From: a candidate division FCPU426 bacterium
GTDB lineage: Bacteria > Oederibacteriota > Muellerivitia > Muellerivitales > DAHXKG01
Assembly (NCBI GenBank): GCA_027366525.1
Contig: DAHXKG010000003.1
Span: 72,097-136,096 of the forward strand
Length of the DNA: 64,000 nt
Reading direction: 5' to 3'
Shown here one piece after another: positions 1-64,000 of this stretch (its first letter is position 1; each line of letters opens with the position of its first letter). Position numbers and translations under genes: made by a program. The notes under the pieces were generated by a model. That model had not been told where the DNA came from. It saw nothing but the letters and a program-made list of their open reading frames with translations, and ran no database searches.

Positions 1-45
1 ATCATCAGTGATTTTTTTAATTCAAACTTTAAGGAGTGGGCAAGT

Positions 46-1422
46 ATGTCAAAGCCACATTGGTTAATTCCCTCCCAGCCAGTTGAGACTTATCAAGAAT
101 ATTTGGAACAGTATCAAGGTGTTTCTCCAATTTTAAAAGCTCAAGCTATGGGAGCGGATGCGGTCATTACTGAATTAAAGAAATCAGGATTAAGAGGGCG
201 AGGTGGAGCTGGATTTCCGGCAGCGGCTAAATGGGATACGGTTCGTAAGGATCGATGTCCAACACACGCAGTGGTTTGTAATGCAGCCGAAGGCGAGCCA
301 GGAACATTTAAAGATCGTTACATGATACGAAAAAATCCCTATCCACTTTTGGAAGGTGTGCGTATTGCGGCTCGGGTTATTGGAACTCAAACTATTCGGA
401 TTGGAATTAAAGAATCGTTTAAACGGGAAGTTGAACGCTTAAGACAAGCTTTGAGTGAGTTAAAAGCATTGGGGCTTTTTGAAGGCGTTGATATTCAAAT
501 TATCTTAGGTCCGGAGTCCTATTTATTTGGAGAGGAAAAAGGATTGCTCCAAGTGGTTGATGGGATTGGACCTTTTCCAAGAGAAGCGCATTATCCTCCT
601 TATGAATGGGGATTACAACCCACCATTACCTCACCCAATCCTGCTTTGGTGAGTAATGCGGAAACTTTTTCTCATGTTCCTTCTATTATTCATTATGGAG
701 GGGATTCTTTTCATCAAATTGGAACGCCGGATACTCCGGGAACCATTATTTTGACTTTATGTGGAGATATCCAAAAACCCGGGATTTATGAGGTTCCAAC
801 GGGAACCACGCTCAACTGGGCGGTCATGAATTTAGCAGGCGGTCCTCTTCCAGGTCGAAAATTAAAGGCTATTTTATCTGGAGTATCAGTGCCTGTTATT
901 CTTCCCGCTCAATTTGAAACTCCGTTAGATTTTGGGAGTATGCGTAAGATCGGCTCAGGGTTGGGGTCAGCAGGGTTTATCATTATGGATGATCAAACAA
1001 ATATTCCGCGAGTTGCACAAGCCGCAGCGCGATTTCTTTTTGTGGAGTCCTGCGGACAATGTCCTTCCTGTAAGATGGAATTAAACTTGGCTTCCACAAC
1101 CCTTGATCAGCTCATTGATCAAGCTGTTCAGGGGTCCTTGACCGTGGAACTTAAAAATCAACTCTTAGAAAGAGTGAAGTATGGCGTCATGTCAGCTCCA
1201 CAGGGGAATCGTTGTTATCTGCCTACGGGAGCTAAAGTGGTAGTTTCTAGTTTAATGCAAGCATTTCATGATGAATTTGATCAATTGGTTCAAAATTTTT
1301 CAAATCCTCGCTATTTAATCCCTAAAATTATTGATTATGATGAATCCAAACATGTATTTGTTTATGATGAAAAACAATGGTTAAAAACTCCGGATTGGAG
1401 TTATGAATATAGCCATGCTTGA
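46..1422 (+). CDS. NADH dehydrogenase flavoprotein subunit F-like (NuoF/HoxF family; FMN- and 4Fe-4S-binding)
   Basis: GLRGRGGAGFP FMN-binding motif; ESCGQCPSC...C iron-sulfur motif; 458 aa, typical NuoF size; SD AAGGAG upstream of ATG. Confidence 0.8.
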   Translation: MSKPHWLIPSQPVETYQEYLEQYQGVSPILKAQAMGADAVITELKKSGLRGRGGAGFPAAAKWDTVRKDRCPTHAVVCNAAEGEPGTFKDRYMIRKNPYPLLEGVRIAARVIGTQTIRIGIKESFKREVERLRQALSELKALGLFEGVDIQIILGPESYLFGEEKGLLQVVDGIGPFPREAHYPPYEWGLQPTITSPNPALVSNAETFSHVPSIIHYGGDSFHQIGTPDTPGTIILTLCGDIQKPGIYEVPTGTTLNWAVMNLAGGPLPGRKLKAILSGVSVPVILPAQFETPLDFGSMRKIGSGLGSAGFIIMDDQTNIPRVAQAAARFLFVESCGQCPSCKMELNLASTTLDQLIDQAVQGSLTVELKNQLLERVKYGVMSAPQGNRCYLPTGAKVVVSSLMQAFHDEFDQLVQNFSNPRYLIPKIIDYDESKHVFVYDEKQWLKTPDWSYEYSHA

Positions 1423-1443
1423 AGGTTTTCAAATTTAACGCCA

Positions 1444-2235
1444 TTAGAATCCATGCCACGAGTAGAGTACAATCATCGCAAAAATAATAGAAAGTCCCAT
1501 TTCTTGTATTCCTAATTTCATCATGGGCAATCGAGGATTTCCTTTCCAACCTGCAAGGCCAATTCGCAATAAGGCCATTAGAGGGCCGAACGTCAGTTGC
1601 CAGTGTGGCCAAGCAAGATAGGCTAGACCGGTAATATAAAGGACCCCAGCTAAAATCGATCCGCGCAGGTCCAAGAATTTTTGAGTATACGAAATGACTT
1701 CTCCTTTTCGAGATCGAGCTAACCAGGATTGACGCACTTTAACATAAATGAGGGCTAAACAAAAATATCCACCCAGAAGGCTCCAGAGCACCATGGCTTG
1801 AGTAAGTGAATGTAAAGGATTGGTTAAGTAAATCATGGAGGCCAACAAACTGATTTCTAAAAATCCAAGCATTTCAATTAATAAGGAGCGCCACGTTTGT
1901 TTATAACTTACCGCGATAAAAATCAGACAAGCTAAAGGACCGGCAATCAATTTTAAAAGATTGAGATCTAGGTGGGGCGCTTGTTGGAAAACAAACCCTC
2001 CAGAAGTGATCAGAATTAAAAATAAAAGAAAAGCAAATTTTAAATTTTTTAAAGCATAAACCCGATCCACATTCCAATAGTGGCGAGCAGTGAGTAAAGG
2101 GGCTCGGAGAATAAAGCCCGCTATCCAAATTAAACTTAGGGCCAAAGCTGAAAAATTCCATGATCCTAACAATATCCAGCCCACGAAAAGCGATAGAATC
2201 AATAAATTCCATGCGCCATGTTCTTTAGGTAACAT
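1444..2235 (-). CDS. polytopic inner-membrane protein of unknown function (possibly YwiC-like)
   Basis: 263 aa, about 8 hydrophobic helices, N-terminal EHGAW; no catalytic motif recognised. Confidence 0.4.
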   Translation of the reverse strand: MLPKEHGAWNLLILSLFVGWILLGSWNFSALALSLIWIAGFILRAPLLTARHYWNVDRVYALKNLKFAFLLFLILITSGGFVFQQAPHLDLNLLKLIAGPLACLIFIAVSYKQTWRSLLIEMLGFLEISLLASMIYLTNPLHSLTQAMVLWSLLGGYFCLALIYVKVRQSWLARSRKGEVISYTQKFLDLRGSILAGVLYITGLAYLAWPHWQLTFGPLMALLRIGLAGWKGNPRLPMMKLGIQEMGLSIIFAMIVLYSWHGF

Positions 2236-2457
2236 TGGACGTTCCTTGTTGCAACGACGCTGTATTAAAAATTGTAGACCTTATCTGGAGAGTCTAACTA
2301 TGTATCAATCCTAACGACGACTTCATTCACAGCATATAGGGTATCTTGAGGCGTTGAAATCATAAAAAGCGAATTATAAATTGATTGACTCAATCCGATC
2401 ATGAAATCAACGGATAATTTTCAGGATCCTTCGCGGTAATCCCTTAGATCTTCCAGA

Positions 2458-3192
2458 TTAAGGAAATCCATTGATCCAAGAAACTGCTTGGGAAGTTGAA
2501 GTCGAATTTTTAAAGGTGAACGTTGCAGGACAAGTCCATAATAAAGAAGAATTGGTAAGTGCTCCGGGAATCGTTGAGTCTAAAATGGTTAGGGTAGTAT
2601 TGTATTCATAAGTATCACTGGAGGATGTTAGAGAAACGGGATCAGGTGGCGTGGTTGAAACTTCGACTGTAAGAGAAGAAGGATTGGTAATGTCATTTAC
2701 TTGAAGGGTGGCAGTAATACTGCTGGAGGCAGGGCTCCAACTTACACTAGCTCCATTTGAAGCGTAAGCAACCGTATAAGCATTAATGTCTGTCACACCT
2801 ACGGTTCCGTTAGTAATGGTGAGGGTAATAGGTTGCGGTAAGGAAACGCCTGCATTTAGCAAAGAAGCGCTTCCGGAATAAATAGCATAAACATTGCCGT
2901 TTAAAGTAGTCGATTGGGAAAATGGGATGGTTATCAAGGTGGAGGGACTACTTAGCGCTACAGCAAGATTAGTTAAAGGTATTCCTCCAACAGCGATATT
3001 TAAACTTACAGAGCTACTAGCCGACGATAACGAAACAGCTGAATTGAAAATTTGAATATTGGTCATCGGGACTAGCGGGATGAGTGGCGCGGAGGGGATG
3101 GCGAGTTGTTGACAAGAGGAAGTGAAAAAAAACAGATTGGTGATTAAAAGAATAAAAACAGTTAGAGCATTCCAATTAAATTTTTTTCTCAT
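2458..3192 (-). CDS. secreted Ser/Thr-rich lipoprotein, unknown function
   Basis: signal peptide ending FFFTSSCQQ (lipobox-like); long low-complexity S/T/N-rich body. Confidence 0.35.
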   Translation of the reverse strand: MRKKFNWNALTVFILLITNLFFFTSSCQQLAIPSAPLIPLVPMTNIQIFNSAVSLSSASSSVSLNIAVGGIPLTNLAVALSSPSTLITIPFSQSTTLNGNVYAIYSGSASLLNAGVSLPQPITLTITNGTVGVTDINAYTVAYASNGASVSWSPASSSITATLQVNDITNPSSLTVEVSTTPPDPVSLTSSSDTYEYNTTLTILDSTIPGALTNSSLLWTCPATFTFKNSTSTSQAVSWINGFP

Positions 3193-3378
3193 TGATCGTC
3201 CTCAGGAGTAATCCTTTAATCACTGTTATAGTCCAGATTTTTAATCGAAGAAGTTTTAATGTTTAAAGATTTCCGTTAGGCCATTGTAGCAAGAAATGGC
3301 GAGGAAAGACTATTTTTATGGTCGAACCGGTTCATCAAAATAAACATTAAAAATGTGTGAAAACTTGAGCGGCATAGA

Positions 3379-3990
3379 TTAAAGATCGGGTATTTTTTCT
3401 TCAAGGTGTTTTTGGATTTGCTGGTTATAGTCAGTATCAGAGATTTGGGTTAGATTGATTTTAATATTTTCTTCTGCGGCCAAGGCGGCGCAACGAGACA
3501 GTAATTTGGCGATGGTCCAATCGCTTTTTAAATAAGGAGAAACTAACGGTTTTAAGGTTTCGATGATGCCTTGCGGTTGGAGTAATTGAAGGGATAATTC
3601 ACGTACGCGAAGCGGGACAGTAATAGCATCTTTAAGCGCTTGATGGATCAAGGACATTTTTTTTTGCTGGTCGATTTCAGTAGAAGCTGGCTGTTGGCGT
3701 GCTAGGAGATAATGATTGAAAACTTGGGTGTCTCGTTCCGCTAGAGTCAAGGCCTCATGCAGCATTTCTGAAAGTGTGTGGGCGAGTTGAGTTAAAAGAG
3801 TGGGCTGAGCAGGAAGCTTGTTTTTTTTTAGCAGGAGTTGTGTAATCATGGAAAGTAGCGACACTGCTTGAGCTAAAGAGATGGCTGCAACAGCCCCTCC
3901 GCCAGGCGTGGGATTAGCGCTGGCAAGCTGTTGAAGATATTCTAATAAAGTAAGTTGAATAAGCGGTTTAGCGAGAGTCATGGGAGACAT
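3379..3990 (-). CDS. fchA: methenyltetrahydrofolate cyclohydrolase (formiminotransferase-cyclodeaminase domain family, FchA-like)
   Basis: PTPGGGAVAAISLAQAV motif typical of the cyclodeaminase/cyclohydrolase domain; likely start at internal Met (MSPMTLAK), which removes the overlap with the upstream gene. Confidence 0.65.
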   Translation of the reverse strand: MSPMTLAKPLIQLTLLEYLQQLASANPTPGGGAVAAISLAQAVSLLSMITQLLLKKNKLPAQPTLLTQLAHTLSEMLHEALTLAERDTQVFNHYLLARQQPASTEIDQQKKMSLIHQALKDAITVPLRVRELSLQLLQPQGIIETLKPLVSPYLKSDWTIAKLLSRCAALAAEENIKINLTQISDTDYNQQIQKHLEEKIPDL

Positions 3991-4957
3991 TCGACGATAA
4001 GTGATAATTTTCAAATAATCGAACCGCATTTCGTAAACACATCGCAATCGTCATAGGCCCAACGCGTGGGATATAAATGGTTGCTTTTTCTTTTGCAAGG
4101 TCCTCAAAATTTTGGTGGTCTGAAAAGTTAAGACAAACTGCTTCGGGACGAATTTCTGAGGCTTGAATTTTTTTAAAGGTATTGGGAACGCCAGTGATGA
4201 CGGCAGACGCACGTTGGAGGGCTTCTGCTCGAGAAATTGAGTAGGGTGATTTTTCAAAATGAGGTTGTGTGGAGTCGTAGAGGATTTGATTTTGAGGTCC
4301 AAGCACGAGGAGGCTATTGAGATCAAAAGAATAAACATAAGCTCCGTCATTGGAAAGCATAAATGCAAGTGGTTTTCCTACTACGGTTGAACGATTAAAA
4401 ATGGTGATGTGTTGTTCACTAAAAGGCAGGCCGAACTCGGATCGCAACGAGGTTCGCTCAAGTAGTTTCAAAATGGCAAGCGGGGTACAAGGTAAAATGC
4501 ATTTATGTTGCTGGAGCGCATCGTCGAATCGTTCATTCTTATAAAGTTTTTCCATCCAATATGTGGTTAATCCTTCAACGTCCTTATGGGGGTGGATGAG
4601 ATCTTTGACATGATGATCTTGTTCATTATTAAAAATCGGATAATAAACAAAAAGACCATGAACGGTCGGGTCCAGATTCGAAGCTTGAATCAAGTCTGAA
4701 ATTTTGTCTGGCGTGGTTTGAACGAGATCAAAATGAATTCCCACCGATTGGCAACTCGATTGAGTATATTCGGCATAGATACGGGAGGCTTTAGTTTGAG
4801 GGACCAAAAATCCTTTCAAATGAATAGTGTATTTTTTTTGCTGAATGAGCGTACGGATTTCATTGCGATGAAACGATGCGAGGATGTCCGGATCCCAAGT
4901 AGCCATAACAAATTCCTTAAATAAGGGCATAGTATTGGGAATTGGAATACTTGTCAA
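3968..4957 (-). CDS. folD: 5,10-methylene-tetrahydrofolate dehydrogenase (FolD/MTD1 family, possibly monofunctional)
   Basis: PCTPLAILKLL and RSTVVGKPLAFMLSNDGAYV motifs of FolD; insertion before PCTP reminiscent of monofunctional MTD1-type enzymes; separate cyclohydrolase gene immediately downstream. Confidence 0.7.
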   Translation of the reverse strand: MTSIPIPNTMPLFKEFVMATWDPDILASFHRNEIRTLIQQKKYTIHLKGFLVPQTKASRIYAEYTQSSCQSVGIHFDLVQTTPDKISDLIQASNLDPTVHGLFVYYPIFNNEQDHHVKDLIHPHKDVEGLTTYWMEKLYKNERFDDALQQHKCILPCTPLAILKLLERTSLRSEFGLPFSEQHITIFNRSTVVGKPLAFMLSNDGAYVYSFDLNSLLVLGPQNQILYDSTQPHFEKSPYSISRAEALQRASAVITGVPNTFKKIQASEIRPEAVCLNFSDHQNFEDLAKEKATIYIPRVGPMTIAMCLRNAVRLFENYHLSSNVSHDSR

Positions 4958-5030
4958 TCCTGGAACTTAAGAAGCGGTGCTGGGAGGGGTTGAATGTTTA
5001 AAGTGTGCCAAGAGGAGATCATTTTTCAAA

Positions 5031-5080
5031 AAGAATACGCATGTATTCTTTTTGAAAAATGTTTCACGTGGAACATTTTT
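5031..5080. repeat. composite palindromic element copy 1 (GAATAC-gcat-GTATTC palindrome plus AAAAATGTTtCACGTGGAACATTTTT palindrome)
   Basis: read directly; intergenic between rsmG 3' end and folD-like 5' end; about 84% identical to the reverse complement of 7856..7904. Confidence 0.6.
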
Positions 5081-5156
5081 ATCGAGAGATCCAGAAATCT
5101 GAAGGATGAAGGCCAAGGAAATTGCAGGAGCTCTTTCAAATGGATCCCGGTGCTTT

Positions 5157-5882
5157 TTATAAAGGTTGATTTGAAATTTTTGAATGGAGTCGTGGATAAG
5201 TGGATAAAGTTTTCCCCAGCTTTTCCACAATAACCAGCGAACGCGGTTGATGACTCGAAGATAAAGAATAATGGAGTTTTTCAACGATTTTAGATTGAAG
5301 AAGTTGGAGTGCCTTGTGGGATTTATCCACAAGATCTATCTGAGCCTGCGTGACCCAATTCACAAGATATCCACCGGATTTTAAAAGAGGAATGCCATAT
5401 TCTAAAACAACCGGGAATGGTTGTACCGCACGGGCAACAATGAGATCCCAATGTTCGCGATAGGAGGGCTGGTGACCGAGGTTTTCGGCACGTCCCCAAA
5501 GCGGATGGATATTTTGAAATCGTGGGGTTGCAAGGCAGGCTTGGAGAACTTGAATTTTTTTACGACGGGCGTCAAGCAAAGTCATGGAATGTTCATATCC
5601 CAGACTGATCGAAAGCGGTAGGCCGGGAAACCCATTGCCGGTTCCAAGATCAAGAATCGAGGAAAATTTAGAAGAATTCATCCGAATCCAAGGCAGAAGT
5701 TGAAGGGAATCAAGAATATGAAAATTAAAAATGTCTTCATCGGAAGTCCATTGCGTTAAATTGATAGTTTGGTTTTTTTTAAGTAAGCAGGATATAAACT
5801 CCGTTAGCACTGTTGCAAAGGAAGCATCCAGAAACGAGAAAGAAGTTTGCGAAAGTTTTTGTTGCAACCATTCGGAAGTCAA
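5157..5882 (-). CDS. rsmG: 16S rRNA (guanine527-N7)-methyltransferase RsmG (GidB)
   Basis: ILDLGTGNGFPGLPLSI SAM-binding motif; position directly downstream of mnmG. Confidence 0.85.
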   Translation of the reverse strand: MTSEWLQQKLSQTSFSFLDASFATVLTEFISCLLKKNQTINLTQWTSDEDIFNFHILDSLQLLPWIRMNSSKFSSILDLGTGNGFPGLPLSISLGYEHSMTLLDARRKKIQVLQACLATPRFQNIHPLWGRAENLGHQPSYREHWDLIVARAVQPFPVVLEYGIPLLKSGGYLVNWVTQAQIDLVDKSHKALQLLQSKIVEKLHYSLSSSHQPRSLVIVEKLGKTLSTYPRLHSKISNQPL

Positions 5883-5891
5883 CGCAATCCT

Positions 5892-7787
5892 TTAAGAAGC
5901 AGATTTAGAACTGGTGGAGGTTTGAGCAAATCGGCTGAGCGATAAAAGAAGTACTGATAAATCGGAGGGGGTAATCCCTGGAATGCGTGACGCCTGGCCA
6001 AAAGTTTGGGGTCGAATTTTTAAGAATTTTTCCTTAGCTTCTCTTGAAAGGCTTTCAAGGGAGGCATAAGGGAAATCTTCCGGAATAAGGGTTTGTTCAT
6101 GATGGTTTTGTTTTTGAATATCTTGATACATTTTTTTAAGGTATCCCTCGTATTTTAATTCGATTTCGATTTGAAGACCAATATCGGAATTCCACTGGAG
6201 ATCATGAGGAAGAAAAGGTCGTAAACGCTCATATGTTATTTCAGGTCTTCGAATAATCTCATCCAGTGTTCGATTGCGATCCAAGAGGGAGACGTTGAGG
6301 GTGCTGGAATCAATGGCTTCCATCGGGAGCAGATACGTTCGAAAGGCTTGAAGGCCGGACTTTAATTTATCTTTTTTGTCTAGGATTTGGTCTCGTTTTT
6401 CTTTGGAAATTAAACCCAATTGGTATCCCTTTTCCATTAATCGTAAATCAGCGTTATCGGGGCGTAATAAGAGACGATATTCTGCTTTGGAGGTAAACAG
6501 TCGATAGGGTTCTTCAGTTCCGCGTGTGACTAAATCATCAGTTAAGACTCCCATATAGGCTTCGCTACGAGATAAGATAAAAGGAGGGCATCCCTGAATT
6601 TTTTGGGCCGCATTGACGCCTGCTAAAAATCCTTGGGCGGCAGCTTCTTCATATCCTGAAGTTCCATTGATTTGGCCGGCTAGGAAAAGGTTTTGAATAC
6701 GATGGGTTTCGTATGCGTGTGAAATTTGAGTAGGGGGGATAAAATCGTATTCAACCGCATAACCGGGTCGAACAATTTCGGCATTTTCCAATCCAGGAAT
6801 AGTTTTAAGAAAAGCGTATTGAACTTCTAAAGGCAAAGAAGTGGAAAGACCATTTAAATAAAATTCATGGTTGGAAAGTCCTTCAGGCTCTAGAAATATT
6901 TGATGACGTATTCGCTGAGGAAATTTAACAATTTTATCTTCAATCGAAGGGCAGTATCGAGGCCCAATGCCTTGGATAGTTCCCGAAAAAAGAGGGGAAC
7001 GGGAGAGGTTATTCAAGATAATTTGTTGGGTTTGATCATTGGTATAGGTAATATAACAAGCGACTTGAGTTTGTTGTGGAAAGTGGGTTGTGAAATGAGA
7101 AAACGGGATAGGATTTTCGTCTCCCCACTGTATTTCGGTTTTTTCAAAATTTATTGATTCGCGCAGAACACGTGGATTGGTGCCTGTTTTCAGGCGGCCA
7201 ACTTGAAACCCAAGTACCTTCAGGTGCTGGGAAAGGTTCTTGGATGGCAATTCGCCCGTGCGTCCTCCTTCGATTTGAGTTTCCCCGATATGCATTAATC
7301 CATTTAAAAAGGTGCCGGTTGTTAAAATTACGGCTCGGGCATAAATTTCTTCGCCGTAGTGAGTCCGTACACCATAAACCTGTGATTCACGAATTAACAG
7401 GGACTCAACGGAAGCTTGTTTAATTTTCAAGCAAGGTTGAGACATCACGCATTGCTTCATGGTTTGATTATATAAATCTTTATCACATTGAGCCCGGAAC
7501 CCCCAAACTGCAGGGCCTTGAGTCCGATTAAGGATGCGCGATTGAATGGACGTGGCATCTGTCATTTTGGCCATTTCGCCTCCCAAGGCATCGATCTCTC
7601 GAACTAAATGGCCTTTGGCAAGCCCACCGATAGCTGGATTACAGCTCATTTTGGCAATGGTATCGGGATTCATTGTGAGGAGAATCGTTTCTAAGTTCAT
7701 ACGGGCACAAGCCAGTGCAGCTTCACATCCCGCGTGACCTCCGCCGACCACGATCACGGCATATGATGATTGAAATCCCACATCCAT
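5892..7787 (-). CDS. mnmG: tRNA uridine 5-carboxymethylaminomethyl modification enzyme MnmG (GidA)
   Basis: VIVVGGGHAGCEAALACARMG FAD motif; 631 aa; conserved gidA-gidB synteny. Confidence 0.95.
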   Translation of the reverse strand: MDVGFQSSYAVIVVGGGHAGCEAALACARMNLETILLTMNPDTIAKMSCNPAIGGLAKGHLVREIDALGGEMAKMTDATSIQSRILNRTQGPAVWGFRAQCDKDLYNQTMKQCVMSQPCLKIKQASVESLLIRESQVYGVRTHYGEEIYARAVILTTGTFLNGLMHIGETQIEGGRTGELPSKNLSQHLKVLGFQVGRLKTGTNPRVLRESINFEKTEIQWGDENPIPFSHFTTHFPQQTQVACYITYTNDQTQQIILNNLSRSPLFSGTIQGIGPRYCPSIEDKIVKFPQRIRHQIFLEPEGLSNHEFYLNGLSTSLPLEVQYAFLKTIPGLENAEIVRPGYAVEYDFIPPTQISHAYETHRIQNLFLAGQINGTSGYEEAAAQGFLAGVNAAQKIQGCPPFILSRSEAYMGVLTDDLVTRGTEEPYRLFTSKAEYRLLLRPDNADLRLMEKGYQLGLISKEKRDQILDKKDKLKSGLQAFRTYLLPMEAIDSSTLNVSLLDRNRTLDEIIRRPEITYERLRPFLPHDLQWNSDIGLQIEIELKYEGYLKKMYQDIQKQNHHEQTLIPEDFPYASLESLSREAKEKFLKIRPQTFGQASRIPGITPSDLSVLLLSLSRFAQTSTSSKSAS

Positions 7788-7855
7788 TCCTTTTTACAAA
7801 ACAGTGAAGTGTTTATAGCATACTTTAGAATCCAACTCAATATGGTTCTGAATTT

Positions 7856-7904
7856 GAAAATGTTCCACGTGGAACATTTTTTAAAAACATACAAATGTAT
7901 TCTT
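7856..7904. repeat. composite palindromic element copy 2 (perfect 24-bp palindrome AAAATGTTCCACGTGGAACATTTT plus CATAC-aaat-GTATTC), inverted relative to copy 1
   Basis: read directly; lies in the divergent intergenic region between mnmG and the coupling-protein-like gene. Confidence 0.6.
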
Positions 7905-7989
7905 TTGTGAATGTTGGATTTTTGTCCTGAAGACAATATTTAGGGCCTTTGTATTGGCGATGAAATGAAATTTAATTACAGTACTAGAT

Positions 7990-9768
7990 ATGAAAGCCGG
8001 ATTTATCAAATTTAAATTTCACGTTTTATTGATTCTAATCAGTGGAGGCATGCTGGGTTATTTAGGCATCGCGTGGCTTCGGCATCAATCCATGTCGCTT
8101 CCCGTTGTTTGGATGACTATTTTTTTAATATTGGGTGGGATTTTTTTCGGAATTCGCCATCAGCCGTTAGCGCCATGGATTCGATTGATTGCCAGCACGG
8201 CCCTAGCTGGAACAGTAACTCCACAAGTCTTCAATCCACACTCCCCCTTTTATGGAATGGTGTTCATCAGTATTCTCTGGGTTTTTTATCGAATGAGTCG
8301 TCCTCGCCCGATTAGAGTGAGTCCATCCCCGCTTTCATTGGGCAGATTTCCCTTGCAAATCGATCAAGAGGGTCAATGGTTTATTCCCGAAGAGTCGCTG
8401 AATTATCATGTGCAAGTGATCGGAGGAACCGGGAGTGGAAAAACTCGATTTGTGCTTAAACCCCTTATATATCAAGACATCGTAGATAATCGGATCGGAT
8501 GTTTCATTTATGATGTCAAGAGCAACTTAGCTCGAGAAGTGCACTATATGGCTTCGTATGCCCATCGAGAGAAAGAGCTGTTTTATTTGGATCTAGCTCA
8601 TCCGACTCTTTCCCAATCCTATAATCCACTGTTCGGGAGGGATCCCGATGTTATTGCCAATCGCATTCTAGCGGCATTGTATATGCAAGAACCTCAAACC
8701 CATCCGTATTATCGAGAGCTGACATACGCGTATCTATCCAATATCATTGCCTTGCTTTTAAGAGAATTTGAATGTATGACCTTTCAAGATTTGCTGGAAT
8801 TGACCCAAGAATTTGAAACCTTCAAAAAACTTCAAGATTTATGCAGTAAGTATTTTTTTACAGCGGAAAGTTCATTTTTTTATTCATGTTGGATTCATAA
8901 ACCAGTTCGCCAACGTCAACAAGAACTTTTTGGATTAATCAATAAATTGCAGGCCATTTGCAGCCGTTCATATGCATCGCTTTTCAATGTTCGTAAACCT
9001 CAGATTCAGTGGAAGACGCTTTTAAATCAACATCAAATTTTTTTGTTTGGTGCTTCGTCGCTTCAACATCCTGAAGATTCTAAAATGATATCAGCGTTAT
9101 TAATGATGGATTTAGCCAACTCGATTGAACCTCGATTTATCCGAAAACCGGATCAACCCTTTCGTCTTTATCTAGATGAATTTGATCAACTTCTCTATCC
9201 AGATTTTATTCATTTACTGAATAAAGCGCGCGAAGCGGAAATATCTATTATTCTGGCGCATCAAGCTTTGGGCGATTTAAAAACATCAATTCGAAATTTT
9301 TCAGAACAAATTGGTATTAATACCCGAAATAAAATTATCTTAGCGCTGGATGATCCAGAAACAGCATCCTTTTTTTCTCGGTTATTGGGATATCAACTTG
9401 AAAAACAAAGTGCCACAGAGTTTTATAATGCACATGATCAAAAAACGGGTTATCGGTTGAGTTCGGCGCTCCAATATAAGTACCCGCCGGATGAGATCAA
9501 AAATCTTCCAATTCAAAAAGGCATCATACGAATCATTTTAAAACAAGGACCGGTGGATTACTGCGTTCAACTCAATCATCCGGTAAACGTTCCTGAAACC
9601 TATCAACCTATTTTTCGGCGGGCGAGGCGTTCTCGGGTTTCTTCCAAGCGTCGGAAGACCTTGAAGTCCAATCATGCAGGTTTAGATCTAGATCGATTCA
9701 ATCAAAAAATAGATCCTGAACGAACGTCTCCTTCTTCCCATTTTCAGAAATCGAGGATTTCCATTTGA
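7990..9768 (+). CDS. type IV secretion coupling protein-like ATPase (TraD/TraG/VirD4 family-like)
   Basis: 2-3 N-terminal TM helices; Walker A VIGGTGSGKT; Walker B-like YLDEFDQL; ILAHQALGDL resembles the T4CP LTQS..QL motif; basic C-terminal tail. Confidence 0.55.
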   Translation: MKAGFIKFKFHVLLILISGGMLGYLGIAWLRHQSMSLPVVWMTIFLILGGIFFGIRHQPLAPWIRLIASTALAGTVTPQVFNPHSPFYGMVFISILWVFYRMSRPRPIRVSPSPLSLGRFPLQIDQEGQWFIPEESLNYHVQVIGGTGSGKTRFVLKPLIYQDIVDNRIGCFIYDVKSNLAREVHYMASYAHREKELFYLDLAHPTLSQSYNPLFGRDPDVIANRILAALYMQEPQTHPYYRELTYAYLSNIIALLLREFECMTFQDLLELTQEFETFKKLQDLCSKYFFTAESSFFYSCWIHKPVRQRQQELFGLINKLQAICSRSYASLFNVRKPQIQWKTLLNQHQIFLFGASSLQHPEDSKMISALLMMDLANSIEPRFIRKPDQPFRLYLDEFDQLLYPDFIHLLNKAREAEISIILAHQALGDLKTSIRNFSEQIGINTRNKIILALDDPETASFFSRLLGYQLEKQSATEFYNAHDQKTGYRLSSALQYKYPPDEIKNLPIQKGIIRIILKQGPVDYCVQLNHPVNVPETYQPIFRRARRSRVSSKRRKTLKSNHAGLDLDRFNQKIDPERTSPSSHFQKSRISI

Positions 9769-10586
9769 AGGAACACGCATTGTCGTGTTTAGAGATGGAG
9801 ATTCTTTCTTATATTGAAAGTAATAAGGGTATGGTGTTAGAGCTTTTAAAACAAAAATTTTTTGAATCGTCCTCGACCAAGTCCTTTCAGGCAGTAATAA
9901 AAAAACTTGAGATTCAAAAATATCTGAAAAAGTGTCAGCAATATCCGAAAGCGCCTGTTTTTGTTTTTTTAACGTTGAAAGCACGAACCCAACTGCAAAA
10001 GCAAGGCGGGGCTTATTTACCGGCTTCGCTGCGCCAACCGAAAATCAATATATTTGAAAGACAGCATGATTTTTGTGTTCAGCAAATTCGAATGAGCATT
10101 GAGAATTCAAAAAATGCGTGGAAGGATTTCGTGTGGCTTTCGGATTATGAAATGCGGTGTGGAATGAATTTATCTTGGAAGAAAAATAAAACGTTGTTGC
10201 GCCCATTTCAAAAATATACTCGAATTCCCGATGGCATTTTTGAAATACGGCTCAATGGGCACTTAGTGCATTTTGTGTTGGAATATGAACATGCTGCATA
10301 TTCGCATAGACAAATTCAAAGAATGGTTATGGGGCTTCAAAGGACTTTTCCGGATTTTTTATTTCTCATCGTGGCTCGAAATAAAATAAGGACTTTGCGT
10401 CTTGCTCGTATTATAGATCCATGGATTTCACACCAATCGTCAGAGCGTGATCGATGGATATTTTCTTTTTATGAAAAAGCAATTCAATTGCCTTTTGAAA
10501 AAATTCCGTGGGTTAATTTAAATACTGAATATGCTTTTTTTGTGGAAGATTCCATAAAGAATTTTGAATCCCTCAACCCTAAGTAA
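9765..10586 (+). CDS. replication-relaxation (Replic_Relax) family protein-like
   Basis: N-terminal wHTH-like segment; HDFCVQQIRMSIE and PDGIFEIR...HFVLEYEHAAYS blocks matching the Replic_Relax pattern (PDa.f.l....f.vE.D); ATGA overlap with the preceding ATPase gene. Confidence 0.45.
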   Translation: MKEHALSCLEMEILSYIESNKGMVLELLKQKFFESSSTKSFQAVIKKLEIQKYLKKCQQYPKAPVFVFLTLKARTQLQKQGGAYLPASLRQPKINIFERQHDFCVQQIRMSIENSKNAWKDFVWLSDYEMRCGMNLSWKKNKTLLRPFQKYTRIPDGIFEIRLNGHLVHFVLEYEHAAYSHRQIQRMVMGLQRTFPDFLFLIVARNKIRTLRLARIIDPWISHQSSERDRWIFSFYEKAIQLPFEKIPWVNLNTEYAFFVEDSIKNFESLNPK

Positions 10587-10906
10587 TTTTCTCCATAATC
10601 ACGGTTTTCAGACTGTATTAATCCGATTTCAAATTTTAAATTGACCTCGTTTCGGAGGGTCAGCGGTTTTGATCAAAATTCATACGTGGAGATGAGCACG
10701 GGAAGGTTGCAGAGTGGATCCCCGAAGAGGATCAAGCGTCAAAAAGAAAAAAGCATATTTTGTTTTTATTGCTTGTAGTTTTTTTAGTTAAAGCTATTCT
10801 ATATATAAGAGTCCGTCATGTTAAACGATTGAAAGGCAATTTATTTTCAAGTTCAGCATGAAAGACTGGGCCGGAGCATTAATAAAATCTAAGGAGGATT
10901 GTGTTC

Positions 10907-10951
10907 ATGGCAACTGCAAAAAAGAAACCTGCTAAAGGAAAGAAGAAGTAG
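10907..10951 (+). CDS. tiny Lys-rich ORF (MATAKKKPAKGKKK) with strong SD; candidate small protein or leader peptide
   Basis: AAGGAGG 9 nt upstream of ATG; followed by an 11-bp-stem hairpin (aagcaagccta...taggcttgctt) at about 10964..10996. Confidence 0.2.
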   Translation: MATAKKKPAKGKKK

Positions 10952-11351
10952 AAGCAATAGTATTAAAAGCAAGCCTAGATCAATGATTTAGGCTTGCTTA
11001 TCAGAAGGTTGCCTTGAAATAAAATTTTTTATAAACCTCTCCCATCTCTAATGAAATTACGATTACGCAAATTTAAAAGTGAATAATTTCATGATTCCAT
11101 TTTCAAGATAATGTGGCCACGACAACCCTTCATTCCTTTTAATCCACTAGGGCTTTAACCTAATTGTTGGATGCAAAGCATCCTCCTTTGATGTTATAAT
11201 AAACCTGCGTTAGTTTAAGATGGAGAGTTGGATCCAAGTGCGATCATAGGGGTTGTTTTAGGGTCGAGATTAGTTTGTTAATTTCAGTTTGTTTTTGATA
11301 AAATTAGGGCGATATCAAAAAAGTAGAATAAAAAAAATTGAATGCTAAATT

Positions 11352-11840
11352 ATGTCAAGGAGGTCTCATGTGGTGGAATTTCTTTTTTTGAAAACATGGC
11401 CATGGTGGTTATCAGGGTTAGCCTTGGGACTGACAAGTCTTTTGTATTCAATGTGGACGAAGAAAAAAATAGACTTGATTGAATCGTTTTCAAATCAAGG
11501 TACGCCTGCCACAGCACGAAAATCGATATTCCAATCTAAAATTATTTGGTTTTGCTTAGGATTAATTTTAGGTGGATATATAGCAAATGCTTACGATTGG
11601 GGTTGGAGTTGGACTTATGGCCGCATGGATGAGATTACCTCAGGCAATTTCTTTTTAAAATGTTTTATTTTAATTATTGGCGGTGTTTTAGTTGGATTTG
11701 GAGCAAAATGGTTAAATGGTGGACCGGGAGAACACATTCTTCAAGGGATTAGTTTTCGAAGCTGGCCTTCGCTGATTATTTCGGCTGGGTTTTTAATTAG
11801 TGGGATTCTTTTTGTAAATTTTATTTATAGGATTATGTGA
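11352..11840 (+). CDS. YeeE/YedE (DUF395, sulfur-transport) family membrane protein, N-terminal half-sized gene
   Basis: IIGGVLVGFGAKWLNGG matches the E. coli YedE VIGGIIAGFGARLAMGC block but with the conserved Cys replaced by Gly; 4 TM. Confidence 0.5.
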   Translation: MSRRSHVVEFLFLKTWPWWLSGLALGLTSLLYSMWTKKKIDLIESFSNQGTPATARKSIFQSKIIWFCLGLILGGYIANAYDWGWSWTYGRMDEITSGNFFLKCFILIIGGVLVGFGAKWLNGGPGEHILQGISFRSWPSLIISAGFLISGILFVNFIYRIM

Positions 11841-12355
11841 TGCCAACCAAAAAAACGATCAAGAAAAAAAGCCCTTCGTCTACTAAAAGGGAAGTAAGAA
11901 TTAAGCCCGTCTTAGAAAAATCAAAACTATTAGAAGTTAAGCCCGTCGATCAAAAATCATTTTGGGCTTTTTTAATTTGTGGACTTTTGTTTGGATATTT
12001 CCTCTCTAAAACGGGAATCACCAGTTATAATTCGGTTGTGAAAATGTTTTTGTTGATGGGCAATCATATTTATAAAGCCATCGGCTTAGCGATTGCGATC
12101 GGATTATTAGGATTTGGTTTTTTTGAAAAACAAAAACGGGGACAAACTTTTTTTTCAGAAGAAGTTTTTAAAAATCCTGTTGAAGTTCGTTTAGATAAAA
12201 TTCTTGGAATCATTATGTTGGGAGCTGGAGTTGCACTAACTGGAGACACGTTAGGAACCGCTTTGGTTCAACTTGGAGAAGGGAAACTGGTTGTTGTTTT
12301 TTCATTGGTGGGAATTAGTTTAGGTATTTGGATTTATGATAAGTTTGCGGCTTAA
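11837..12355 (+). CDS. YeeE/YedE family membrane protein, second half-sized gene (translationally coupled, ATGA overlap)
   Basis: 4 TM; LICGLLFGYFLS and GLAIAIGLLGFGFF Gly-rich helices similar to DUF395 repeats. Confidence 0.45.
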   Translation: MMPTKKTIKKKSPSSTKREVRIKPVLEKSKLLEVKPVDQKSFWAFLICGLLFGYFLSKTGITSYNSVVKMFLLMGNHIYKAIGLAIAIGLLGFGFFEKQKRGQTFFSEEVFKNPVEVRLDKILGIIMLGAGVALTGDTLGTALVQLGEGKLVVVFSLVGISLGIWIYDKFAA

Positions 12356-12356
12356 T

Positions 12357-14117
12357 TTAGGATACCAGAGATTCAAGCCGATCTAATTCTAAACTAATTT
12401 CATTCATTAAATCAGCTAGTAGAGGTTCTTCAAAATTAAAGCGAATACCCGCTTTTTGAAAAATTTCAGGTAACGGAAGGCTTCCACCTACGGCAAGTCC
12501 TTCCAAAAAAGAATGTAAACCATCTTCAAAATGCTGACGAGTATTTTTCCAAACTTGGAGAGCCCCGAGTTGTGCAATTCCATATTCAATATAATAAAAG
12601 GGAACTTCAAAAATATGCAATTGTCGGTGCCAGTGACTTTCTAGTGCGTCTTCCAATCCATCCCAATTTTCAAGACCACTAAATTTTTTCCAAAGAATCA
12701 ACCATTGCTTCGAACGGTCTTGAGCCGTTTGATCAGGATGTAGATAAATCCAATGCTGAAAAGCATCAACCAGTGCAATCCAAGGAAATAAAAGAACGAT
12801 ATGCTCGAAATGATCGATTTGAGATCGAATGGCATCCGAAGGATTCGGATAGCAATAGTGTAAGAATTGATTGCCGAGTAATTCCATGCTCATTGAAGCA
12901 ACTTCGCAGAATTCCATGGGAGCATGTTGATAGGGTGAAAAGGAGATTGTGCGGGAGGCAAATGCGTGCATGGCGTGGCCACTTTCATGAAGTAGCGTAC
13001 GAAGATCCTGATCTAGGCCCACGGCGTTCATGAAGATAAAAGGAAGTCGGGATTCAGAAAACATAGTATTATATCCACCGGGTGCTTTTCCCTTTCGGCT
13101 TTGCAAATCTAGCAATCCCAGTTGAATCATCGTTTGAAATTGATGACTTAATGTGGGAGAAAGGGCTTGTAGAATTTGATCACATTGCTTGATGAGTTGT
13201 TCGATTTGATCAAATGGATGTAAAGGAGGGCGCCCCAGCGGATCAACGCCGAGATCCCACGGCCGCAACGTATCCAGCTTCATTTTTTTCATCCGGCGAA
13301 GTTGTATTTTTTTTACAAGTGGTAGAACCGTTTTTTCAATACTGGAATGAAAGCGTTCACAATCCTCCGGAGAATAATCAAAACGTTCTTTGAGTTTAAA
13401 AGAGTAATCGCGGAAATTTTGAAATCCTGCGTTTTGTGAAATCGTGGTACGTAATTTCAACATCTGATCAAATAAGTGATTGAGTGTATGTTTTTCTTTT
13501 AAACGACGTTGGGTGATTAGATGCCAGACTTCATCTCGAATCAGTCGATTAGGCGATTCTAAATAGCGAGACATTTCTTGTAACGTTTGCTCCTTTTGAT
13601 CATAGGTAATGGTTAGAGATCCGGTAATTTTTTGATACTGCTGTGAGAGTTGTTCAAGTTGGGTTTCCAGAGGGATATTACTTTCGCGATAGAGGCTCAA
13701 CTGATTTTCAACAGTGCGATTAAAGAGGTCATATTGATTGGTGTTGAGTAAGCGACGAGCCGGGCTATTCCAATATTTTTGCAATAAAATAAAATTATAT
13801 TTTTTTTCCAAAGGAGCTATTTCTTGAATAAATTCAAGAAATAATTTTTCAATTTCTGGATTATCAGTTTGACAGGTCATTTGAACATATCGAATTTCAG
13901 CTTCCTCTTGTAAGACATCGGTTAATTCATTAAAATCATCTAACCAAGTTTTAAGTTCATCGGGTCCTTGAAGGACGCGTTGATCTAAGTCGCGATAAAA
14001 AGGCTCAACGGAATTCCAATTTTGAACTTGAAATTGTGGAGGCAAGTATTTTCTTTTAAAAATATGTGGCAAATTTCTCAAATTATGTGTTGTACTCATA
14101 AGGGGGTACGGTATCAA
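12357..14117 (-). CDS. pepF: oligoendopeptidase F (M3B family zinc metallopeptidase)
   Basis: HESGHAMH HEXXH zinc motif; 586 aa, typical PepF length. Confidence 0.85.
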   Translation of the reverse strand: MIPYPLMSTTHNLRNLPHIFKRKYLPPQFQVQNWNSVEPFYRDLDQRVLQGPDELKTWLDDFNELTDVLQEEAEIRYVQMTCQTDNPEIEKLFLEFIQEIAPLEKKYNFILLQKYWNSPARRLLNTNQYDLFNRTVENQLSLYRESNIPLETQLEQLSQQYQKITGSLTITYDQKEQTLQEMSRYLESPNRLIRDEVWHLITQRRLKEKHTLNHLFDQMLKLRTTISQNAGFQNFRDYSFKLKERFDYSPEDCERFHSSIEKTVLPLVKKIQLRRMKKMKLDTLRPWDLGVDPLGRPPLHPFDQIEQLIKQCDQILQALSPTLSHQFQTMIQLGLLDLQSRKGKAPGGYNTMFSESRLPFIFMNAVGLDQDLRTLLHESGHAMHAFASRTISFSPYQHAPMEFCEVASMSMELLGNQFLHYCYPNPSDAIRSQIDHFEHIVLLFPWIALVDAFQHWIYLHPDQTAQDRSKQWLILWKKFSGLENWDGLEDALESHWHRQLHIFEVPFYYIEYGIAQLGALQVWKNTRQHFEDGLHSFLEGLAVGGSLPLPEIFQKAGIRFNFEEPLLADLMNEISLELDRLESLVS

Positions 14118-14125
14118 AAATTAGC

Positions 14126-14656
14126 GTGAATTTAAAGAGGCTTTTAATGTTGAAAAAAAATAATTTTTTAAATATCGCCATCGGGTTTTTATTCTTAACG
14201 CTTATGGCTGGATGTCAACTTCCCAATCGAGGTTTAGATAAAATTGAATTGGCCCGAGAATTAAAATTAGGCGCTAGTGCTGGTGAAATTTTGTATCATT
14301 GGTATATGTTTTCTAAACGACCTTTACAATCGGATTCCGTTCTGAGTAATAAAAGTGTCGTGGCCTATCGAGGGATAAGTTATCATGTCAGTGTTTCTGG
14401 ATTTTATATCTTTTTTAATATGGCCACCCGAACACTAGTCAAAGTGGAATTTATGTACAGGCCTAGTATGGCCAAAGAAAAGGAGAAAAGCTTGTTAAAA
14501 CAGTGGACCAAAGCCTTATGGAAACCTGAAGTTATTCGTCAATGGGGAGGGCAAATTTATTTGTGGCAAGATAAATATGCCCAGATTAAATTATATGTTT
14601 CCAATGGTATTTGCTACTTCGAGCAATTACTGACCCAAAATCCAGTTCAAAGATAA
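14126..14656 (+). CDS. lipoprotein of unknown function
   Basis: signal peptide with LMAGCQ lipobox. Confidence 0.4.
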   Translation: MNLKRLLMLKKNNFLNIAIGFLFLTLMAGCQLPNRGLDKIELARELKLGASAGEILYHWYMFSKRPLQSDSVLSNKSVVAYRGISYHVSVSGFYIFFNMATRTLVKVEFMYRPSMAKEKEKSLLKQWTKALWKPEVIRQWGGQIYLWQDKYAQIKLYVSNGICYFEQLLTQNPVQR

Positions 14657-14661
14657 ATTTC

Positions 14662-15615
14662 ATGGATATTTTTTCCTATTCGCGGATTAGTACCTATTTT
14701 AATTGTCCTAAACAATATAAGTTTCGGTATGTTGACAAAATTCCTTCACCAGTGCCGGAAGGCATCGAGCTGTTTTTGGGATCCCGATTTCATGAAGCGA
14801 TGGAATATCTTTACCAAGAAATTCCTCGAGAGGTACTTTCGTTAGAAAAACTTAAAAAATATTTTCAAATGCTTTGGGAAGAAAAATGGAATGAATGTGT
14901 AAAAAAACAAAAGGAAAAAAATTTCCAAAGCCCGATTCGCATTGTTCGAAAAAATGAAACCATGCAAGATTTTTTTCAAAAGGGCCAGCTTTTTTTAGAG
15001 AATTATTATAAAAAATATTATCCATTTAATCAGGACTATACGGAAGGCTTGGAGCTCAAAGTATTATTTGATTTGGATCCAGAAGGTCAATATAAAATGC
15101 AAGGGTATATTGATCGATTAGCGAGAGACAATCAAGGCATCTTGTGGATTCATGATTATAAAACCAATAGTCGAAAATTATCCAAAGACGATGTGAATTT
15201 TGACGATCAATTAGCCTTGTATCAAGTTGGAGTTAATCAAAGTGCTAAATATCAATCATTTTCTGGCGTGAAATTAATGTGGCACTTTGTGGCTTTCTCC
15301 AATAATGAATCGCTCGTGAGTGAGTGTACACAAGAAAAATTAGTACAGTTGAAGCGAAAGTATATTTCAAAAATTCAAAAAATCAAGGCGGATCAAGTTT
15401 ATCCTACTCAAGTTAGTCGTTTATGTGAATGGTGCGAGTATTTAACGTTATGTCCTGAAGGTCAAAAAAAAATTCATGAGTACTCAAACATATCTCCCCC
15501 TCTATCCGAAATGGAAAAAAATGCACCAAGTGATCATTCTTTATTGAAAAAGTCCTTGGATTTTCAGAAAGATGTTTCTAGTTATAATACTTCCGAGCAA
15601 CTTCCATTGTTTTAA
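14662..15615 (+). CDS. PD-(D/E)XK nuclease, Cas4/RecB-nuclease-like with 4-Cys cluster
   Basis: N-terminal SYSRISTYFNCP; YIDRLARD and IHDYKT nuclease motifs; C-terminal CEWCEYLTLC; start placed at MDIFSYSR to avoid overlap. Confidence 0.6.
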   Translation: MDIFSYSRISTYFNCPKQYKFRYVDKIPSPVPEGIELFLGSRFHEAMEYLYQEIPREVLSLEKLKKYFQMLWEEKWNECVKKQKEKNFQSPIRIVRKNETMQDFFQKGQLFLENYYKKYYPFNQDYTEGLELKVLFDLDPEGQYKMQGYIDRLARDNQGILWIHDYKTNSRKLSKDDVNFDDQLALYQVGVNQSAKYQSFSGVKLMWHFVAFSNNESLVSECTQEKLVQLKRKYISKIQKIKADQVYPTQVSRLCEWCEYLTLCPEGQKKIHEYSNISPPLSEMEKNAPSDHSLLKKSLDFQKDVSSYNTSEQLPLF

Positions 15616-15656
15616 ATGCAGGAACCCTAGTTTAAGTACGAAAGCCAAATACAGGG

Positions 15657-15696
15657 TCGCCTTTCCACCTTAATAAAAAGGCGATTTCTATTTTTT
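15657..15696 (+). terminator. rho-independent terminator after the nuclease gene
   Basis: 8-bp stem tcgccttt/aaaggcga, 12-nt loop, then tttctatttttt. Confidence 0.5.
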
Positions 15697-16076
15697 CAAA
15701 TACTTGTGATGGATACGGTTGCAAGTTTTTTTAAAAATCCTTTGATAAATTTCAAGTCTGTAAAAATATCTATATTTCTTTTGTTAACGGTTATTAAGTG
15801 TATGGACATCATAAAGTTATGACAGCGTTTTGATGGGATTGAGTAAACGGTCAGGTGACTTCTTCAAAAAACATAAGGAATTAGTAGTAGAATTCAAAAG
15901 TAAAACGAATCACCAAAAATCGTTATTCGCTCATTGTTAAAATAGCCCAAATATTGTCAAGCTACAAAAAATAAAAAAAAACTAAAGTGTATAAACAAAA
16001 AAAATATTTAAAATAAAAGTTATAAATCAAGCAATGATATGAAAAATATTTCAAATTAAAAAAGAGGGACCCAGCT

Positions 16077-17354
16077 ATGTTTCCTTATGATTACAAAGAA
16101 TATTATATCCTCTACGTGGATGATGAAGAAAAAGCCCTTAAATATTTTAAAAGCACATTGGAACATCGATTTAAAATTCTCACTGCGATTAATGCCAACG
16201 AAGGATATAAAATTGTAAAAAAATATCAGCAAGAGATTGCAATTGTTGTAACAGACCAACGCATGCCCGTAGAAAATGGTGTTCAGTTCTTGGAGAAGGT
16301 GAGAATACTTCTTCCTAAAACCGTGCGTATTTTGGTTACCGCTTTTTCAGAACTCGATGTGGCCATTCAAGCCGTAAATACGGGAGCGATCTATAAATAT
16401 GTTTCAAAGCCTTGGAACCTTCCAGAATTAGAAGTCATGTTGATGCGCGGCATGGAATATTTTAAAATTCAAAAAGAGCGCGACGCGTTGTTGAATGAAA
16501 AAATATCAATTTTGAATAACATGTTAATGACGGATCGATTAATTAGCCTTGGATTTCTTGCAACAGGGTTAGGACATCATCTTCGAAATTCGATGGTGGC
16601 TATTAAAACTTTTTTAGACTTAACACCGCTTAAGCTGGAGCAAGAAGTTGTTTCTTTAGATCGAATTCAAAATCCTGATTTTTGGAAAAATTATTACACA
16701 CGGGTTCAGGAACAAATGAATAAAATTACCGAACTACTCAATCAATTAGTTCAGATATCCGAAAAACCGAAAGCCTATTTTCCAGATAAAATTAAATTAG
16801 AAAAAATGGTTAAAAACGCACTCGAGAAATATCAAAAAGAGGCCAGCAAGAAAAACATTACTGTTGAAAATTATGTTACGGATATTGCCCAGGTGCTTCA
16901 GGTGGACCAAATCAAGTTTGAAAGATTTCTAGATCTCCTTTTAGAAGATGAAATTGCTAGTGTCAAAGAAGGTGGATCAATTACGTTAAGATCATTCAAT
17001 TCTGAAAAAAATTCAAATGAAATTATATTGGAAATACAAGACAGTGGGAGTGGTTTCTTGCACCAACGAACGAAGTGGATATTTGATCCATTTTATACGC
17101 GTAATCAAGATCCAAAAAATTGGGGACTGAATCTCATGGCTTGCTTTTTTATTGTTCATCACCATGGTGGTCGGGTGGAAATTTCCGAAGCGAGTGTAAA
17201 GGAAGGCAACATTATCCAGTTTATTTTTCCAGTATGCCCGCCAGAAATTCCAAAAGACGAAGACCAAAAACTCATGAATCGCATTTTATTAAATGAGGAA
17301 CTTTGGGAAAAATTATTGACCGGACATGAAACGGCCATAGAAATTAATTCATAA
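16077..17354 (+). CDS. receiver domain fused to a histidine-kinase-like transmitter (PhcR/PhcQ-like response regulator), paralog of 36989..38257
   Basis: REC motifs (VDDEE, TDQRMP, SKPW); H-box-like GLGHHLRNSM; ATPase-like ILEIQDSGSGF; paralogous alignment with the 36989..38257 product. Confidence 0.7.
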   Translation: MFPYDYKEYYILYVDDEEKALKYFKSTLEHRFKILTAINANEGYKIVKKYQQEIAIVVTDQRMPVENGVQFLEKVRILLPKTVRILVTAFSELDVAIQAVNTGAIYKYVSKPWNLPELEVMLMRGMEYFKIQKERDALLNEKISILNNMLMTDRLISLGFLATGLGHHLRNSMVAIKTFLDLTPLKLEQEVVSLDRIQNPDFWKNYYTRVQEQMNKITELLNQLVQISEKPKAYFPDKIKLEKMVKNALEKYQKEASKKNITVENYVTDIAQVLQVDQIKFERFLDLLLEDEIASVKEGGSITLRSFNSEKNSNEIILEIQDSGSGFLHQRTKWIFDPFYTRNQDPKNWGLNLMACFFIVHHHGGRVEISEASVKEGNIIQFIFPVCPPEIPKDEDQKLMNRILLNEELWEKLLTGHETAIEINS

Positions 17355-17364
17355 ACATTGGTAT

Positions 17365-19296
17365 TTAAAATTTGTGGGCAATTCTTGGTGGATTTGTCGC
17401 TAAGGATTTTTTCAGTAACCCGTCTAAAATAGGTTTTAATGGATCGTGTGAATCCATTTTCGGGAAGTTGGATGTCCAGTAACGATTATTAATTTTTACC
17501 AAAGCTTCCAGAGCACTTTTCCGAACTAGAGTCGAGTAACAATAATGAAAAATCCGCTTTTTCAAAATAATATTGGTGAGAAATGGGATCGCATTAAGAT
17601 ATAGAAGATCGCCTAGCATTTGACAAGTAGAAATCAAAATCAATTCGGAAGATCGATTGAAGTGTTCTCGATATGCGATTACTTTAAATATCAGTGGCAG
17701 TAGATGTTCACGACCAGCGTATCCTAGTGCTTGAATGGCTTTAATGACCATTTCTTCTGAATCGTCTAATAGGAGAAGTTTCAAAAGTAATTCACTTGAA
17801 AAATCATTGGAAGCCTCAATCGTTTGAATTAAATTTAACTTAAGTTGGGTTGAACCTTGAGCAACCCATGGGAACAATTGAAAAGAAAGTTTTAAATCAA
17901 TCCCGAAAATTCCGAAAACGGGGAATAACTTTAAAAGTTCTTCCTCGGTTTTGACATCCGCGACCATATCTAAGAGAACTGAAGAGATCCGATTTCGAAT
18001 TTCCGGAATAAAATTTAAATAAGAAATTATAGTCTCACTGAGGCAATCATCGATTGGTAAAAATGGATTAATGGATGTTACATTGGAGTAAGGAGGAAAA
18101 ATAGCTTTTCTTGTTTGTTGAATGAAAAAAATTATTTTTTGAATCAGGATAGGATTCAATTTTTTTAGGAGCCATACTCGAATCATTTGACGTCGTTCTA
18201 AAGTAGCCGGTTGATCATTTTCTATGTGAGAATGAAATGTGAAAAACAAATGAAAAATAAGTTTACTCATGGAAAATTGAATGGCCATGTCGAGCAGATC
18301 CCAAATTAGGAGCAATTCAGTTTGATATAGGGAATCATCAGTTTCTTTGGATAATTGAATAATTAAATTTTTTAATATCAAGTGAACCCATCTGGGATTT
18401 TTAATCCATGGACGGGAATCTTGAAGATGATTTAAAGCCAATAGTCGGTCAGTTGGGGTTGACTGGAGATTTTTGATGAGCTGAAATAAACAAGAGCGTA
18501 TCAAAAAATATTTTTGCTGTTGTTCCCAATGAAGAATACACTCATTGATTAGGCCTACAGTTGCAGGTTCTTTTAGAACATTCATCCAGTGATTTTGAAT
18601 GCAACTCTCAACCAACTGGATCATAGGTTCCATTTGATTTTCTTGCAATAAATCTCCTGTTGGAGTGTTAAACCAATCATTGATATATTGGAATGAATCA
18701 CCAATTTTAGATACTTGATTCAAAAAATAAGAAAAAAGTTGTTGCATGGCTAATTTTAATTGAAGATGCTTTAAGGATATAGAGGACTCTCTCTGGAGCG
18801 CCACCAGTTGATTCCAGCCTAAAGCAATTGCTTTAAGAACAGTGGCTTGAGTGGAATTTTCTGTAACGGGGGGAATAACAGTTATGGCTTGTAAGGGAAG
18901 AGTAAAGCTTTTTTTTGAACTTATTGCAGATGGATTCAGATAGAAATCGTCATTCAATTTTTGGTGAGATAAAAAATTAGTTGACGGATTAATCTCAGTG
19001 CCGATCATGATTTTTATCCAGGAAGATGGCAATAAAAACATTTTTTTAACGCAATTAATAAAATCATCCAAGGCAAGGTTATTACAAGAAATAGCATTTA
19101 AAAATGAAATCCAATCAGCGGTCTTACGTGACATATCGATCATTGGATTAAAAAAAATCGAATCAGCTAAAAAAATTTTTTTAAATGAAAAAACTGGATT
19201 GCATATTTCCCAATTGGATTTAGCAATGATAAAAAAATTCGGATATTTGGATAACGATGGAACAAATCCCAAGGATAATACTTGAAAGGGTTTCAT
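17365..19296 (-). CDS. large HEAT/ARM-like repeat protein, unknown function
   Basis: C-terminal repeats EEMVIKAIQALGYAG / RKSALEALVKI; 643 aa; no catalytic motif. Confidence 0.35.
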   Translation of the reverse strand: MKPFQVLSLGFVPSLSKYPNFFIIAKSNWEICNPVFSFKKIFLADSIFFNPMIDMSRKTADWISFLNAISCNNLALDDFINCVKKMFLLPSSWIKIMIGTEINPSTNFLSHQKLNDDFYLNPSAISSKKSFTLPLQAITVIPPVTENSTQATVLKAIALGWNQLVALQRESSISLKHLQLKLAMQQLFSYFLNQVSKIGDSFQYINDWFNTPTGDLLQENQMEPMIQLVESCIQNHWMNVLKEPATVGLINECILHWEQQQKYFLIRSCLFQLIKNLQSTPTDRLLALNHLQDSRPWIKNPRWVHLILKNLIIQLSKETDDSLYQTELLLIWDLLDMAIQFSMSKLIFHLFFTFHSHIENDQPATLERRQMIRVWLLKKLNPILIQKIIFFIQQTRKAIFPPYSNVTSINPFLPIDDCLSETIISYLNFIPEIRNRISSVLLDMVADVKTEEELLKLFPVFGIFGIDLKLSFQLFPWVAQGSTQLKLNLIQTIEASNDFSSELLLKLLLLDDSEEMVIKAIQALGYAGREHLLPLIFKVIAYREHFNRSSELILISTCQMLGDLLYLNAIPFLTNIILKKRIFHYCYSTLVRKSALEALVKINNRYWTSNFPKMDSHDPLKPILDGLLKKSLATNPPRIAHKF

Positions 19297-19439
19297 AATT
19301 CACCTCGTACGTTGATTAGTAATGAAACCGTATTTCAAGCGGATAATTTTCAAACTTAGAATATCATCAAGAGGGCCTCAATGTTGAGAAAAAGAAACAG
19401 GCAAAGAGGAATTCGTTTTACTTGTAAGATGTTCAAAAA

Positions 19440-20285
19440 TCAACTGGCAGGAACGATTAAATCAAAAGATTGAATTTTTTCAATACATTCTTGTATCAAA
19501 TAGTCAGGGGTTGATGCGCCAGCAGTAATACCTACCTTTTTTTGATTATGGAACCATTGGGGTTGAAGCTCAGAGGCGGTCTCCACATGAAAAGTTTTTA
19601 AGGGAAGATAGGTTTGACATGTTTGCGCTAACTTGTGAGTATTAGAAGAATTGCGACCGCCAATAACAATCATAAGATCAACTTGCTGTGCAAGAAGAGC
19701 AGCTGAAGTTTGTCGATCCTTCGTGGGTTTACAAATAGTGTTAATAGCGACGACTTGATCACAATAACCTTGAAGAATATGAACAAATTTGTCAAATTTT
19801 TCTAAAAGAAGTGTACTTTGACAGATGACGCCAATTTTAGCATGGGGTTTAAGTCCAATCAAATCAGATTCTTCATAAACAATGATTGGATTTTTCATCC
19901 GGCTAGCAATCCCTTTAACCTCAACATGATTCGGATCGCCAATAATGACAATTTGAAATCCTTGAGACTCTAATTTCCAGCCTTCTTTATAAATTCGGGT
20001 CACGAGAGGACAAGTTGTATCAATGATATCAAAATTTTTTGATTTCATTTCTTCAATTTTTTTAATGTCGAGTCCATGCGCTGTAATGACGACTTGATTG
20101 CCATCAATTTCTTCTAAATCGTGAACAATGTGTTTTTTCATTTTAGACAAACGTTCAACTTCTTGGGGATTATGAATGAGAGATCCAAAAATAAAAGCTT
20201 GATCCATACTTTCTGCTTTTTGAATCGCTTTTTTAACCCCAAAACAAAAACCAGCAGCTTCCGCAACTAAAATTTCTCGAGGCAT
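19440..20285 (-). CDS. ispH: 4-hydroxy-3-methylbut-2-enyl diphosphate reductase
   Basis: GFCFGVKKAI, TCPLVTRI and HNPQEV motifs of IspH/LytB; 281 aa. Confidence 0.9.
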   Translation of the reverse strand: MPREILVAEAAGFCFGVKKAIQKAESMDQAFIFGSLIHNPQEVERLSKMKKHIVHDLEEIDGNQVVITAHGLDIKKIEEMKSKNFDIIDTTCPLVTRIYKEGWKLESQGFQIVIIGDPNHVEVKGIASRMKNPIIVYEESDLIGLKPHAKIGVICQSTLLLEKFDKFVHILQGYCDQVVAINTICKPTKDRQTSAALLAQQVDLMIVIGGRNSSNTHKLAQTCQTYLPLKTFHVETASELQPQWFHNQKKVGITAGASTPDYLIQECIEKIQSFDLIVPAS

Positions 20286-20891
20286 AACTTAATCCTGAAT
20301 ACAAGACATTGAGACAAATATGCCTTGAATGACTGAAAATGTCAACTAGCTGCTTTTGAATGTACAAAAAAATTATGTGAGAGCGGTTTTTTACAGATTT
20401 TTATTCAGGTAGTATTTTACAAAAATAATAGACCCATTGAATCAGTCTCATATGCGACCGATGTTGGCATAATTTTATGAAAAGTGAAATTACCAGAAAT
20501 TTCTAGGTTATCTACTTTCTACAATTGTTCGTTCTTCGGAAGATCGGTATAATATTCACTTCCTTGAGCAGATTAGCCGCCGATTTTGATTCTTAAGTAT
20601 CCTAAAGCTGATCGATATAAGAGCCCGAGTAGTGTATTTCAACATTAGGAAAAAAAAAATTTGCTTTAATTATAAATTAAGTAACAAATATATTAAAGAA
20701 GAATCAAATTTGATTTGAAATTTTTTAAAATCCAAATGATACAGGTTGCTTCTGGAAATTAAACTAATTGCATTGATGGTATCTACGTATAACAAAAAAA
20801 GTTACTATGAAGAGTATCGCTTATAAATTTAGATAAAGATTTAAAATTGGGAAGACATGGCTAAATCCACTTTGGATTGAGGCAATAAGGA

Positions 20892-23800
20892 ATGATAAAA
20901 AAAATACTTTATACGGGATCATTTGAGGTACTAGAAAAAGGATTGGCTCAGGAACTAAAGACGTTTCAATCCAAAAAAGAACTTTCAGAACTCAAGATAA
21001 TCGTTCCTAATTTTCAATTAACACATTATTTAAAATTGGAAATGTCTAAACGTCTTGGATTTTTGTTTAATATCGAATTTAAAACCTTACATGATTTTTT
21101 AAAAACAACTATTCAGGAGAAGCAGATTCAAGAAGATTGGAAAATAATTCCAGATGAAATAATTCCTCATGTTTTGAAAAATCTTTTGCAATTACCCATG
21201 GATGTTCCAAGTTATTTTCAATCCGTTCGAGAGACTTCTGGCTTTTATCGATTATTGGCGAATACGATTATGGATATCCATCAAGGATTATTTGATTCAC
21301 AAACGATTCGTAAAGCGGTTCAGCGCTATTCTAATAATAAAAGTTATCGTCAACGGACTAAAAAATGGGAAGAAATAGCAAAGTATGTTGAGATCTATGG
21401 TAATTGGAAGAAAGATAAAAAAATTTTAGATAGTTCAGACTTATATTATCAGAGTTTGAATTTGGTTTTGAAAAGCCCCATTTGGATTTATGGATTTTAT
21501 GATGCAACAGCTTTGCAAAAAAAAATATTAAAGCATGTAACATCATTTTATCCATCAATATGGTTTGTTCCCTATGAAGATAAAAAGGCGTATGGGTATG
21601 CTGAGCCCTTTTTAAAATGGATTCAATCTTTGAGTTCAAAGCCAACCCACATGGATTTTGAAAATGCAGTGAGTGAGAACATGTATCAGTTACGAGAAGT
21701 ATTATTTGAAGATAAACCAAATCAACCGATGTTGGATATTAAAAATAGTTGTAAAGTAATTTTATCGTCGAATGTGGAACAAGAAATCAGCGATGCCGTC
21801 AAATATTCGATCAAATATCTTGAAAAAGACAAAGATAAACAAGCACCCCGATCCATCGCTTTTTTATTAAGGTACAGCGATCCATATCTAAAAGTATTTA
21901 AACCCGTACTAGAGTCGCTACAAGTGCCTTATGGATTTCATTTGCCACAACCATTAAATGAATGCGCGGAGAGCCGAATTATTAGCTTGCTACTAACCTG
22001 TTTAGAAGATGGATGGATGCCGGAATGGGTTATATCAATCTTAAGTTCGCCGAAAATTCAATGGAAATTCTTTAAGATTCACCAAAGCAAATGGAATAGG
22101 ACCAATTGGATTTTTGAAATTCGAAAAGCCTATAAGCAATTTGGAGATCATTGGATGAGCAAGATTTATTCGAAAGAATCTCGAACGTCGAACTCCAATA
22201 TAAACTTAGATTTAATGAACGTAATTCATGTACTCCAAAAAATGAAAGTGGAATTTCAAAATCAAAAAACCATATTCCAAAAAATGGAATATTTGGTGAA
22301 AAAAATTTCACAATTATTTTTAGAAACCGATATTCAAAAAAAAATACTGGGAAAATTAAAAAATTTTGAGGAGTTCATGAATCCGCTGGATCTTTTAAAT
22401 CAAGAAAAGCTAAGTGTTATTGTTCAATCATTAATGAACTCCAAAATATATGCCATGAATCAAGACATCAATGGAATTCAAATTGTTGATATTATGGAAA
22501 CGCGAGGCGTATCATTTGACATAGTAATCCTTCCAGGCTTGATTGAAAAATGGGTGCCTCAGTTTTTGCCACAAGATCCAATATTATTAGATGACGAACG
22601 ATCCATTTGGAATCAAATGAGTGAAGGAGAACAATATCTTCCATTAAAATCCGATCTACTATTAGAAGAGCGGCTTTTATTCTATTTATCTGTTTGTAGT
22701 GCTAAAAAACTTTTAATTGTTTCAGCTCCCATATGGGATTTGTATGATGGCAATCCACAAATAATTTCTAGCTACCTTTTTCAACTTTTGAATCTTTTAT
22801 ATCCTCAAATTGATTTCAAAATTCATCACCTGATTCAACAAACTGAAAATGTCTTTTCAATTTTCCCTGAAAAATTAGAAAATTGCGTATCAGAAATGGA
22901 TTTTTTATTATTTTATGGAAAAAGAAGCCTTCAAAAAAATTCTAACGATTTCTTTTCAATAGCTCAATCAATTCCATTTTTTATAGAAGGATTGCAATTA
23001 ATTCAACATCGAAATTTACCTACATTTACTTCGTTTGATGGAATGATTCAACCCCATCAAACATTAAATGATGTCAACTTACATAATTGGACAGCCTCAA
23101 AATTTGAAACTTATTTACAGTGCCCTATGCAGTATTTTTATCAATATATATTAAATTTGGATGTTGAGTCAAACGATCAAGATGCACTGCGCGTGGGAGC
23201 GGATCAAAAAGGACAATGGATACACCGATTTTTGGAAAAGTGCGTCCGATTTGGTTTGGAGCATCATTGGTTTGATGGGAACTTAAAACAAGTGGAGTCG
23301 CAAGAAGTGGAATCCATATATGATCAAATCAGCCAAGAATTTTCAGAATCGAATTCGCGGAGTGAAAATATTTTTTGGAAAAATGAATCCCTTCAATTGA
23401 AATTTCGGATGGTTCAAATATTAAAACGAATATTGGAAGATCAACAATGGGTGCCTTGGAAAGTTGAAGTCCCTTTTGATGAACAGGGTCAATTTGTGAA
23501 TTTTCCATTACATAATGGGAAAACCATTCGACTAAGAGGAAAAATCGATCGTATTGATATTTCGAGAGACCAGAAGAATCTACGAGTGGTCGATTATAAA
23601 TCAGGGCAGCTTTCAAATTACCCAGAAAAAGATATTCAAGAGGGCAAAAAAATTCAATTACATGTCTATGCTTGGATTTGTAAACATAATTATCCAGATA
23701 AAGATGTCGAATCCGCTCGGTATGAGTTTATTGATCAAGATAAAAAAAAATATTCTAGAAATGGACCCTCGCTTAAACCTTTTAAACAATTTGAGGAAAA

Positions 23801-23993
23801 ATTGTCTCAGTGGCTTCAAAACATTTGTGAAGCAGTAGAACTTGGCAAGTTTCCGTCCTATTTTAATATTGCCAAACCTCCTTGCGACTATTGTAAATTT
23901 AAAATGAATTGTGGAACCGAAATGAAATCAAGAGCAGAATTCAAACAACAAGATCTACAAATACAATTTTTAAAAGAAAAAGTGGATTTTTAA
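20892..23993 (+). CDS. addB: AddB/RexB-like helicase-nuclease subunit
   Basis: C-terminal PD-(D/E)XK motif LRVVDYKSGQ and Fe-S Cys cluster CDYCKFKMNC; 1033 aa; immediately upstream of addA and overlapping it. Confidence 0.7.
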   Translation: MIKKILYTGSFEVLEKGLAQELKTFQSKKELSELKIIVPNFQLTHYLKLEMSKRLGFLFNIEFKTLHDFLKTTIQEKQIQEDWKIIPDEIIPHVLKNLLQLPMDVPSYFQSVRETSGFYRLLANTIMDIHQGLFDSQTIRKAVQRYSNNKSYRQRTKKWEEIAKYVEIYGNWKKDKKILDSSDLYYQSLNLVLKSPIWIYGFYDATALQKKILKHVTSFYPSIWFVPYEDKKAYGYAEPFLKWIQSLSSKPTHMDFENAVSENMYQLREVLFEDKPNQPMLDIKNSCKVILSSNVEQEISDAVKYSIKYLEKDKDKQAPRSIAFLLRYSDPYLKVFKPVLESLQVPYGFHLPQPLNECAESRIISLLLTCLEDGWMPEWVISILSSPKIQWKFFKIHQSKWNRTNWIFEIRKAYKQFGDHWMSKIYSKESRTSNSNINLDLMNVIHVLQKMKVEFQNQKTIFQKMEYLVKKISQLFLETDIQKKILGKLKNFEEFMNPLDLLNQEKLSVIVQSLMNSKIYAMNQDINGIQIVDIMETRGVSFDIVILPGLIEKWVPQFLPQDPILLDDERSIWNQMSEGEQYLPLKSDLLLEERLLFYLSVCSAKKLLIVSAPIWDLYDGNPQIISSYLFQLLNLLYPQIDFKIHHLIQQTENVFSIFPEKLENCVSEMDFLLFYGKRSLQKNSNDFFSIAQSIPFFIEGLQLIQHRNLPTFTSFDGMIQPHQTLNDVNLHNWTASKFETYLQCPMQYFYQYILNLDVESNDQDALRVGADQKGQWIHRFLEKCVRFGLEHHWFDGNLKQVESQEVESIYDQISQEFSESNSRSENIFWKNESLQLKFRMVQILKRILEDQQWVPWKVEVPFDEQGQFVNFPLHNGKTIRLRGKIDRIDISRDQKNLRVVDYKSGQLSNYPEKDIQEGKKIQLHVYAWICKHNYPDKDVESARYEFIDQDKKKYSRNGPSLKPFKQFEEKLSQWLQNICEAVELGKFPSYFNIAKPPCDYCKFKMNCGTEMKSRAEFKQQDLQIQFLKEKVDF

Positions 23994-26900
23994 TGGATTC
24001 AATACCCCCAACTGCAAATGCTCAAACTGGTGATTGGGATATTCGAAAGGAAATTATTCAAACTACCAAAAACGTGTTAATCGATGCAGGGGCGGGAACA
24101 GGTAAAACTACGCTCCTGTTAGAACGTATACTTTTTTTAATTGAAAATCAAAAAATACCACTGACTAAAATGGTGATTATCACATTTACTGACCAAGCAG
24201 CCAATGAATTAAAAGAGCGTCTAAGAACTGTTATATATAATAAATTTCAAAAAGCATCTTCAACCAATCGGGATTTTTTTTGGAATGCATTTGAATCGCT
24301 AGAAAAATCAAAAGTAAGTACCATTCATTCATTTTGTTCATCAATTTTAAAAGAATTTCCCATCGAATCAGGGGTGGATCCTCAATTCCGAATTTTAGAG
24401 GAATTTCAAAAAAAGCATTTCGAATCTCAATGCTGGGAACAATGGATTCAGAATTGGCAAATGAAAAGTCCCGATGTTTTCTTCAATGCCACTCAATTAG
24501 GAATTTCTACGGCTGATATTTATCGGTTAAAAGAAAACATGAAAAATCAGCAATATTCAAGTTTGTTTATCAATCAAAGACTACCCGATGGGACTGAACT
24601 TCGCAAAAAAATGGGAGAAAAACTTCATGAATTTTGGAACACTGAAATTCGGTGTCATCAAAAAGATGATCGACTTTATCAGGATTTGATTCAATTACGA
24701 AAAGAATTTTCAGAGTTTGAGAATAACTCTTCCTTTTTTTCAAAATCCAATACGATCTTTTTTAATGAGCAAGGTGAATTAAAATCATTTCAGAAGCGTG
24801 GAAACCAATCGAATTGGGATTCGGTAGAACAATTAAATAAAATTCGAGATACATTTGATGCCATCGGGCAGAGCATGAATCGTTATGTCCAAGAATTTGA
24901 GGATGTCGTTTTAAAAAATCTTGAAAATGAGTTATTGGCATATGTTCAATACTATCAATTCCAAAAAATCAAACATGGCTTTTTAGACTATGATGATTTG
25001 ATTTTAAAAACTAGAGATTTATTGCAAAGTTATCCTGAAATTCGACAAGAACTTAAACACCGATTTGATAAAATTTTTGTCGATGAATTTCAGGACACAG
25101 ATCCGATTCAAATGGAAATTTGCTTTTTTTTGTCTGAAAAAAACGGAGCCCATGAAAAAGAATTGAAACACATTCAACTTCAGGAAGATAAACTCTTTTT
25201 AGTAGGAGATCCCAAGCAAAGCATTTATCGATTTCGAAAGGCCGATATTGAATTATATCAATCCATTAGGAAATATTTTTTAAGCAATGATTCAACGGAG
25301 GTCAAAATACTTAGCTCGAATTTTAGAACGGTTCCAAAGCTAATTGAATGGATTAATTCAAAATTTTTAAATTTAATACCCGAATATATATCTTTGCAGT
25401 CAAATCAATGCCGGACGAGTGACCAGTATATACCAGAAGTAAAAATCATTCAGGTGGAAATAGAATCTAAAAATGCTGATGATCAACGGGAAAAAATGGC
25501 GTTCCAAATTGCTCAATGGATTCGTGAAGAGTTGCTTTCTCATCAATTTAAAATTCAAGATCCAGAAACCAAAATGGAACGGTGGATTCAGGAAAAAGAT
25601 ATTGCTATTTTGTTTGATAAATTAGAACCTCAGGAAAATTTTTTTCAATTTGCTTTTGAAAAATATCATATTGCTTATCAAATTATTGGGGGCAAACGAT
25701 TTTATTCACAACCTGAAGTGGTTACGTTCCAGACTCTTTTAGAATGTCTTAGTGAGCCCAGTAACGAATCTAAATCTGTAGCAGTTTTAAGAAGTAGTAT
25801 TTTTGGATTTTCAGATCAAGAGTTGTATGAAATCCATCAGTCTGGACAGCCTTTTAATTTTCTTTTAGAAATTCCAACGGGAAAATTGCCAAAAGCATTG
25901 CATGAAAAACTTTGTCAGACCTTTAATATGTTAAAAAATTGGTATGAGCGAATACCAACTTTTTCAACGTCCGAAGCAGTTGTATGGATATTGGAGCAAA
26001 CAAACTTAATAGCTTTAAGCTTCGTTCGCAGTCGAACGGAACAAATTATTCTGAATTTGAAGAAACTGGTTCACCTATCAAAAAAATTAGAAACTAGCGA
26101 AAAATTGACTTTTGCAGAATTTTCAAATTGGTTGGGTAATCAAATTAAAAATAAACAATTCGATGAGCAAGTTCAAAATCCTGATTTAAACGAAAATTTA
26201 ATTAAACTGATGACAATCCATAAAAGTAAGGGACTTGAATTTCCGGTTGTGATCGTTGTTGGAAGCGAAGAATCTATAAGTGATCAATTTCTATGGAATG
26301 CTCAGCAAATGAGGCTGGAATATAAATTAAAATCTCATAAAACTGCTGGTTTTGAGGCATTGCTTCAACGAGAAGAAAAATACAGTATAGACGAGCAAAT
26401 GCGGCTGCTCTATGTGGCATGTACGCGTGCGCGGGATGCTTTAATTATTTTCACTCCTCAAAATTCCGATAAAAATTTTTCATATCCACTCATGAAATTG
26501 TTAAATGAAACGGAGCGGACATCATTAAAAATTGATAATAAAAAACACGAAGAAACTAAACGCATACAATCGATTGCAATTGCTTCCCAGCAGAATGGTT
26601 ATCAATTTCCTCAAAATTCAAACGAGGGAAATCTTCTAAAAGAAATTAATTTTCAAAAGGAAACATGGCTTCAACTCGTAAAAACAAAATTAATACATTC
26701 TACTATAAATCATCCACATCAAACTGAACCTGTTCAAAGCCATCAGGACGATCAATCTCAACGCAACCCAAATAGTTTTGAAGTTTCACCTGAACAGTTA
26801 GGGATTTTTGTTCATGCCATGTTGAAAAAATATCTGGATAATACTTTGAATTTTTCAAAAAAAGATTTTGAAAAATGGGGTAAAGTTTACTCATTTAAGA

Positions 26901-27241
26901 AATCAGTTATAGACGAATGTTTTACGTGGATTCAATTGGCTTTAACCTCGAAGGTCATTCAACGTGCCCGGGATTCAAAAAAAACATTCACAGAGCTTCC
27001 TATTACGTTTTTTAATGCAGCTCTGCAACACTGGGATACTGGAATTATTGATTTAGCCTTTCTTGAAAATGAAAAGTGGATTCTTTTAGATTATAAGACC
27101 GATAAAACAAAACAATTTTTAGACTCGTATAAATTGCAAATTGAATTTTATTCAGAATTGTTAAATAAGAGTACCCCGTATCCTGTTTTTCAGAAATATA
27201 TTTATTTTTTAAGATTAAAGGATTTGGAAGAAATAGTTTAA
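23993..27241 (+). CDS. addA: AddA/RexA-like ATP-dependent helicase-nuclease (UvrD-like helicase plus C-terminal RecB-type nuclease)
   Basis: Walker A DAGAGTGKTT; helicase motif II IFVDEFQDTDPIQ; C-terminal LLDYKTDK nuclease motif; ATG overlaps addB stop as TAATG (ORF track start 23909 trimmed to this ATG). Confidence 0.85.
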   Translation: MDSIPPTANAQTGDWDIRKEIIQTTKNVLIDAGAGTGKTTLLLERILFLIENQKIPLTKMVIITFTDQAANELKERLRTVIYNKFQKASSTNRDFFWNAFESLEKSKVSTIHSFCSSILKEFPIESGVDPQFRILEEFQKKHFESQCWEQWIQNWQMKSPDVFFNATQLGISTADIYRLKENMKNQQYSSLFINQRLPDGTELRKKMGEKLHEFWNTEIRCHQKDDRLYQDLIQLRKEFSEFENNSSFFSKSNTIFFNEQGELKSFQKRGNQSNWDSVEQLNKIRDTFDAIGQSMNRYVQEFEDVVLKNLENELLAYVQYYQFQKIKHGFLDYDDLILKTRDLLQSYPEIRQELKHRFDKIFVDEFQDTDPIQMEICFFLSEKNGAHEKELKHIQLQEDKLFLVGDPKQSIYRFRKADIELYQSIRKYFLSNDSTEVKILSSNFRTVPKLIEWINSKFLNLIPEYISLQSNQCRTSDQYIPEVKIIQVEIESKNADDQREKMAFQIAQWIREELLSHQFKIQDPETKMERWIQEKDIAILFDKLEPQENFFQFAFEKYHIAYQIIGGKRFYSQPEVVTFQTLLECLSEPSNESKSVAVLRSSIFGFSDQELYEIHQSGQPFNFLLEIPTGKLPKALHEKLCQTFNMLKNWYERIPTFSTSEAVVWILEQTNLIALSFVRSRTEQIILNLKKLVHLSKKLETSEKLTFAEFSNWLGNQIKNKQFDEQVQNPDLNENLIKLMTIHKSKGLEFPVVIVVGSEESISDQFLWNAQQMRLEYKLKSHKTAGFEALLQREEKYSIDEQMRLLYVACTRARDALIIFTPQNSDKNFSYPLMKLLNETERTSLKIDNKKHEETKRIQSIAIASQQNGYQFPQNSNEGNLLKEINFQKETWLQLVKTKLIHSTINHPHQTEPVQSHQDDQSQRNPNSFEVSPEQLGIFVHAMLKKYLDNTLNFSKKDFEKWGKVYSFKKSVIDECFTWIQLALTSKVIQRARDSKKTFTELPITFFNAALQHWDTGIIDLAFLENEKWILLDYKTDKTKQFLDSYKLQIEFYSELLNKSTPYPVFQKYIYFLRLKDLEEIV

Positions 27242-27384
27242 ATAATCATAAAGCGTTCACTACAAAAGAGTTGAACAAAGTCGCTACCCAAACTCCTTGC
27301 TCAGAAATAATAACTATTTGATGGGTTCCACCATATAAAGTAAAATTATTTCTGCAATAGGACGGCGGAAAATAGATTAGTTAA

Positions 27385-28776
27385 TCAATTAATATTGAGA
27401 AAGGTCTTAACCTTTGAAGCGGCTAAATAACCAGAAAGGCAAGCACTTTCTATAGTAGCTGGAAGATGCGTTTGAGTCCAATCTCCCGCTAAAAAAATAT
27501 TTTGAAAGGATGTTTCAGAACTGGGCCTTAGCGCATCATTAGTTTGGTTCCAAACAAAGGTAGCGGCCATTTCGCGAGTAACCTTTGAATACAATATTTT
27601 TAAATCAGGGTTAATTTTAAATCGTGAACGTAACACTTTTTCTGCTTCTTGAATCCAAAAAGCATCTGAATTAAGAGTGTCTTGGGAAGACGCGCTTCGA
27701 ACCAGAGATAAGTATTGTTCTTGAGTTTGATAATTCCAATTTTGTGTTTGATTAAATATCCAATCAAAAGGTGAATAAGGCAAACCCAGAAATGGTTCGT
27801 GAAAAATAGCTTGGGATAAGACCAGATGAACGGACATAATGGATGATTTGCCTAAGGATTCAAAATTCAAAGTTCGGATCCACTCTGCATTTAAAGAAAA
27901 TCGATGGATGGAATAAGGAGGAATAGCAAGAATTAAAGCATCTCCGGAAAAGCATTTTTGATTTTTTGAAATCAATTCAAAAGTCTTATTTTGAATTTTG
28001 ATTTCCTGAATTCCTTCGTGATAATGAATCAAGCCATGATTTGATTCGAAAATTTTTTTAAAATTAGGGAAGAAAATTTCACTTAAGGGTTTTGAAAAAA
28101 AAACAAGACGACTATCCATGATCGATTGAAAAAAAGCTTGAGAGAATACTTCTCCTAAGGAACGAATAAGAGCGACTTGGGGTGGTAAATTCAAGATGGA
28201 TTTACACAAGGGATTCCAAAAAAGCTCTTGGGTATTAGGGGACGCCTTTATATAAGACAAAAAATCTTCGACTGTAACAAGATGAGTGGGGAGTGAAAAA
28301 GGTTTCTTTTTAAATCGATGAAGGGATTGAACCAAATTCATTTTATCTTTCCAAGTAAAAGCTTTAGAGTTCCAAAGGCCAAATAAAAGATGAAAGGGTG
28401 CGGGAAGATTGGAGCAGTGTAAAACCTGTTTTTGCTGATTTGGAAGGACCCAGCTTAATTGAAGGGGATGCATCATAGTTAGTTGGGATAGGGCATTTAT
28501 TTTTTTGAAAAGGCGTAAAGTTTCATGATAACACCCCATCATCAGGTGGGGTCCGTTATCGATTGGGAAGGGAAAATTTTGAGTAGGTGGAAAAGAGTAA
28601 AAACGGCCACCGAGCATCCCACGTGATTCGATAAGTTCAACTTGTACATTAGGGCTTTGGAGTTCTAAGGCTGCTGAAGCTCCAGCAAATCCTCCGCCCA
28701 CGATGATAACTTTTTTCATGCCAATAACCTCAGATGGAATTATTTTTCTCGAAGCCAAAGCTTCCAAAGCAAGCAT
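27385..28776 (-). CDS. hpnE: FAD-dependent amine-oxidase-family desaturase, hydroxysqualene dehydroxylase HpnE-like
   Basis: VIIVGGGFAGASAALEL dinucleotide-binding motif; sits directly after two squalene/phytoene-synthase-family genes. Confidence 0.6.
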   Translation of the reverse strand: MLALEALASRKIIPSEVIGMKKVIIVGGGFAGASAALELQSPNVQVELIESRGMLGGRFYSFPPTQNFPFPIDNGPHLMMGCYHETLRLFKKINALSQLTMMHPLQLSWVLPNQQKQVLHCSNLPAPFHLLFGLWNSKAFTWKDKMNLVQSLHRFKKKPFSLPTHLVTVEDFLSYIKASPNTQELFWNPLCKSILNLPPQVALIRSLGEVFSQAFFQSIMDSRLVFFSKPLSEIFFPNFKKIFESNHGLIHYHEGIQEIKIQNKTFELISKNQKCFSGDALILAIPPYSIHRFSLNAEWIRTLNFESLGKSSIMSVHLVLSQAIFHEPFLGLPYSPFDWIFNQTQNWNYQTQEQYLSLVRSASSQDTLNSDAFWIQEAEKVLRSRFKINPDLKILYSKVTREMAATFVWNQTNDALRPSSETSFQNIFLAGDWTQTHLPATIESACLSGYLAASKVKTFLNIN

Positions 28777-29585
28777 TGACTCGTAGCTTGAAAAGTTGAA
28801 TAAATCTTATCAAAAAGAGTCAAGTGAATCGTACCCAAAACGATTTGGTTACAATGGGTGCGAAGCTTTTGATGTAACCGAACATATACGGAAGCAATGG
28901 CTTCAGCCGTCATTAATTGGCTTCGATTGGACTTTGAAAGATATTGTCTAGATTTTTTCAAATAGCTCCAAGCGCGATCCAGCTGATAGTGGAAAAAAGC
29001 CGTGACTTGGGGTGTTGAATTATTAATTTTGTAGGGATCCAGATGAAATCGATGGAAATCGTTCATAGGTAAATATTGGCGATGGAGTGATAAATCTTCT
29101 TTGAAATCTCGAATGATATTGGTCAGTTGCAAAAAAACACCCAAGTTTTTTGCATAATTTTGATGAGCCAGATCTTTAAATCCAAATATAGACATGCTCA
29201 TAAGTCCTGGAGCAGCAGCAACATTAAGTGCATATTGGTAAAGTTGCTTAAACGTTTGAAAGGAAATGGTATAAAGGTCCGCTTCGATGCCCTTTAATAA
29301 ATTTAAAACGTAGAAATGCGATATTTGAAATTCAATAAGAACTGTAGCAAAATCTTTTAAAAAGGGATTAGGGGGCGATCCGTTTAAAGTGGCGATACAA
29401 TCTTTTCTAAATTTTTGAAATTGTCGACGTTTGGTACTTAAAGGCTTGGGAGCATCCGCTATTTCATCCGCCAACCAACAAAATCGGTATAAAATTTCAA
29501 GTGCTTGACGTTGAGAGGGAGGTAATAAAAGCAATGGAAAATAAAAACTCGTTTTTTGTTTTAATGAAGAGTATTTGGGGTTCAC
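28740..29585 (-). CDS. hpnD: squalene/phytoene synthase family, presqualene diphosphate synthase HpnD-like
   Basis: Asp-rich motif WLADEIAD; trans-isoprenyl diphosphate synthase head-to-head fold size; middle gene of the triad. Confidence 0.5.
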   Translation of the reverse strand: MNPKYSSLKQKTSFYFPLLLLPPSQRQALEILYRFCWLADEIADAPKPLSTKRRQFQKFRKDCIATLNGSPPNPFLKDFATVLIEFQISHFYVLNLLKGIEADLYTISFQTFKQLYQYALNVAAAPGLMSMSIFGFKDLAHQNYAKNLGVFLQLTNIIRDFKEDLSLHRQYLPMNDFHRFHLDPYKINNSTPQVTAFFHYQLDRAWSYLKKSRQYLSKSNRSQLMTAEAIASVYVRLHQKLRTHCNQIVLGTIHLTLFDKIYSTFQATSQCLLWKLWLREK

Positions 29586-29599
29586 AAAACCGCCTTAAA

Positions 29600-30478
29600 T
29601 TAACGTAATGATGGATTCGGTGAAAATAACATTCGAGTTAATAGCGCTATTTTTTCATAAACTTTCCAAGTTGGCTGGCTTTGAAAAACATTATACTGCA
29701 TGGCTTCGATTTTTTTTAAAATTCCTAAACCTCCAAAATAAGTTGCCTTGATTTCAAGATGAAGGCGTCCTTTAAGTAAATAGAGGAGTGGAGTTCCCTT
29801 ATTAAAGTAACACGTGGTATAGTTTGCAACATTTTTAACTAAAAGCTGGGTTTGGGAATTAAATGAAAGGGCTAAAAGATCTGGGATTGAAACCTTTGCA
29901 CGTTTTATTTCTTCGAGGGGGTAATAAATGCGGTTATTTTTAATATCACGAGAAGTATCTTGCCAAAAATTGATGAATTGTAATCCGGTACAAATAAAAT
30001 CAGAATAATAGTGTAAAAGGGGATCATGAATATCAAAAATATGAAGCAGTATTTGTCCAATAGGATTAGCACTATGCTCACAGTAAAAATGAAGTTGATT
30101 CCACGTAGTATATCGCTTTTTTTTAAGGTCCATACGAAAGGCTTGGATGAGTTTGAGTGGTAGTTGGATGGGAATTTGATAATGTTTCAAAACGAAAGCA
30201 AAGGCCATCAAAAAGGGATGGGTGGAATGTCCAAGCTGCGCTTGTTTCAAGTTCAGTTCCCATTTTTTGAGTTGTGTTAGTCGCTGGGATGCAAATTGGG
30301 GTTCATCTGCAAAATCATCAGCCGTGCGAGCAAAAGCATAGAGTGCAGAGATAGCCAATCGCTTGGATTGTGGAATAAAAAAAGAGGCCACCGGAAAATT
30401 TTCATAATGTGATCGAGCTAATGATTGACAAGCTTCAAAAGCTGGAACAAGGTGGTTAGGAATGATTTGATTATTCAA
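29600..30478 (-). CDS. hpnC: squalene/phytoene synthase family, hydroxysqualene synthase HpnC-like
   Basis: YENFPVASFF and ARTADDFADE motifs; first gene of the triad. Confidence 0.5.
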   Translation of the reverse strand: MNNQIIPNHLVPAFEACQSLARSHYENFPVASFFIPQSKRLAISALYAFARTADDFADEPQFASQRLTQLKKWELNLKQAQLGHSTHPFLMAFAFVLKHYQIPIQLPLKLIQAFRMDLKKKRYTTWNQLHFYCEHSANPIGQILLHIFDIHDPLLHYYSDFICTGLQFINFWQDTSRDIKNNRIYYPLEEIKRAKVSIPDLLALSFNSQTQLLVKNVANYTTCYFNKGTPLLYLLKGRLHLEIKATYFGGLGILKKIEAMQYNVFQSQPTWKVYEKIALLTRMLFSPNPSLR

Positions 30479-30569
30479 GGGTTTTTGTATATCTTAAAAG
30501 CAAGATAACTTAGCATAAAATGAATTTTAAAAAATTGGAATAAAAATTTTATTTAAAGAAAGTTATTTT

Positions 30570-31505
30570 TTGAACCTAAAAGAGGAAAATCGACACATAA
30601 AAGTGTTCGGGGTGATTCTTGTAATATTTTTGTGCAATATAGCTCTAGCCTTAGGCAAAATCATTATTGGAATATCAATTCAAGCGCTTTCGATGATCTC
30701 AGATGGACTGCATTCTGGTCTAGATGCAGTTTCTAACATAATGGGCTTAGCTGGAATTAAAATTTCTGAAAAACCACCAGATTTCGATCATCCCTATGGG
30801 CATCAAAAATTTGAAGTATTTGCTGCAATGGCCATTTCAGTTTTTATGGGAGTGACTTGTTTTGAAATTATTCTGAATATCCTTCATCGATTAAAACATC
30901 CTCAAATCATGCCCAAACCAACACTAATGGCTTTAGGAATCATGATCATTTCCATGGGATTGAATTTAATGATGTCATGGTATGAGCGAAAAAAAGGGAA
31001 TCAATATAATAGCCAATATCTTTGGGCCGATAGTGCTCATGTCGGAACAGATTTTTTGGCATCCGTATCCGTTTTAGTGGCGTTGATTATATCCAAATTG
31101 CACTGGGGAAACATTGATGTAATAGTCTCTGGATGGATTGTGATCATTATTTTGCGATCAGCCTATCAAATTGTTACTCAATCCCTGCAAATTTTATCTG
31201 ATCATAGTGTTTTAGATCCGGCATCGGTAGCGAGTCTTGTTACGAATATTCCCGGTATTATTTCCTGTCACAAAGTGAGAAGTCGTGGAATGCCAGGCAA
31301 TATTTTTATAGATTTACACATTCAAGTTCCAGCTCAATTGACTGTAAAACGCTCTCATCAGTTAGCGCATCAAGTGGTAGCAGTGATTAAGGAAAAAATA
31401 GCGGGTGTTAATGAAGTTTGGGTTCATACGGAACCAGCCAAACAGAGTGATTATGTCAATCGACAAAAAATATCAAAGATTAAACGGACATCAAAAACTG
31501 TTTAA
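30570..31505 (+). CDS. cation diffusion facilitator family divalent-metal efflux transporter (CzcD/FieF-like)
   Basis: HSGLDAVSN and DHPYGHQKFE CDF signature region; 6 TM plus cytoplasmic C-terminal domain. Confidence 0.8.
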   Translation: MNLKEENRHIKVFGVILVIFLCNIALALGKIIIGISIQALSMISDGLHSGLDAVSNIMGLAGIKISEKPPDFDHPYGHQKFEVFAAMAISVFMGVTCFEIILNILHRLKHPQIMPKPTLMALGIMIISMGLNLMMSWYERKKGNQYNSQYLWADSAHVGTDFLASVSVLVALIISKLHWGNIDVIVSGWIVIIILRSAYQIVTQSLQILSDHSVLDPASVASLVTNIPGIISCHKVRSRGMPGNIFIDLHIQVPAQLTVKRSHQLAHQVVAVIKEKIAGVNEVWVHTEPAKQSDYVNRQKISKIKRTSKTV

Positions 31506-31629
31506 AAATTTGTTAGTCTTTTATTAGAATTGGGCCACTTAAAAATAAAAAAGAATTATTAGTATTTTTAAGGGTTGATTTAACGATAGTTTAGAAGAGA
31601 ATAAAAAAAATATCATTTAGGGTTGCGTT

Positions 31630-33576
31630 GTGGAAATAAAACGAAATCTACAGACATTGGATGATCTTTCCTCATTGGAATGGATAGAAACCAATGGTTT
31701 GGGCAGTTTTGCATTTGGTACAGTTTCAGGGGCGCATACTCGAAGATACCATGGCTTATTTTTAGGGGCGCTTCATCCTCCGGGCGATCGCATCTTGCTT
31801 CTTTCAAAGCTGGAAGAAAGACTATATTTTGATGGACAAGCACCCGTTGATTTGGCGACCAATTATTATCCCGGTGTAACGTACCCATCGGGTTATCAGC
31901 TCATTTCGTATTTTAATACCTTTCCTTGCATTACGTGGCATTTTTCAAAGAACAATTGGAAAATTCAAAAGCAAATTTGTATGATTCAAGGCCGACAAGG
32001 TGTTTTAGTGCGATATGAACTACTAGAAGGAGAGGCTGCAGTTTTTAGTTTGGCACCCTTATTAGCGTATCGAAATTATAATAGTTTAGTTCGTGAAAAT
32101 TCATATATTAATCATACCATCAGCAATCCGGAACCCGGTATTTTTGTTTTAAATCCTTATGAAAATATGCCCGAACTTGTATTTGCGATACCGCCGAATG
32201 CTCAATTTTCATCAAGTTTAGATTGGTTCCGTAATTTCCAGTATCGTGTAGAAAAAGCACGTGGGTTTGACTTTCAAGAGGATCTGTATAATCCGGGCAT
32301 GATTTCATTAAGATTAACTCCCAAAATGCCCTTTACATTATGGGTGGGATTAGAAAAATTTTCGTCGCAACTTCCGGAAGAAGCCTTTCAGAATGAAATT
32401 CAAGAACGAATGAATAAAAATCGGAGTTATCCTTTACCCGAGATGGCCCGAGCGCTCTCAATAACTGGGGAAAAATTTTTAATACGCCGGCAAGATGGTA
32501 CACCAAGTATTTTAGCGGGATTTCCATGGTTTGAAGATTGGGGAAGAGATTGCTTTATCAGTTTACCGGGATTGTTAATCGAAACTGGAAAAACAAGACA
32601 GGCATGCGATATTCTAAAGTCTTGGATTCAGTATCTTAAAAACGGACTTTTACCTAACCGGTTTCCTGATGCGGGAGATCAAGCAGAATATAATTCTGCC
32701 GATGCGATATTTTGGTACATATGGGCTTTATCAAAGTATGTTTTAGCTTCGAACGATACCCAAACCCTTAAAGGTATTTTACCTAAAATTCAAAATGCAT
32801 TGAAAATTCTGATTCAAGGAACGATTCATGGTATTCATGTTGATTTAAATGACGGATTGATTTTTTCTGGAGAACTTGGATTTCAGTTAACTTGGATGGA
32901 TGCTAAGATTGGAAATAATGTGATTACACCTCGAATGGGGAAGCCCATAGAGATTAATGCACTCTGGATTTATGCACTCGATTTTTTAAATCAGATGTTT
33001 CCAAATGATTCGGTGTCAATAGAACTGCGTCCAATTTTAGATTTAGCTAAAAACAATTTTTTCAAAAAGTTTTGGAATGAATCCAAAGGATACTTTAATG
33101 ATGTGATTGATGGTCCACAAGGCGCGGAAACCAATTTGCGCCCAAATCAAATTATAGGGTTAGCATTAGTGCATGAAATCCTTGTTCCTGAAAAAGCGAA
33201 ACTGGCGTTAAAACAGTGTCAAGAACAACTTTTAACACCATTTGGGTTACGAACTCTTTCACCGCAGGATCCCAAGTTTCATTCAAAGTATCAAGGCAAT
33301 TCGCTGGAAAGAGACTCCGCATATCATCAAGGAACAGTTTGGCCATGGTTGCTAGGATTTTATGGTGAGTCTCTCTTGAAATTTGGAGAACAAAATAAAA
33401 TTTCAGAGTTCAAACAATTAATTTTGAATTTGCAGCAACATCTTCAAGAATTTGGGATTGATGGCATTTCAGAAGTTTTTGATGCAACGGTTCCTTTTTT
33501 ACCGGGTGGGTGTCCATTTCAAGCGTGGAGTGTAGCGGAAGTTTTTCGTATCGGTAAAATTCTTAATCTTTGGTAA
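31630..33576 (+). CDS. glycogen debranching enzyme, archaeal type (amylo-alpha-1,6-glucosidase family)
   Basis: LAGFPWFEDWGRDCFISLPGLL GDE motif; 648 aa. Confidence 0.75.
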   Translation: MEIKRNLQTLDDLSSLEWIETNGLGSFAFGTVSGAHTRRYHGLFLGALHPPGDRILLLSKLEERLYFDGQAPVDLATNYYPGVTYPSGYQLISYFNTFPCITWHFSKNNWKIQKQICMIQGRQGVLVRYELLEGEAAVFSLAPLLAYRNYNSLVRENSYINHTISNPEPGIFVLNPYENMPELVFAIPPNAQFSSSLDWFRNFQYRVEKARGFDFQEDLYNPGMISLRLTPKMPFTLWVGLEKFSSQLPEEAFQNEIQERMNKNRSYPLPEMARALSITGEKFLIRRQDGTPSILAGFPWFEDWGRDCFISLPGLLIETGKTRQACDILKSWIQYLKNGLLPNRFPDAGDQAEYNSADAIFWYIWALSKYVLASNDTQTLKGILPKIQNALKILIQGTIHGIHVDLNDGLIFSGELGFQLTWMDAKIGNNVITPRMGKPIEINALWIYALDFLNQMFPNDSVSIELRPILDLAKNNFFKKFWNESKGYFNDVIDGPQGAETNLRPNQIIGLALVHEILVPEKAKLALKQCQEQLLTPFGLRTLSPQDPKFHSKYQGNSLERDSAYHQGTVWPWLLGFYGESLLKFGEQNKISEFKQLILNLQQHLQEFGIDGISEVFDATVPFLPGGCPFQAWSVAEVFRIGKILNLW

Positions 33577-33634
33577 TAGACATTGATTGTAATTTCAAAT
33601 TTTTATCGATAGACTAATTTAGTTTGATTTGAGA

Positions 33635-33711
33635 GGACGTTTAGCTCAGTCGGTTAGAGCGTCGCGTTCACATCGCGAAGGTCACTGGTTCGAGTCCAGT
33701 AACGTCCACCA
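33635..33711 (+). tRNA. tRNA-Val (anticodon CAC), CCA encoded
   Basis: cloverleaf by eye: acceptor GGACGTT/AACGTCC, D-arm AGCTCAGTCGGTTAGAGC, anticodon stem TCGCG/CGCGA with loop TTCACAT, T-arm GGTTCGAGTCC, 3' ACCA. Confidence 0.85.
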
Positions 33712-33912
33712 TGTAATAAATGAGCGGAGAACGCTCGCTTATTGAGCATCGATATTCTAGTTTTGAAAACGAAGTTCATGTTTTTCTCGCTGGTAAAAAT
33801 TTTTCCGATGATTCCATCCTTTTAAAAACGCTTAATTGATAGCTTGGGTACCCATTAACTTTAAAGAACAAGTTAATGCATCAAACAGATGGTTAGGAAA
33901 AGTGATCTAGAG

Positions 33913-34413
33913 TTAAGTTCTATTCCCACGATAAGTTCCAGAATTCGCGGCCGTTTCCCATAATGTAAGTTCATAGAGTTGCACATTGAATTTTTGAAAA
34001 TCGGATTCAAGATAGTTCCAGATGACAATTAAAAGATTTTCAACAGTAGTTTGAAGATAAGGGTGGCTTTTAAATGGTTCAACTTCATGATTAATCAATC
34101 GATGATCAAAGCATTTATAAATTTTTTGATTCAAAATTTCTTTGAAATCTTGAAAATCCATAACGAATCCAGTTTGAGCATCGATTTTTCCCAGGATGGT
34201 TACTTTGAGTCGATACGAATGTCCATGTGGTTGATGCGCTATTTTAGGATTTTCAAGCCGATAACCGGAGCACTTTTTAAAAATAGAAAGATTTTTTTTA
34301 CGACTCCAAGCAGGGTTATGGAGATAATGAGCGGCCTCGAATCGCAGCTCGCGTGTAATTTGAATTTCGGGTGGGGATAAAAGTTTTTTATTTAGGGGTT
34401 GATGTGGATTCAA
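33913..34413 (-). CDS. queD: 6-carboxy-5,6,7,8-tetrahydropterin synthase (QueD/PTPS family)
   Basis: CxxxHGH zinc motif (CSGYRLENPKIAHQPHGHSY) and TGFVMDF block. Confidence 0.7.
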   Translation of the reverse strand: MNPHQPLNKKLLSPPEIQITRELRFEAAHYLHNPAWSRKKNLSIFKKCSGYRLENPKIAHQPHGHSYRLKVTILGKIDAQTGFVMDFQDFKEILNQKIYKCFDHRLINHEVEPFKSHPYLQTTVENLLIVIWNYLESDFQKFNVQLYELTLWETAANSGTYRGNRT

Positions 34414-34987
34414 GGGAGTATTTCCAACATCCTTTCTTTAATTTTTGGGCTGTTTGTTCCAATTTCAACAGTTTAAGCGTTTGCTTGGGTGATAAACCAG
34501 ATGAAGGCTTTAAAACGCCTAGCCCCAATTTTATGGCCCAAGCAGTAATACTTTGATGGTTTTTAATGAAAAAAAGTTGAGCATGTTGACAATTTTGTGT
34601 ATCGACCACAATGGATGGATATTCCAATTGAACAGATTGGTTTTTCAAGAGAGACCAATAAGTATAATAGTATTGAATCCATCGTTGGGTATCTTCCGGA
34701 CTTTCAAATTTGGGACGCTGAATGCCAGCAAGTTTTAACGCTGTTTGATGATTCAAGATGACAATAAAATTCCAATGCGTGGAAGTAATCAGGGCCATAG
34801 AGTTTATGGGTAGTGGAGTAGAATCAGCATGGGGGGCAGGGGGTGGAAGACATTGAGTTAATTGAGCAGCACCAAAACACGCATTGGTTGAAAAACTCAG
34901 ATTGCAAAAAGTTCCTGCTAGGGCCATGCCGGTAAAAATCCACAAAAATAATTCAACCAATAGTATTTTTATTCCATGATGAATCAT
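34388..34987 (-). CDS. signal-anchored secreted protein of unknown function, translationally coupled to nadE
   Basis: N-terminal hydrophobic segment; 4-nt overlap with nadE. Confidence 0.3.
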   Translation of the reverse strand: MIHHGIKILLVELFLWIFTGMALAGTFCNLSFSTNACFGAAQLTQCLPPPAPHADSTPLPINSMALITSTHWNFIVILNHQTALKLAGIQRPKFESPEDTQRWIQYYYTYWSLLKNQSVQLEYPSIVVDTQNCQHAQLFFIKNHQSITAWAIKLGLGVLKPSSGLSPKQTLKLLKLEQTAQKLKKGCWKYSLESTSTPK

Positions 34988-36639
34988 AAGGGCTCTATGG
35001 ATTCGTGAAATTGATGAGCAATGGGAAATCGGCGACCGATTCCAAATGATTTTGGTGTTACTTTGAGTCCAGGTGGAAGTTGATGTCGTTTGTACTCGGC
35101 ATGGTCTAATTTATCTAGAATGGATGGAATGGAAATGGAGGTGGAGTTCAAATTTTGAATTTGAGACAGCGTTTGGTTGTCTTCAACATACGCTTTTAAA
35201 ACGCGATCCAAAAGTTCATATGGAGGAAGCGAATCTTGATCCGTTTGATTTAGTTTTAGCTCAGCAGAAGGAGGTTTAGTGAAGACGGCGGTTGGAATAA
35301 AAGCTTGATTACGGTTTGCATAAGTCGCGAGCTGATAAACCATGGTTTTGGGAATATCGGCGATTACGGCTAAACCGCCACACATATCTCCATATAACGT
35401 GCAATACCCAACCGATAATTCACTTTTATTTCCTGTAGTTAAAAGTAAATAATTGAATTTGTTGGAAAAAGACATCAAAATTGTTCCTCGAATTCGAGCT
35501 TGTAAATTTTCCTCCGTAATGTCCGGTTTGGAATTTGAAAAATGAGGAGAAAAAATGCTTAGGAATTTTTTATACAATGGAGTAATAGGAATAACTTTGA
35601 ATTCAATGTTTAGGGCTTGAGATAGTTGCTGAGAGTCTAAAATGCTTCCTTTGGAAGAAAAAGGAGAAGGCAAAGTAATTCCAAGAACATTGGCGGGACC
35701 TAAAGCTTCAACAGCTAAACAGGCCACCAAAGAGGAATCAATACCACCCGATAGGCCGATTAAGGCTTTAGTGAATCCACATTTTTGGGTATAATCACGA
35801 ATACCAAGAACTAAAGCTTTGAAAATACTTTCAGTTTCTGTTTTCGAAGTGGGGTGAATATTTTTGTGAGCCGGGGTATGTGTGTCATAGGGTAGAAAGC
35901 CTTCTTGAAAATCTTTTGCAAGTTGTAAAATTTCACCTTGAGCATTTGTTATCATGCTGCATCCATCGAAAATCAATTCATCATTACCGCCGACAAGATT
36001 GCAATAGAAAACAGGAGCGTTTACTTTTTGAGCAGTTATTTTGAGAATATTTTGTCGAATCGGGAGTTTCGCCATATGAAAGGGAGAAGCGGAAAGATTA
36101 ATGAGCATATCTACATGACTAGTCATTAAAGGTTGAATTGGATTTAAATGGTATTTGGGTGGTTTGAAAAAATCAGTGTGATTCCAAATATCTTCACAAA
36201 TGGTAATCCCAATTTTGTGTCCTAGATATTCAAACGGCTTTTCAACAATCGAGGCGGGTTCAAAATAACGCGCTTCATCAAAAACATCATAGTTGGGCAA
36301 AAGCGATTTTTTTTGTACATATAAAATTGCCCCATTTTTCACAATGACGGCAGCATTATATAATGAATTTCCAGATCCTGGATTAGGAAGGATAGTTCCA
36401 AGCAAGGTTGCAAGTCCTTCACTCGAGCGCGCAATGGCCATTAGTGCTTGTTGTGCTTGATCAATAAAACTCGGACGTTCTAAAAGATCGCGCGGGGGAT
36501 ATCCGGTTAGAACTAATTCGGGAAAAACGATTAAGTCATATGATTGAGCGCGTAGCTGCTTTTGAATAGCTGCAATCTTTTGAATATTCGATTTAAAATT
36601 TCCAATAATGGTATTAATTTGGCAGAGCGCAATTTTCAT
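34984..36639 (-). CDS. nadE: glutamine-dependent NAD+ synthetase (nitrilase domain plus PP-loop NAD synthase domain)
   Basis: N-terminal CN-hydrolase domain (MKIALCQIN...); PP-loop GLSGGIDSS; 551 aa. Confidence 0.9.
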   Translation of the reverse strand: MKIALCQINTIIGNFKSNIQKIAAIQKQLRAQSYDLIVFPELVLTGYPPRDLLERPSFIDQAQQALMAIARSSEGLATLLGTILPNPGSGNSLYNAAVIVKNGAILYVQKKSLLPNYDVFDEARYFEPASIVEKPFEYLGHKIGITICEDIWNHTDFFKPPKYHLNPIQPLMTSHVDMLINLSASPFHMAKLPIRQNILKITAQKVNAPVFYCNLVGGNDELIFDGCSMITNAQGEILQLAKDFQEGFLPYDTHTPAHKNIHPTSKTETESIFKALVLGIRDYTQKCGFTKALIGLSGGIDSSLVACLAVEALGPANVLGITLPSPFSSKGSILDSQQLSQALNIEFKVIPITPLYKKFLSIFSPHFSNSKPDITEENLQARIRGTILMSFSNKFNYLLLTTGNKSELSVGYCTLYGDMCGGLAVIADIPKTMVYQLATYANRNQAFIPTAVFTKPPSAELKLNQTDQDSLPPYELLDRVLKAYVEDNQTLSQIQNLNSTSISIPSILDKLDHAEYKRHQLPPGLKVTPKSFGIGRRFPIAHQFHESIEPL

Positions 36640-36988
36640 ATTTTGAAACCAGTGCAGAAATGGTGTAAATGCCTATTTTACTTGGATTAAATTAGGATGT
36701 CAAAAAGCATTCTGCTGTTAAAAACGAATAAATCCGGTAATATTAAGAGATAACCGGATATCCATTAATCCATGGAAGGATCCGGTCAGTGATGGAACAA
36801 CGAAAAACTTTGTGGAATTGTTAAGAGGTTTTCTCTTTTGCTGAAGCCGTTTTGTGCTTTCTAGACGTCCTCAAAACCTTTCCTGCAAATAAGGAAGCAC
36901 GGTCTCTCGACCGAGGATTTCTCTAACCAATACGTCTAGATAATCTTCATTAAAATCCATTGAAATCTCGATGGATTTTAAAATCTTT

Positions 36989-38257
36989 TCAAAAATTTTT
37001 CAACATAAGCTTTTCAGTTAAAGGATGATTGATTAAGAAATTGGACAAGTCACTTTCTTCAATTAATGAAGAGTGTGAATCAGGATGAAGAGATAATGAA
37101 ATGACAAATTTTAAAATAGATTTAGATGACGGAGAGATAACGGTTAGAAAGCCACTATGATGATAAAGAATGAGCAGAAAGCTTAACAAATAAGCACCTT
37201 GATCATTGGGCATGGTGGGTAAGTTTAACGAAGGGTTTAAAATTGCTAACCACGCCTCTTGAAATAAGTTAAGCCCGTTGAATAATACTTCGATTTGAAC
37301 TTGCTGAGTCGACAGAGTCGGGTCAAAGGACAAAGAAGTTAATTGAATCGATAAAGGTTGATCAGATATTTGTAGAGCCTCTTTTAAGAGAAATTCAAAG
37401 AAGGAGTCAAACCGATTTTGGTCGACGGGGAGAGGAGGAAGATCCTTTGAAATTAAGTTATCGACACGTATAGATTTTTTATTGAGGTCTGTTTTGAATT
37501 TTTGGATCGATGAATTCAAAAGCGCTTCAAGGGATAAGGTGTTTTGAAAGACAGGTGGCTTGGAAGGAATGACAGGCCAAAAAGGATTAAGAATATCCAT
37601 AACCCGGTGCATTTTAGTTTGGATAGTTTGATAATAATTATTCCAAAATTGTGAAGAATAAAAAATGTTGTTAGGGGGAGGATCATTTTCTACCAATTCA
37701 TTTGGATTAAATTGGAGAAAAGTTTGAATGGCACGAGTGGCATGCAAGATGTAGGGATTACACACTAAAGAAAAAAGACCCAGACTAAGGATGCGGTCAG
37801 TTAACATAATATAGTGGAGTGAAGAAATTTTTTCTTTTAATAGAGAATCTCGTTCCTGTTGAATTGAAAAAAAATCTAGACTTCGCTTCAGTGTCATGGA
37901 TAAATGATTAAAATCCCAGGGTTTAGTGACATATTTGTAAATTTGCCCACTATTGACTGCTTGAATAGCGGATTCAAGGTCAGCATAGGCGGTTATAAGA
38001 ATTCGAACAATTTGTGGATGAGCCCGTCGAACTCGTTCAAGGAAATCCACCCCTTTTTCTCCGGGCATGACTTGATCGGTAATAATAATTCCGATTTCTT
38101 GTTCACACTCTTGGATAATATTCCACCCTTCTTGAGTTGAAGAGGCAGTGAAAATTGTAAATTGCTCCTCAAAGGTTTTCCTGAAATATTTTAAAGCTAG
38201 AATTTCATCATCAATATACAAGATTTTATATTGTTTGTAATTCGTAAGTGATTCCAT
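36989..38257 (-). CDS. PhcR-like response regulator: receiver domain fused to a degenerate histidine-kinase-like domain
   Basis: REC motifs (IDDEI, TDQVMP, TKPW); following domain aligns with the 16077..17354 product but lacks G1/G2 ATP-binding boxes; last gene of the methyltransferase-kinase-regulator operon. Confidence 0.6.
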   Translation of the reverse strand: MESLTNYKQYKILYIDDEILALKYFRKTFEEQFTIFTASSTQEGWNIIQECEQEIGIIITDQVMPGEKGVDFLERVRRAHPQIVRILITAYADLESAIQAVNSGQIYKYVTKPWDFNHLSMTLKRSLDFFSIQQERDSLLKEKISSLHYIMLTDRILSLGLFSLVCNPYILHATRAIQTFLQFNPNELVENDPPPNNIFYSSQFWNNYYQTIQTKMHRVMDILNPFWPVIPSKPPVFQNTLSLEALLNSSIQKFKTDLNKKSIRVDNLISKDLPPLPVDQNRFDSFFEFLLKEALQISDQPLSIQLTSLSFDPTLSTQQVQIEVLFNGLNLFQEAWLAILNPSLNLPTMPNDQGAYLLSFLLILYHHSGFLTVISPSSKSILKFVISLSLHPDSHSSLIEESDLSNFLINHPLTEKLMLKNF

Positions 38258-38283
38258 ATGGCCTCCAAAGTAGCTATTATTTT

Positions 38284-40998
38284 TTAAACCGACTTAGGTA
38301 ACTGAATCATGCCGGGGAGTTGAATAGTAAATTCTGTAAATTTTCCTGATTCACTCTGAACTGTAATCCGGCCATTTTGATCTTTGATAATTTGATAACA
38401 AATACTTAAGCCCAAACCCAATCCTTCGCCCACATCCTTGGTGGTAAAAAATGGATCAAAAACTTTTGAAATATTTTCTGGAGCAATACCGGTTCCATTG
38501 TCTCGAATATGTAGAAATATAAAGTTGTTTTCAAAACGACTTTGAATTTGAAGAGTTGGTTTTTCATCGGAATTAAAGTTTTTATTTTTCATAGCAGTCA
38601 AAGCATTTTGAATTAAATTTAATAATACTTGAATAATTCGGTTTTTATTGACTAGAACAAAATGTTCAGATGGAATTTGAACATCAATTTGAAATAGCTC
38701 AGGAATCTCATGTTGAATAAAGGTAAGTGTTGTAGAAATCAAGGGATGAACTTGAAACCAATCTTTTCCCATTGCATTCGGATGTGCAAAGCTTTTAAGG
38801 TTAGAAATGATTTTTTGAACTCGATCTAAGCCTTCTTCCATATCTTCAATCATATCAAGTATTTGATGCTTATCAGATTGTGTAGGGGAACCATATTTTT
38901 GTTTTAAAAGGTAGAGGGCTTGTAAAACATAATTTAAAGGATTGTTAATTTCATGAATGATGCCAGCGCTAAGAGTTCCTAAGGACGCCATTTTTTCATG
39001 TTGGATCAGTTGACTTTGAGTTTGTTTTAAAAGTTCAAGCGTTTCTTGAGCTTTTTGGTTCATTAATTCCAGATCGGCTTTTTGTTGTAAAATCTTTTTT
39101 TGAAATTCATGCGATTGTAAAATATTTTTAATTCTGATTTTTAATTCTAAGATAGAAAATGGTTTGGTTAAAAAATCAGTCGCTCCAGCGTTTAATGCTT
39201 CAATTTTCATTTCATCATCGGCTCGAGCAGTTAACATAATTACAGGAATGGTTTCTGTGTTTTTATGTTGAAAAAGTTCATGGCATACATCAATGCCATT
39301 TTTCCCAGGCAGCATCATGTCCAGGAGAATAATTTCTGGAGAATTTTGGATAGCAAGATGGATACCTTGATGGCCATCATTTGCTTCTAAGATTTTAAAT
39401 TGAGACTTGAGAATTAATCTTAAAAATTCTCGCATATCGGGTTCATCGTCAATAATGAGAATAAGCGGCTTTGTGGATCGCTCTTGGGTGGCCAATGACT
39501 CTGACGGCGATGGAAATAATGAAGAAAAATGCAGAATACGGTTATGTAAGTCCATATTTAATTGTTGGAGCGGCAAAGGCGACAAATCTTTTTTGTTTTT
39601 CAACTCTGGAGTTGTACTGTTTAAGGGGGAGGGGTGGCATGGCAGGGAAACCGTAATTTGTGTTTTTTGATTTAAAACTGATTCGACTTGAATCGTTCCA
39701 TGTTGAGCATCGACGAGTTCTTTGACGATCGAAAGGCCTAAGCCGGTTCCTGAATTTTGGTAGCTAGTATTGGGATCTGCTTTCCAAAATCGATCAAATA
39801 TTTTAGAAATATTTTCGGGTGCGATGCCTTGACCAGTATCTTCAACGGACAAAATAAAGTTTTGATTTTCGTATCGGCTGATTACGGTGATGCGTCCTTC
39901 TGGCGGCGTGAATTTAATGGAATTGAAAACAAGATTGAGAATTATCTTTTCCAGTTGGATTTGATCCATTTCAATGAGGATTAAGGAGGGATCAAATTGA
40001 ACGTCTAACATAATATTTTTGGATTCAGCGATTGTGTTCAATGAGAGTAACAGTCCACGTATGAAGGTTGGAATATCTGTCGGGGTGGGATTGAATGGCA
40101 TTTTTTGGGATTCGAGTTTAATCAGATCAAGAATATCATTGATATATCGTAGGAGGCGTTGTGCATTAACACTCATCAAGTTCAAGATTTGATTGGTTTT
40201 TTCATCAAATTCTTTGGATTTTTGAATTCGCAAATCTTCCAAAGGTGAAATTAAAAGTGTCAATGGGGTACGGAGCTCATGGCTGACATTGGCAAAAAAA
40301 TTACTTTTCAAGCGATCCAGCTCTAAAAGTTGCTGATACGATTTTTCCAATAATTTTTGACTTTGATCCAATTTATATCGAAGAGAAAATTCTTGGAATC
40401 TTAACCGGCTTTGAAAATAACTGGCAATAATTACAATAACATCGGTTAAAATCAGGAAGTATAAATTATTAATAAAGATATTAACGCTGATATTGCCAGG
40501 ATGAAAAAAGCAGGCCATTGCATAAATCAAAATGACACAAGAGCCAACAATTAGATTTTCAAAAAAGGTCCATGGGAAAATGAGCCCCACACCTAAAAGT
40601 ACTAAATTTAATCCCGCGTAATAGGGCGAGGCAGCTCCTTGGCTCATATAGATCATCCAAGCAATATCGGCAATGGGCAATAAGGGAAGCATCAAACTCC
40701 AAAACCGATAATGTTTGTAAAAAAAATCAGTTTGACAGAGTATCAAAAAAAGCAAGGCAAGGAATGCCGTAAGCAAACGCGAAATTAAGAATATCTTAAA
40801 CTGATCAGGATAAATGACGTAATCCAAAACGAGGCCAAACGGAACCAAAATAATAATTAAGAGGGCTTCTAAGCGAATGTTTTTTAATCGAATTTGTTTA
40901 TCATAATCAGCATAAGCGAATTCAATATCGTGAATGGAAATGTTGGAAAAAGGTTCAGTCATGATCGGATTTTCGTATTTCCATGAAGATATTAACAC
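38284..40998 (-). CDS. polytopic hybrid sensor histidine kinase with HK-REC-HK architecture
   Basis: about 6 TM N-terminal sensor; H-box SHELRTPL plus HATPase (DTGQGI, GTGLGLSI); receiver (IIDDEPD, LLDMMLP, TKPF); second H-box IIHEINNPL plus second HATPase (DNGTGI, GLGLGLSI); probable start at MTEPF (40962). Confidence 0.85.
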   Translation of the reverse strand: MLISSWKYENPIMTEPFSNISIHDIEFAYADYDKQIRLKNIRLEALLIIILVPFGLVLDYVIYPDQFKIFLISRLLTAFLALLFLILCQTDFFYKHYRFWSLMLPLLPIADIAWMIYMSQGAASPYYAGLNLVLLGVGLIFPWTFFENLIVGSCVILIYAMACFFHPGNISVNIFINNLYFLILTDVIVIIASYFQSRLRFQEFSLRYKLDQSQKLLEKSYQQLLELDRLKSNFFANVSHELRTPLTLLISPLEDLRIQKSKEFDEKTNQILNLMSVNAQRLLRYINDILDLIKLESQKMPFNPTPTDIPTFIRGLLLSLNTIAESKNIMLDVQFDPSLILIEMDQIQLEKIILNLVFNSIKFTPPEGRITVISRYENQNFILSVEDTGQGIAPENISKIFDRFWKADPNTSYQNSGTGLGLSIVKELVDAQHGTIQVESVLNQKTQITVSLPCHPSPLNSTTPELKNKKDLSPLPLQQLNMDLHNRILHFSSLFPSPSESLATQERSTKPLILIIDDEPDMREFLRLILKSQFKILEANDGHQGIHLAIQNSPEIILLDMMLPGKNGIDVCHELFQHKNTETIPVIMLTARADDEMKIEALNAGATDFLTKPFSILELKIRIKNILQSHEFQKKILQQKADLELMNQKAQETLELLKQTQSQLIQHEKMASLGTLSAGIIHEINNPLNYVLQALYLLKQKYGSPTQSDKHQILDMIEDMEEGLDRVQKIISNLKSFAHPNAMGKDWFQVHPLISTTLTFIQHEIPELFQIDVQIPSEHFVLVNKNRIIQVLLNLIQNALTAMKNKNFNSDEKPTLQIQSRFENNFIFLHIRDNGTGIAPENISKVFDPFFTTKDVGEGLGLGLSICYQIIKDQNGRITVQSESGKFTEFTIQLPGMIQLPKSV

Positions 40999-42367
40999 CC
41001 GTTGAATCGGATAAGACGTTCACTTGTTGTGGCTTGATACAATCGGGTGCAAGGGCGGATAATTGTTGTTCATTGCGATAAATTAAAAACCATTCGGCAA
41101 AATACTCCATAATGCTTTTAGAAGGATTGGATGTATGTACGTTGGTTACAACCAGCAAGCCGTTTGGAGCGAGCTGAGTATAAAAAAAATTCATTAACTG
41201 TTTGCAAATTTTATCCGACAAATAATCAAAGAGTCCGGCACAATAAATGAGATCATACGAATTCGTGGTTATTTCATTTGATTTAAAACTTTCTTTTAAG
41301 AGTTGCGTTACTGATTTTTTGATGAAGTGAATGTCGGACTGAAAATGATTTTGCGTTTTCAATGCACGAACCAAATTTTGAACATAATTGAGAGTTTCAT
41401 CATTGAAATCAACAAGCGTAAATTCGGCATCTCGTACCGAAGATTGAGAGAGAAAATGCTGAACTTCCTGAGCAGGACCACATCCTAGGTTAAAGACTCG
41501 AATACGTTTCTTTTTTAGCGATAGCTTATACGTCTCATTTTCAATTTGTTGAATTAAATATTGAATACGATTTCGGTGAGCTTCAGCTGGTGGTGTTTTC
41601 CAGAAAAAAAAATTTATCATTTTTGAGAAAAGCGAAGATCCAATAAAAGGATTACCTAAAATCATGCGAACCATTTCATAGTCTCCGGCATATCCTAGCG
41701 GTTTATGAAAAATGCGATGCATAAAGGGGGAACAAAGGATTAATGAATGAAGTTGACGTTGGGCATAAATTCTGTGGATGGATTGAAGTTCGGGTTGAAT
41801 AATTTGTGTGATTTTTTCAAAACGACTAAAAAGGTGATAGGTAGTTTCTAAAAACGGTTTTTCTAATTTTTGAATCGTTTCCTGCTCCAATTGGGGCTGA
41901 AGTTTGGGGGAATTTGTTTGTAGTTGAAATTCAATTTGTTCTAGCCACTGTCTTAGTTCTACTAACAGAACATAGATATCGGCAATAATCACCTTGAATT
42001 CAGGAATAATAGTATTAGTTTTTTCAAATTCTTTTAAGAAATGGTCGAACTCAAGTTCTATTTGATATTTTGGATGTGTAAAAAAAAAATCGATATTAAG
42101 CCATGAATTTTCTAAAGTCGCTTCGCAAATCAAAACGATGCCTGTATTGACCAGATTACTGACCGTGGCTCGGCCTGAGTAAAGAATTTGTTCTCCCAAA
42201 ATAATTTGAAATTCGGTAAGAACTTCAGACAGTTGAATGACGCTATAAATATTATAAATTTCAAAAACAATTTGATATCTGGTTAAATGCAATGAGGTCG
42301 CTTGAAATTTAATTCCTTGACTGTTTTTCCCAATAACAAATGTATTCTTTCCAAGTGTGGAAATCAT
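40955..42367 (-). CDS. class I SAM-dependent methyltransferase with large N-terminal extension (PhcB-like architecture)
   Basis: motif I RVFNLGCGPAQE in the C-terminal half; 470 aa, versus about 467 aa recalled for Ralstonia PhcB; first gene of the operon, 8-nt overlap with the kinase gene. Confidence 0.6.
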   Translation of the reverse strand: MISTLGKNTFVIGKNSQGIKFQATSLHLTRYQIVFEIYNIYSVIQLSEVLTEFQIILGEQILYSGRATVSNLVNTGIVLICEATLENSWLNIDFFFTHPKYQIELEFDHFLKEFEKTNTIIPEFKVIIADIYVLLVELRQWLEQIEFQLQTNSPKLQPQLEQETIQKLEKPFLETTYHLFSRFEKITQIIQPELQSIHRIYAQRQLHSLILCSPFMHRIFHKPLGYAGDYEMVRMILGNPFIGSSLFSKMINFFFWKTPPAEAHRNRIQYLIQQIENETYKLSLKKKRIRVFNLGCGPAQEVQHFLSQSSVRDAEFTLVDFNDETLNYVQNLVRALKTQNHFQSDIHFIKKSVTQLLKESFKSNEITTNSYDLIYCAGLFDYLSDKICKQLMNFFYTQLAPNGLLVVTNVHTSNPSKSIMEYFAEWFLIYRNEQQLSALAPDCIKPQQVNVLSDSTGVNIFMEIRKSDHD

Positions 42368-42823
42368 AAAATTTTTAGGTACCTTGAAATTTATAATAAA
42401 TAATTTATAGACTTATTATACTCGTAAGCAGCATTGCATAGAAAAATGTAAGTAAAAAAAAGATTAATAAAAGTGTTTAAATTTTGTCCGAAATTATTAA
42501 AAGCAAATTGAGAGTGAATCGATTCAGAGAGCATGAAGTAAAAAATTTTAGTAGAGGGAGTGATGCAGTCTGCTCAATTGAGTTCGATCCGAAGTGATAT
42601 TTGTCTAAAATGTTTATAATTCCAAATGATGGATAAGCGATGGAGTAATACAAATGCTTATTTGATAAATGGATATAAAATAAATGCTTTTTTTACCTTT
42701 TAAAAAGACAACAATAAAGTGGGCCATTTATCAAAGAGCGTCCTCTTGACTCTCATGGTAAAACCAAGCATTATATAGTTAGTACTAGGTGGCTTAAGAT
42801 ATTTTTTTAAGGAGATATATGTT

Positions 42824-43147
42824 ATGGTTAATTTGACCGATGCGGCAGTTCAGAAGATCAAGGATTTTTCGACCCAGAATAGCAGTTATCAAGGCAAATT
42901 TTTTAGAGTTTTTATTCAAAGCGGTGGATGCCATGGTTTTTCGTATGGATTCACATTTGATCAAAAACGGGACAATGACGAGATTAATCAGATAAGCGAT
43001 TTGGAAGTATTGATCGATTCAGAAAGTTCAAAATATTTGAGTGGCTCTAAAATTGATTATATCGAGGATCTACACGGCGCTGGATTTGTAGTGGAAAATC
43101 CTAATGCCAAAGGGTCCTGTGGGTGTGGAAATTCTGTAAATTTTTAA
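42824..43147 (+). CDS. A-type iron-sulfur cluster carrier (IscA/ErpA/SufA family)
   Basis: GGCHGFSYGF and C-terminal GSCGCG motifs; 107 aa. Confidence 0.8.
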   Translation: MVNLTDAAVQKIKDFSTQNSSYQGKFFRVFIQSGGCHGFSYGFTFDQKRDNDEINQISDLEVLIDSESSKYLSGSKIDYIEDLHGAGFVVENPNAKGSCGCGNSVNF

Positions 43148-43203
43148 TTGGCAAATCTCTAATCCCAATAGAATAAGACGAGAGGTGAGATGAGAGGATA
43201 GCT

Positions 43204-43446
43204 ATGTTACCAAACGCCGTTGTTTTATCGACGGACATTTTAGCTGATAAATCAGGCAAAGTAACGGAACAATCAGTCACTGAGAAATTCAAGTTGTTCC
43301 AACCTGAAGAATACCAAGGCAAAAAAGTAATGATTAAGGGTTGCGCTCCTTCATGGGCGGTTTTAATGTTGCAACATAAACTTGAAGGAATTGCGGCAAG
43401 TTTGTCTTTTGTTCTTTACGATGGAAAAGAATATCAAATTTGGTAA
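43204..43446 (+). CDS. small conserved-looking protein of unknown function inside the lipoylation cluster
   Basis: 80-aa ORF tightly spaced between the iscA-like and lipoate ligase genes; single Cys (KGCAPSW). Confidence 0.3.
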   Translation: MLPNAVVLSTDILADKSGKVTEQSVTEKFKLFQPEEYQGKKVMIKGCAPSWAVLMLQHKLEGIAASLSFVLYDGKEYQIW

Positions 43447-43458
43447 GCTGATCTTACC

Positions 43459-44169
43459 ATGTCCAATTCAACCCAAATTATTTCATGGAAACTTTTGCGA
43501 TCATCATTTCAACCGCATTGTTCTCATATGCAGTGGGATCGAGAGCAATTTGAAGCATTTCAAGAAGACGATACTCCATTACTCCGATTTTATTCATTTC
43601 AAGCTCCAACGATAACGATTGGTCGATTAGAAGTCCAGCAGGGACATCGGATCCCATCGCATGTTCCGATTGACGTTCGACCGACAGGCGGACGAGCCGT
43701 GTATCATGGCTCGAAAGACTTATGCTATTCGGTGATGGCCCCTTGTTGGAATTCGCAGGTCGGTGGATCATTACTGGAAAGTTACCTTAAAATCAGTCGA
43801 ATCTTGCAAGCAGCGTTCCTTGCGTTAGGAAAAAATGTTGAACTTGCATCACATCGGATACCGACTCAAAAAGCTAAACATTGTTTTTCATCGCCTTCAT
43901 ATGCAGAACTGCTTTTGCATGATAAAAAAATAGCCGGCGGCGCGCAATGCCGTCGTCAAAATGTTTTTTTACAGCAAGGTGTTATCTTATTGGACGTGGA
44001 TCCAGAATGGGAATGTTTGAGTCCTGAATGGAGGGGAGAAGGGATGGCGGGATTAAATTATGAAAATGAACAATACATTTCTAGGCCACAACTAGAAGCA
44101 GCCATCATCAAAAGTTTTGAAGCGTGTGGCATTGGGTGGCTCGAATATGATTTTCATAATGGAAAGTAA
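43459..44169 (+). CDS. lipoate-protein ligase/octanoyltransferase (BPL/LPL catalytic domain; LipM/LplA-like)
   Basis: RPTGGRAVYHG and KIAGGAQCRR (catalytic Lys) motifs. Confidence 0.7.
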   Translation: MSNSTQIISWKLLRSSFQPHCSHMQWDREQFEAFQEDDTPLLRFYSFQAPTITIGRLEVQQGHRIPSHVPIDVRPTGGRAVYHGSKDLCYSVMAPCWNSQVGGSLLESYLKISRILQAAFLALGKNVELASHRIPTQKAKHCFSSPSYAELLLHDKKIAGGAQCRRQNVFLQQGVILLDVDPEWECLSPEWRGEGMAGLNYENEQYISRPQLEAAIIKSFEACGIGWLEYDFHNGK

Positions 44170-44175
44170 AAAAGC

Positions 44176-45477
44176 ATGAAAAAATTTGATGTCCTTGTTA
44201 TTGGAGGTGGACCTGGCGGATATCGATCCGCATTCCATTTAGCGCGACAAGGCAAATCAGTAGCTTTGTTTGAAAAAGATAAATTGGGAGGATCCTGTCT
44301 CCATCGAGGATGTATTCCAACCAAAATGATGCAGGTAGCAGCCAATCACTATGTTACTTTGATCCAAGAATCAAAAGATTGGGGCATTGAGTTTGATGCG
44401 GTTCGATTGAATTTTCATGCGATTATTCAAAGATTGCAGCGAACGGTATCCATTTTGGAACGCGGGATTCAATCGTTGCTTCAAACCGCAAATGTAGAAA
44501 TTATTCACGGCGAAGCGATGATTCGGGAACCTCACTGGGTGCAATGTGGTTTAGAAGATTATCAAGGTGAAAAATTGATTCTTGCAACCGGATCACGTCC
44601 ACGTCAGATTCCATCATGGGAACTTTCAGAAACTGTTGTTACGAGTGATGAGCTGCTGCTCAAACCCAAGCTGCCTAAATCATTGTTGATAATTGGAGGA
44701 GGGATTATTGGATTAGAGTTTGCATGTTTGTATGCGCACTGGGGTGTGCCGGTTCGCATTAGTGAAATTGCTGCAGACCTGCTTCCATCCCAGGATGCGG
44801 AAGTGAGACAAATTCTATTAAATGCGCTCCAGAAAATGGGTGTCGTCCTGGAATTGGGGGTGTCTTCAGTTCATCGCCAAGACGAAGAATTAGTTTTAAT
44901 TGCGATAGGACGCAAAACGAATATTGACCTGGCGGGACTTCAAAATCTCCATCTTCAAATAAATCAAGAACGTGTTACCACGAATGAATATCTTCAAACC
45001 TCGCATCCCGATGTTTTTGCAATTGGAGATTTGACCACGCGCTATCCGTATGCCCATACCGCCTATGAACACGCAAGAATTGTCAGCCAATACTTGGGGG
45101 GAGCATCAAACATAAAACCACTCAATGATCAAATTATTCCACATGTAATATTTACATCGCCGGAAATAGCCTCAATTGGGTGGACTGAATTTCAAGCACG
45201 ACAAACCAGTCATTCTGTTAAAATTATTAAAAAAAATTGGGCTGCTAATAGTAAGGCTCGAATCTTGGGAAAAATTCAAGGATTTAGTAAGGTGATTTAT
45301 GACGGAATTTCAGGTAAAATTCTAGGTTGTCATCTTGTCGGGCCTTCAGCTACGGATTTAATTGGCGAAGCCTGCGTATGGATGGCAAAAAATCTTACGA
45401 TAGAAGAAATTCAGACAGTGCTTCATCCACATCCCACGTTAAGTGAAATTTTTGATTATCAAGAACAGGAGATGTAA
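44176..45477 (+). CDS. lpdA: dihydrolipoyl dehydrogenase (E3 / L-protein)
   Basis: GGGPGG FAD motif; redox disulfide GGSCLHRGCIPTK; C-terminal HPHPTLSE. Confidence 0.9.
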   Translation: MKKFDVLVIGGGPGGYRSAFHLARQGKSVALFEKDKLGGSCLHRGCIPTKMMQVAANHYVTLIQESKDWGIEFDAVRLNFHAIIQRLQRTVSILERGIQSLLQTANVEIIHGEAMIREPHWVQCGLEDYQGEKLILATGSRPRQIPSWELSETVVTSDELLLKPKLPKSLLIIGGGIIGLEFACLYAHWGVPVRISEIAADLLPSQDAEVRQILLNALQKMGVVLELGVSSVHRQDEELVLIAIGRKTNIDLAGLQNLHLQINQERVTTNEYLQTSHPDVFAIGDLTTRYPYAHTAYEHARIVSQYLGGASNIKPLNDQIIPHVIFTSPEIASIGWTEFQARQTSHSVKIIKKNWAANSKARILGKIQGFSKVIYDGISGKILGCHLVGPSATDLIGEACVWMAKNLTIEEIQTVLHPHPTLSEIFDYQEQEM

Positions 45478-45479
45478 AT

Positions 45480-45728
45480 ATGAAAAAATATATTGCAGGG
45501 ATAGGGTTGGGGGTTTTTATGATGGGATGGGCTATGATGGCATCAGCACGCGTGATTTATCAGTCCACGCATACTGCCAATTTTAACTGGAAATTTGGTC
45601 AACCAATTCGATCAACGTGGACTATCCGACAAAATCTACCGTATACTTCAAAATCGATAGAACCCAGGCCAACACCCGATATCAAATTGAATGATCCACG
45701 GCTACGAAATCAAGGATGGAATTGGTGA
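45480..45728 (+). CDS. small secreted protein, unknown function
   Basis: signal peptide (GIGLGVFMMGWAMMASA); 82 aa. Confidence 0.25.
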   Translation: MKKYIAGIGLGVFMMGWAMMASARVIYQSTHTANFNWKFGQPIRSTWTIRQNLPYTSKSIEPRPTPDIKLNDPRLRNQGWNW

Positions 45729-45781
45729 TTTTGAAAGGATGAATCGTCATCAATGAACCTCGTATTGTATGGGAATGGAAA

Positions 45782-46873
45782 ATGAAAGATACTTTTTGTC
45801 TCTCGTGGGATCAAGCGCATGGCGCTCGATTAGTGGATTTTCATGGTTGGCGGATGCCTATATCTTATGCTAAGGGCATTCTTTATGAACACCAAGCTAC
45901 GCGTACGCAGGCCGGTCTTTTTAACATTTCTCATATGGGCCGTTTGTTTATCACCGGTAATGAGGCTACAAAATTTTCCAATTTTGCACTTACGAATGAC
46001 ATTGAGGCGTTACCGATCAACAACGCAGAATATGGACTTCTATTAAATCAAACTGGCGGCATTATTGATGATGTTATTGTTTATAAATATTCGCCCCACA
46101 AGATTTTATGGATTGTAAATGCTGGAAATTTAGAAAAAGATTTACAACATTTACAACAGCTAGCTCAAAACTATGAAATCACGATACAAAATATCTCGGA
46201 GGAAACGGCGCTTTTAGCACTCCAAGGACCTTGGTCTCAAAAAGTACTTGCCCCGATTTTTGAAGGCCAAGATTTATCACAAATTCCGTATTTTGGATTT
46301 ACAGAAGGGTGTTTGCTAGGCCGCCATGTTTTGGTGATGGCAACCGGATATACAGGGGAAGATGGCTATGAATTGATGATGGACCAAAAAGATGCCATGC
46401 CTATTTGGGAACAATTAGCACAGATTTCGGGCGTGGAACCATGTGGACTAGGAGCTCGGGACTCTTTGAGATTGGAGGCAGGACTTCCGCTTCATGGAAA
46501 TGAAATGGATGAAACTACGCAACCATTTGAAGTATCCTTGAATTGGGCAGTAAAAATGAATAAACCTGGTGGGTTTTATGGGAAAGAATCATTAAAACTG
46601 AACCCCAATCGCCAATTAATTGGTGTCAATCTAGTTAATTCAGTCATTCCACGGTCTGGGCAAATGATTTTTAACCAAGATAAAGTTGTAGGACATGTAA
46701 CTAGTGGCAATTTTTCTCCGACCTTAAAAAAAGGCATTGCTTTAGGTTCTGTTCAAAAGGACAACTTAAATCAATCACTCACCATTGAAATTCGTGGAAA
46801 ACATCAGCCAATATTTATTTCCAAATTACCTTGGGTGAGAAATATAAAAAAAAAGAAAGCTAAACGACCATAA
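45782..46873 (+). CDS. gcvT: glycine cleavage system aminomethyltransferase T protein
   Basis: LVDFHGWRMPISYAKGILYEHQATRTQAGLFNISHMG motif region; 363 aa. Confidence 0.9.
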   Translation: MKDTFCLSWDQAHGARLVDFHGWRMPISYAKGILYEHQATRTQAGLFNISHMGRLFITGNEATKFSNFALTNDIEALPINNAEYGLLLNQTGGIIDDVIVYKYSPHKILWIVNAGNLEKDLQHLQQLAQNYEITIQNISEETALLALQGPWSQKVLAPIFEGQDLSQIPYFGFTEGCLLGRHVLVMATGYTGEDGYELMMDQKDAMPIWEQLAQISGVEPCGLGARDSLRLEAGLPLHGNEMDETTQPFEVSLNWAVKMNKPGGFYGKESLKLNPNRQLIGVNLVNSVIPRSGQMIFNQDKVVGHVTSGNFSPTLKKGIALGSVQKDNLNQSLTIEIRGKHQPIFISKLPWVRNIKKKKAKRP

Positions 46874-46977
46874 TAAATATTACTTTAAAATATTTTTTTT
46901 TTAGGTAATATCAATGCAAATTAACAATTAACTTTGGAATGCGATGGGATCCGATTTTTAATTTAAGAAAGGGTGAT

Positions 46978-47352
46978 ATGAAAAAGTTTTCAAAATCCCA
47001 TGAGTGGTATGAACCAATCAATGATCATGGCATCCGCATAGGTATTACGCATCATGCGGCCGTTGAATTATCGGATGTGGTCTTTGTTGAATTTCCAGAT
47101 ATTGGAAAAAAATTAAGCGATCGACAAAGCGTTTGCGTCTTGGAATCAGTTAAAGCCGTTGCCGATGTTTATAGTCTGGCAGGGGAAGTCATCGCGATAA
47201 ATGAAAAATTGAAAACCGAACCGCAATTGGTGAATCAGGATCCTCAAGGATCCGGATGGCTGGTGGAAGTCCGATTAAATGACATGAATAGTTTGAATAA
47301 TTACATGACCGAAGAAGACTATTTAGAGTTTGTCAATTCATCGTCAACATAA
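46978..47352 (+). CDS. gcvH: glycine cleavage system H protein (lipoyl carrier)
   Basis: start at MKKFSKSHEWYE; lipoyl-lysine motif ESVKAVADVYS; 124 aa. Confidence 0.85.
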   Translation: MKKFSKSHEWYEPINDHGIRIGITHHAAVELSDVVFVEFPDIGKKLSDRQSVCVLESVKAVADVYSLAGEVIAINEKLKTEPQLVNQDPQGSGWLVEVRLNDMNSLNNYMTEEDYLEFVNSSST

Positions 47353-47370
47353 CTAGAGTTTAGGAACAGC

Positions 47371-50097
47371 ATGAGTTATATACCCATTTCTTTTGAAGAT
47401 GAACAAGCCATGTTGAAAACCATTGGAGCAGCCCGGATGGAAGATCTATTTGTTGATGTTCCACCGTCCGTGATTTTGAAAAATGGTTTAAATCTTCCTT
47501 CGCAAATGAGTGAAATCGAATTAAAACGGTATTTCCGATCTATTGAGAAAAATAACGTTGTAGTTTCCGATCAACCTTGTTTTTTAGGGGCGGGATATTA
47601 TTATCATGAGGTTCCAGCCGTCGTTAAATCTGTTGTGACACGGCCGGAATTTTTAACTTCTTATACACCCTATCAACCAGAAATTGCTCAAGGAACATTA
47701 CAAGTGCTTTTTGATTTTCAATCGTATATGGTGGAATTGACGGGTTTAGAAGTATCAAATGCATCTTTATATGATGGAGCTACCGCAGTTGCCGAAGCAG
47801 TTTTGTTAGGCCTTAGAGTTCAAAAAACTCAAACCGTGCTTTTATCACGTGCTATACATCCGGAATATCGACAAACAATTAAAACTTATTTATCGCCAAG
47901 AGAGATCCCTTGCTTGGAAATTCCATTGGAAGGGGTTCAAACACATTTGGAATTTTTAAAGCAAAACCTGGTACCGCAATCGGTTGTGGTTATTCAATTT
48001 CCCAATTTTTTTGGAGAGATAGAAGATTTAAAAGCGATTTCAGAATTAGTAAAATCCAAGGATGGATTTTTAATCGTTGCAGTAGCGGAAGCCATGCACC
48101 TCGGTCTTTTCCCTTCTATGGGTTCGCTGAATGTGGATGTTTGTGCCGGCAGTGCTCAATCTTTTGGAAACCCATTGTCGTTTGGGGGGCCTCATGCAGG
48201 GTTTTTAACCACGAAACTGGAATTTGTTCGTCAAGTACCGGGGCGTATTGTTGGAGAAACGATGGATCATCGTGGCAACCCGGGACTAGTGTTAACCTTT
48301 CAAGCTCGTGAACAACATATTCGACGAGAAAAAGCCGTCAGTAATGTTTGTACGACACAATCCCTAATGGCTAATTTTGCATCCGCTTGGCTTTACTTAA
48401 AAGGGGGTAAAAATGTTCAAGAAATAGCGCTTAGTGGAATTAAAAATGCCCATTTTTTAGTAAAAGAATTAAAAAAAGATCCGACTTTTTCAATTCTGTC
48501 TTCAGCATATACCAATGAATTTGTTCTCAAAACGTCTAAAAAGGGATTGACGAGTTTTTTGTCACAATGGGGTTTGATTGCGCCATATGATCTGTCGAGT
48601 GACTATCCTGAAATGGAACAATGTGTTTTAGTATCAACGACGGAGGTGACCAGTTTAGAAGATTTAAAAACTTTTCTCGCAGCTTGTAGTGAATTTTCAG
48701 GAAATGCTTTAGCAGCGCCGGCGTTAGATCAAATTGGAGAGATTCCTTCTTGGGTTATTCGGCGCTCCACCCCTAATTTTCCAGAGCACTCGGAGATTGA
48801 ATTGGTCCGATATTATTCACGATTAGCCAAAACCAATTTTTGTATTGATGAAGGATTTTATCCTTTGGGATCATGCACCATGAAATATAATCCGAAAATT
48901 AATGAGGAAATTGCTTTGCAAGATGCTTGGACAAATCTTCATCCCTTACAACGCGAAGAAGAGGTTCAAGGGGCTCTTCAAGTGATGTACGAATTGGAAC
49001 AATGGTTAAAAGAAATAACGGGATGTTTGGCATTCACGCTTCAACCGGCAGCAGGAGCACATGGCGAGTGGACGGCATTATCAATGGCTAAAAAGTATTT
49101 TCAGGACCATGGAGAATCTAACCGAGTACAAGTTTTAGTTCCGGATTCATCACATGGAACCAATCCTGCATCAGCGACGATGGTGGGATGGCAGTGCGTG
49201 AGTATTCCAACCAACACGAGAGGCAATTTGAATTTAGAAGCTTTAAAATCCAAGCTGGGAAAAAATACGGCAGTGCTGATGTTAACTAATCCAAATACGT
49301 TGGGTTTATTTGAAGAACAAATCCTTGAAATATCTAAGTTGGTTCATGATGCTGGAGGACTACTGTATTATGACGGAGCCAACATGAATGCGATTTTGGG
49401 CATTTGCCGGCCAGCCGATATGGGATTTGATTTAGTTCATTTGAATTTGCATAAAACTTTTTCAACACCGCATGGCGGCGGTGGGCCTGGAAGTGGACCC
49501 GTGGGAGCCAGTTTGAAACTGGAACCCTACTTACCTAATCCCCGAGTGATGAAAGAAGGGAATCGATATTTTTTGAAATATCACGACTCTACAATTGGAC
49601 GCGTAAAGGGTAATGTTGGAAATTTTGGAGTCCTTTTGCGAGCTTTGGTTTACTGTAAACGCAATGGGAAATCTGGGTTGGAAAAAATTGGACGTATTGC
49701 GACGTTGAACGCCAATTACTTAAAAACCTTGTTAAAAGATCACTATCCGGTTGCGTTTGATCGAGAATGTAAGCACGAATTTGTCTTAACAATGGAATCC
49801 ATCAAAAAAAAATTCAATATTTCGGCGTTAGATATTGCGAAACGGTTAATTGATTTGCATTATCATCCTCCCACGATATATTTTCCGCTGATTGTGCCTG
49901 AAGCCATGATGATTGAACCAACGGAAACAGAAACCAAACAAACGTTAGATGAATTTGCAAAAGCAATGATTCAAATTCGACAAGAAATCGAGACGGATCC
50001 CCAGAAACTTAAGCAAGCCCCTATATCTTCAATTGTTGGACGGTTGGATGAGGTTTTAGCAATTAAGGAGCCTCGATTAATTCGGAAATGGAGTTGA
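47371..50097 (+). CDS. gcvP: glycine dehydrogenase (decarboxylating) P protein, fused alpha/beta form
   Basis: PLP-lysine region HLNLHKTFSTPHGGGGPG; 908 aa. Confidence 0.95.
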   Translation: MSYIPISFEDEQAMLKTIGAARMEDLFVDVPPSVILKNGLNLPSQMSEIELKRYFRSIEKNNVVVSDQPCFLGAGYYYHEVPAVVKSVVTRPEFLTSYTPYQPEIAQGTLQVLFDFQSYMVELTGLEVSNASLYDGATAVAEAVLLGLRVQKTQTVLLSRAIHPEYRQTIKTYLSPREIPCLEIPLEGVQTHLEFLKQNLVPQSVVVIQFPNFFGEIEDLKAISELVKSKDGFLIVAVAEAMHLGLFPSMGSLNVDVCAGSAQSFGNPLSFGGPHAGFLTTKLEFVRQVPGRIVGETMDHRGNPGLVLTFQAREQHIRREKAVSNVCTTQSLMANFASAWLYLKGGKNVQEIALSGIKNAHFLVKELKKDPTFSILSSAYTNEFVLKTSKKGLTSFLSQWGLIAPYDLSSDYPEMEQCVLVSTTEVTSLEDLKTFLAACSEFSGNALAAPALDQIGEIPSWVIRRSTPNFPEHSEIELVRYYSRLAKTNFCIDEGFYPLGSCTMKYNPKINEEIALQDAWTNLHPLQREEEVQGALQVMYELEQWLKEITGCLAFTLQPAAGAHGEWTALSMAKKYFQDHGESNRVQVLVPDSSHGTNPASATMVGWQCVSIPTNTRGNLNLEALKSKLGKNTAVLMLTNPNTLGLFEEQILEISKLVHDAGGLLYYDGANMNAILGICRPADMGFDLVHLNLHKTFSTPHGGGGPGSGPVGASLKLEPYLPNPRVMKEGNRYFLKYHDSTIGRVKGNVGNFGVLLRALVYCKRNGKSGLEKIGRIATLNANYLKTLLKDHYPVAFDRECKHEFVLTMESIKKKFNISALDIAKRLIDLHYHPPTIYFPLIVPEAMMIEPTETETKQTLDEFAKAMIQIRQEIETDPQKLKQAPISSIVGRLDEVLAIKEPRLIRKWS

Positions 50098-50114
50098 AAG
50101 TAGTTAGATAAAAT

Positions 50115-50984
50115 ATGGTTCAAGAATTGCGCCCAAAATTTCATGAATGGGTTAATCCCCACCCGAAGGTTCGCTTCCGTGAAGAAATAGCCAAACTGCC
50201 CATGAATGGGCTTTTTACGATTTGTGAAGAAGCGAAATGTCCCAATCGTGGCGAATGTTTACCCAAACATCGAACACTTTCCATAATGGTTATGGGCCGG
50301 ATTTGTACCCGTCGATGTCCCTTTTGTTCTGTCTCCACTGGCAAACCTGAGCCGCTGGATCCATGGGAACCTCAAAAAGTATCGACGTTAGCCCAGACAC
50401 TGAATTTAAAATACTTAGTAATGACTTCTCCCAATCGAGATGAACTGCCGGATGGAGGCGCTTCCCAGTGGGTTAAAATTATTTCTACTTTAAGACATCA
50501 GAATCCAGAATTAAAAATTGAAATTTTAGTTCCAGATTTTCAAGGGCGTCAGGAAGCTTTGGAGCAATTATTACAGAATCCCCCCGATGTTTTAGCGCAC
50601 GATCTTCAAACGGTTCCACGATTATATCCAACCATCCGTCCAGGCGCACAATACCATCGATCCTTGTCCATCTTTCAATGGTTTAAACCGCGTTTAACTG
50701 GCCAAAGAAAAAATATATTTTTGAAAGCAGGGATGATGGTTGGTCTCGGGGAAAAACACGAAGAAGTTTTTCAGGTTTTAGAAGATTCAAAAAAGGCAGG
50801 CGTGGATTTTTTTACCATTGGTCAATATCTAAAACCCCCGGGATCCATGCTGGAAGTGGTGGAATATTTACCTCAAGAAGATTATGAGCGATTTAAAAAT
50901 TTCGGACAGAAATTAGGGTTGCGTGTGCAAGCCAGTCCATTAACTCGGTCCAGCTATTTAGCAGATCAACTGACACAACAATAA
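50115..50984 (+). CDS. lipA: lipoyl synthase (radical SAM)
   Basis: CEEAKCPNRGEC auxiliary cluster and CTRRCPFC radical-SAM motif. Confidence 0.9.
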   Translation: MVQELRPKFHEWVNPHPKVRFREEIAKLPMNGLFTICEEAKCPNRGECLPKHRTLSIMVMGRICTRRCPFCSVSTGKPEPLDPWEPQKVSTLAQTLNLKYLVMTSPNRDELPDGGASQWVKIISTLRHQNPELKIEILVPDFQGRQEALEQLLQNPPDVLAHDLQTVPRLYPTIRPGAQYHRSLSIFQWFKPRLTGQRKNIFLKAGMMVGLGEKHEEVFQVLEDSKKAGVDFFTIGQYLKPPGSMLEVVEYLPQEDYERFKNFGQKLGLRVQASPLTRSSYLADQLTQQ

Positions 50985-51067
50985 ATCATTTTAAAAAATT
51001 TATCCCTTGATTCTTGAGTAACTCGAGGATGTATCATTTGAATAAATCGTAGTTTGGAGGGGAAACA

Positions 51068-51862
51068 ATGGAATCCAAAAATGCTGAAGAAATCAAAGGC
51101 ATTGTTCGTGAACAATATGGGGTCATAGCTGAATCGCAAGGAAGGTCATGTTGTGGAAATAAAAAGGCGGGGTTCTCATATCGAGAAGTACAAGAAGAGT
51201 ATTCCCAACTTCCAGGCTATCAAGTGGAAGCTGATCTCGGGGTAGGATGTGGATTACCAACTCAATTGGCTCAAATTCACCACGGCGATTGGGTATTGGA
51301 TTTAGGTTGTGGAGCTGGTAATGATGTTTTTATTGCGCGCCATTTAGTTGGTGATCAAGGTCGGGTGATTGGGGTCGACATGACTTTTCAAATGATTGAA
51401 AAAGCGAATGCCAACAATAAAAAATTTGGATATTCCAACGTTGAATTTATTTTGGGAGAAATTGAATCGCTTCCCCTTCCCAGTACCTATGTGGATATTG
51501 TAATCAGCAATTGTGTTCTTAACCTTGTCCCCAATAAAAAACAGGCTTTTAAAGAAATATTCCGCGTTCTTAAATTGGGCGGGCATTTTTGTGTTTCAGA
51601 TATTGTGCTTGAGCAAGACCTTCCATTAAACGCGAGGTCAGAAATGGCGCTTTATGCCGGGTGTATTTCAGGTGCCATTCAACGTTCACTTTACCTATCT
51701 TACCTTCAAGAAGCTGGATTTGTTGGAATCCAAGTTCCCAAAAAACGGAAAGTGACCATACCTCAAGAAATACTCTTGAAATACTTCAATACACAAGAAC
51801 TTGAAGCCTGGAACCAAAACAATGGCGTTTATAGTATAACGGTTATAGGGGCCAAACCATAA
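51068..51862 (+). CDS. arsM: arsenite S-adenosylmethionine methyltransferase-like (ArsM family)
   Basis: N-terminal VREQYG..SCCG; SAM motif VLDLGCGAGND; conserved Cys in SNCVLNL and YAGCISGA matching ArsM catalytic cysteines. Confidence 0.55.
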   Translation: MESKNAEEIKGIVREQYGVIAESQGRSCCGNKKAGFSYREVQEEYSQLPGYQVEADLGVGCGLPTQLAQIHHGDWVLDLGCGAGNDVFIARHLVGDQGRVIGVDMTFQMIEKANANNKKFGYSNVEFILGEIESLPLPSTYVDIVISNCVLNLVPNKKQAFKEIFRVLKLGGHFCVSDIVLEQDLPLNARSEMALYAGCISGAIQRSLYLSYLQEAGFVGIQVPKKRKVTIPQEILLKYFNTQELEAWNQNNGVYSITVIGAKP

Positions 51863-52104
51863 CATTGTTTAGTTAAAAGTGCGACTTAATCGAGTCCCAG
51901 GGATTGTAGATGACACTGAAATAAAAAATTTCCGTAGGATTGATCATGCTGAAAGGGGAATAAAATTGATTGATCAACGTCATAAAAATTTAAAAATTTT
52001 CAAGTCATGATCTTTGATAGAAAATCAAATCTAAAAGGAGTGAAACTTTTTAAAAAATGTGCCGTCTAAATACAACGAAGGATTATATTGAGGAGGAACG
52101 AAAC

Positions 52105-52677
52105 ATGAATAAATGGATTGCAATGGGGTTAATGCTAGTATTTTTGGCAATGACAATTAAGGGGCAGGCTCAGCCTATCTCGGGGAATAATCAAAAATCT
52201 AAAGTTCAAATTCAACAAATTCAAAAGAAAATTTTTGAGGATCAGCTACAGCTTTTGCAAGATCGGCACATACGCCAAAAATTAATGTTCGAAAAATTTC
52301 AGCAAAAAATGCAACAACGATTACTCAAAACGCAAAAAGTTAAGAACTCCATGAAAGCATATTTTTTGGAAAAGAAATTGAAAATCATGAATAGGGTTCA
52401 ACCGATGTTAAATCAATTATACAAATTAAAAGAAGCGTGGTTAAAAGACCGCATCAGTGGAAATTTTAAAGCAGCCACGCAAGCTGAATTCCAGATTTTT
52501 CAACAACGGCGCCAGCTGCATCGTTTTTGGTTTATGAGATTTTATCGCAGAATGCAACGATGGAGTCAGAAGAAAAAATGGAGTTCGAAAATGATGAGTG
52601 AGGGTGGTCATATGGGGCCAATGCGAGGGAATTGGGAGTGTGGTTTAGGCCAATGCGAGCGCATGCAAAATTATTAA
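52105..52677 (+). CDS. periplasmic Gln-rich coiled-coil protein with Met/His/Cys-rich C-terminus (Spy/CpxP/ZraP-like stress or metal-binding protein, putative)
   Basis: signal peptide; start at MNKWIA preceded by GAGGAGG; C-terminal SEGGHMGPMRGNWECGLGQCERMQ. Confidence 0.35.
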   Translation: MNKWIAMGLMLVFLAMTIKGQAQPISGNNQKSKVQIQQIQKKIFEDQLQLLQDRHIRQKLMFEKFQQKMQQRLLKTQKVKNSMKAYFLEKKLKIMNRVQPMLNQLYKLKEAWLKDRISGNFKAATQAEFQIFQQRRQLHRFWFMRFYRRMQRWSQKKKWSSKMMSEGGHMGPMRGNWECGLGQCERMQNY

Positions 52678-52682
52678 AAAAA

Positions 52683-52720
52683 GGCGGAGGAAAATCCAAC
52701 GATTTTCCTCCGCAGTTAAT
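52683..52720 (+). terminator. rho-independent terminator
   Basis: perfect 12-bp stem gcggaggaaaat/attttcctccgc with 6-nt loop, then T-rich tract. Confidence 0.6.
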
Positions 52721-52820
52721 TTGATAAATAATCAGAATAATAAAGTTAAACATTTTTAGGCTTAGATACGTTACAATGATATTCAAGCATTAAAAATATT
52801 TAGTTTACGAAAGGGAACCA

Positions 52821-53270
52821 ATGAAGAAGAATCAGTTTTATTGTTTAATGGGTGTTCTGATATTTATGGGGATGTTAATTAGTGCTCGCGTGAAAGCCCA
52901 ATCCTCAATGTCGAAAGTTCCGCCCGATTTGCAACGTGCTCAAAAACAACTTTGGAAAGATGAACAACAATTAAATCAAGCTCGATATCAGTTTGCATTA
53001 CTTCGGATGAAATACTTCAAAATTAATCTGGATCAGAAATTACAACGTGAAAAAAGAGAAGGTGATCCCAAAAAGGAAAAATCGTTACAGGAAAAGCTAA
53101 GCTTACTGCCCAATGTAAAAACATTAGTCGATCAGTTGTATCACATGTCTCAAACAGTTCTGAGCTATCAAGAAGCGGGAAGATATGATTTAGCCGACCA
53201 TCTTTCTCAAAAAATTAATAAAAAGAGTCAGGATTTACATCGCTATTTGATGATCATTCGGGGTCGATAA
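52821..53270 (+). CDS. second periplasmic Gln-rich coiled-coil protein (same family as previous)
   Basis: signal peptide; Q/K-rich helical repeats; 149 aa. Confidence 0.35.
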   Translation: MKKNQFYCLMGVLIFMGMLISARVKAQSSMSKVPPDLQRAQKQLWKDEQQLNQARYQFALLRMKYFKINLDQKLQREKREGDPKKEKSLQEKLSLLPNVKTLVDQLYHMSQTVLSYQEAGRYDLADHLSQKINKKSQDLHRYLMIIRGR

Positions 53271-53292
53271 AAGCAATTGTTGATGGCGACTG

Positions 53293-54000
53293 TCAAAAAG
53301 GCAAAAGAACCCTGCGGTCTAACGTAGCAATGACCGCAGGTTTTTTTTGATATAAACCCGTCATGGATTTTTCAAATCGGATTTTTAACTTTCGGTGGAA
53401 TCGCGGTGTTGATATTAAAAGTTTTCCAGTTGTGTTTTTAGATAAGTAAAGATTCTTTTTCAATCGAATGGTAAACAGGGTTTTAAATGAAGTGTCTTTT
53501 GGAAAAGGTGCTTGAGATAGATTAAGGGCCAGCGATTTCGTTCCATATCGCGCAATCCACGAAGCGGAATCTTTGGGATGAAGAAAATTATGAATAGTTC
53601 CCGCTAGACAATCCGTGTGATTAACGATTGCGTACAGCTTACAGTTAGAAGTGACTAATTTTTTACGCAGAAGATGTCGAAAGGCCACGCGTAATTGATC
53701 CCAATATCGGAAAACAAGATCTTCAAACTGTTCGACCCAAACTTTAATTTTGGGTTCAGCCGTGATCCATCCCTTGGCATAGTTATCATATCCCGCCGGA
53801 TCCAAATGATGTTCATCAATAATGATTTGATGTGCTTTACTGGATATATAGATATGATCCTGCAGGTCAACCAAAAATTTTTGCTCTTGAGTTAATATAT
53901 TTCCCATGAATCTATTATATCCTAAAGACTCATAAAAATTGAGTTTTTTATAAAAGGGGGTTTTCAGAGTGTGTGAGAAGTTATAGAATTTATGAAGCAA
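53293..54000 (-). CDS. hypothetical protein (235 aa), unknown function
   Basis: ORF only; conserved-looking His/Cys (NHTDCLAGTIHNFLHP); divergent from the NrtR-like regulator. Confidence 0.35.
   Translation of the reverse strand: MLHKFYNFSHTLKTPFYKKLNFYESLGYNRFMGNILTQEQKFLVDLQDHIYISSKAHQIIIDEHHLDPAGYDNYAKGWITAEPKIKVWVEQFEDLVFRYWDQLRVAFRHLLRKKLVTSNCKLYAIVNHTDCLAGTIHNFLHPKDSASWIARYGTKSLALNLSQAPFPKDTSFKTLFTIRLKKNLYLSKNTTGKLLISTPRFHRKLKIRFEKSMTGLYQKKPAVIATLDRRVLLPF
53311..53348. terminator. bidirectional rho-independent terminator
   Basis: 9-bp stem cctgcggtc/gaccgcagg, 12-nt loop, T8 on plus strand and A-rich tract on the other side; the hairpin also encodes the last 15 aa of the convergent minus-strand ORF. 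Confidence 0.7.
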
Positions 54001-54690
54001 AGTGGAAAGAGAAAAATGAATTTGCTTAATCCTAAAATGGCGGTTGCAGTTGATTTAGTTGTATTTACAGTTGCGGCACGATCGCTGCAAGTATTATTGA
54101 CGCAGCGGCAAGAAGAACCGTTCAAAAATCTTCGGGCGCTCCCCGCCTCGATTATCCATCTGAGTGAAACATTAGACGAAGCAGCTCGGCGTATTCTGCG
54201 GATGATTGCCAAAAGTGAAAATGTTTATTTAGAACAACTGTATTCGTTTAGTCATCCGCGCCGCGATCCCCGGGGGCGTGTGGTGACCGTGGCTTATTTT
54301 GCCTTAGTTAAAGCTGAAAAAGTGGCTTTAATTCCCCAATCAAGCGCAATCTGGTATCCAATCGATGCATTGGAAAAACTTGCATTTGATCACCAAGAAA
54401 TTATTCAATATGCCCTAGAACGATTAAGAAATAAATTAGAGTACACTACGGCGGCGTTTCAATTGCTATCGCAGCGTTTTACATTATCGGAACTCCAAGG
54501 TATATATGAAATTGTGTTGGGAAAAAAAATTGATAAACGCAATTTTAGAAAAAAACTTAAAGCCCTAAATATTTTGAAAGATTGCGGAATGGTTAAGCGA
54601 GAAGGCAATCATCGTCCAGCGCGACTTTATACTTTTTCAGAATTCCGTTTTATTAAGCTGAGAGATCGAGGGATTCTTTTTCCTTTTTAG
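53992..54690 (+). CDS. Nudix-related transcriptional regulator (degenerate Nudix domain plus C-terminal winged-helix, NrtR-like)
   Basis: Nudix fold with degenerate box SETLDEAARRILRMIA (REE..G lost); basic C-terminal wHTH-like segment. Confidence 0.45.
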   Translation: MKQSGKRKMNLLNPKMAVAVDLVVFTVAARSLQVLLTQRQEEPFKNLRALPASIIHLSETLDEAARRILRMIAKSENVYLEQLYSFSHPRRDPRGRVVTVAYFALVKAEKVALIPQSSAIWYPIDALEKLAFDHQEIIQYALERLRNKLEYTTAAFQLLSQRFTLSELQGIYEIVLGKKIDKRNFRKKLKALNILKDCGMVKREGNHRPARLYTFSEFRFIKLRDRGILFPF

Positions 54691-55154
54691 TTTGGGTAAG
54701 GAGCATAGTATGATGAAAATCAGAATTGCGACGATGAATATTTTGTTGGTAAAAGTTGATATTTTGAGGATAAACAGCATACAATAAACGAATAGATCAT
54801 TGATTTCAAATTTATATCAATTTCCAAATTCGAGCAAAAAATTTGGATGGGATCCGTTCTGCAAAAAGTCATTTCCTTTTTTGAAATCAAAAGGAATTTA
54901 TATAAAAAATTAGGAATTTGAATTTAGGTATTGAATCGATTTAAACTCCATGACAAGAACATCAGTGCAGTAATTAATATCAAAGCAATAAGGTTAAAAC
55001 ATACGGTGGGGAGTACCGGAATTAACGCTTCTGGAGAGCAAGCAATTGTGGCTCACTCGTTGAAAGAAGAATATATACAGGCCTTGATTCGTAACAACGC
55101 TTCAATGCCTCAAGTATATAATTCCCAAAAATTATTAGGTGGAGGAATGGATTT

Positions 55155-56582
55155 ATGACAATTGAATCAAAAAAGGCATCTTTGGGATTAATCGGATTGG
55201 CAGTCATGGGACAGAATTTAGCTTTGAATATTGCGGATCATGGATTTCCCATTGCTGTTTTTACGCATACAGTATCGAAAGTCTCGGATTTTATTGCAAA
55301 AAATCCTCACAAGAATTTAATCGGAACCAAAAGTTTGGAAGAACTCGTGCAGGTTTTAGAAAAGCCACGACGTTTAATTTTAATGATTAAGGCAGGGGAT
55401 CCAGTCGATGAGATGATCGCAAAATTAAAGCCATTATTAGAAGCCGGAGACATCATTATTGATGGTGGGAATTCTTGGTTTAAGGATACCCAGCGACGCG
55501 AAGCCGAATTATCCAAAGTTAATTTAAATTTTTTTGGATCAGGCGTTTCTGGAGGAGAGGAAGGCGCTCGATTGGGGCCTTCTTTAATGCCGGGAGGCAG
55601 TCGCGAAGCATATGAAAAAGTTCGTCCAGTATTTGAAGCCATAGCGGCTCAAACAAATTCAGGGCCATGTGTGACCTACGTGGGACCGAATGGGGCCGGT
55701 CATTTTGTTAAAATGATTCATAATGGGATTGAATATGGCGACATGCAACTGATTGCAGAAGCTTATGATCTCCTTAAGCGTGTCGTAGGGTTATCGAATA
55801 CAGAGTTAGCGGAGGTGTTCCAGAAATGGAATCAGGGTATTTTATCCTCTTTTTTAATTGAAATTACGGCTAAAATTTTTTCAGTGATGGATCCGGAAAC
55901 TAAAAAACCATTAGTGGATTTAATTTTAGACCAAGCGGGACAAAAGGGGACGGGAAAGTGGACGGTACAAATTGCCATGGAATTGGGTGTAGCGATTCCA
56001 ACCATCACTGCGGCCATTGATTCAAGGGCCATTTCAAGCATGAAGGAAGAACGGGTAGCAGCTGCTCAGCGCATTCCAGGGCCAGCAGTTCATTTGAAAA
56101 CGGAAGAAAAAAAGCAATGGATACAAGCCATTCATGATGCGCTTTATGCTTCAAAAATTTGTTCCTATGCCCAAGGGATGCGATTAATTCAAGAAGGTTC
56201 TAAAACATATCATTGGAATATTAATTTAAGAGAAACTGCTCGAATTTGGAAAGGCGGGTGCATTATCCGCGCAGTCTTTTTGGATTCTATTATGAAAGCT
56301 TTTGAGAAAAACAATAATTTGCCAAGCTTGATATTGGATGATGCTTTTCTTTCTAAAATTGTTGATTCAGAAGCTTCATGGAGAAAAACAGTAGCTTTGG
56401 CAGTGGAAAACGGAATCCCAGTACCTTCTATGAGCGCGAGTTTAGCTTATTTTGATAGCTATCGAACAGCACAACTGCCACAAAACTTGACCCAGGCACA
56501 ACGGGATTTATTTGGGGCTCATACCTTTCAACGAATCGATCACCCAGAAAGAGGATTTGTACATTTTGAGTGGTTAAAGTAG
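55155..56582 (+). CDS. gnd: 6-phosphogluconate dehydrogenase, decarboxylating
   Basis: LGLIGLAVMGQNLALNIADHGF NAD(P)-binding motif; 475 aa. Confidence 0.9.
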   Translation: MTIESKKASLGLIGLAVMGQNLALNIADHGFPIAVFTHTVSKVSDFIAKNPHKNLIGTKSLEELVQVLEKPRRLILMIKAGDPVDEMIAKLKPLLEAGDIIIDGGNSWFKDTQRREAELSKVNLNFFGSGVSGGEEGARLGPSLMPGGSREAYEKVRPVFEAIAAQTNSGPCVTYVGPNGAGHFVKMIHNGIEYGDMQLIAEAYDLLKRVVGLSNTELAEVFQKWNQGILSSFLIEITAKIFSVMDPETKKPLVDLILDQAGQKGTGKWTVQIAMELGVAIPTITAAIDSRAISSMKEERVAAAQRIPGPAVHLKTEEKKQWIQAIHDALYASKICSYAQGMRLIQEGSKTYHWNINLRETARIWKGGCIIRAVFLDSIMKAFEKNNNLPSLILDDAFLSKIVDSEASWRKTVALAVENGIPVPSMSASLAYFDSYRTAQLPQNLTQAQRDLFGAHTFQRIDHPERGFVHFEWLK

Positions 56583-56633
56583 AATGAGATCTCAAGGTAA
56601 TACAGTTTAATTCAGTCCCAAGGAGAAGAGTTT

Positions 56634-57218
56634 ATGCGCATCAATCCTAAAATTTTGATTTTAAGCTTAGGTCTTTTGTTAATGCCACTTTATGCGTTAG
56701 CAACACGAATTGATTATGGCGTAAAAGTGGGATTAAATGTTTCAAGTCTTTACGGAAGTGCAATTTTAAATGCAGTAAAGTACAAAAATGGATTGACGGT
56801 GGGAGGGTTTGTAACCATTCCGATATTGGATCCAATAGCCATTGAACCTGAAGTTCTGTTCTCTCAAGAGGGGGGGCAAAGTTCAACGGGCTCGGTTCAA
56901 TTAAACTATATTGAAGTACCGCTTTTGATTAAATGTTATTTAATTGATAATGGACCAATTCGGCCAAATATCTATGTCGGTCCCGATATCGGTGCCCTTT
57001 TAAGTGCTCAATCAACAGTGAACTCCGTATCAGGAAATTTAAAAAGCCAAATTGATAGTGCCGATTATGGCATTGTTATAGGTGGCGGCTTAGATATTAA
57101 TCCATTTACCATCGAGTTTCGTTATACGGCAGGGGAGCGACAAATTTCCAATATGGCAAGTGTGTCAAACCTAAAAAATGGAGTGAAGTCTATTTTAGTC
57201 GGACTTAATTTTAATTAA
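56634..57218 (+). CDS. small outer-membrane beta-barrel protein (OmpW/OmpA-like barrel family)
   Basis: signal peptide; alternating amphipathic strands; 194 aa. Confidence 0.5.
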   Translation: MRINPKILILSLGLLLMPLYALATRIDYGVKVGLNVSSLYGSAILNAVKYKNGLTVGGFVTIPILDPIAIEPEVLFSQEGGQSSTGSVQLNYIEVPLLIKCYLIDNGPIRPNIYVGPDIGALLSAQSTVNSVSGNLKSQIDSADYGIVIGGGLDINPFTIEFRYTAGERQISNMASVSNLKNGVKSILVGLNFN

Positions 57219-57269
57219 ATTTTAAAGCAAATAAAAAATCTATAATTTTAACGAATTATAGATTTTTTA

Positions 57270-58499
57270 TTGAATGGACCTCATATAAAAAAAAAGCTAC
57301 ATCGAAATATTAAGGCCGTAGGGTGGGCCAGTCTCGTGAATGATATTTCCAGTGAGATGATTTATCCGCTGCTTCCGATATTTCTTACTTCAGTTTTAGG
57401 GGCTCCAGCTTTAGCACTCGGGGTGATTGAAGGGCTAGCGGATACGTTGTCAGCCTGTATGAAATGGTTTTCAGGCGTTTTAACAGACCATTTTCATATG
57501 CGAAAACCCTTTATAGTTGCGGGTTATGTTCTGTCAGGGCTGGTGCGACCCTTAATGGGCATCACTCAAACTTGGCAACAAGTGCTTCAGTTGCGAATTA
57601 CGGATCGATTGGGCAAAGGTGTAAGAGCTTCAGCCCGAGATGCCCTGATCACTGAAAATGTAAATGCGAATCAGCGTGGAAAAGCTTTTGGATTTGATCG
57701 AGCCATGGATCATGCTGGCGCTGCTTTAGGACCCTTAATTGCTGCCGGTTTATTTTATTTCTTCCATTGGTCGATTCGAAAAATATTTTTATGTGCATTG
57801 ATTCCAGCCGGTATTGTCTTTGTAATTCTTTGGATTGGAATTAAGGAGAAAAAAAAAACACGCACGACCAAATCGACGCAACCAATATCATTTTTAAAAG
57901 CGGCTCAATTTTATGGATTAGGAACAACATTTAAGCTGTTTTTAGTTGCTGTTTTCATTTTTACACTAGGGAATTCTACCGATGCCTTTCTGATCCTCCG
58001 GCTATCTAATCTTGGAGTGTCCGCAGCTGGAATTGGATTACTATGGACATGCTTCCATTTAATTAAAATGGGAACCACGTATTGGGGTGGAAAACTTTCA
58101 GATACATGGAATAAGAAAGTTATGAATGGAATAGGATGGTTATTCTATGCGAGTGTATATTTTGGGTTTTCGTGGATTGATAAAACCAATAGCTTTATAA
58201 CTTTGTTTTTAATTTATGGAATTTATTTTGGACTTACGGAACCGACGGAACGGGCACTAGTGGCTGAATTTTCTGGAGAAAATGAACGTGGAGTGGCGTT
58301 TGGTTTCTACCATGCAGCGGTTGGAATTGGGACTTTTCCGGCCAGTCTTTTATTTGGGTGGATATATCAAGTTTGGGGATTTTCCAGCGCCTTTAAAGTT
58401 GGAGCAGGGTTAGCTTTTGTAGCGGCGGTAATCTTGTTGATTATTCCGAAATCCAAAATCGAAGTAAAAAAAATGCATTTATCTAAAATTAAAAATTAA
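57270..58499 (+). CDS. MFS transporter
   Basis: 12 TM; DRLGKGVRASARDALI MFS motif between TM2 and TM3. Confidence 0.75.
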   Translation: MNGPHIKKKLHRNIKAVGWASLVNDISSEMIYPLLPIFLTSVLGAPALALGVIEGLADTLSACMKWFSGVLTDHFHMRKPFIVAGYVLSGLVRPLMGITQTWQQVLQLRITDRLGKGVRASARDALITENVNANQRGKAFGFDRAMDHAGAALGPLIAAGLFYFFHWSIRKIFLCALIPAGIVFVILWIGIKEKKKTRTTKSTQPISFLKAAQFYGLGTTFKLFLVAVFIFTLGNSTDAFLILRLSNLGVSAAGIGLLWTCFHLIKMGTTYWGGKLSDTWNKKVMNGIGWLFYASVYFGFSWIDKTNSFITLFLIYGIYFGLTEPTERALVAEFSGENERGVAFGFYHAAVGIGTFPASLLFGWIYQVWGFSSAFKVGAGLAFVAAVILLIIPKSKIEVKKMHLSKIKN

Positions 58500-58697
58500 C
58501 TAATCTTGCACGCATGACGTTTGGGTTCGCAAACAAAAACGGATGAGTCGTGGGATGTTTTAAAACAGTGCTTAAGCACGGTTGGATCTAAATTACCCAT
58601 AATGTATAGTTAATCCTTTTAATAGCAAACATAGCTAATGGATGGTGGTAAGATTCATAAATTTTCATCAAGGATTATAGCTAGGATAAATAAAACC

Positions 58698-60527
58698 TCA
58701 TCGAATCCAATGAGGGAGAGCAAGAGTGAGGAAGGGGACAAAAGTAATCAAAAGCACCATAATGTGTAAGATAATATACATTGGTAAAACCGATTGATAT
58801 ACTTCAGACATTGGCTTTTTAAATCGATAAGAGGACAGAAATAAATTAAGCCCTAAAGGTGGAGCAAGAAATCCAAGTTCCATATTTGCTAAAAAAATGA
58901 TGCCGAGATGAACAGGATTAATGTGAAAGGCAGCTCCTAATGGTACTAAGAGCGGAACGACTACCACAATGGCTGCAAAAATTTCTAAAAGACTTCCAAC
59001 AATGATTAAAAGAATATTAAGAATAATTAAAAAAAGCCAAGTGGAATGAATGGACGATTGAACCCAATGAACTAAGTGATTCGGAATGCGTGCAGCAACC
59101 ATGTAATTCGTAAAACCAAGTGAAACGCCTAAAATCAATAAAACGCCTCCAACTAAAATGCCGCATTCAGCAATCACCCGAAAAAGATGTTGATTAAACT
59201 TTAGATTTCTGTAAATCAATAATTCAATGAGAAATGTATAAAGTGCAGTAAGCGCTGCGGATTCGACAAGCGTTGTTTTAATAACAAATAAAAAAATAAA
59301 AATAAGGAAAGGGAGGAAAAGCTCGAATTTAGCATCATTAATTGCTGCAAAAGTTTCTGACCATTGAAAAGTATGACGTTGAACTTCGAGTTTGGAGCCC
59401 TTATGAATACCCCACCACATCGTAAGAATTAAAAGCAAAACCCCAGGAATAAGACCACCTAAAAAAAGTTGATTAATAGGGGTATGTGACACAATGCCAT
59501 ATAGAATGACCGGGAGGCTAGGCGGAAAAAGCATGCCTAAGGAGCCTGCAGAAGTTAAAAGTCCCAGCGAGTCCCGTTCACTATACTTTTCTGCCAGTAA
59601 AATAGGCATAAGGAGGCCGCCTAGAGCAAGAATGGTGACGCCGGATCCACCCGTTAACGCAGTAAAGAAAGCACAGGCCAATGCGGTAACAATAGCCGAG
59701 CCTCCTCGAAACGAACCAAATAAAGACTGAAAAACACGCAGGAGCCGTTTGGAAGCGCCACCTTCGGCTAATAGATAGCCTGTTAATGTAAAAAGGGGGA
59801 TGGTAGGAATTGTTGGAGAAACAACCATCTGGGATGTTTCAGCGGGGATTGAATCAATGGGAACACTCGAATTCCAAATTAATAGGAGTGCGGCTCCGCC
59901 AAGGGCAATAAAAATAGGTGCTCCCAATAGGATGGAGATTAAAAGCAGCCCAAATCCGAGAATGATTAAAAATGAAGGGGGATGATGAATTAAGGCAGAT
60001 CCACTAAAGAGGCAAGCCGAAAGAATTAGTGTACCAAATCGGCTTTTCCAGGATGAAGCAGAATGAAAAATAAGACGAAAAAAAATCAAGAAAAAACCGA
60101 TGGGTAAAATGGCTTCAATGATCCAGGCAGCAATGCCACAAACATGATCCCCACCTACGCTTGCATTAATTGCCACTAGTTGATAACTGGCTAAGGCTAA
60201 ATATAATGTAATGGCTCCAGCAAACGCGGACGTAAAAATATGAACGATTGATTTAAAGCGTTCGGGAATCAACCAAGAAGAACTTGAAAGGGTTAAAAGC
60301 TTTTTCTCCCGAGCCGCAATAGCGCCACCTAACATCATGATAACTAACGTTAGATATTGAACAAGTACCAGAGAATCTGGAATTAAATAAACTTTGAAAA
60401 CACGAGAAATAATATCAAAGATTGGCAGGCCAATCATGAGAATGAAAAAACATCCCAGGATAATGTCTTCTAGTTGATGCCAGAATGAACGTGGTTGTAA
60501 AGAAACTAACTCACTCGACTCCATCAA
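58698..60527 (-). CDS. TRAP transporter fused small/large permease (DctQM-type)
   Basis: 609 aa polytopic protein, length and hydropathy of fused DctQ-DctM; directly downstream of a DctP-family SBP gene. Confidence 0.75.
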   Translation of the reverse strand: MMESSELVSLQPRSFWHQLEDIILGCFFILMIGLPIFDIISRVFKVYLIPDSLVLVQYLTLVIMMLGGAIAAREKKLLTLSSSSWLIPERFKSIVHIFTSAFAGAITLYLALASYQLVAINASVGGDHVCGIAAWIIEAILPIGFFLIFFRLIFHSASSWKSRFGTLILSACLFSGSALIHHPPSFLIILGFGLLLISILLGAPIFIALGGAALLLIWNSSVPIDSIPAETSQMVVSPTIPTIPLFTLTGYLLAEGGASKRLLRVFQSLFGSFRGGSAIVTALACAFFTALTGGSGVTILALGGLLMPILLAEKYSERDSLGLLTSAGSLGMLFPPSLPVILYGIVSHTPINQLFLGGLIPGVLLLILTMWWGIHKGSKLEVQRHTFQWSETFAAINDAKFELFLPFLIFIFLFVIKTTLVESAALTALYTFLIELLIYRNLKFNQHLFRVIAECGILVGGVLLILGVSLGFTNYMVAARIPNHLVHWVQSSIHSTWLFLIILNILLIIVGSLLEIFAAIVVVVPLLVPLGAAFHINPVHLGIIFLANMELGFLAPPLGLNLFLSSYRFKKPMSEVYQSVLPMYIILHIMVLLITFVPFLTLALPHWIR

Positions 60528-60553
60528 AGCTCCTTAAAGTATACATCCCATTT

Positions 60554-61582
60554 TTAGTTTATAGGAGTAGGATGAAGTTTTCGATATTGGGTTCGATAAA
60601 TAATGGCTTTTTGAAAAGCTTGCACTGGGAAAAGTTGACCGATCATTTTAGGGTAAGCTTTCAGAAATAGTGATTCCCAAGACGATTTTTGAGCTGCAGT
60701 CAAATGGACCACTTTTAACCCTTTCTTTTTCATCACATGAATGGCTTCATGATCTTCCTTTTTAATGCTATTGATAAACTGGATTCCGGCTTGGTGTGCT
60801 GCATGTAGAATAGCCGGTCGATCTTCTGGCGGAATAGAATCCCATGCTTTTAAAGTCATGATGGTAGCGCCGACTAAAGGGGCAAATTTTAAATCCGTCA
60901 TGTAATGTGCTAAGGCAAACCACTGAAAAGAAAGTGCAGTTAAAGGAGTGGTATCAAAGGAATTAATTAATCCAGTTTGAAGGCCAGGCATAATATCGGT
61001 TGCCGCCAATGGAACCGGGTGAAATCCAGCAGATTGCCAAAGGGATAGAGCGCGATTATCACCCGCCCAAATAAAAAAATTCATTTTTTTAAGATCGGCA
61101 GGTGTTGCAATTGGTTTTTTTCCAAAAAAACGAATCCAACCGGCATTGCCCCAGTTTAAAATAACAAACCCTTTTTTTAAAAAGCGTTTTTTCAAATAGG
61201 GCTTCATGTGGTTTAAAACAAAGTTTAGTTCACTATATGACCGGTACATCATTGGTGTTGCAAGTACAAAGGCAGAACGATCGATACTGGACAAACCGGC
61301 AACCGTCAAAAGACACGCTTGAATTTGACCGATGCGCATTTTCTGAATCATATCGGATTCATCGCCTAGAATGCCGCTGGGATAAACAATCAGGCGAACT
61401 CCTCCATCGGGGGCTTGGGCCCATTTTTGACCCATTTGTTTAAGGGTTAGATACCAAGACGATCCTTGTGGGGCAAGAGTTCCTAGGCGGATAATCGTTT
61501 TTGAAAATCCTAGTGTCGATAACGATAAAATGCCTATAAAAGATAATTGAAAAAACCAAAAATGCTTTATTTTTAATAACAC
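60554..61582 (-). CDS. TRAP transporter substrate-binding protein (DctP family)
   Basis: signal peptide; TLAPQGSSWY motif region typical of DctP SBPs. Confidence 0.8.
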   Translation of the reverse strand: MLLKIKHFWFFQLSFIGILSLSTLGFSKTIIRLGTLAPQGSSWYLTLKQMGQKWAQAPDGGVRLIVYPSGILGDESDMIQKMRIGQIQACLLTVAGLSSIDRSAFVLATPMMYRSYSELNFVLNHMKPYLKKRFLKKGFVILNWGNAGWIRFFGKKPIATPADLKKMNFFIWAGDNRALSLWQSAGFHPVPLAATDIMPGLQTGLINSFDTTPLTALSFQWFALAHYMTDLKFAPLVGATIMTLKAWDSIPPEDRPAILHAAHQAGIQFINSIKKEDHEAIHVMKKKGLKVVHLTAAQKSSWESLFLKAYPKMIGQLFPVQAFQKAIIYRTQYRKLHPTPIN

Positions 61583-61617
61583 GGCAGACTCCTTAATAAT
61601 GATTTGAAATTAAAATT

Positions 61618-62541
61618 TTATTGAACAAACAAATTTGTTTGTTGACGTAAAAGCCAACGAGCACGCTTTTGCATAATTAAATTCATGAGGCGCCATTTGG
61701 GTTTTTTATTGACGTTAATTTGAAGGGCATGTTTTAACATGGATTTGAATTCCTTCAAGTTTTGTTCTTGAACATCAACACTTTCAGCAAAATTGACATA
61801 AGGCGAGGCGCTTAACCCATGGGTCAATTTAATAGCTTCTTTTAAATATTTTCTGGCTTTTTGAGGCGAACCTCCCAAGGCTTGGGGTAAACTGCCAACT
61901 TCGGTAATTAAAAAAGATTGAATAGTACCATCATCAAAATTTGGATTTAAGGTAAAAGCCCTTTGCACGAGCATTTTCGCTAAAGGAATATCTGCAAGCA
62001 ATCGAGGATCATTTTGGCCCAGAGAAATCGCTCCCATCCAAGCGACACCGGTCCAATATAAAAGTGCAACATCGTGAGGACGCATAGCTTTTAATGCTTT
62101 GAGAGGATTTTTTTTGAATTCTTTGATAAAGGAAGGATGCGAGACGTTTAATCCACGAAATCCATAGTTTCGAGCGCGCAAATAAAGATTTTTTGCTTCG
62201 TGTCGAAGCGCCAAGGATTTGTGGTAATTCCGATTCATCAGAAAATCAGATTTTTGTTCGACAAATCCATAAGCATATTCTGTGAACGCCTTACAAAGTG
62301 TTGTAAGCAAACCATGATTTTTAGGCACACTTTGCAGGACGCTTTCCATTAATTTTAGGCTGAAAGGTAGTGCTTTAGCAATTAAACGCGGATCATTGTC
62401 GGTGGCAAAAGTGCTGGTACCGTGGGAAAGCGAATTGGCTAATCCCGACATTACGAGACTATTCAACGAACAGCCAAATTGAAAAAGAATTGTAAGGCTT
62501 AATCCCATCAGTATAAATTTAAATAATCGTAGTCGCTTCAT
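61618..62541 (-). CDS. TRAP-associated TPR-like lipoprotein (TatT-like T-component)
   Basis: lipobox FQFGCSL; helical repeat body; position upstream of dctP-dctQM as in TPAT-type TRAP systems. Confidence 0.4.
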   Translation of the reverse strand: MKRLRLFKFILMGLSLTILFQFGCSLNSLVMSGLANSLSHGTSTFATDNDPRLIAKALPFSLKLMESVLQSVPKNHGLLTTLCKAFTEYAYGFVEQKSDFLMNRNYHKSLALRHEAKNLYLRARNYGFRGLNVSHPSFIKEFKKNPLKALKAMRPHDVALLYWTGVAWMGAISLGQNDPRLLADIPLAKMLVQRAFTLNPNFDDGTIQSFLITEVGSLPQALGGSPQKARKYLKEAIKLTHGLSASPYVNFAESVDVQEQNLKEFKSMLKHALQINVNKKPKWRLMNLIMQKRARWLLRQQTNLFVQ

Positions 62542-62722
62542 TGTGATTGTCTACCCAAGTAGAATTTAAGTAATGATTGTACACTGAGATGGTCAAAAAA
62601 TACATTAAATTTAGAAATGAAAATCTTAGGATACAAATTGTTACACAATTTTTAAGTGTCATCTTGATTTTTGTGTTATGAACTTTATAATTATACACTA
62701 GTCTAATTTCAAAAGGGAATTC

Positions 62723-64000
62723 ATGAAAAAAAACGATTTTAAATTATTCCATTTCATGGGATGGATGGGTGTCGTTTTTTTTCTTGCCGGATGTGGCATA
62801 CCGGTTGTTCAAATTGACAATAATGTTGTGGAATCTCCTTTGCGCAATGCTACGGGGATTACGACTCAACAAGTCATGAAGGCGGCGCATTCAAAACAAC
62901 TTTCCTTGTGGGATGTTTATGCACTAGCAGTCAAGCGTACCGAATCATTGGCCATTCAATCCGAAAATATTCAACAAGCCTATGCCCAACGGGGCGAGGC
63001 TATCGGCGATATCTTGCCGCATATTGAATTGAATGGAACGGAAGGCGGCAATTCTAAATCATATACCTCTAATGCATTTACCGGTAATTCTGCGCTTGGG
63101 GCACTACCCTATAACACGCTGTATTTTTCTGGAGCCGAGACTATTTTAAGTGGCCTTAATCAGATTGCAGCCTTGGAGGGAGCCAGCGATCAAATTACCG
63201 AACAAACTCAAACAATGAAAAATGATGCAGCTCAATTGCTATTAAATATTGCCAATGCCTTTTATTCGATTTTGGAATTGAGAAGCTCTCAAAAATCAGA
63301 AGAAGATATTCTCCAATTAACTCAAAAAATACTTCGTACGCAAAAAGCGTGGGCCAAAATTGGACGATCCCAACAGAGTGATGTTTATAGTACGGAAGCA
63401 CAACTTGACCAAACCTTGGCTCAAATGGAATCAATTAAAGATCAGCTTGTTCAAGCTTGGGGAACCCTTTCGGCATTAGCGGGCATTCAGCCGGATCAAC
63501 CCTTGATTAGAACCGAACATGAAAAACGGCCACCCTTAAAGAGCTTATCTCAATTAGAAGCGATGGCTAACCATCGACCCGATGTTCAAGCCGCCGAAGC
63601 GGCCAATCAATTGGCATCGGCACAAGTGCTCCAAGCGGAAGGGCAATTTTTGCCCTCGCTAAGCGTAGTCGGCGATTATTATCTTGAAAAAACAGGCAGT
63701 TTTCCTTCCCCCACATGGGATATTGAATTACAGGCATCCATTCCCATTTTTACTGGGGGTGTTTTAGTAGATCAAGCCAAAATTGCCGAATCACAGAAAC
63801 GACAAGCAGAACTTAATTTGCATTCGGTGAAACGCTTAGCCATGAATCAAATTCGCGAGGCGTATCAAAGCTTGCTCCAAAGTATTCGTGAAAAAAATGC
63901 CTATGCTAAAGCTTTAACGGCTAGTCGAAAAGATTATCAAGCTGTTTTAAGAGATTTTCATTTAAATTTAATGACCACTGTTGATTTGATGCAAACATTG
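62723..64000 (+). CDS. outer-membrane efflux factor lipoprotein (TolC/OprM family), 3'-truncated by window end
   Basis: lipobox FLAGCG; OEP-family helical repeats (LSLWDVYALAVKRTESL, QLDQTLAQMESIKDQL); no stop before position 64000, so absent from the ORF track. Confidence 0.65.
   Translation, partial: MKKNDFKLFHFMGWMGVVFFLAGCGIPVVQIDNNVVESPLRNATGITTQQVMKAAHSKQLSLWDVYALAVKRTESLAIQSENIQQAYAQRGEAIGDILPHIELNGTEGGNSKSYTSNAFTGNSALGALPYNTLYFSGAETILSGLNQIAALEGASDQITEQTQTMKNDAAQLLLNIANAFYSILELRSSQKSEEDILQLTQKILRTQKAWAKIGRSQQSDVYSTEAQLDQTLAQMESIKDQLVQAWGTLSALAGIQPDQPLIRTEHEKRPPLKSLSQLEAMANHRPDVQAAEAANQLASAQVLQAEGQFLPSLSVVGDYYLEKTGSFPSPTWDIELQASIPIFTGGVLVDQAKIAESQKRQAELNLHSVKRLAMNQIREAYQSLLQSIREKNAYAKALTASRKDYQAVLRDFHLNLMTTVDLMQTL

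Follow-up and report, generated by a model that had tools for sequence, protein, structure and literature searches.

A sensor kinase with two transmitter cores around an internal receiver, encoded in a putative Phc-like gene cassette

The window, which is the whole stretch of 64,000 nucleotides analysed here, carries on its minus strand a sensor kinase gene that stands between the genes of a methyltransferase and of a receiver protein, with a hairpin beyond the last of them:

40955..42367, minus strand: upstream gene, 470-aa PhcB-like class I SAM-dependent methyltransferase (from Pfam, JGI name and identity)
38284..40962, minus strand: sensor kinase coding sequence, 892 aa, probable start at ATG 40962 (M13)
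36989..38257, minus strand: downstream gene, 422-aa PhcQ-like protein with a REC and a DHp/CA-like domain (from alignment, AF2/Foldseek and JGI name)
36950..36981, no strand assigned: 14-bp perfect hairpin directly 3' of the 422-aa gene (hairpin scan)

The longest open reading frame of the sensor (38284..40998, minus strand) runs uninterrupted from GTG 40998 and specifies 904 residues. The earlier note had given the protein this length; the frame stands, but translation probably begins at ATG 40962, giving 892 residues, as indicated by the 8-nt overlap with the upstream stop (ATGACTGA) and by database gene calls of 892 aa for two near-identical proteins (P0001 and P0361). Residues are numbered here in the 904-aa GTG-start frame, and positions in the AF2 model from M13. 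The parts of the sensor, all on the minus strand, are:

40384..40962, minus strand: aa 13-205, N-terminal multi-helix membrane sensor domain, MASE8-like and PhcS-type (AF2, HMM, BLASTP)
40327..40383, minus strand: aa 206-224, first signalling helix (long/short junction alignment, AF2)
39634..40326, minus strand: aa 225-455, HK1, HisKA-type DHp and CA (Pfam, conservation in 120 homologs)
39472..39633, minus strand: aa 456-509, CA1-to-REC tether (variable length, low model confidence)
39115..39471, minus strand: aa 510-628, internal receiver, REC (Pfam Response_reg)
39004..39114, minus strand: aa 629-665, second signalling helix (α-S), from REC α5 to DHp2 (linker lengths, AF2)
38308..39003, minus strand: aa 666-897, HK2, HEINNPL-type DHp and CA, a PhcS-type core (Pfam, conservation, HMM)

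The domain order is thus membrane domain, DHp-CA (H240), REC (D560) and second DHp-CA (H682), and Pfam, the check that the earlier note had suggested, finds two HisKA, two HATPase_c and one Response_reg domain. All of the motifs which that note had quoted are present where it implied them. In HK1 they are SHELRTPL (239-246, with H240 at 40279-40281 of the window), DTGQGI (387-392) and GTGLGLSI (417-424); the key residues are H240 and T244 in the DHp domain and N359, D387/G389/G391, F401/F404 and G417/G419/G421 in the CA domain, and H240 and the N, G1, F and G2 residues are each found in 120/120 homologs. In HK2 they are IIHEINNPL (680-688, with H682 at 38953-38955 of the window), DNGTGI (833-838) and GLGLGLSI (859-866), and the key residues are H682, N686, N794/N798, D833/G835/G837, F847/F850 and G859/G861/G863; H682, N794/N798, F850 and the G1 and G2 residues are kept in 120/120 homologs and F847 in 118/120. 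Scanned separately, HK1 scores 53.9 bits for HisKA and 95 bits for HATPase_c, and HK2 27.0 bits (cutoff 26.9) and 80.1 bits. Judged by sequence, HK1 and HK2 each have the H, N, G1, F and G2 boxes of a histidine-kinase core. The catalytic positions of both are invariant or nearly so across the 120 homologs, in which the whole architecture is kept at lengths of 874-908 aa, and no box is degenerate, so that the two intact cores of the earlier note are borne out; both are complete and under purifying selection. The note had also raised an assembly fusion as a possible refutation. The same open reading frame, however, was recovered from three or more independent Logan contigs, and other sources have it on contigs of ~250 kb; together with the 120 full-architecture homologs, this implies that it is neither a chance frame nor an assembly fusion.

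The two cores are of different kinds. HK1 resembles the PhoR/WalK types and HK2 the AtoS/ZraS types, and their DHp helices differ strongly after the histidine (HELRTPLTLL vs HEINNPLNYV). Both nevertheless keep the relevant position (T244 and N686, each 120/120) of E/DxxT/N, the established phosphatase motif of HisKA-family kinases. The internal receiver, described in the earlier note as canonical, is so, with a Response_reg score of 97.9 bits and five key residues that are each found in 120/120 homologs: the acidic pair D517/D518 (in DDEPD, 517-521), the phospho-acceptor D560 (in LLDMMLP, 558-564; 39319-39321 of the window), T590 and K612 (in TKPF, 611-614). It resembles the PhoB/RpaA/PleD types.

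The helices that lead into the two kinases are almost fixed in length. From the end of the membrane domain to H240 there are 50 residues in 120/120 homologs, and AF2 models the first signalling helix as part of an unbroken helix (160-251). For the second, the model has an uninterrupted helix (604-690) from REC α5 through H682, and the distance from K612 to H682 is 63 residues in 118/120 homologs but 70 in P0001, the database counterpart of the window protein, and, independently, in P0068. The α-S helix of the window protein therefore carries an insertion of 7 residues, one heptad, relative to those 118, and two independent +7 insertions are the sole length deviations of this linker among the 120. 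The continuous α5/α-S/DHp helix, as modelled, and the heptad-quantised linker suggest that the C-terminal half of the sensor is a Rec-controlled kinase like LvrB and PhcR, in which REC is likewise joined to DHp-CA by a single α-S helix of heptad-step length, with the Asp and His conserved. Those proteins are free-standing and fed in trans, whereas the unit in the window sensor is fused behind its own upstream kinase.

The membrane domain is modelled as helices up to residue ~152, followed by a single long helix. A match to MASE8 (PF20968) at E <= 1e-5 is listed in the precomputed Pfam v.4 results; in local Pfam v.2, with a gathering cutoff of 26.2 bits, the window protein gives no match, P0004 scores 15.5 bits and the PhcS-like protein of Paraburkholderia 17.6 bits. 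The latter belongs to the operon that we used for phc-like comparison, that of Paraburkholderia graminis pPHS1_P, which is itself not annotated as phc. An HMM of the membrane-domain block scores 128 bits on this PhcS-like protein, and BLASTP aligns residues 9-190 of the window sensor with its residues 4-185. Its kinase core is 36% identical to HK2 (187 bits), and block HMMs score 204 bits on it for HK2 vs 50 bits for HK1. The membrane domain and HK2 core of the window sensor are thus homologous to the PhcS-like protein, and HK1-REC is extra.

From gene content and order, the sensor is recognisable as the middle gene of a conserved Verrucomicrobiota cassette comprising a PhcB-like methyltransferase, the sensor and a PhcQ-like REC-pseudokinase. 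The synteny extends over 11-12 orthologous loci. In the window the genes overlap or lie 26 nt apart, and that of the methyltransferase is translationally overlapped with the sensor gene. The N-terminal ~280 residues of the methyltransferase have no Pfam match. The exact protein and many homologs bear the JGI name 'extracellular factor (EF) 3-hydroxypalmitic acid methyl ester biosynthesis protein', and an alignment that covers 96% of its length shows 36.9% identity to the methyltransferase encoded at the head of the Paraburkholderia operon. Weak, sub-threshold matches to CheR-type enzymes are given by both the window protein (E 5e-4) and the Paraburkholderia protein (E 1e-3). At one of the loci (L001), genes for an ACP, a ketosynthase, a ketoreductase and a dehydratase precede that of the methyltransferase and could supply a hydroxy-acyl substrate.

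The downstream gene begins 26 nt past the kinase stop. Its product has an intact REC (D16, D17, D61, T89, K112) that resembles HupR/NtrC-type receivers, and many of its homologs carry the JGI name PhcQ; over REC and ~60 further residues it is 33% identical to the 344-aa PhcQ-like regulator of Paraburkholderia. The earlier description of this protein as a pseudokinase regulator holds for the window genome, where the H-box His, the G1 Asp and the F box of the DHp/CA-like domain are lost, but not for the family, since all three are kept in 119/120 homologs; the pseudokinase state would thus be a peculiarity of the window lineage. The hairpin that follows may mark the end of the operon, although there is no T-run after it on the coding strand and hairpin counts in the regional scan equal the shuffle expectation.

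With a putative PhcB-type methyltransferase at its head, assigned by homology and annotation, and a PhcQ-type receiver protein apparently at its end, the cassette mirrors the Ralstonia Phc operon, a likeness that we draw from annotation names and from the Paraburkholderia operon, which bears no phc annotation of its own. The order methyltransferase, membrane kinase, receiver protein(s) is that of Ralstonia phcBSRQ, and the methyltransferase is similar in size to PhcB (470 vs 464-468 aa) (PMC8578825, PMC11960443, PMC13320629). The first His, residue 228 when counted from M13, lies at a similar distance from the N-terminus to H230 of PhcS and H233 of the Paraburkholderia protein. Phosphorylation of the REC-kinase protein PhcR by PhcS has been reported in Ralstonia (PMC8578825, PMC11960443, PMC13320629), and this logic of kinase, REC-kinase and PhcQ is similar to that of the window cassette. 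There are differences, however. The window cassette comes from a different phylum, it lacks a separate PhcR (REC-kinase) gene, the sensor gene being followed directly by the PhcQ-like one, and its sensor contains the HK1-REC unit; the 134-aa regulator of the Paraburkholderia operon shows no resemblance to the internal REC. Its PhcQ-like protein is also longer (422 aa vs 336-344) and has a kinase-like C-terminal domain.

The architecture of the sensor is not new. The earlier note had called it uncommon, but Leptospira LvrA, a PAS-HK-REC-HK protein, has been studied biochemically (PMC5863495; PMC13269768), the best NCBIfam match of the window sensor is the LvrA model (NF047465, hybrid_HK_LvrA), in one stretch over residues 206-895 and both cores, and the form with two cores is the commonest class within the sensor family. 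The score of 286 bits, against a curated cutoff of 1200, implies that the window sensor is not an LvrA ortholog. It shares with LvrA the order of sensor, DHp-CA, REC and DHp-CA and the adjacent gene for a REC-DHp-CA protein, which in Leptospira is LvrB, a REC-HK that LvrA phosphorylates (PMC5863495; PMC13269768). It differs in that LvrA is cytoplasmic with a PAS sensor, where the window protein has a multi-helix membrane domain, and at the locus in that the partner has lost its kinase motifs in the window genome and the cassette adds a methyltransferase. LvrB is the best PDB match, in sequence and fold, for both the C-terminal half of the sensor (sequence E 2e-30; top fold match, ~400 columns) and the downstream protein (top Foldseek match of its AF2 model, ~390-397 columns); differences in domain placement keep the TM-scores low (0.17-0.38), and the fold match supports topology only. 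The double-kinase architecture taken alone thus adds one more case of the LvrA design, and what is new here is its cassette context: the design is tied to a Phc-like cassette in well over a hundred Verrucomicrobiota sequences, and in the literature searched we found no connection of Phc-type signalling with this phylum. The earlier note mentions neither the Phc-like cassette nor the orthologs with one core, nor that HK1-REC lies as an insert within the signalling helix.

Verrucomicrobiota have both a short form of the sensor, with the membrane domain and an HK2-type core, and a long form with HK1-REC in addition. When the two are aligned, HK1-REC lies exactly inside the signalling helix, with its upstream junction after LD[KQ] (aa 210-212). 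On this alignment HK1 and REC behave as an optional module within the helix, with several gains or losses of the unit. An entire tier of kinase and receiver can therefore enter or leave a working sensor at one junction point, and the long and short orthologs offer a natural experiment on the origin and benefit (gain, threshold, extra inputs) of multi-step phosphorelays.

We consider it somewhat better than an even chance that the window sensor serves a Phc-like cassette as a one-polypeptide cascade in which signal passes in series from HK1 to REC, to HK2 and to the downstream receiver. In the simple sensor a signalling helix joins the membrane domain to a single HK2-type core, which would address the PhcQ-like receiver; the window sensor has a complete hybrid-kinase unit, the HK1 DHp-CA and a receiver, placed inside that helix. 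The membrane domain would control HK1 through the first helix, and HK1 would autophosphorylate at H240 and pass the phosphoryl group to D560 of the tethered receiver. The phospho-receiver may then turn on HK2 through the continuous α5/α-S/DHp helix, by analogy with phospho-REC in LvrB, and HK2 would autophosphorylate at H682 and phosphorylate D61 of the 422-aa protein. As this protein is without His or ATP-binding motifs, we propose that it acts through protein-protein contacts, perhaps like those by which PhcQ of Ralstonia acts on PhcA. The outcome would be a His-Asp/His-Asp kinase cascade on a single chain, whose second ATP-driven step could give gain, a threshold and, at D560, an extra control point over an ordinary two-component pair. 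The domain anatomy, the conserved catalytic residues, the synteny, the long and short orthologs with their junction, the linker lengths and the fold likeness to LvrB are observed; how the phosphoryl group moves and in which direction, what the sensor perceives and what the cassette puts out are what we infer from them. Of the two kinds of logic proposed in the earlier note, the internal relay from kinase to receiver to kinase that feeds the downstream regulator is the better supported; we found nothing in favour of one kinase inhibiting the other.

An unlikely alternative is a branched flow in the manner of LvrA, with H240 feeding both the internal and the downstream receiver and HK2 serving an unlinked regulator or acting mainly as a phosphatase. 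For LvrA, the one double-kinase protein that has been studied, the authors concluded that H218, its first His, phosphorylates LvrB at D56 directly and that the pathway is branched (PMC5863495; PMC13269768), and in Ralstonia parallel routes from the single kinase PhcS to PhcR, PhcQ and ChpA have been proposed (PMC8578825, PMC11960443, PMC13320629). In the short-form cassettes (L014, L017 and L019), however, an HK2-type core is the only kinase beside the same downstream protein, and long forms keep the DHp surface of this core: past the His, the DHp2 helix of the long form of L006 is almost that of the short form of L014. The divergence of DHp1 and DHp2 after the His, together with the different subfamilies of the two receivers, also makes it less likely that one kinase serves both.

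It is quite improbable that, rather than relaying signal to HK2, the internal receiver is inhibitory or a phosphate sink, so that HK1-REC holds off or drains HK2 as the working kinase, a reading close to the kinase-inhibits-kinase logic of the earlier note. Inhibitory C-terminal receivers do exist in hybrid kinases, RsbK of Bacillus cereus being an example (PMC4574943), and the phosphatase-motif residue is kept in both DHp domains. Unphosphorylated LvrB is locked inactive by its REC/α-S arrangement (PMC13269768), implying that such a REC is repressive when unphosphorylated; phosphorylation of the same REC nevertheless activates LvrB (PMC13269768), the closest structural relative, and a pure sink would need neither a length-locked, heptad-quantised helix to HK2 nor, in HK1, a full ATP-binding site that is invariant in 120 homologs.

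A further possibility, which we regard as remote, is that the cassette has no part in quorum signalling, with the methyltransferase methylating the kinase, for example on its signalling helix, in place of making a diffusible ester, and the membrane domain sensing something unrelated. The translational coupling of the two genes, the weak, sub-threshold CheR-type matches of the methyltransferase and the fact that product chemistry is known for no Verrucomicrobiota homolog are consistent with this idea. It also has a precedent (PMC4574943), in which RsbM methylates RsbK, a hybrid sensor kinase that is likewise encoded with its methyltransferase and has a regulatory signalling helix; RsbK has one core, though, and the window methyltransferase resembles PhcB. 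Its full-length match to the enzyme at the head of a β-proteobacterial phc-like operon, its PhcB-like size and JGI name, and the hydroxy-acyl substrate that the L001 genes could supply all argue for the Phc-type assignment.

The notion that two kinases were fused into the sensor gene, whether in assembly or in the genome, or that one core is a dead remnant, draws on the HisKA score of HK2, barely at the Pfam cutoff, and with an identical frame in independent assemblies, a conserved length, HATPase_c scores of 95 and 80 bits and H, N, G1, F and G2 positions conserved in both cores, we take this practically negligible reading to be ruled out.

More broadly, Verrucomicrobiota may widely carry a Phc-type system of fatty-acid-methyl-ester synthase, membrane sensor and PhcQ-like effector, its sensor existing in two interconvertible forms, plain or with a self-contained kinase-receiver 'amplifier' in the signalling helix, for which there would have been at least four or five gains or losses. 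We offer this tentatively, as a possibility on the doubtful side. Hardly any cell-cell signalling has, to our knowledge, been described in this phylum. If the proposal is true, it provides natural pairs in which the contribution of a further kinase tier to a two-component pathway can be studied, as can the capacity of signalling helices to accommodate a whole inserted module.

Finally, the segments on either side of the internal receiver bear on how it may work. The HK1 and REC part of the sensor, with a flexible tether from CA to REC, is like hybrid kinases of the ArcB, BarA, TorS, LuxQ and ShkA type. In such kinases the phosphoryl group of REC goes on to an HPt, either a domain or a protein, whereas in the window sensor REC leads into a full second kinase and there is no HPt. 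The distance across the tether, from G421 to D517, varies between 95 and 121 residues among homologs, with a mean identity to the window protein of 12%, and pLDDT falls below 50 at residues 448-496 of the AF2 model; a variable, low-confidence tether is as expected of intramolecular phosphotransfer in hybrid kinases. It holds a short motif conserved across the family, with consensus SEEWLANLYRRAELFPAL. On the other side of the receiver, the fact that the linker to HK2 changes by whole heptads only would give independent support to the coiled-coil activation model derived from structures of LvrB (PMC13269768).

The sensor kinase gene is a single uninterrupted open reading frame (ORF) of 904 residues counted from a GTG codon, at 38284-40998 on the minus strand. 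Its product runs from a membrane domain through a first DHp-CA kinase core (HK1) and an internal receiver (REC) to a second core (HK2), and all of the motifs quoted for it in an earlier note are present. Translation probably begins at the ATG at 40962 (M13), giving 892 residues, because that codon overlaps the upstream stop in ATGACTGA and near-identical database proteins are called at 892 aa. The 904-residue frame is used here except where M13 numbering is named.

40955-42367, minus strand, methyltransferase (470 aa)
38284-40998, minus strand, sensor kinase
HK1 motifs in the sensor: SHELRTPL 239-246, DTGQGI 387-392, GTGLGLSI 417-424
Internal REC motifs in the sensor: DDEPD 517-521, LLDMMLP 558-564, TKPF 611-614
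HK2 motifs in the sensor: IIHEINNPL 680-688, DNGTGI 833-838, GLGLGLSI 859-866
36989-38257, minus strand, PhcQ-like protein (422 aa)

Pfam finds two HisKA, two HATPase_c and one Response_reg domain in the whole sensor. Scanned as separate pieces, HK1 scores 53.9 bits for HisKA and 95 bits for HATPase_c, and HK2 scores 27.0 (cutoff 26.9) and 80.1 bits. The isolated N-terminal domain gave nothing significant against the local Pfam; a MASE8 call on this membrane domain depends on the Pfam version, being sub-threshold or absent with the local v.2 and a clear match in the precomputed v.4 annotations.

Are both cores intact, as the earlier note had supposed, or is one box degenerate or the ORF an assembly fusion? 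The same ORF recurs on three Logan contigs, each from a separate sequencing run, and other sources supply it on contigs of ∼250 kb. A search of a large protein collection gave 120 full-length homologs (874-908 aa, 42-48% identity, coverage at least 95%) with an identical domain list. Invariant in their alignment are H240, N359, D387/G389/G391, F401/F404 and G417/G419/G421 of HK1; D517/D518, D560, T590 and K612 of the receiver; and H682, N794/N798, D833/G835/G837, F850 and G859/G861/G863 of HK2, with F847 kept in 118 of the 120. The residue of the E/DxxT/N phosphatase motif is also kept in both DHp domains (T244 and N686). Conservation and independent contigs thus speak for two intact cores and against both degeneracy and fusion. 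A recent tandem duplication of the kinase core is rejected, since HK1 and HK2 are only 28% identical and belong to different subfamilies, HK1 resembling the PhoR/WalK/PnpS types and HK2 the AtoS/ZraS types.

The same note had called the double-kinase architecture uncommon; the design is already known from LvrA of pathogenic Leptospira, which comprises PAS, DHp-CA (H218), REC (D524) and DHp-CA (H616) (PMC5863495). The lvrA gene shares an operon with that for LvrB (REC-DHp-CA), the phosphorylation target of LvrA (PMC5863495), and LvrB has since become a structural prototype for 'Rec-controlled' kinases (PMC13269768). The best NCBIfam match of our sensor is the LvrA model, in one stretch over residues 206-895. 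The architecture is the same, but the sensor domain differs and the score of 286 bits lies far below the ortholog cutoff of 1200. The C-terminal half of the sensor (537-895) aligns end to end with LvrB in a sequence search (E 2e-30), and in a fold search with the predicted model LvrB again ranks first, over ∼400 columns at 24-26% identity. Single kinase-receiver-kinase ORFs with other N-termini occur in Phaeospirillum (L016:4320-7385), in Pirellulales (L078:3957-7166) and in an Omnitrophota MAG (L065:5377-8046, with two receivers), so that examples of this design are spread over several phyla.

The genetic setting recalls the phc system of Ralstonia. There, phcBSRQ encodes a signal synthase of 464-468 aa (PhcB), a membrane kinase with its autophosphorylation site at H230 (PhcS), a protein combining a receiver and a kinase domain (PhcR), and a receiver protein without a DNA-binding domain that works by binding and stabilising PhcA (PhcQ) (PMC8578825, PMC11960443, PMC13320629). 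The three genes of our cassette recur in distant relatives in unchanged order, either overlapping or closely packed: first one for a methyltransferase-like protein (∼470-540 aa), next the sensor, and last one for a receiver protein (∼420 aa). The JGI name of the methyltransferase in the window and of many homologs is 'extracellular factor (EF) 3-hydroxypalmitic acid methyl ester biosynthesis protein', that is PhcB, and many homologs of the downstream protein are named 'probable response regulator PhcQ'. These names are annotations, and the sequence comparison was made with Paraburkholderia rather than Ralstonia proteins. A tblastn search of plasmids with the methyltransferase gave a sole full-length match, on pPHS1_P of Paraburkholderia graminis (36.9% identity, 96% coverage), where the methyltransferase (468 aa) heads an operon continuing with a kinase (445 aa) and two regulators (134 and 344 aa). 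The likeness to Phc lies in gene order and in two of the three proteins of the cassette; the differences are that a separate PhcR is lacking, that the PhcQ-like protein is longer and that the phylum is another one. No paper in the searchable literature relevantly ties PhcB to Verrucomicrobia, and almost nothing there concerns MASE8.

The N-terminal 282 residues of the methyltransferase had no significant Pfam match, though the first ∼280 are conserved with the Paraburkholderia homolog, in an alignment that starts at residue 14. At one related locus (L001:257-4608) the PhcB-like methyltransferase is directly preceded, in the same orientation, by two ketosynthase-like genes and genes for an ACP, a FabA/ApeI-like dehydratase, a ketoreductase and a phosphopantetheinyl transferase, a set that could serve specifically to provide acyl chains for a signal molecule; these genes are absent from the window. 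At another (L002:3017-4258) a FadL/Toluene_X-type outer-membrane channel gene adjoins the cassette on the opposite strand, and could play a part in taking up a hydrophobic signal.

Which part of the sensor is PhcS-like? The membrane domain of the Paraburkholderia kinase (4-185) aligns with the N-terminal domain of the sensor (9-190, M13 numbering), and HK2, not HK1, is the best counterpart of its kinase core (186-442), at 36% identity and 187 bits. Family block HMMs give the same kinase 128 bits for the MASE8-like domain, 204 for HK2 and 50 for HK1. A fusion of PhcS to PhcR is accordingly rejected: the PhcS-like core is HK2, so that the extra piece is HK1-REC rather than REC-HK2. The 134-aa Paraburkholderia regulator gave no match when compared with the internal receiver.

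HK1-REC behaves as an optional module. The long form of the sensor (membrane domain-HK1-REC-HK2) occurs in the window and at L001, L002 and L006-L012, and the short form (membrane domain-HK2, ∼450-510 aa) at L014, L017, L019 and L051. Both forms occur in this cassette within Verrucomicrobiota, a label taken from the names that homologs of 42-48% identity carry. The short-form junction reads ...RY.LDK|QN..LESTI.QLKETE...HEINNPL in the alignment, and in long forms HK1-REC lies exactly between LD[KQ] and QN..LES, within the signalling helix. The helix segments that flank it, ELDKNRKALEESNQKL and KLSKQNQALESTIEQL, are identical at 6 of 16 positions, a level reached by 1.65% of shuffles, and this resemblance is suggestive only.

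With only the membrane domain as query, an exhaustive search returned 1,167 cluster representatives (E ≤ 1e-3); the best 149 of these comprise 52 long forms, 30 short forms (median 469 aa) and a remainder that is mostly fragments. Long and short forms are interleaved in trees of the shared parts. Raw parsimony over NJ bootstraps gives 12-17 gains or losses of HK1-REC, a count that we regard as too high, given the poor resolution of the tree. Four short forms each have a different long form as nearest relative, by 6-12 identity points, and the short form at L014 nests among long forms; at least 4-5 independent events, each either a gain or a loss, are therefore needed. The same membrane domain is also found in P0411 (960 aa), where HK1-REC is followed by an HK1-type second core, and in P0478 (845 aa), whose receiver is followed by ∼230 aa of unidentified sequence. 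Two things merit a specialist's attention, this optional kinase-receiver module in a signalling helix and the Phc-like cassette in Verrucomicrobiota.

The linkers differ in their tolerance of length change. The membrane-domain end lies 50 residues from H240 in all 120 homologs, and K612 lies 63 residues from H682 in 118 of them; the distance is 70 in P0001, the near-identical counterpart of the window sensor, and in the homolog P0068. Relative to those 118, the REC-to-HK2 helix of the window sensor (aa 629-665, window 39004-39114) is lengthened by a 7-residue insertion. The insertion in P0068 is independent, its sequence being unrelated to that in the window, and other lengths are absent, so one heptad is the sole length change tolerated in this linker among the 120. 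An AF2 model (mean pLDDT 83) has a continuous helix from REC α5 through H682 (604-690, M13 numbering) and a second from the last membrane helix through H240 (160-251, M13 numbering). The CA1-to-REC tether (aa 456-509, window 39472-39633) is Pro/Ala-rich and variable across the family, the distance from G421 to D517 ranging over 95-121 residues, and is modelled with pLDDT below 50. Just ahead of the receiver it carries a conserved amphipathic motif (family consensus SEEWLANLYRRAELFPAL; the window copy has diverged), which may be a docking or autoinhibitory element. Hydrophobic periodicity in the REC-to-HK2 helix peaks at 3.3 residues; the tether, taken as a 'control', gives the same value, since it hides this motif. 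The linker pattern fits rigid helical coupling from sensor to HK1 and from REC to HK2, with a mobile, tethered receiver for HK1-to-REC transfer.

The receiver of the downstream protein is intact (D16, D17, D61, T89 and K112). Beyond it, 119 of 120 homologs keep an H box (SHHIRN, aligned on IHEINN of HK2), the G1 Asp and an FDPF F box, and the N-box Asn and G2 glycines are missing family-wide. The window copy is the sole exception among the 120, having lost the H-box His, G1 Asp and F box as well. The term 'pseudokinase regulator' used in the earlier note is thus right for this genome, but describes a lineage-specific end state rather than the family. The His is lost too in the downstream proteins of L010 and L012, which suggests that output does not strictly need it. 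The predicted structure has the topology of a receiver, a long helix, a helical hairpin and an α/β domain, and a fold search places LvrB first (∼390-397 columns, E 2e-16), followed by the DHp-CA of ZraS. Identity with the Paraburkholderia PhcQ-like regulator is 33% over a stretch made up of the receiver and the ∼60 residues that follow it. The C-terminal 283 aa gave nothing significant against Pfam, and a PDB sequence search with the window protein matched the receiver alone. An LvrC-like identity (REC with an anti-sigma-type Bergerat fold) is rejected, because alignment with relatives and comparison of folds show an LvrB-like REC-DHp-CA topology.

HK2 is the probable partner of the downstream receiver, because a core of its type is the sole kinase beside the PhcQ-like receiver in short-form cassettes, and long forms have kept the DHp surface of that core. 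HK1 occupies the place where the sensor helix formerly reached HK2. Read most simply, the parts would form a serial cascade within one polypeptide, in which the signal would act on HK1 (H240), HK1 would pass it to D560 of the tethered receiver, and that receiver, rigidly coupled, would activate HK2 (H682); HK2 would then act on D61 of the 422-aa protein, with output through protein-protein contact. Foremost among the rivals is a branched flow like the one put forward for LvrA (PMC5863495), in which the first His would feed the receiver of the partner directly, a role that the short-form cassettes assign more readily to HK2. Second to this, the internal receiver could be a gate or sink. For the cassette as a whole, the methyltransferase might modify the kinase rather than make a signal, for which RsbM/RsbK is a precedent (PMC4574943).

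Promoter and terminator scans over 36400-43000 gave counts at shuffle expectation. A 14-bp perfect inverted repeat (36950-36981) lies immediately past the stop of the 422-aa gene, with no T-run after it on the coding strand. The sole Rfam match in the whole window is a tRNA gene (33635-33708, plus strand). The stretch 14000-28000 has a low GC content (0.32-0.35, against 0.36-0.42 elsewhere) and includes two plus-strand ORFs, 20892-23993 and 23909-27241, each longer than 1000 aa.
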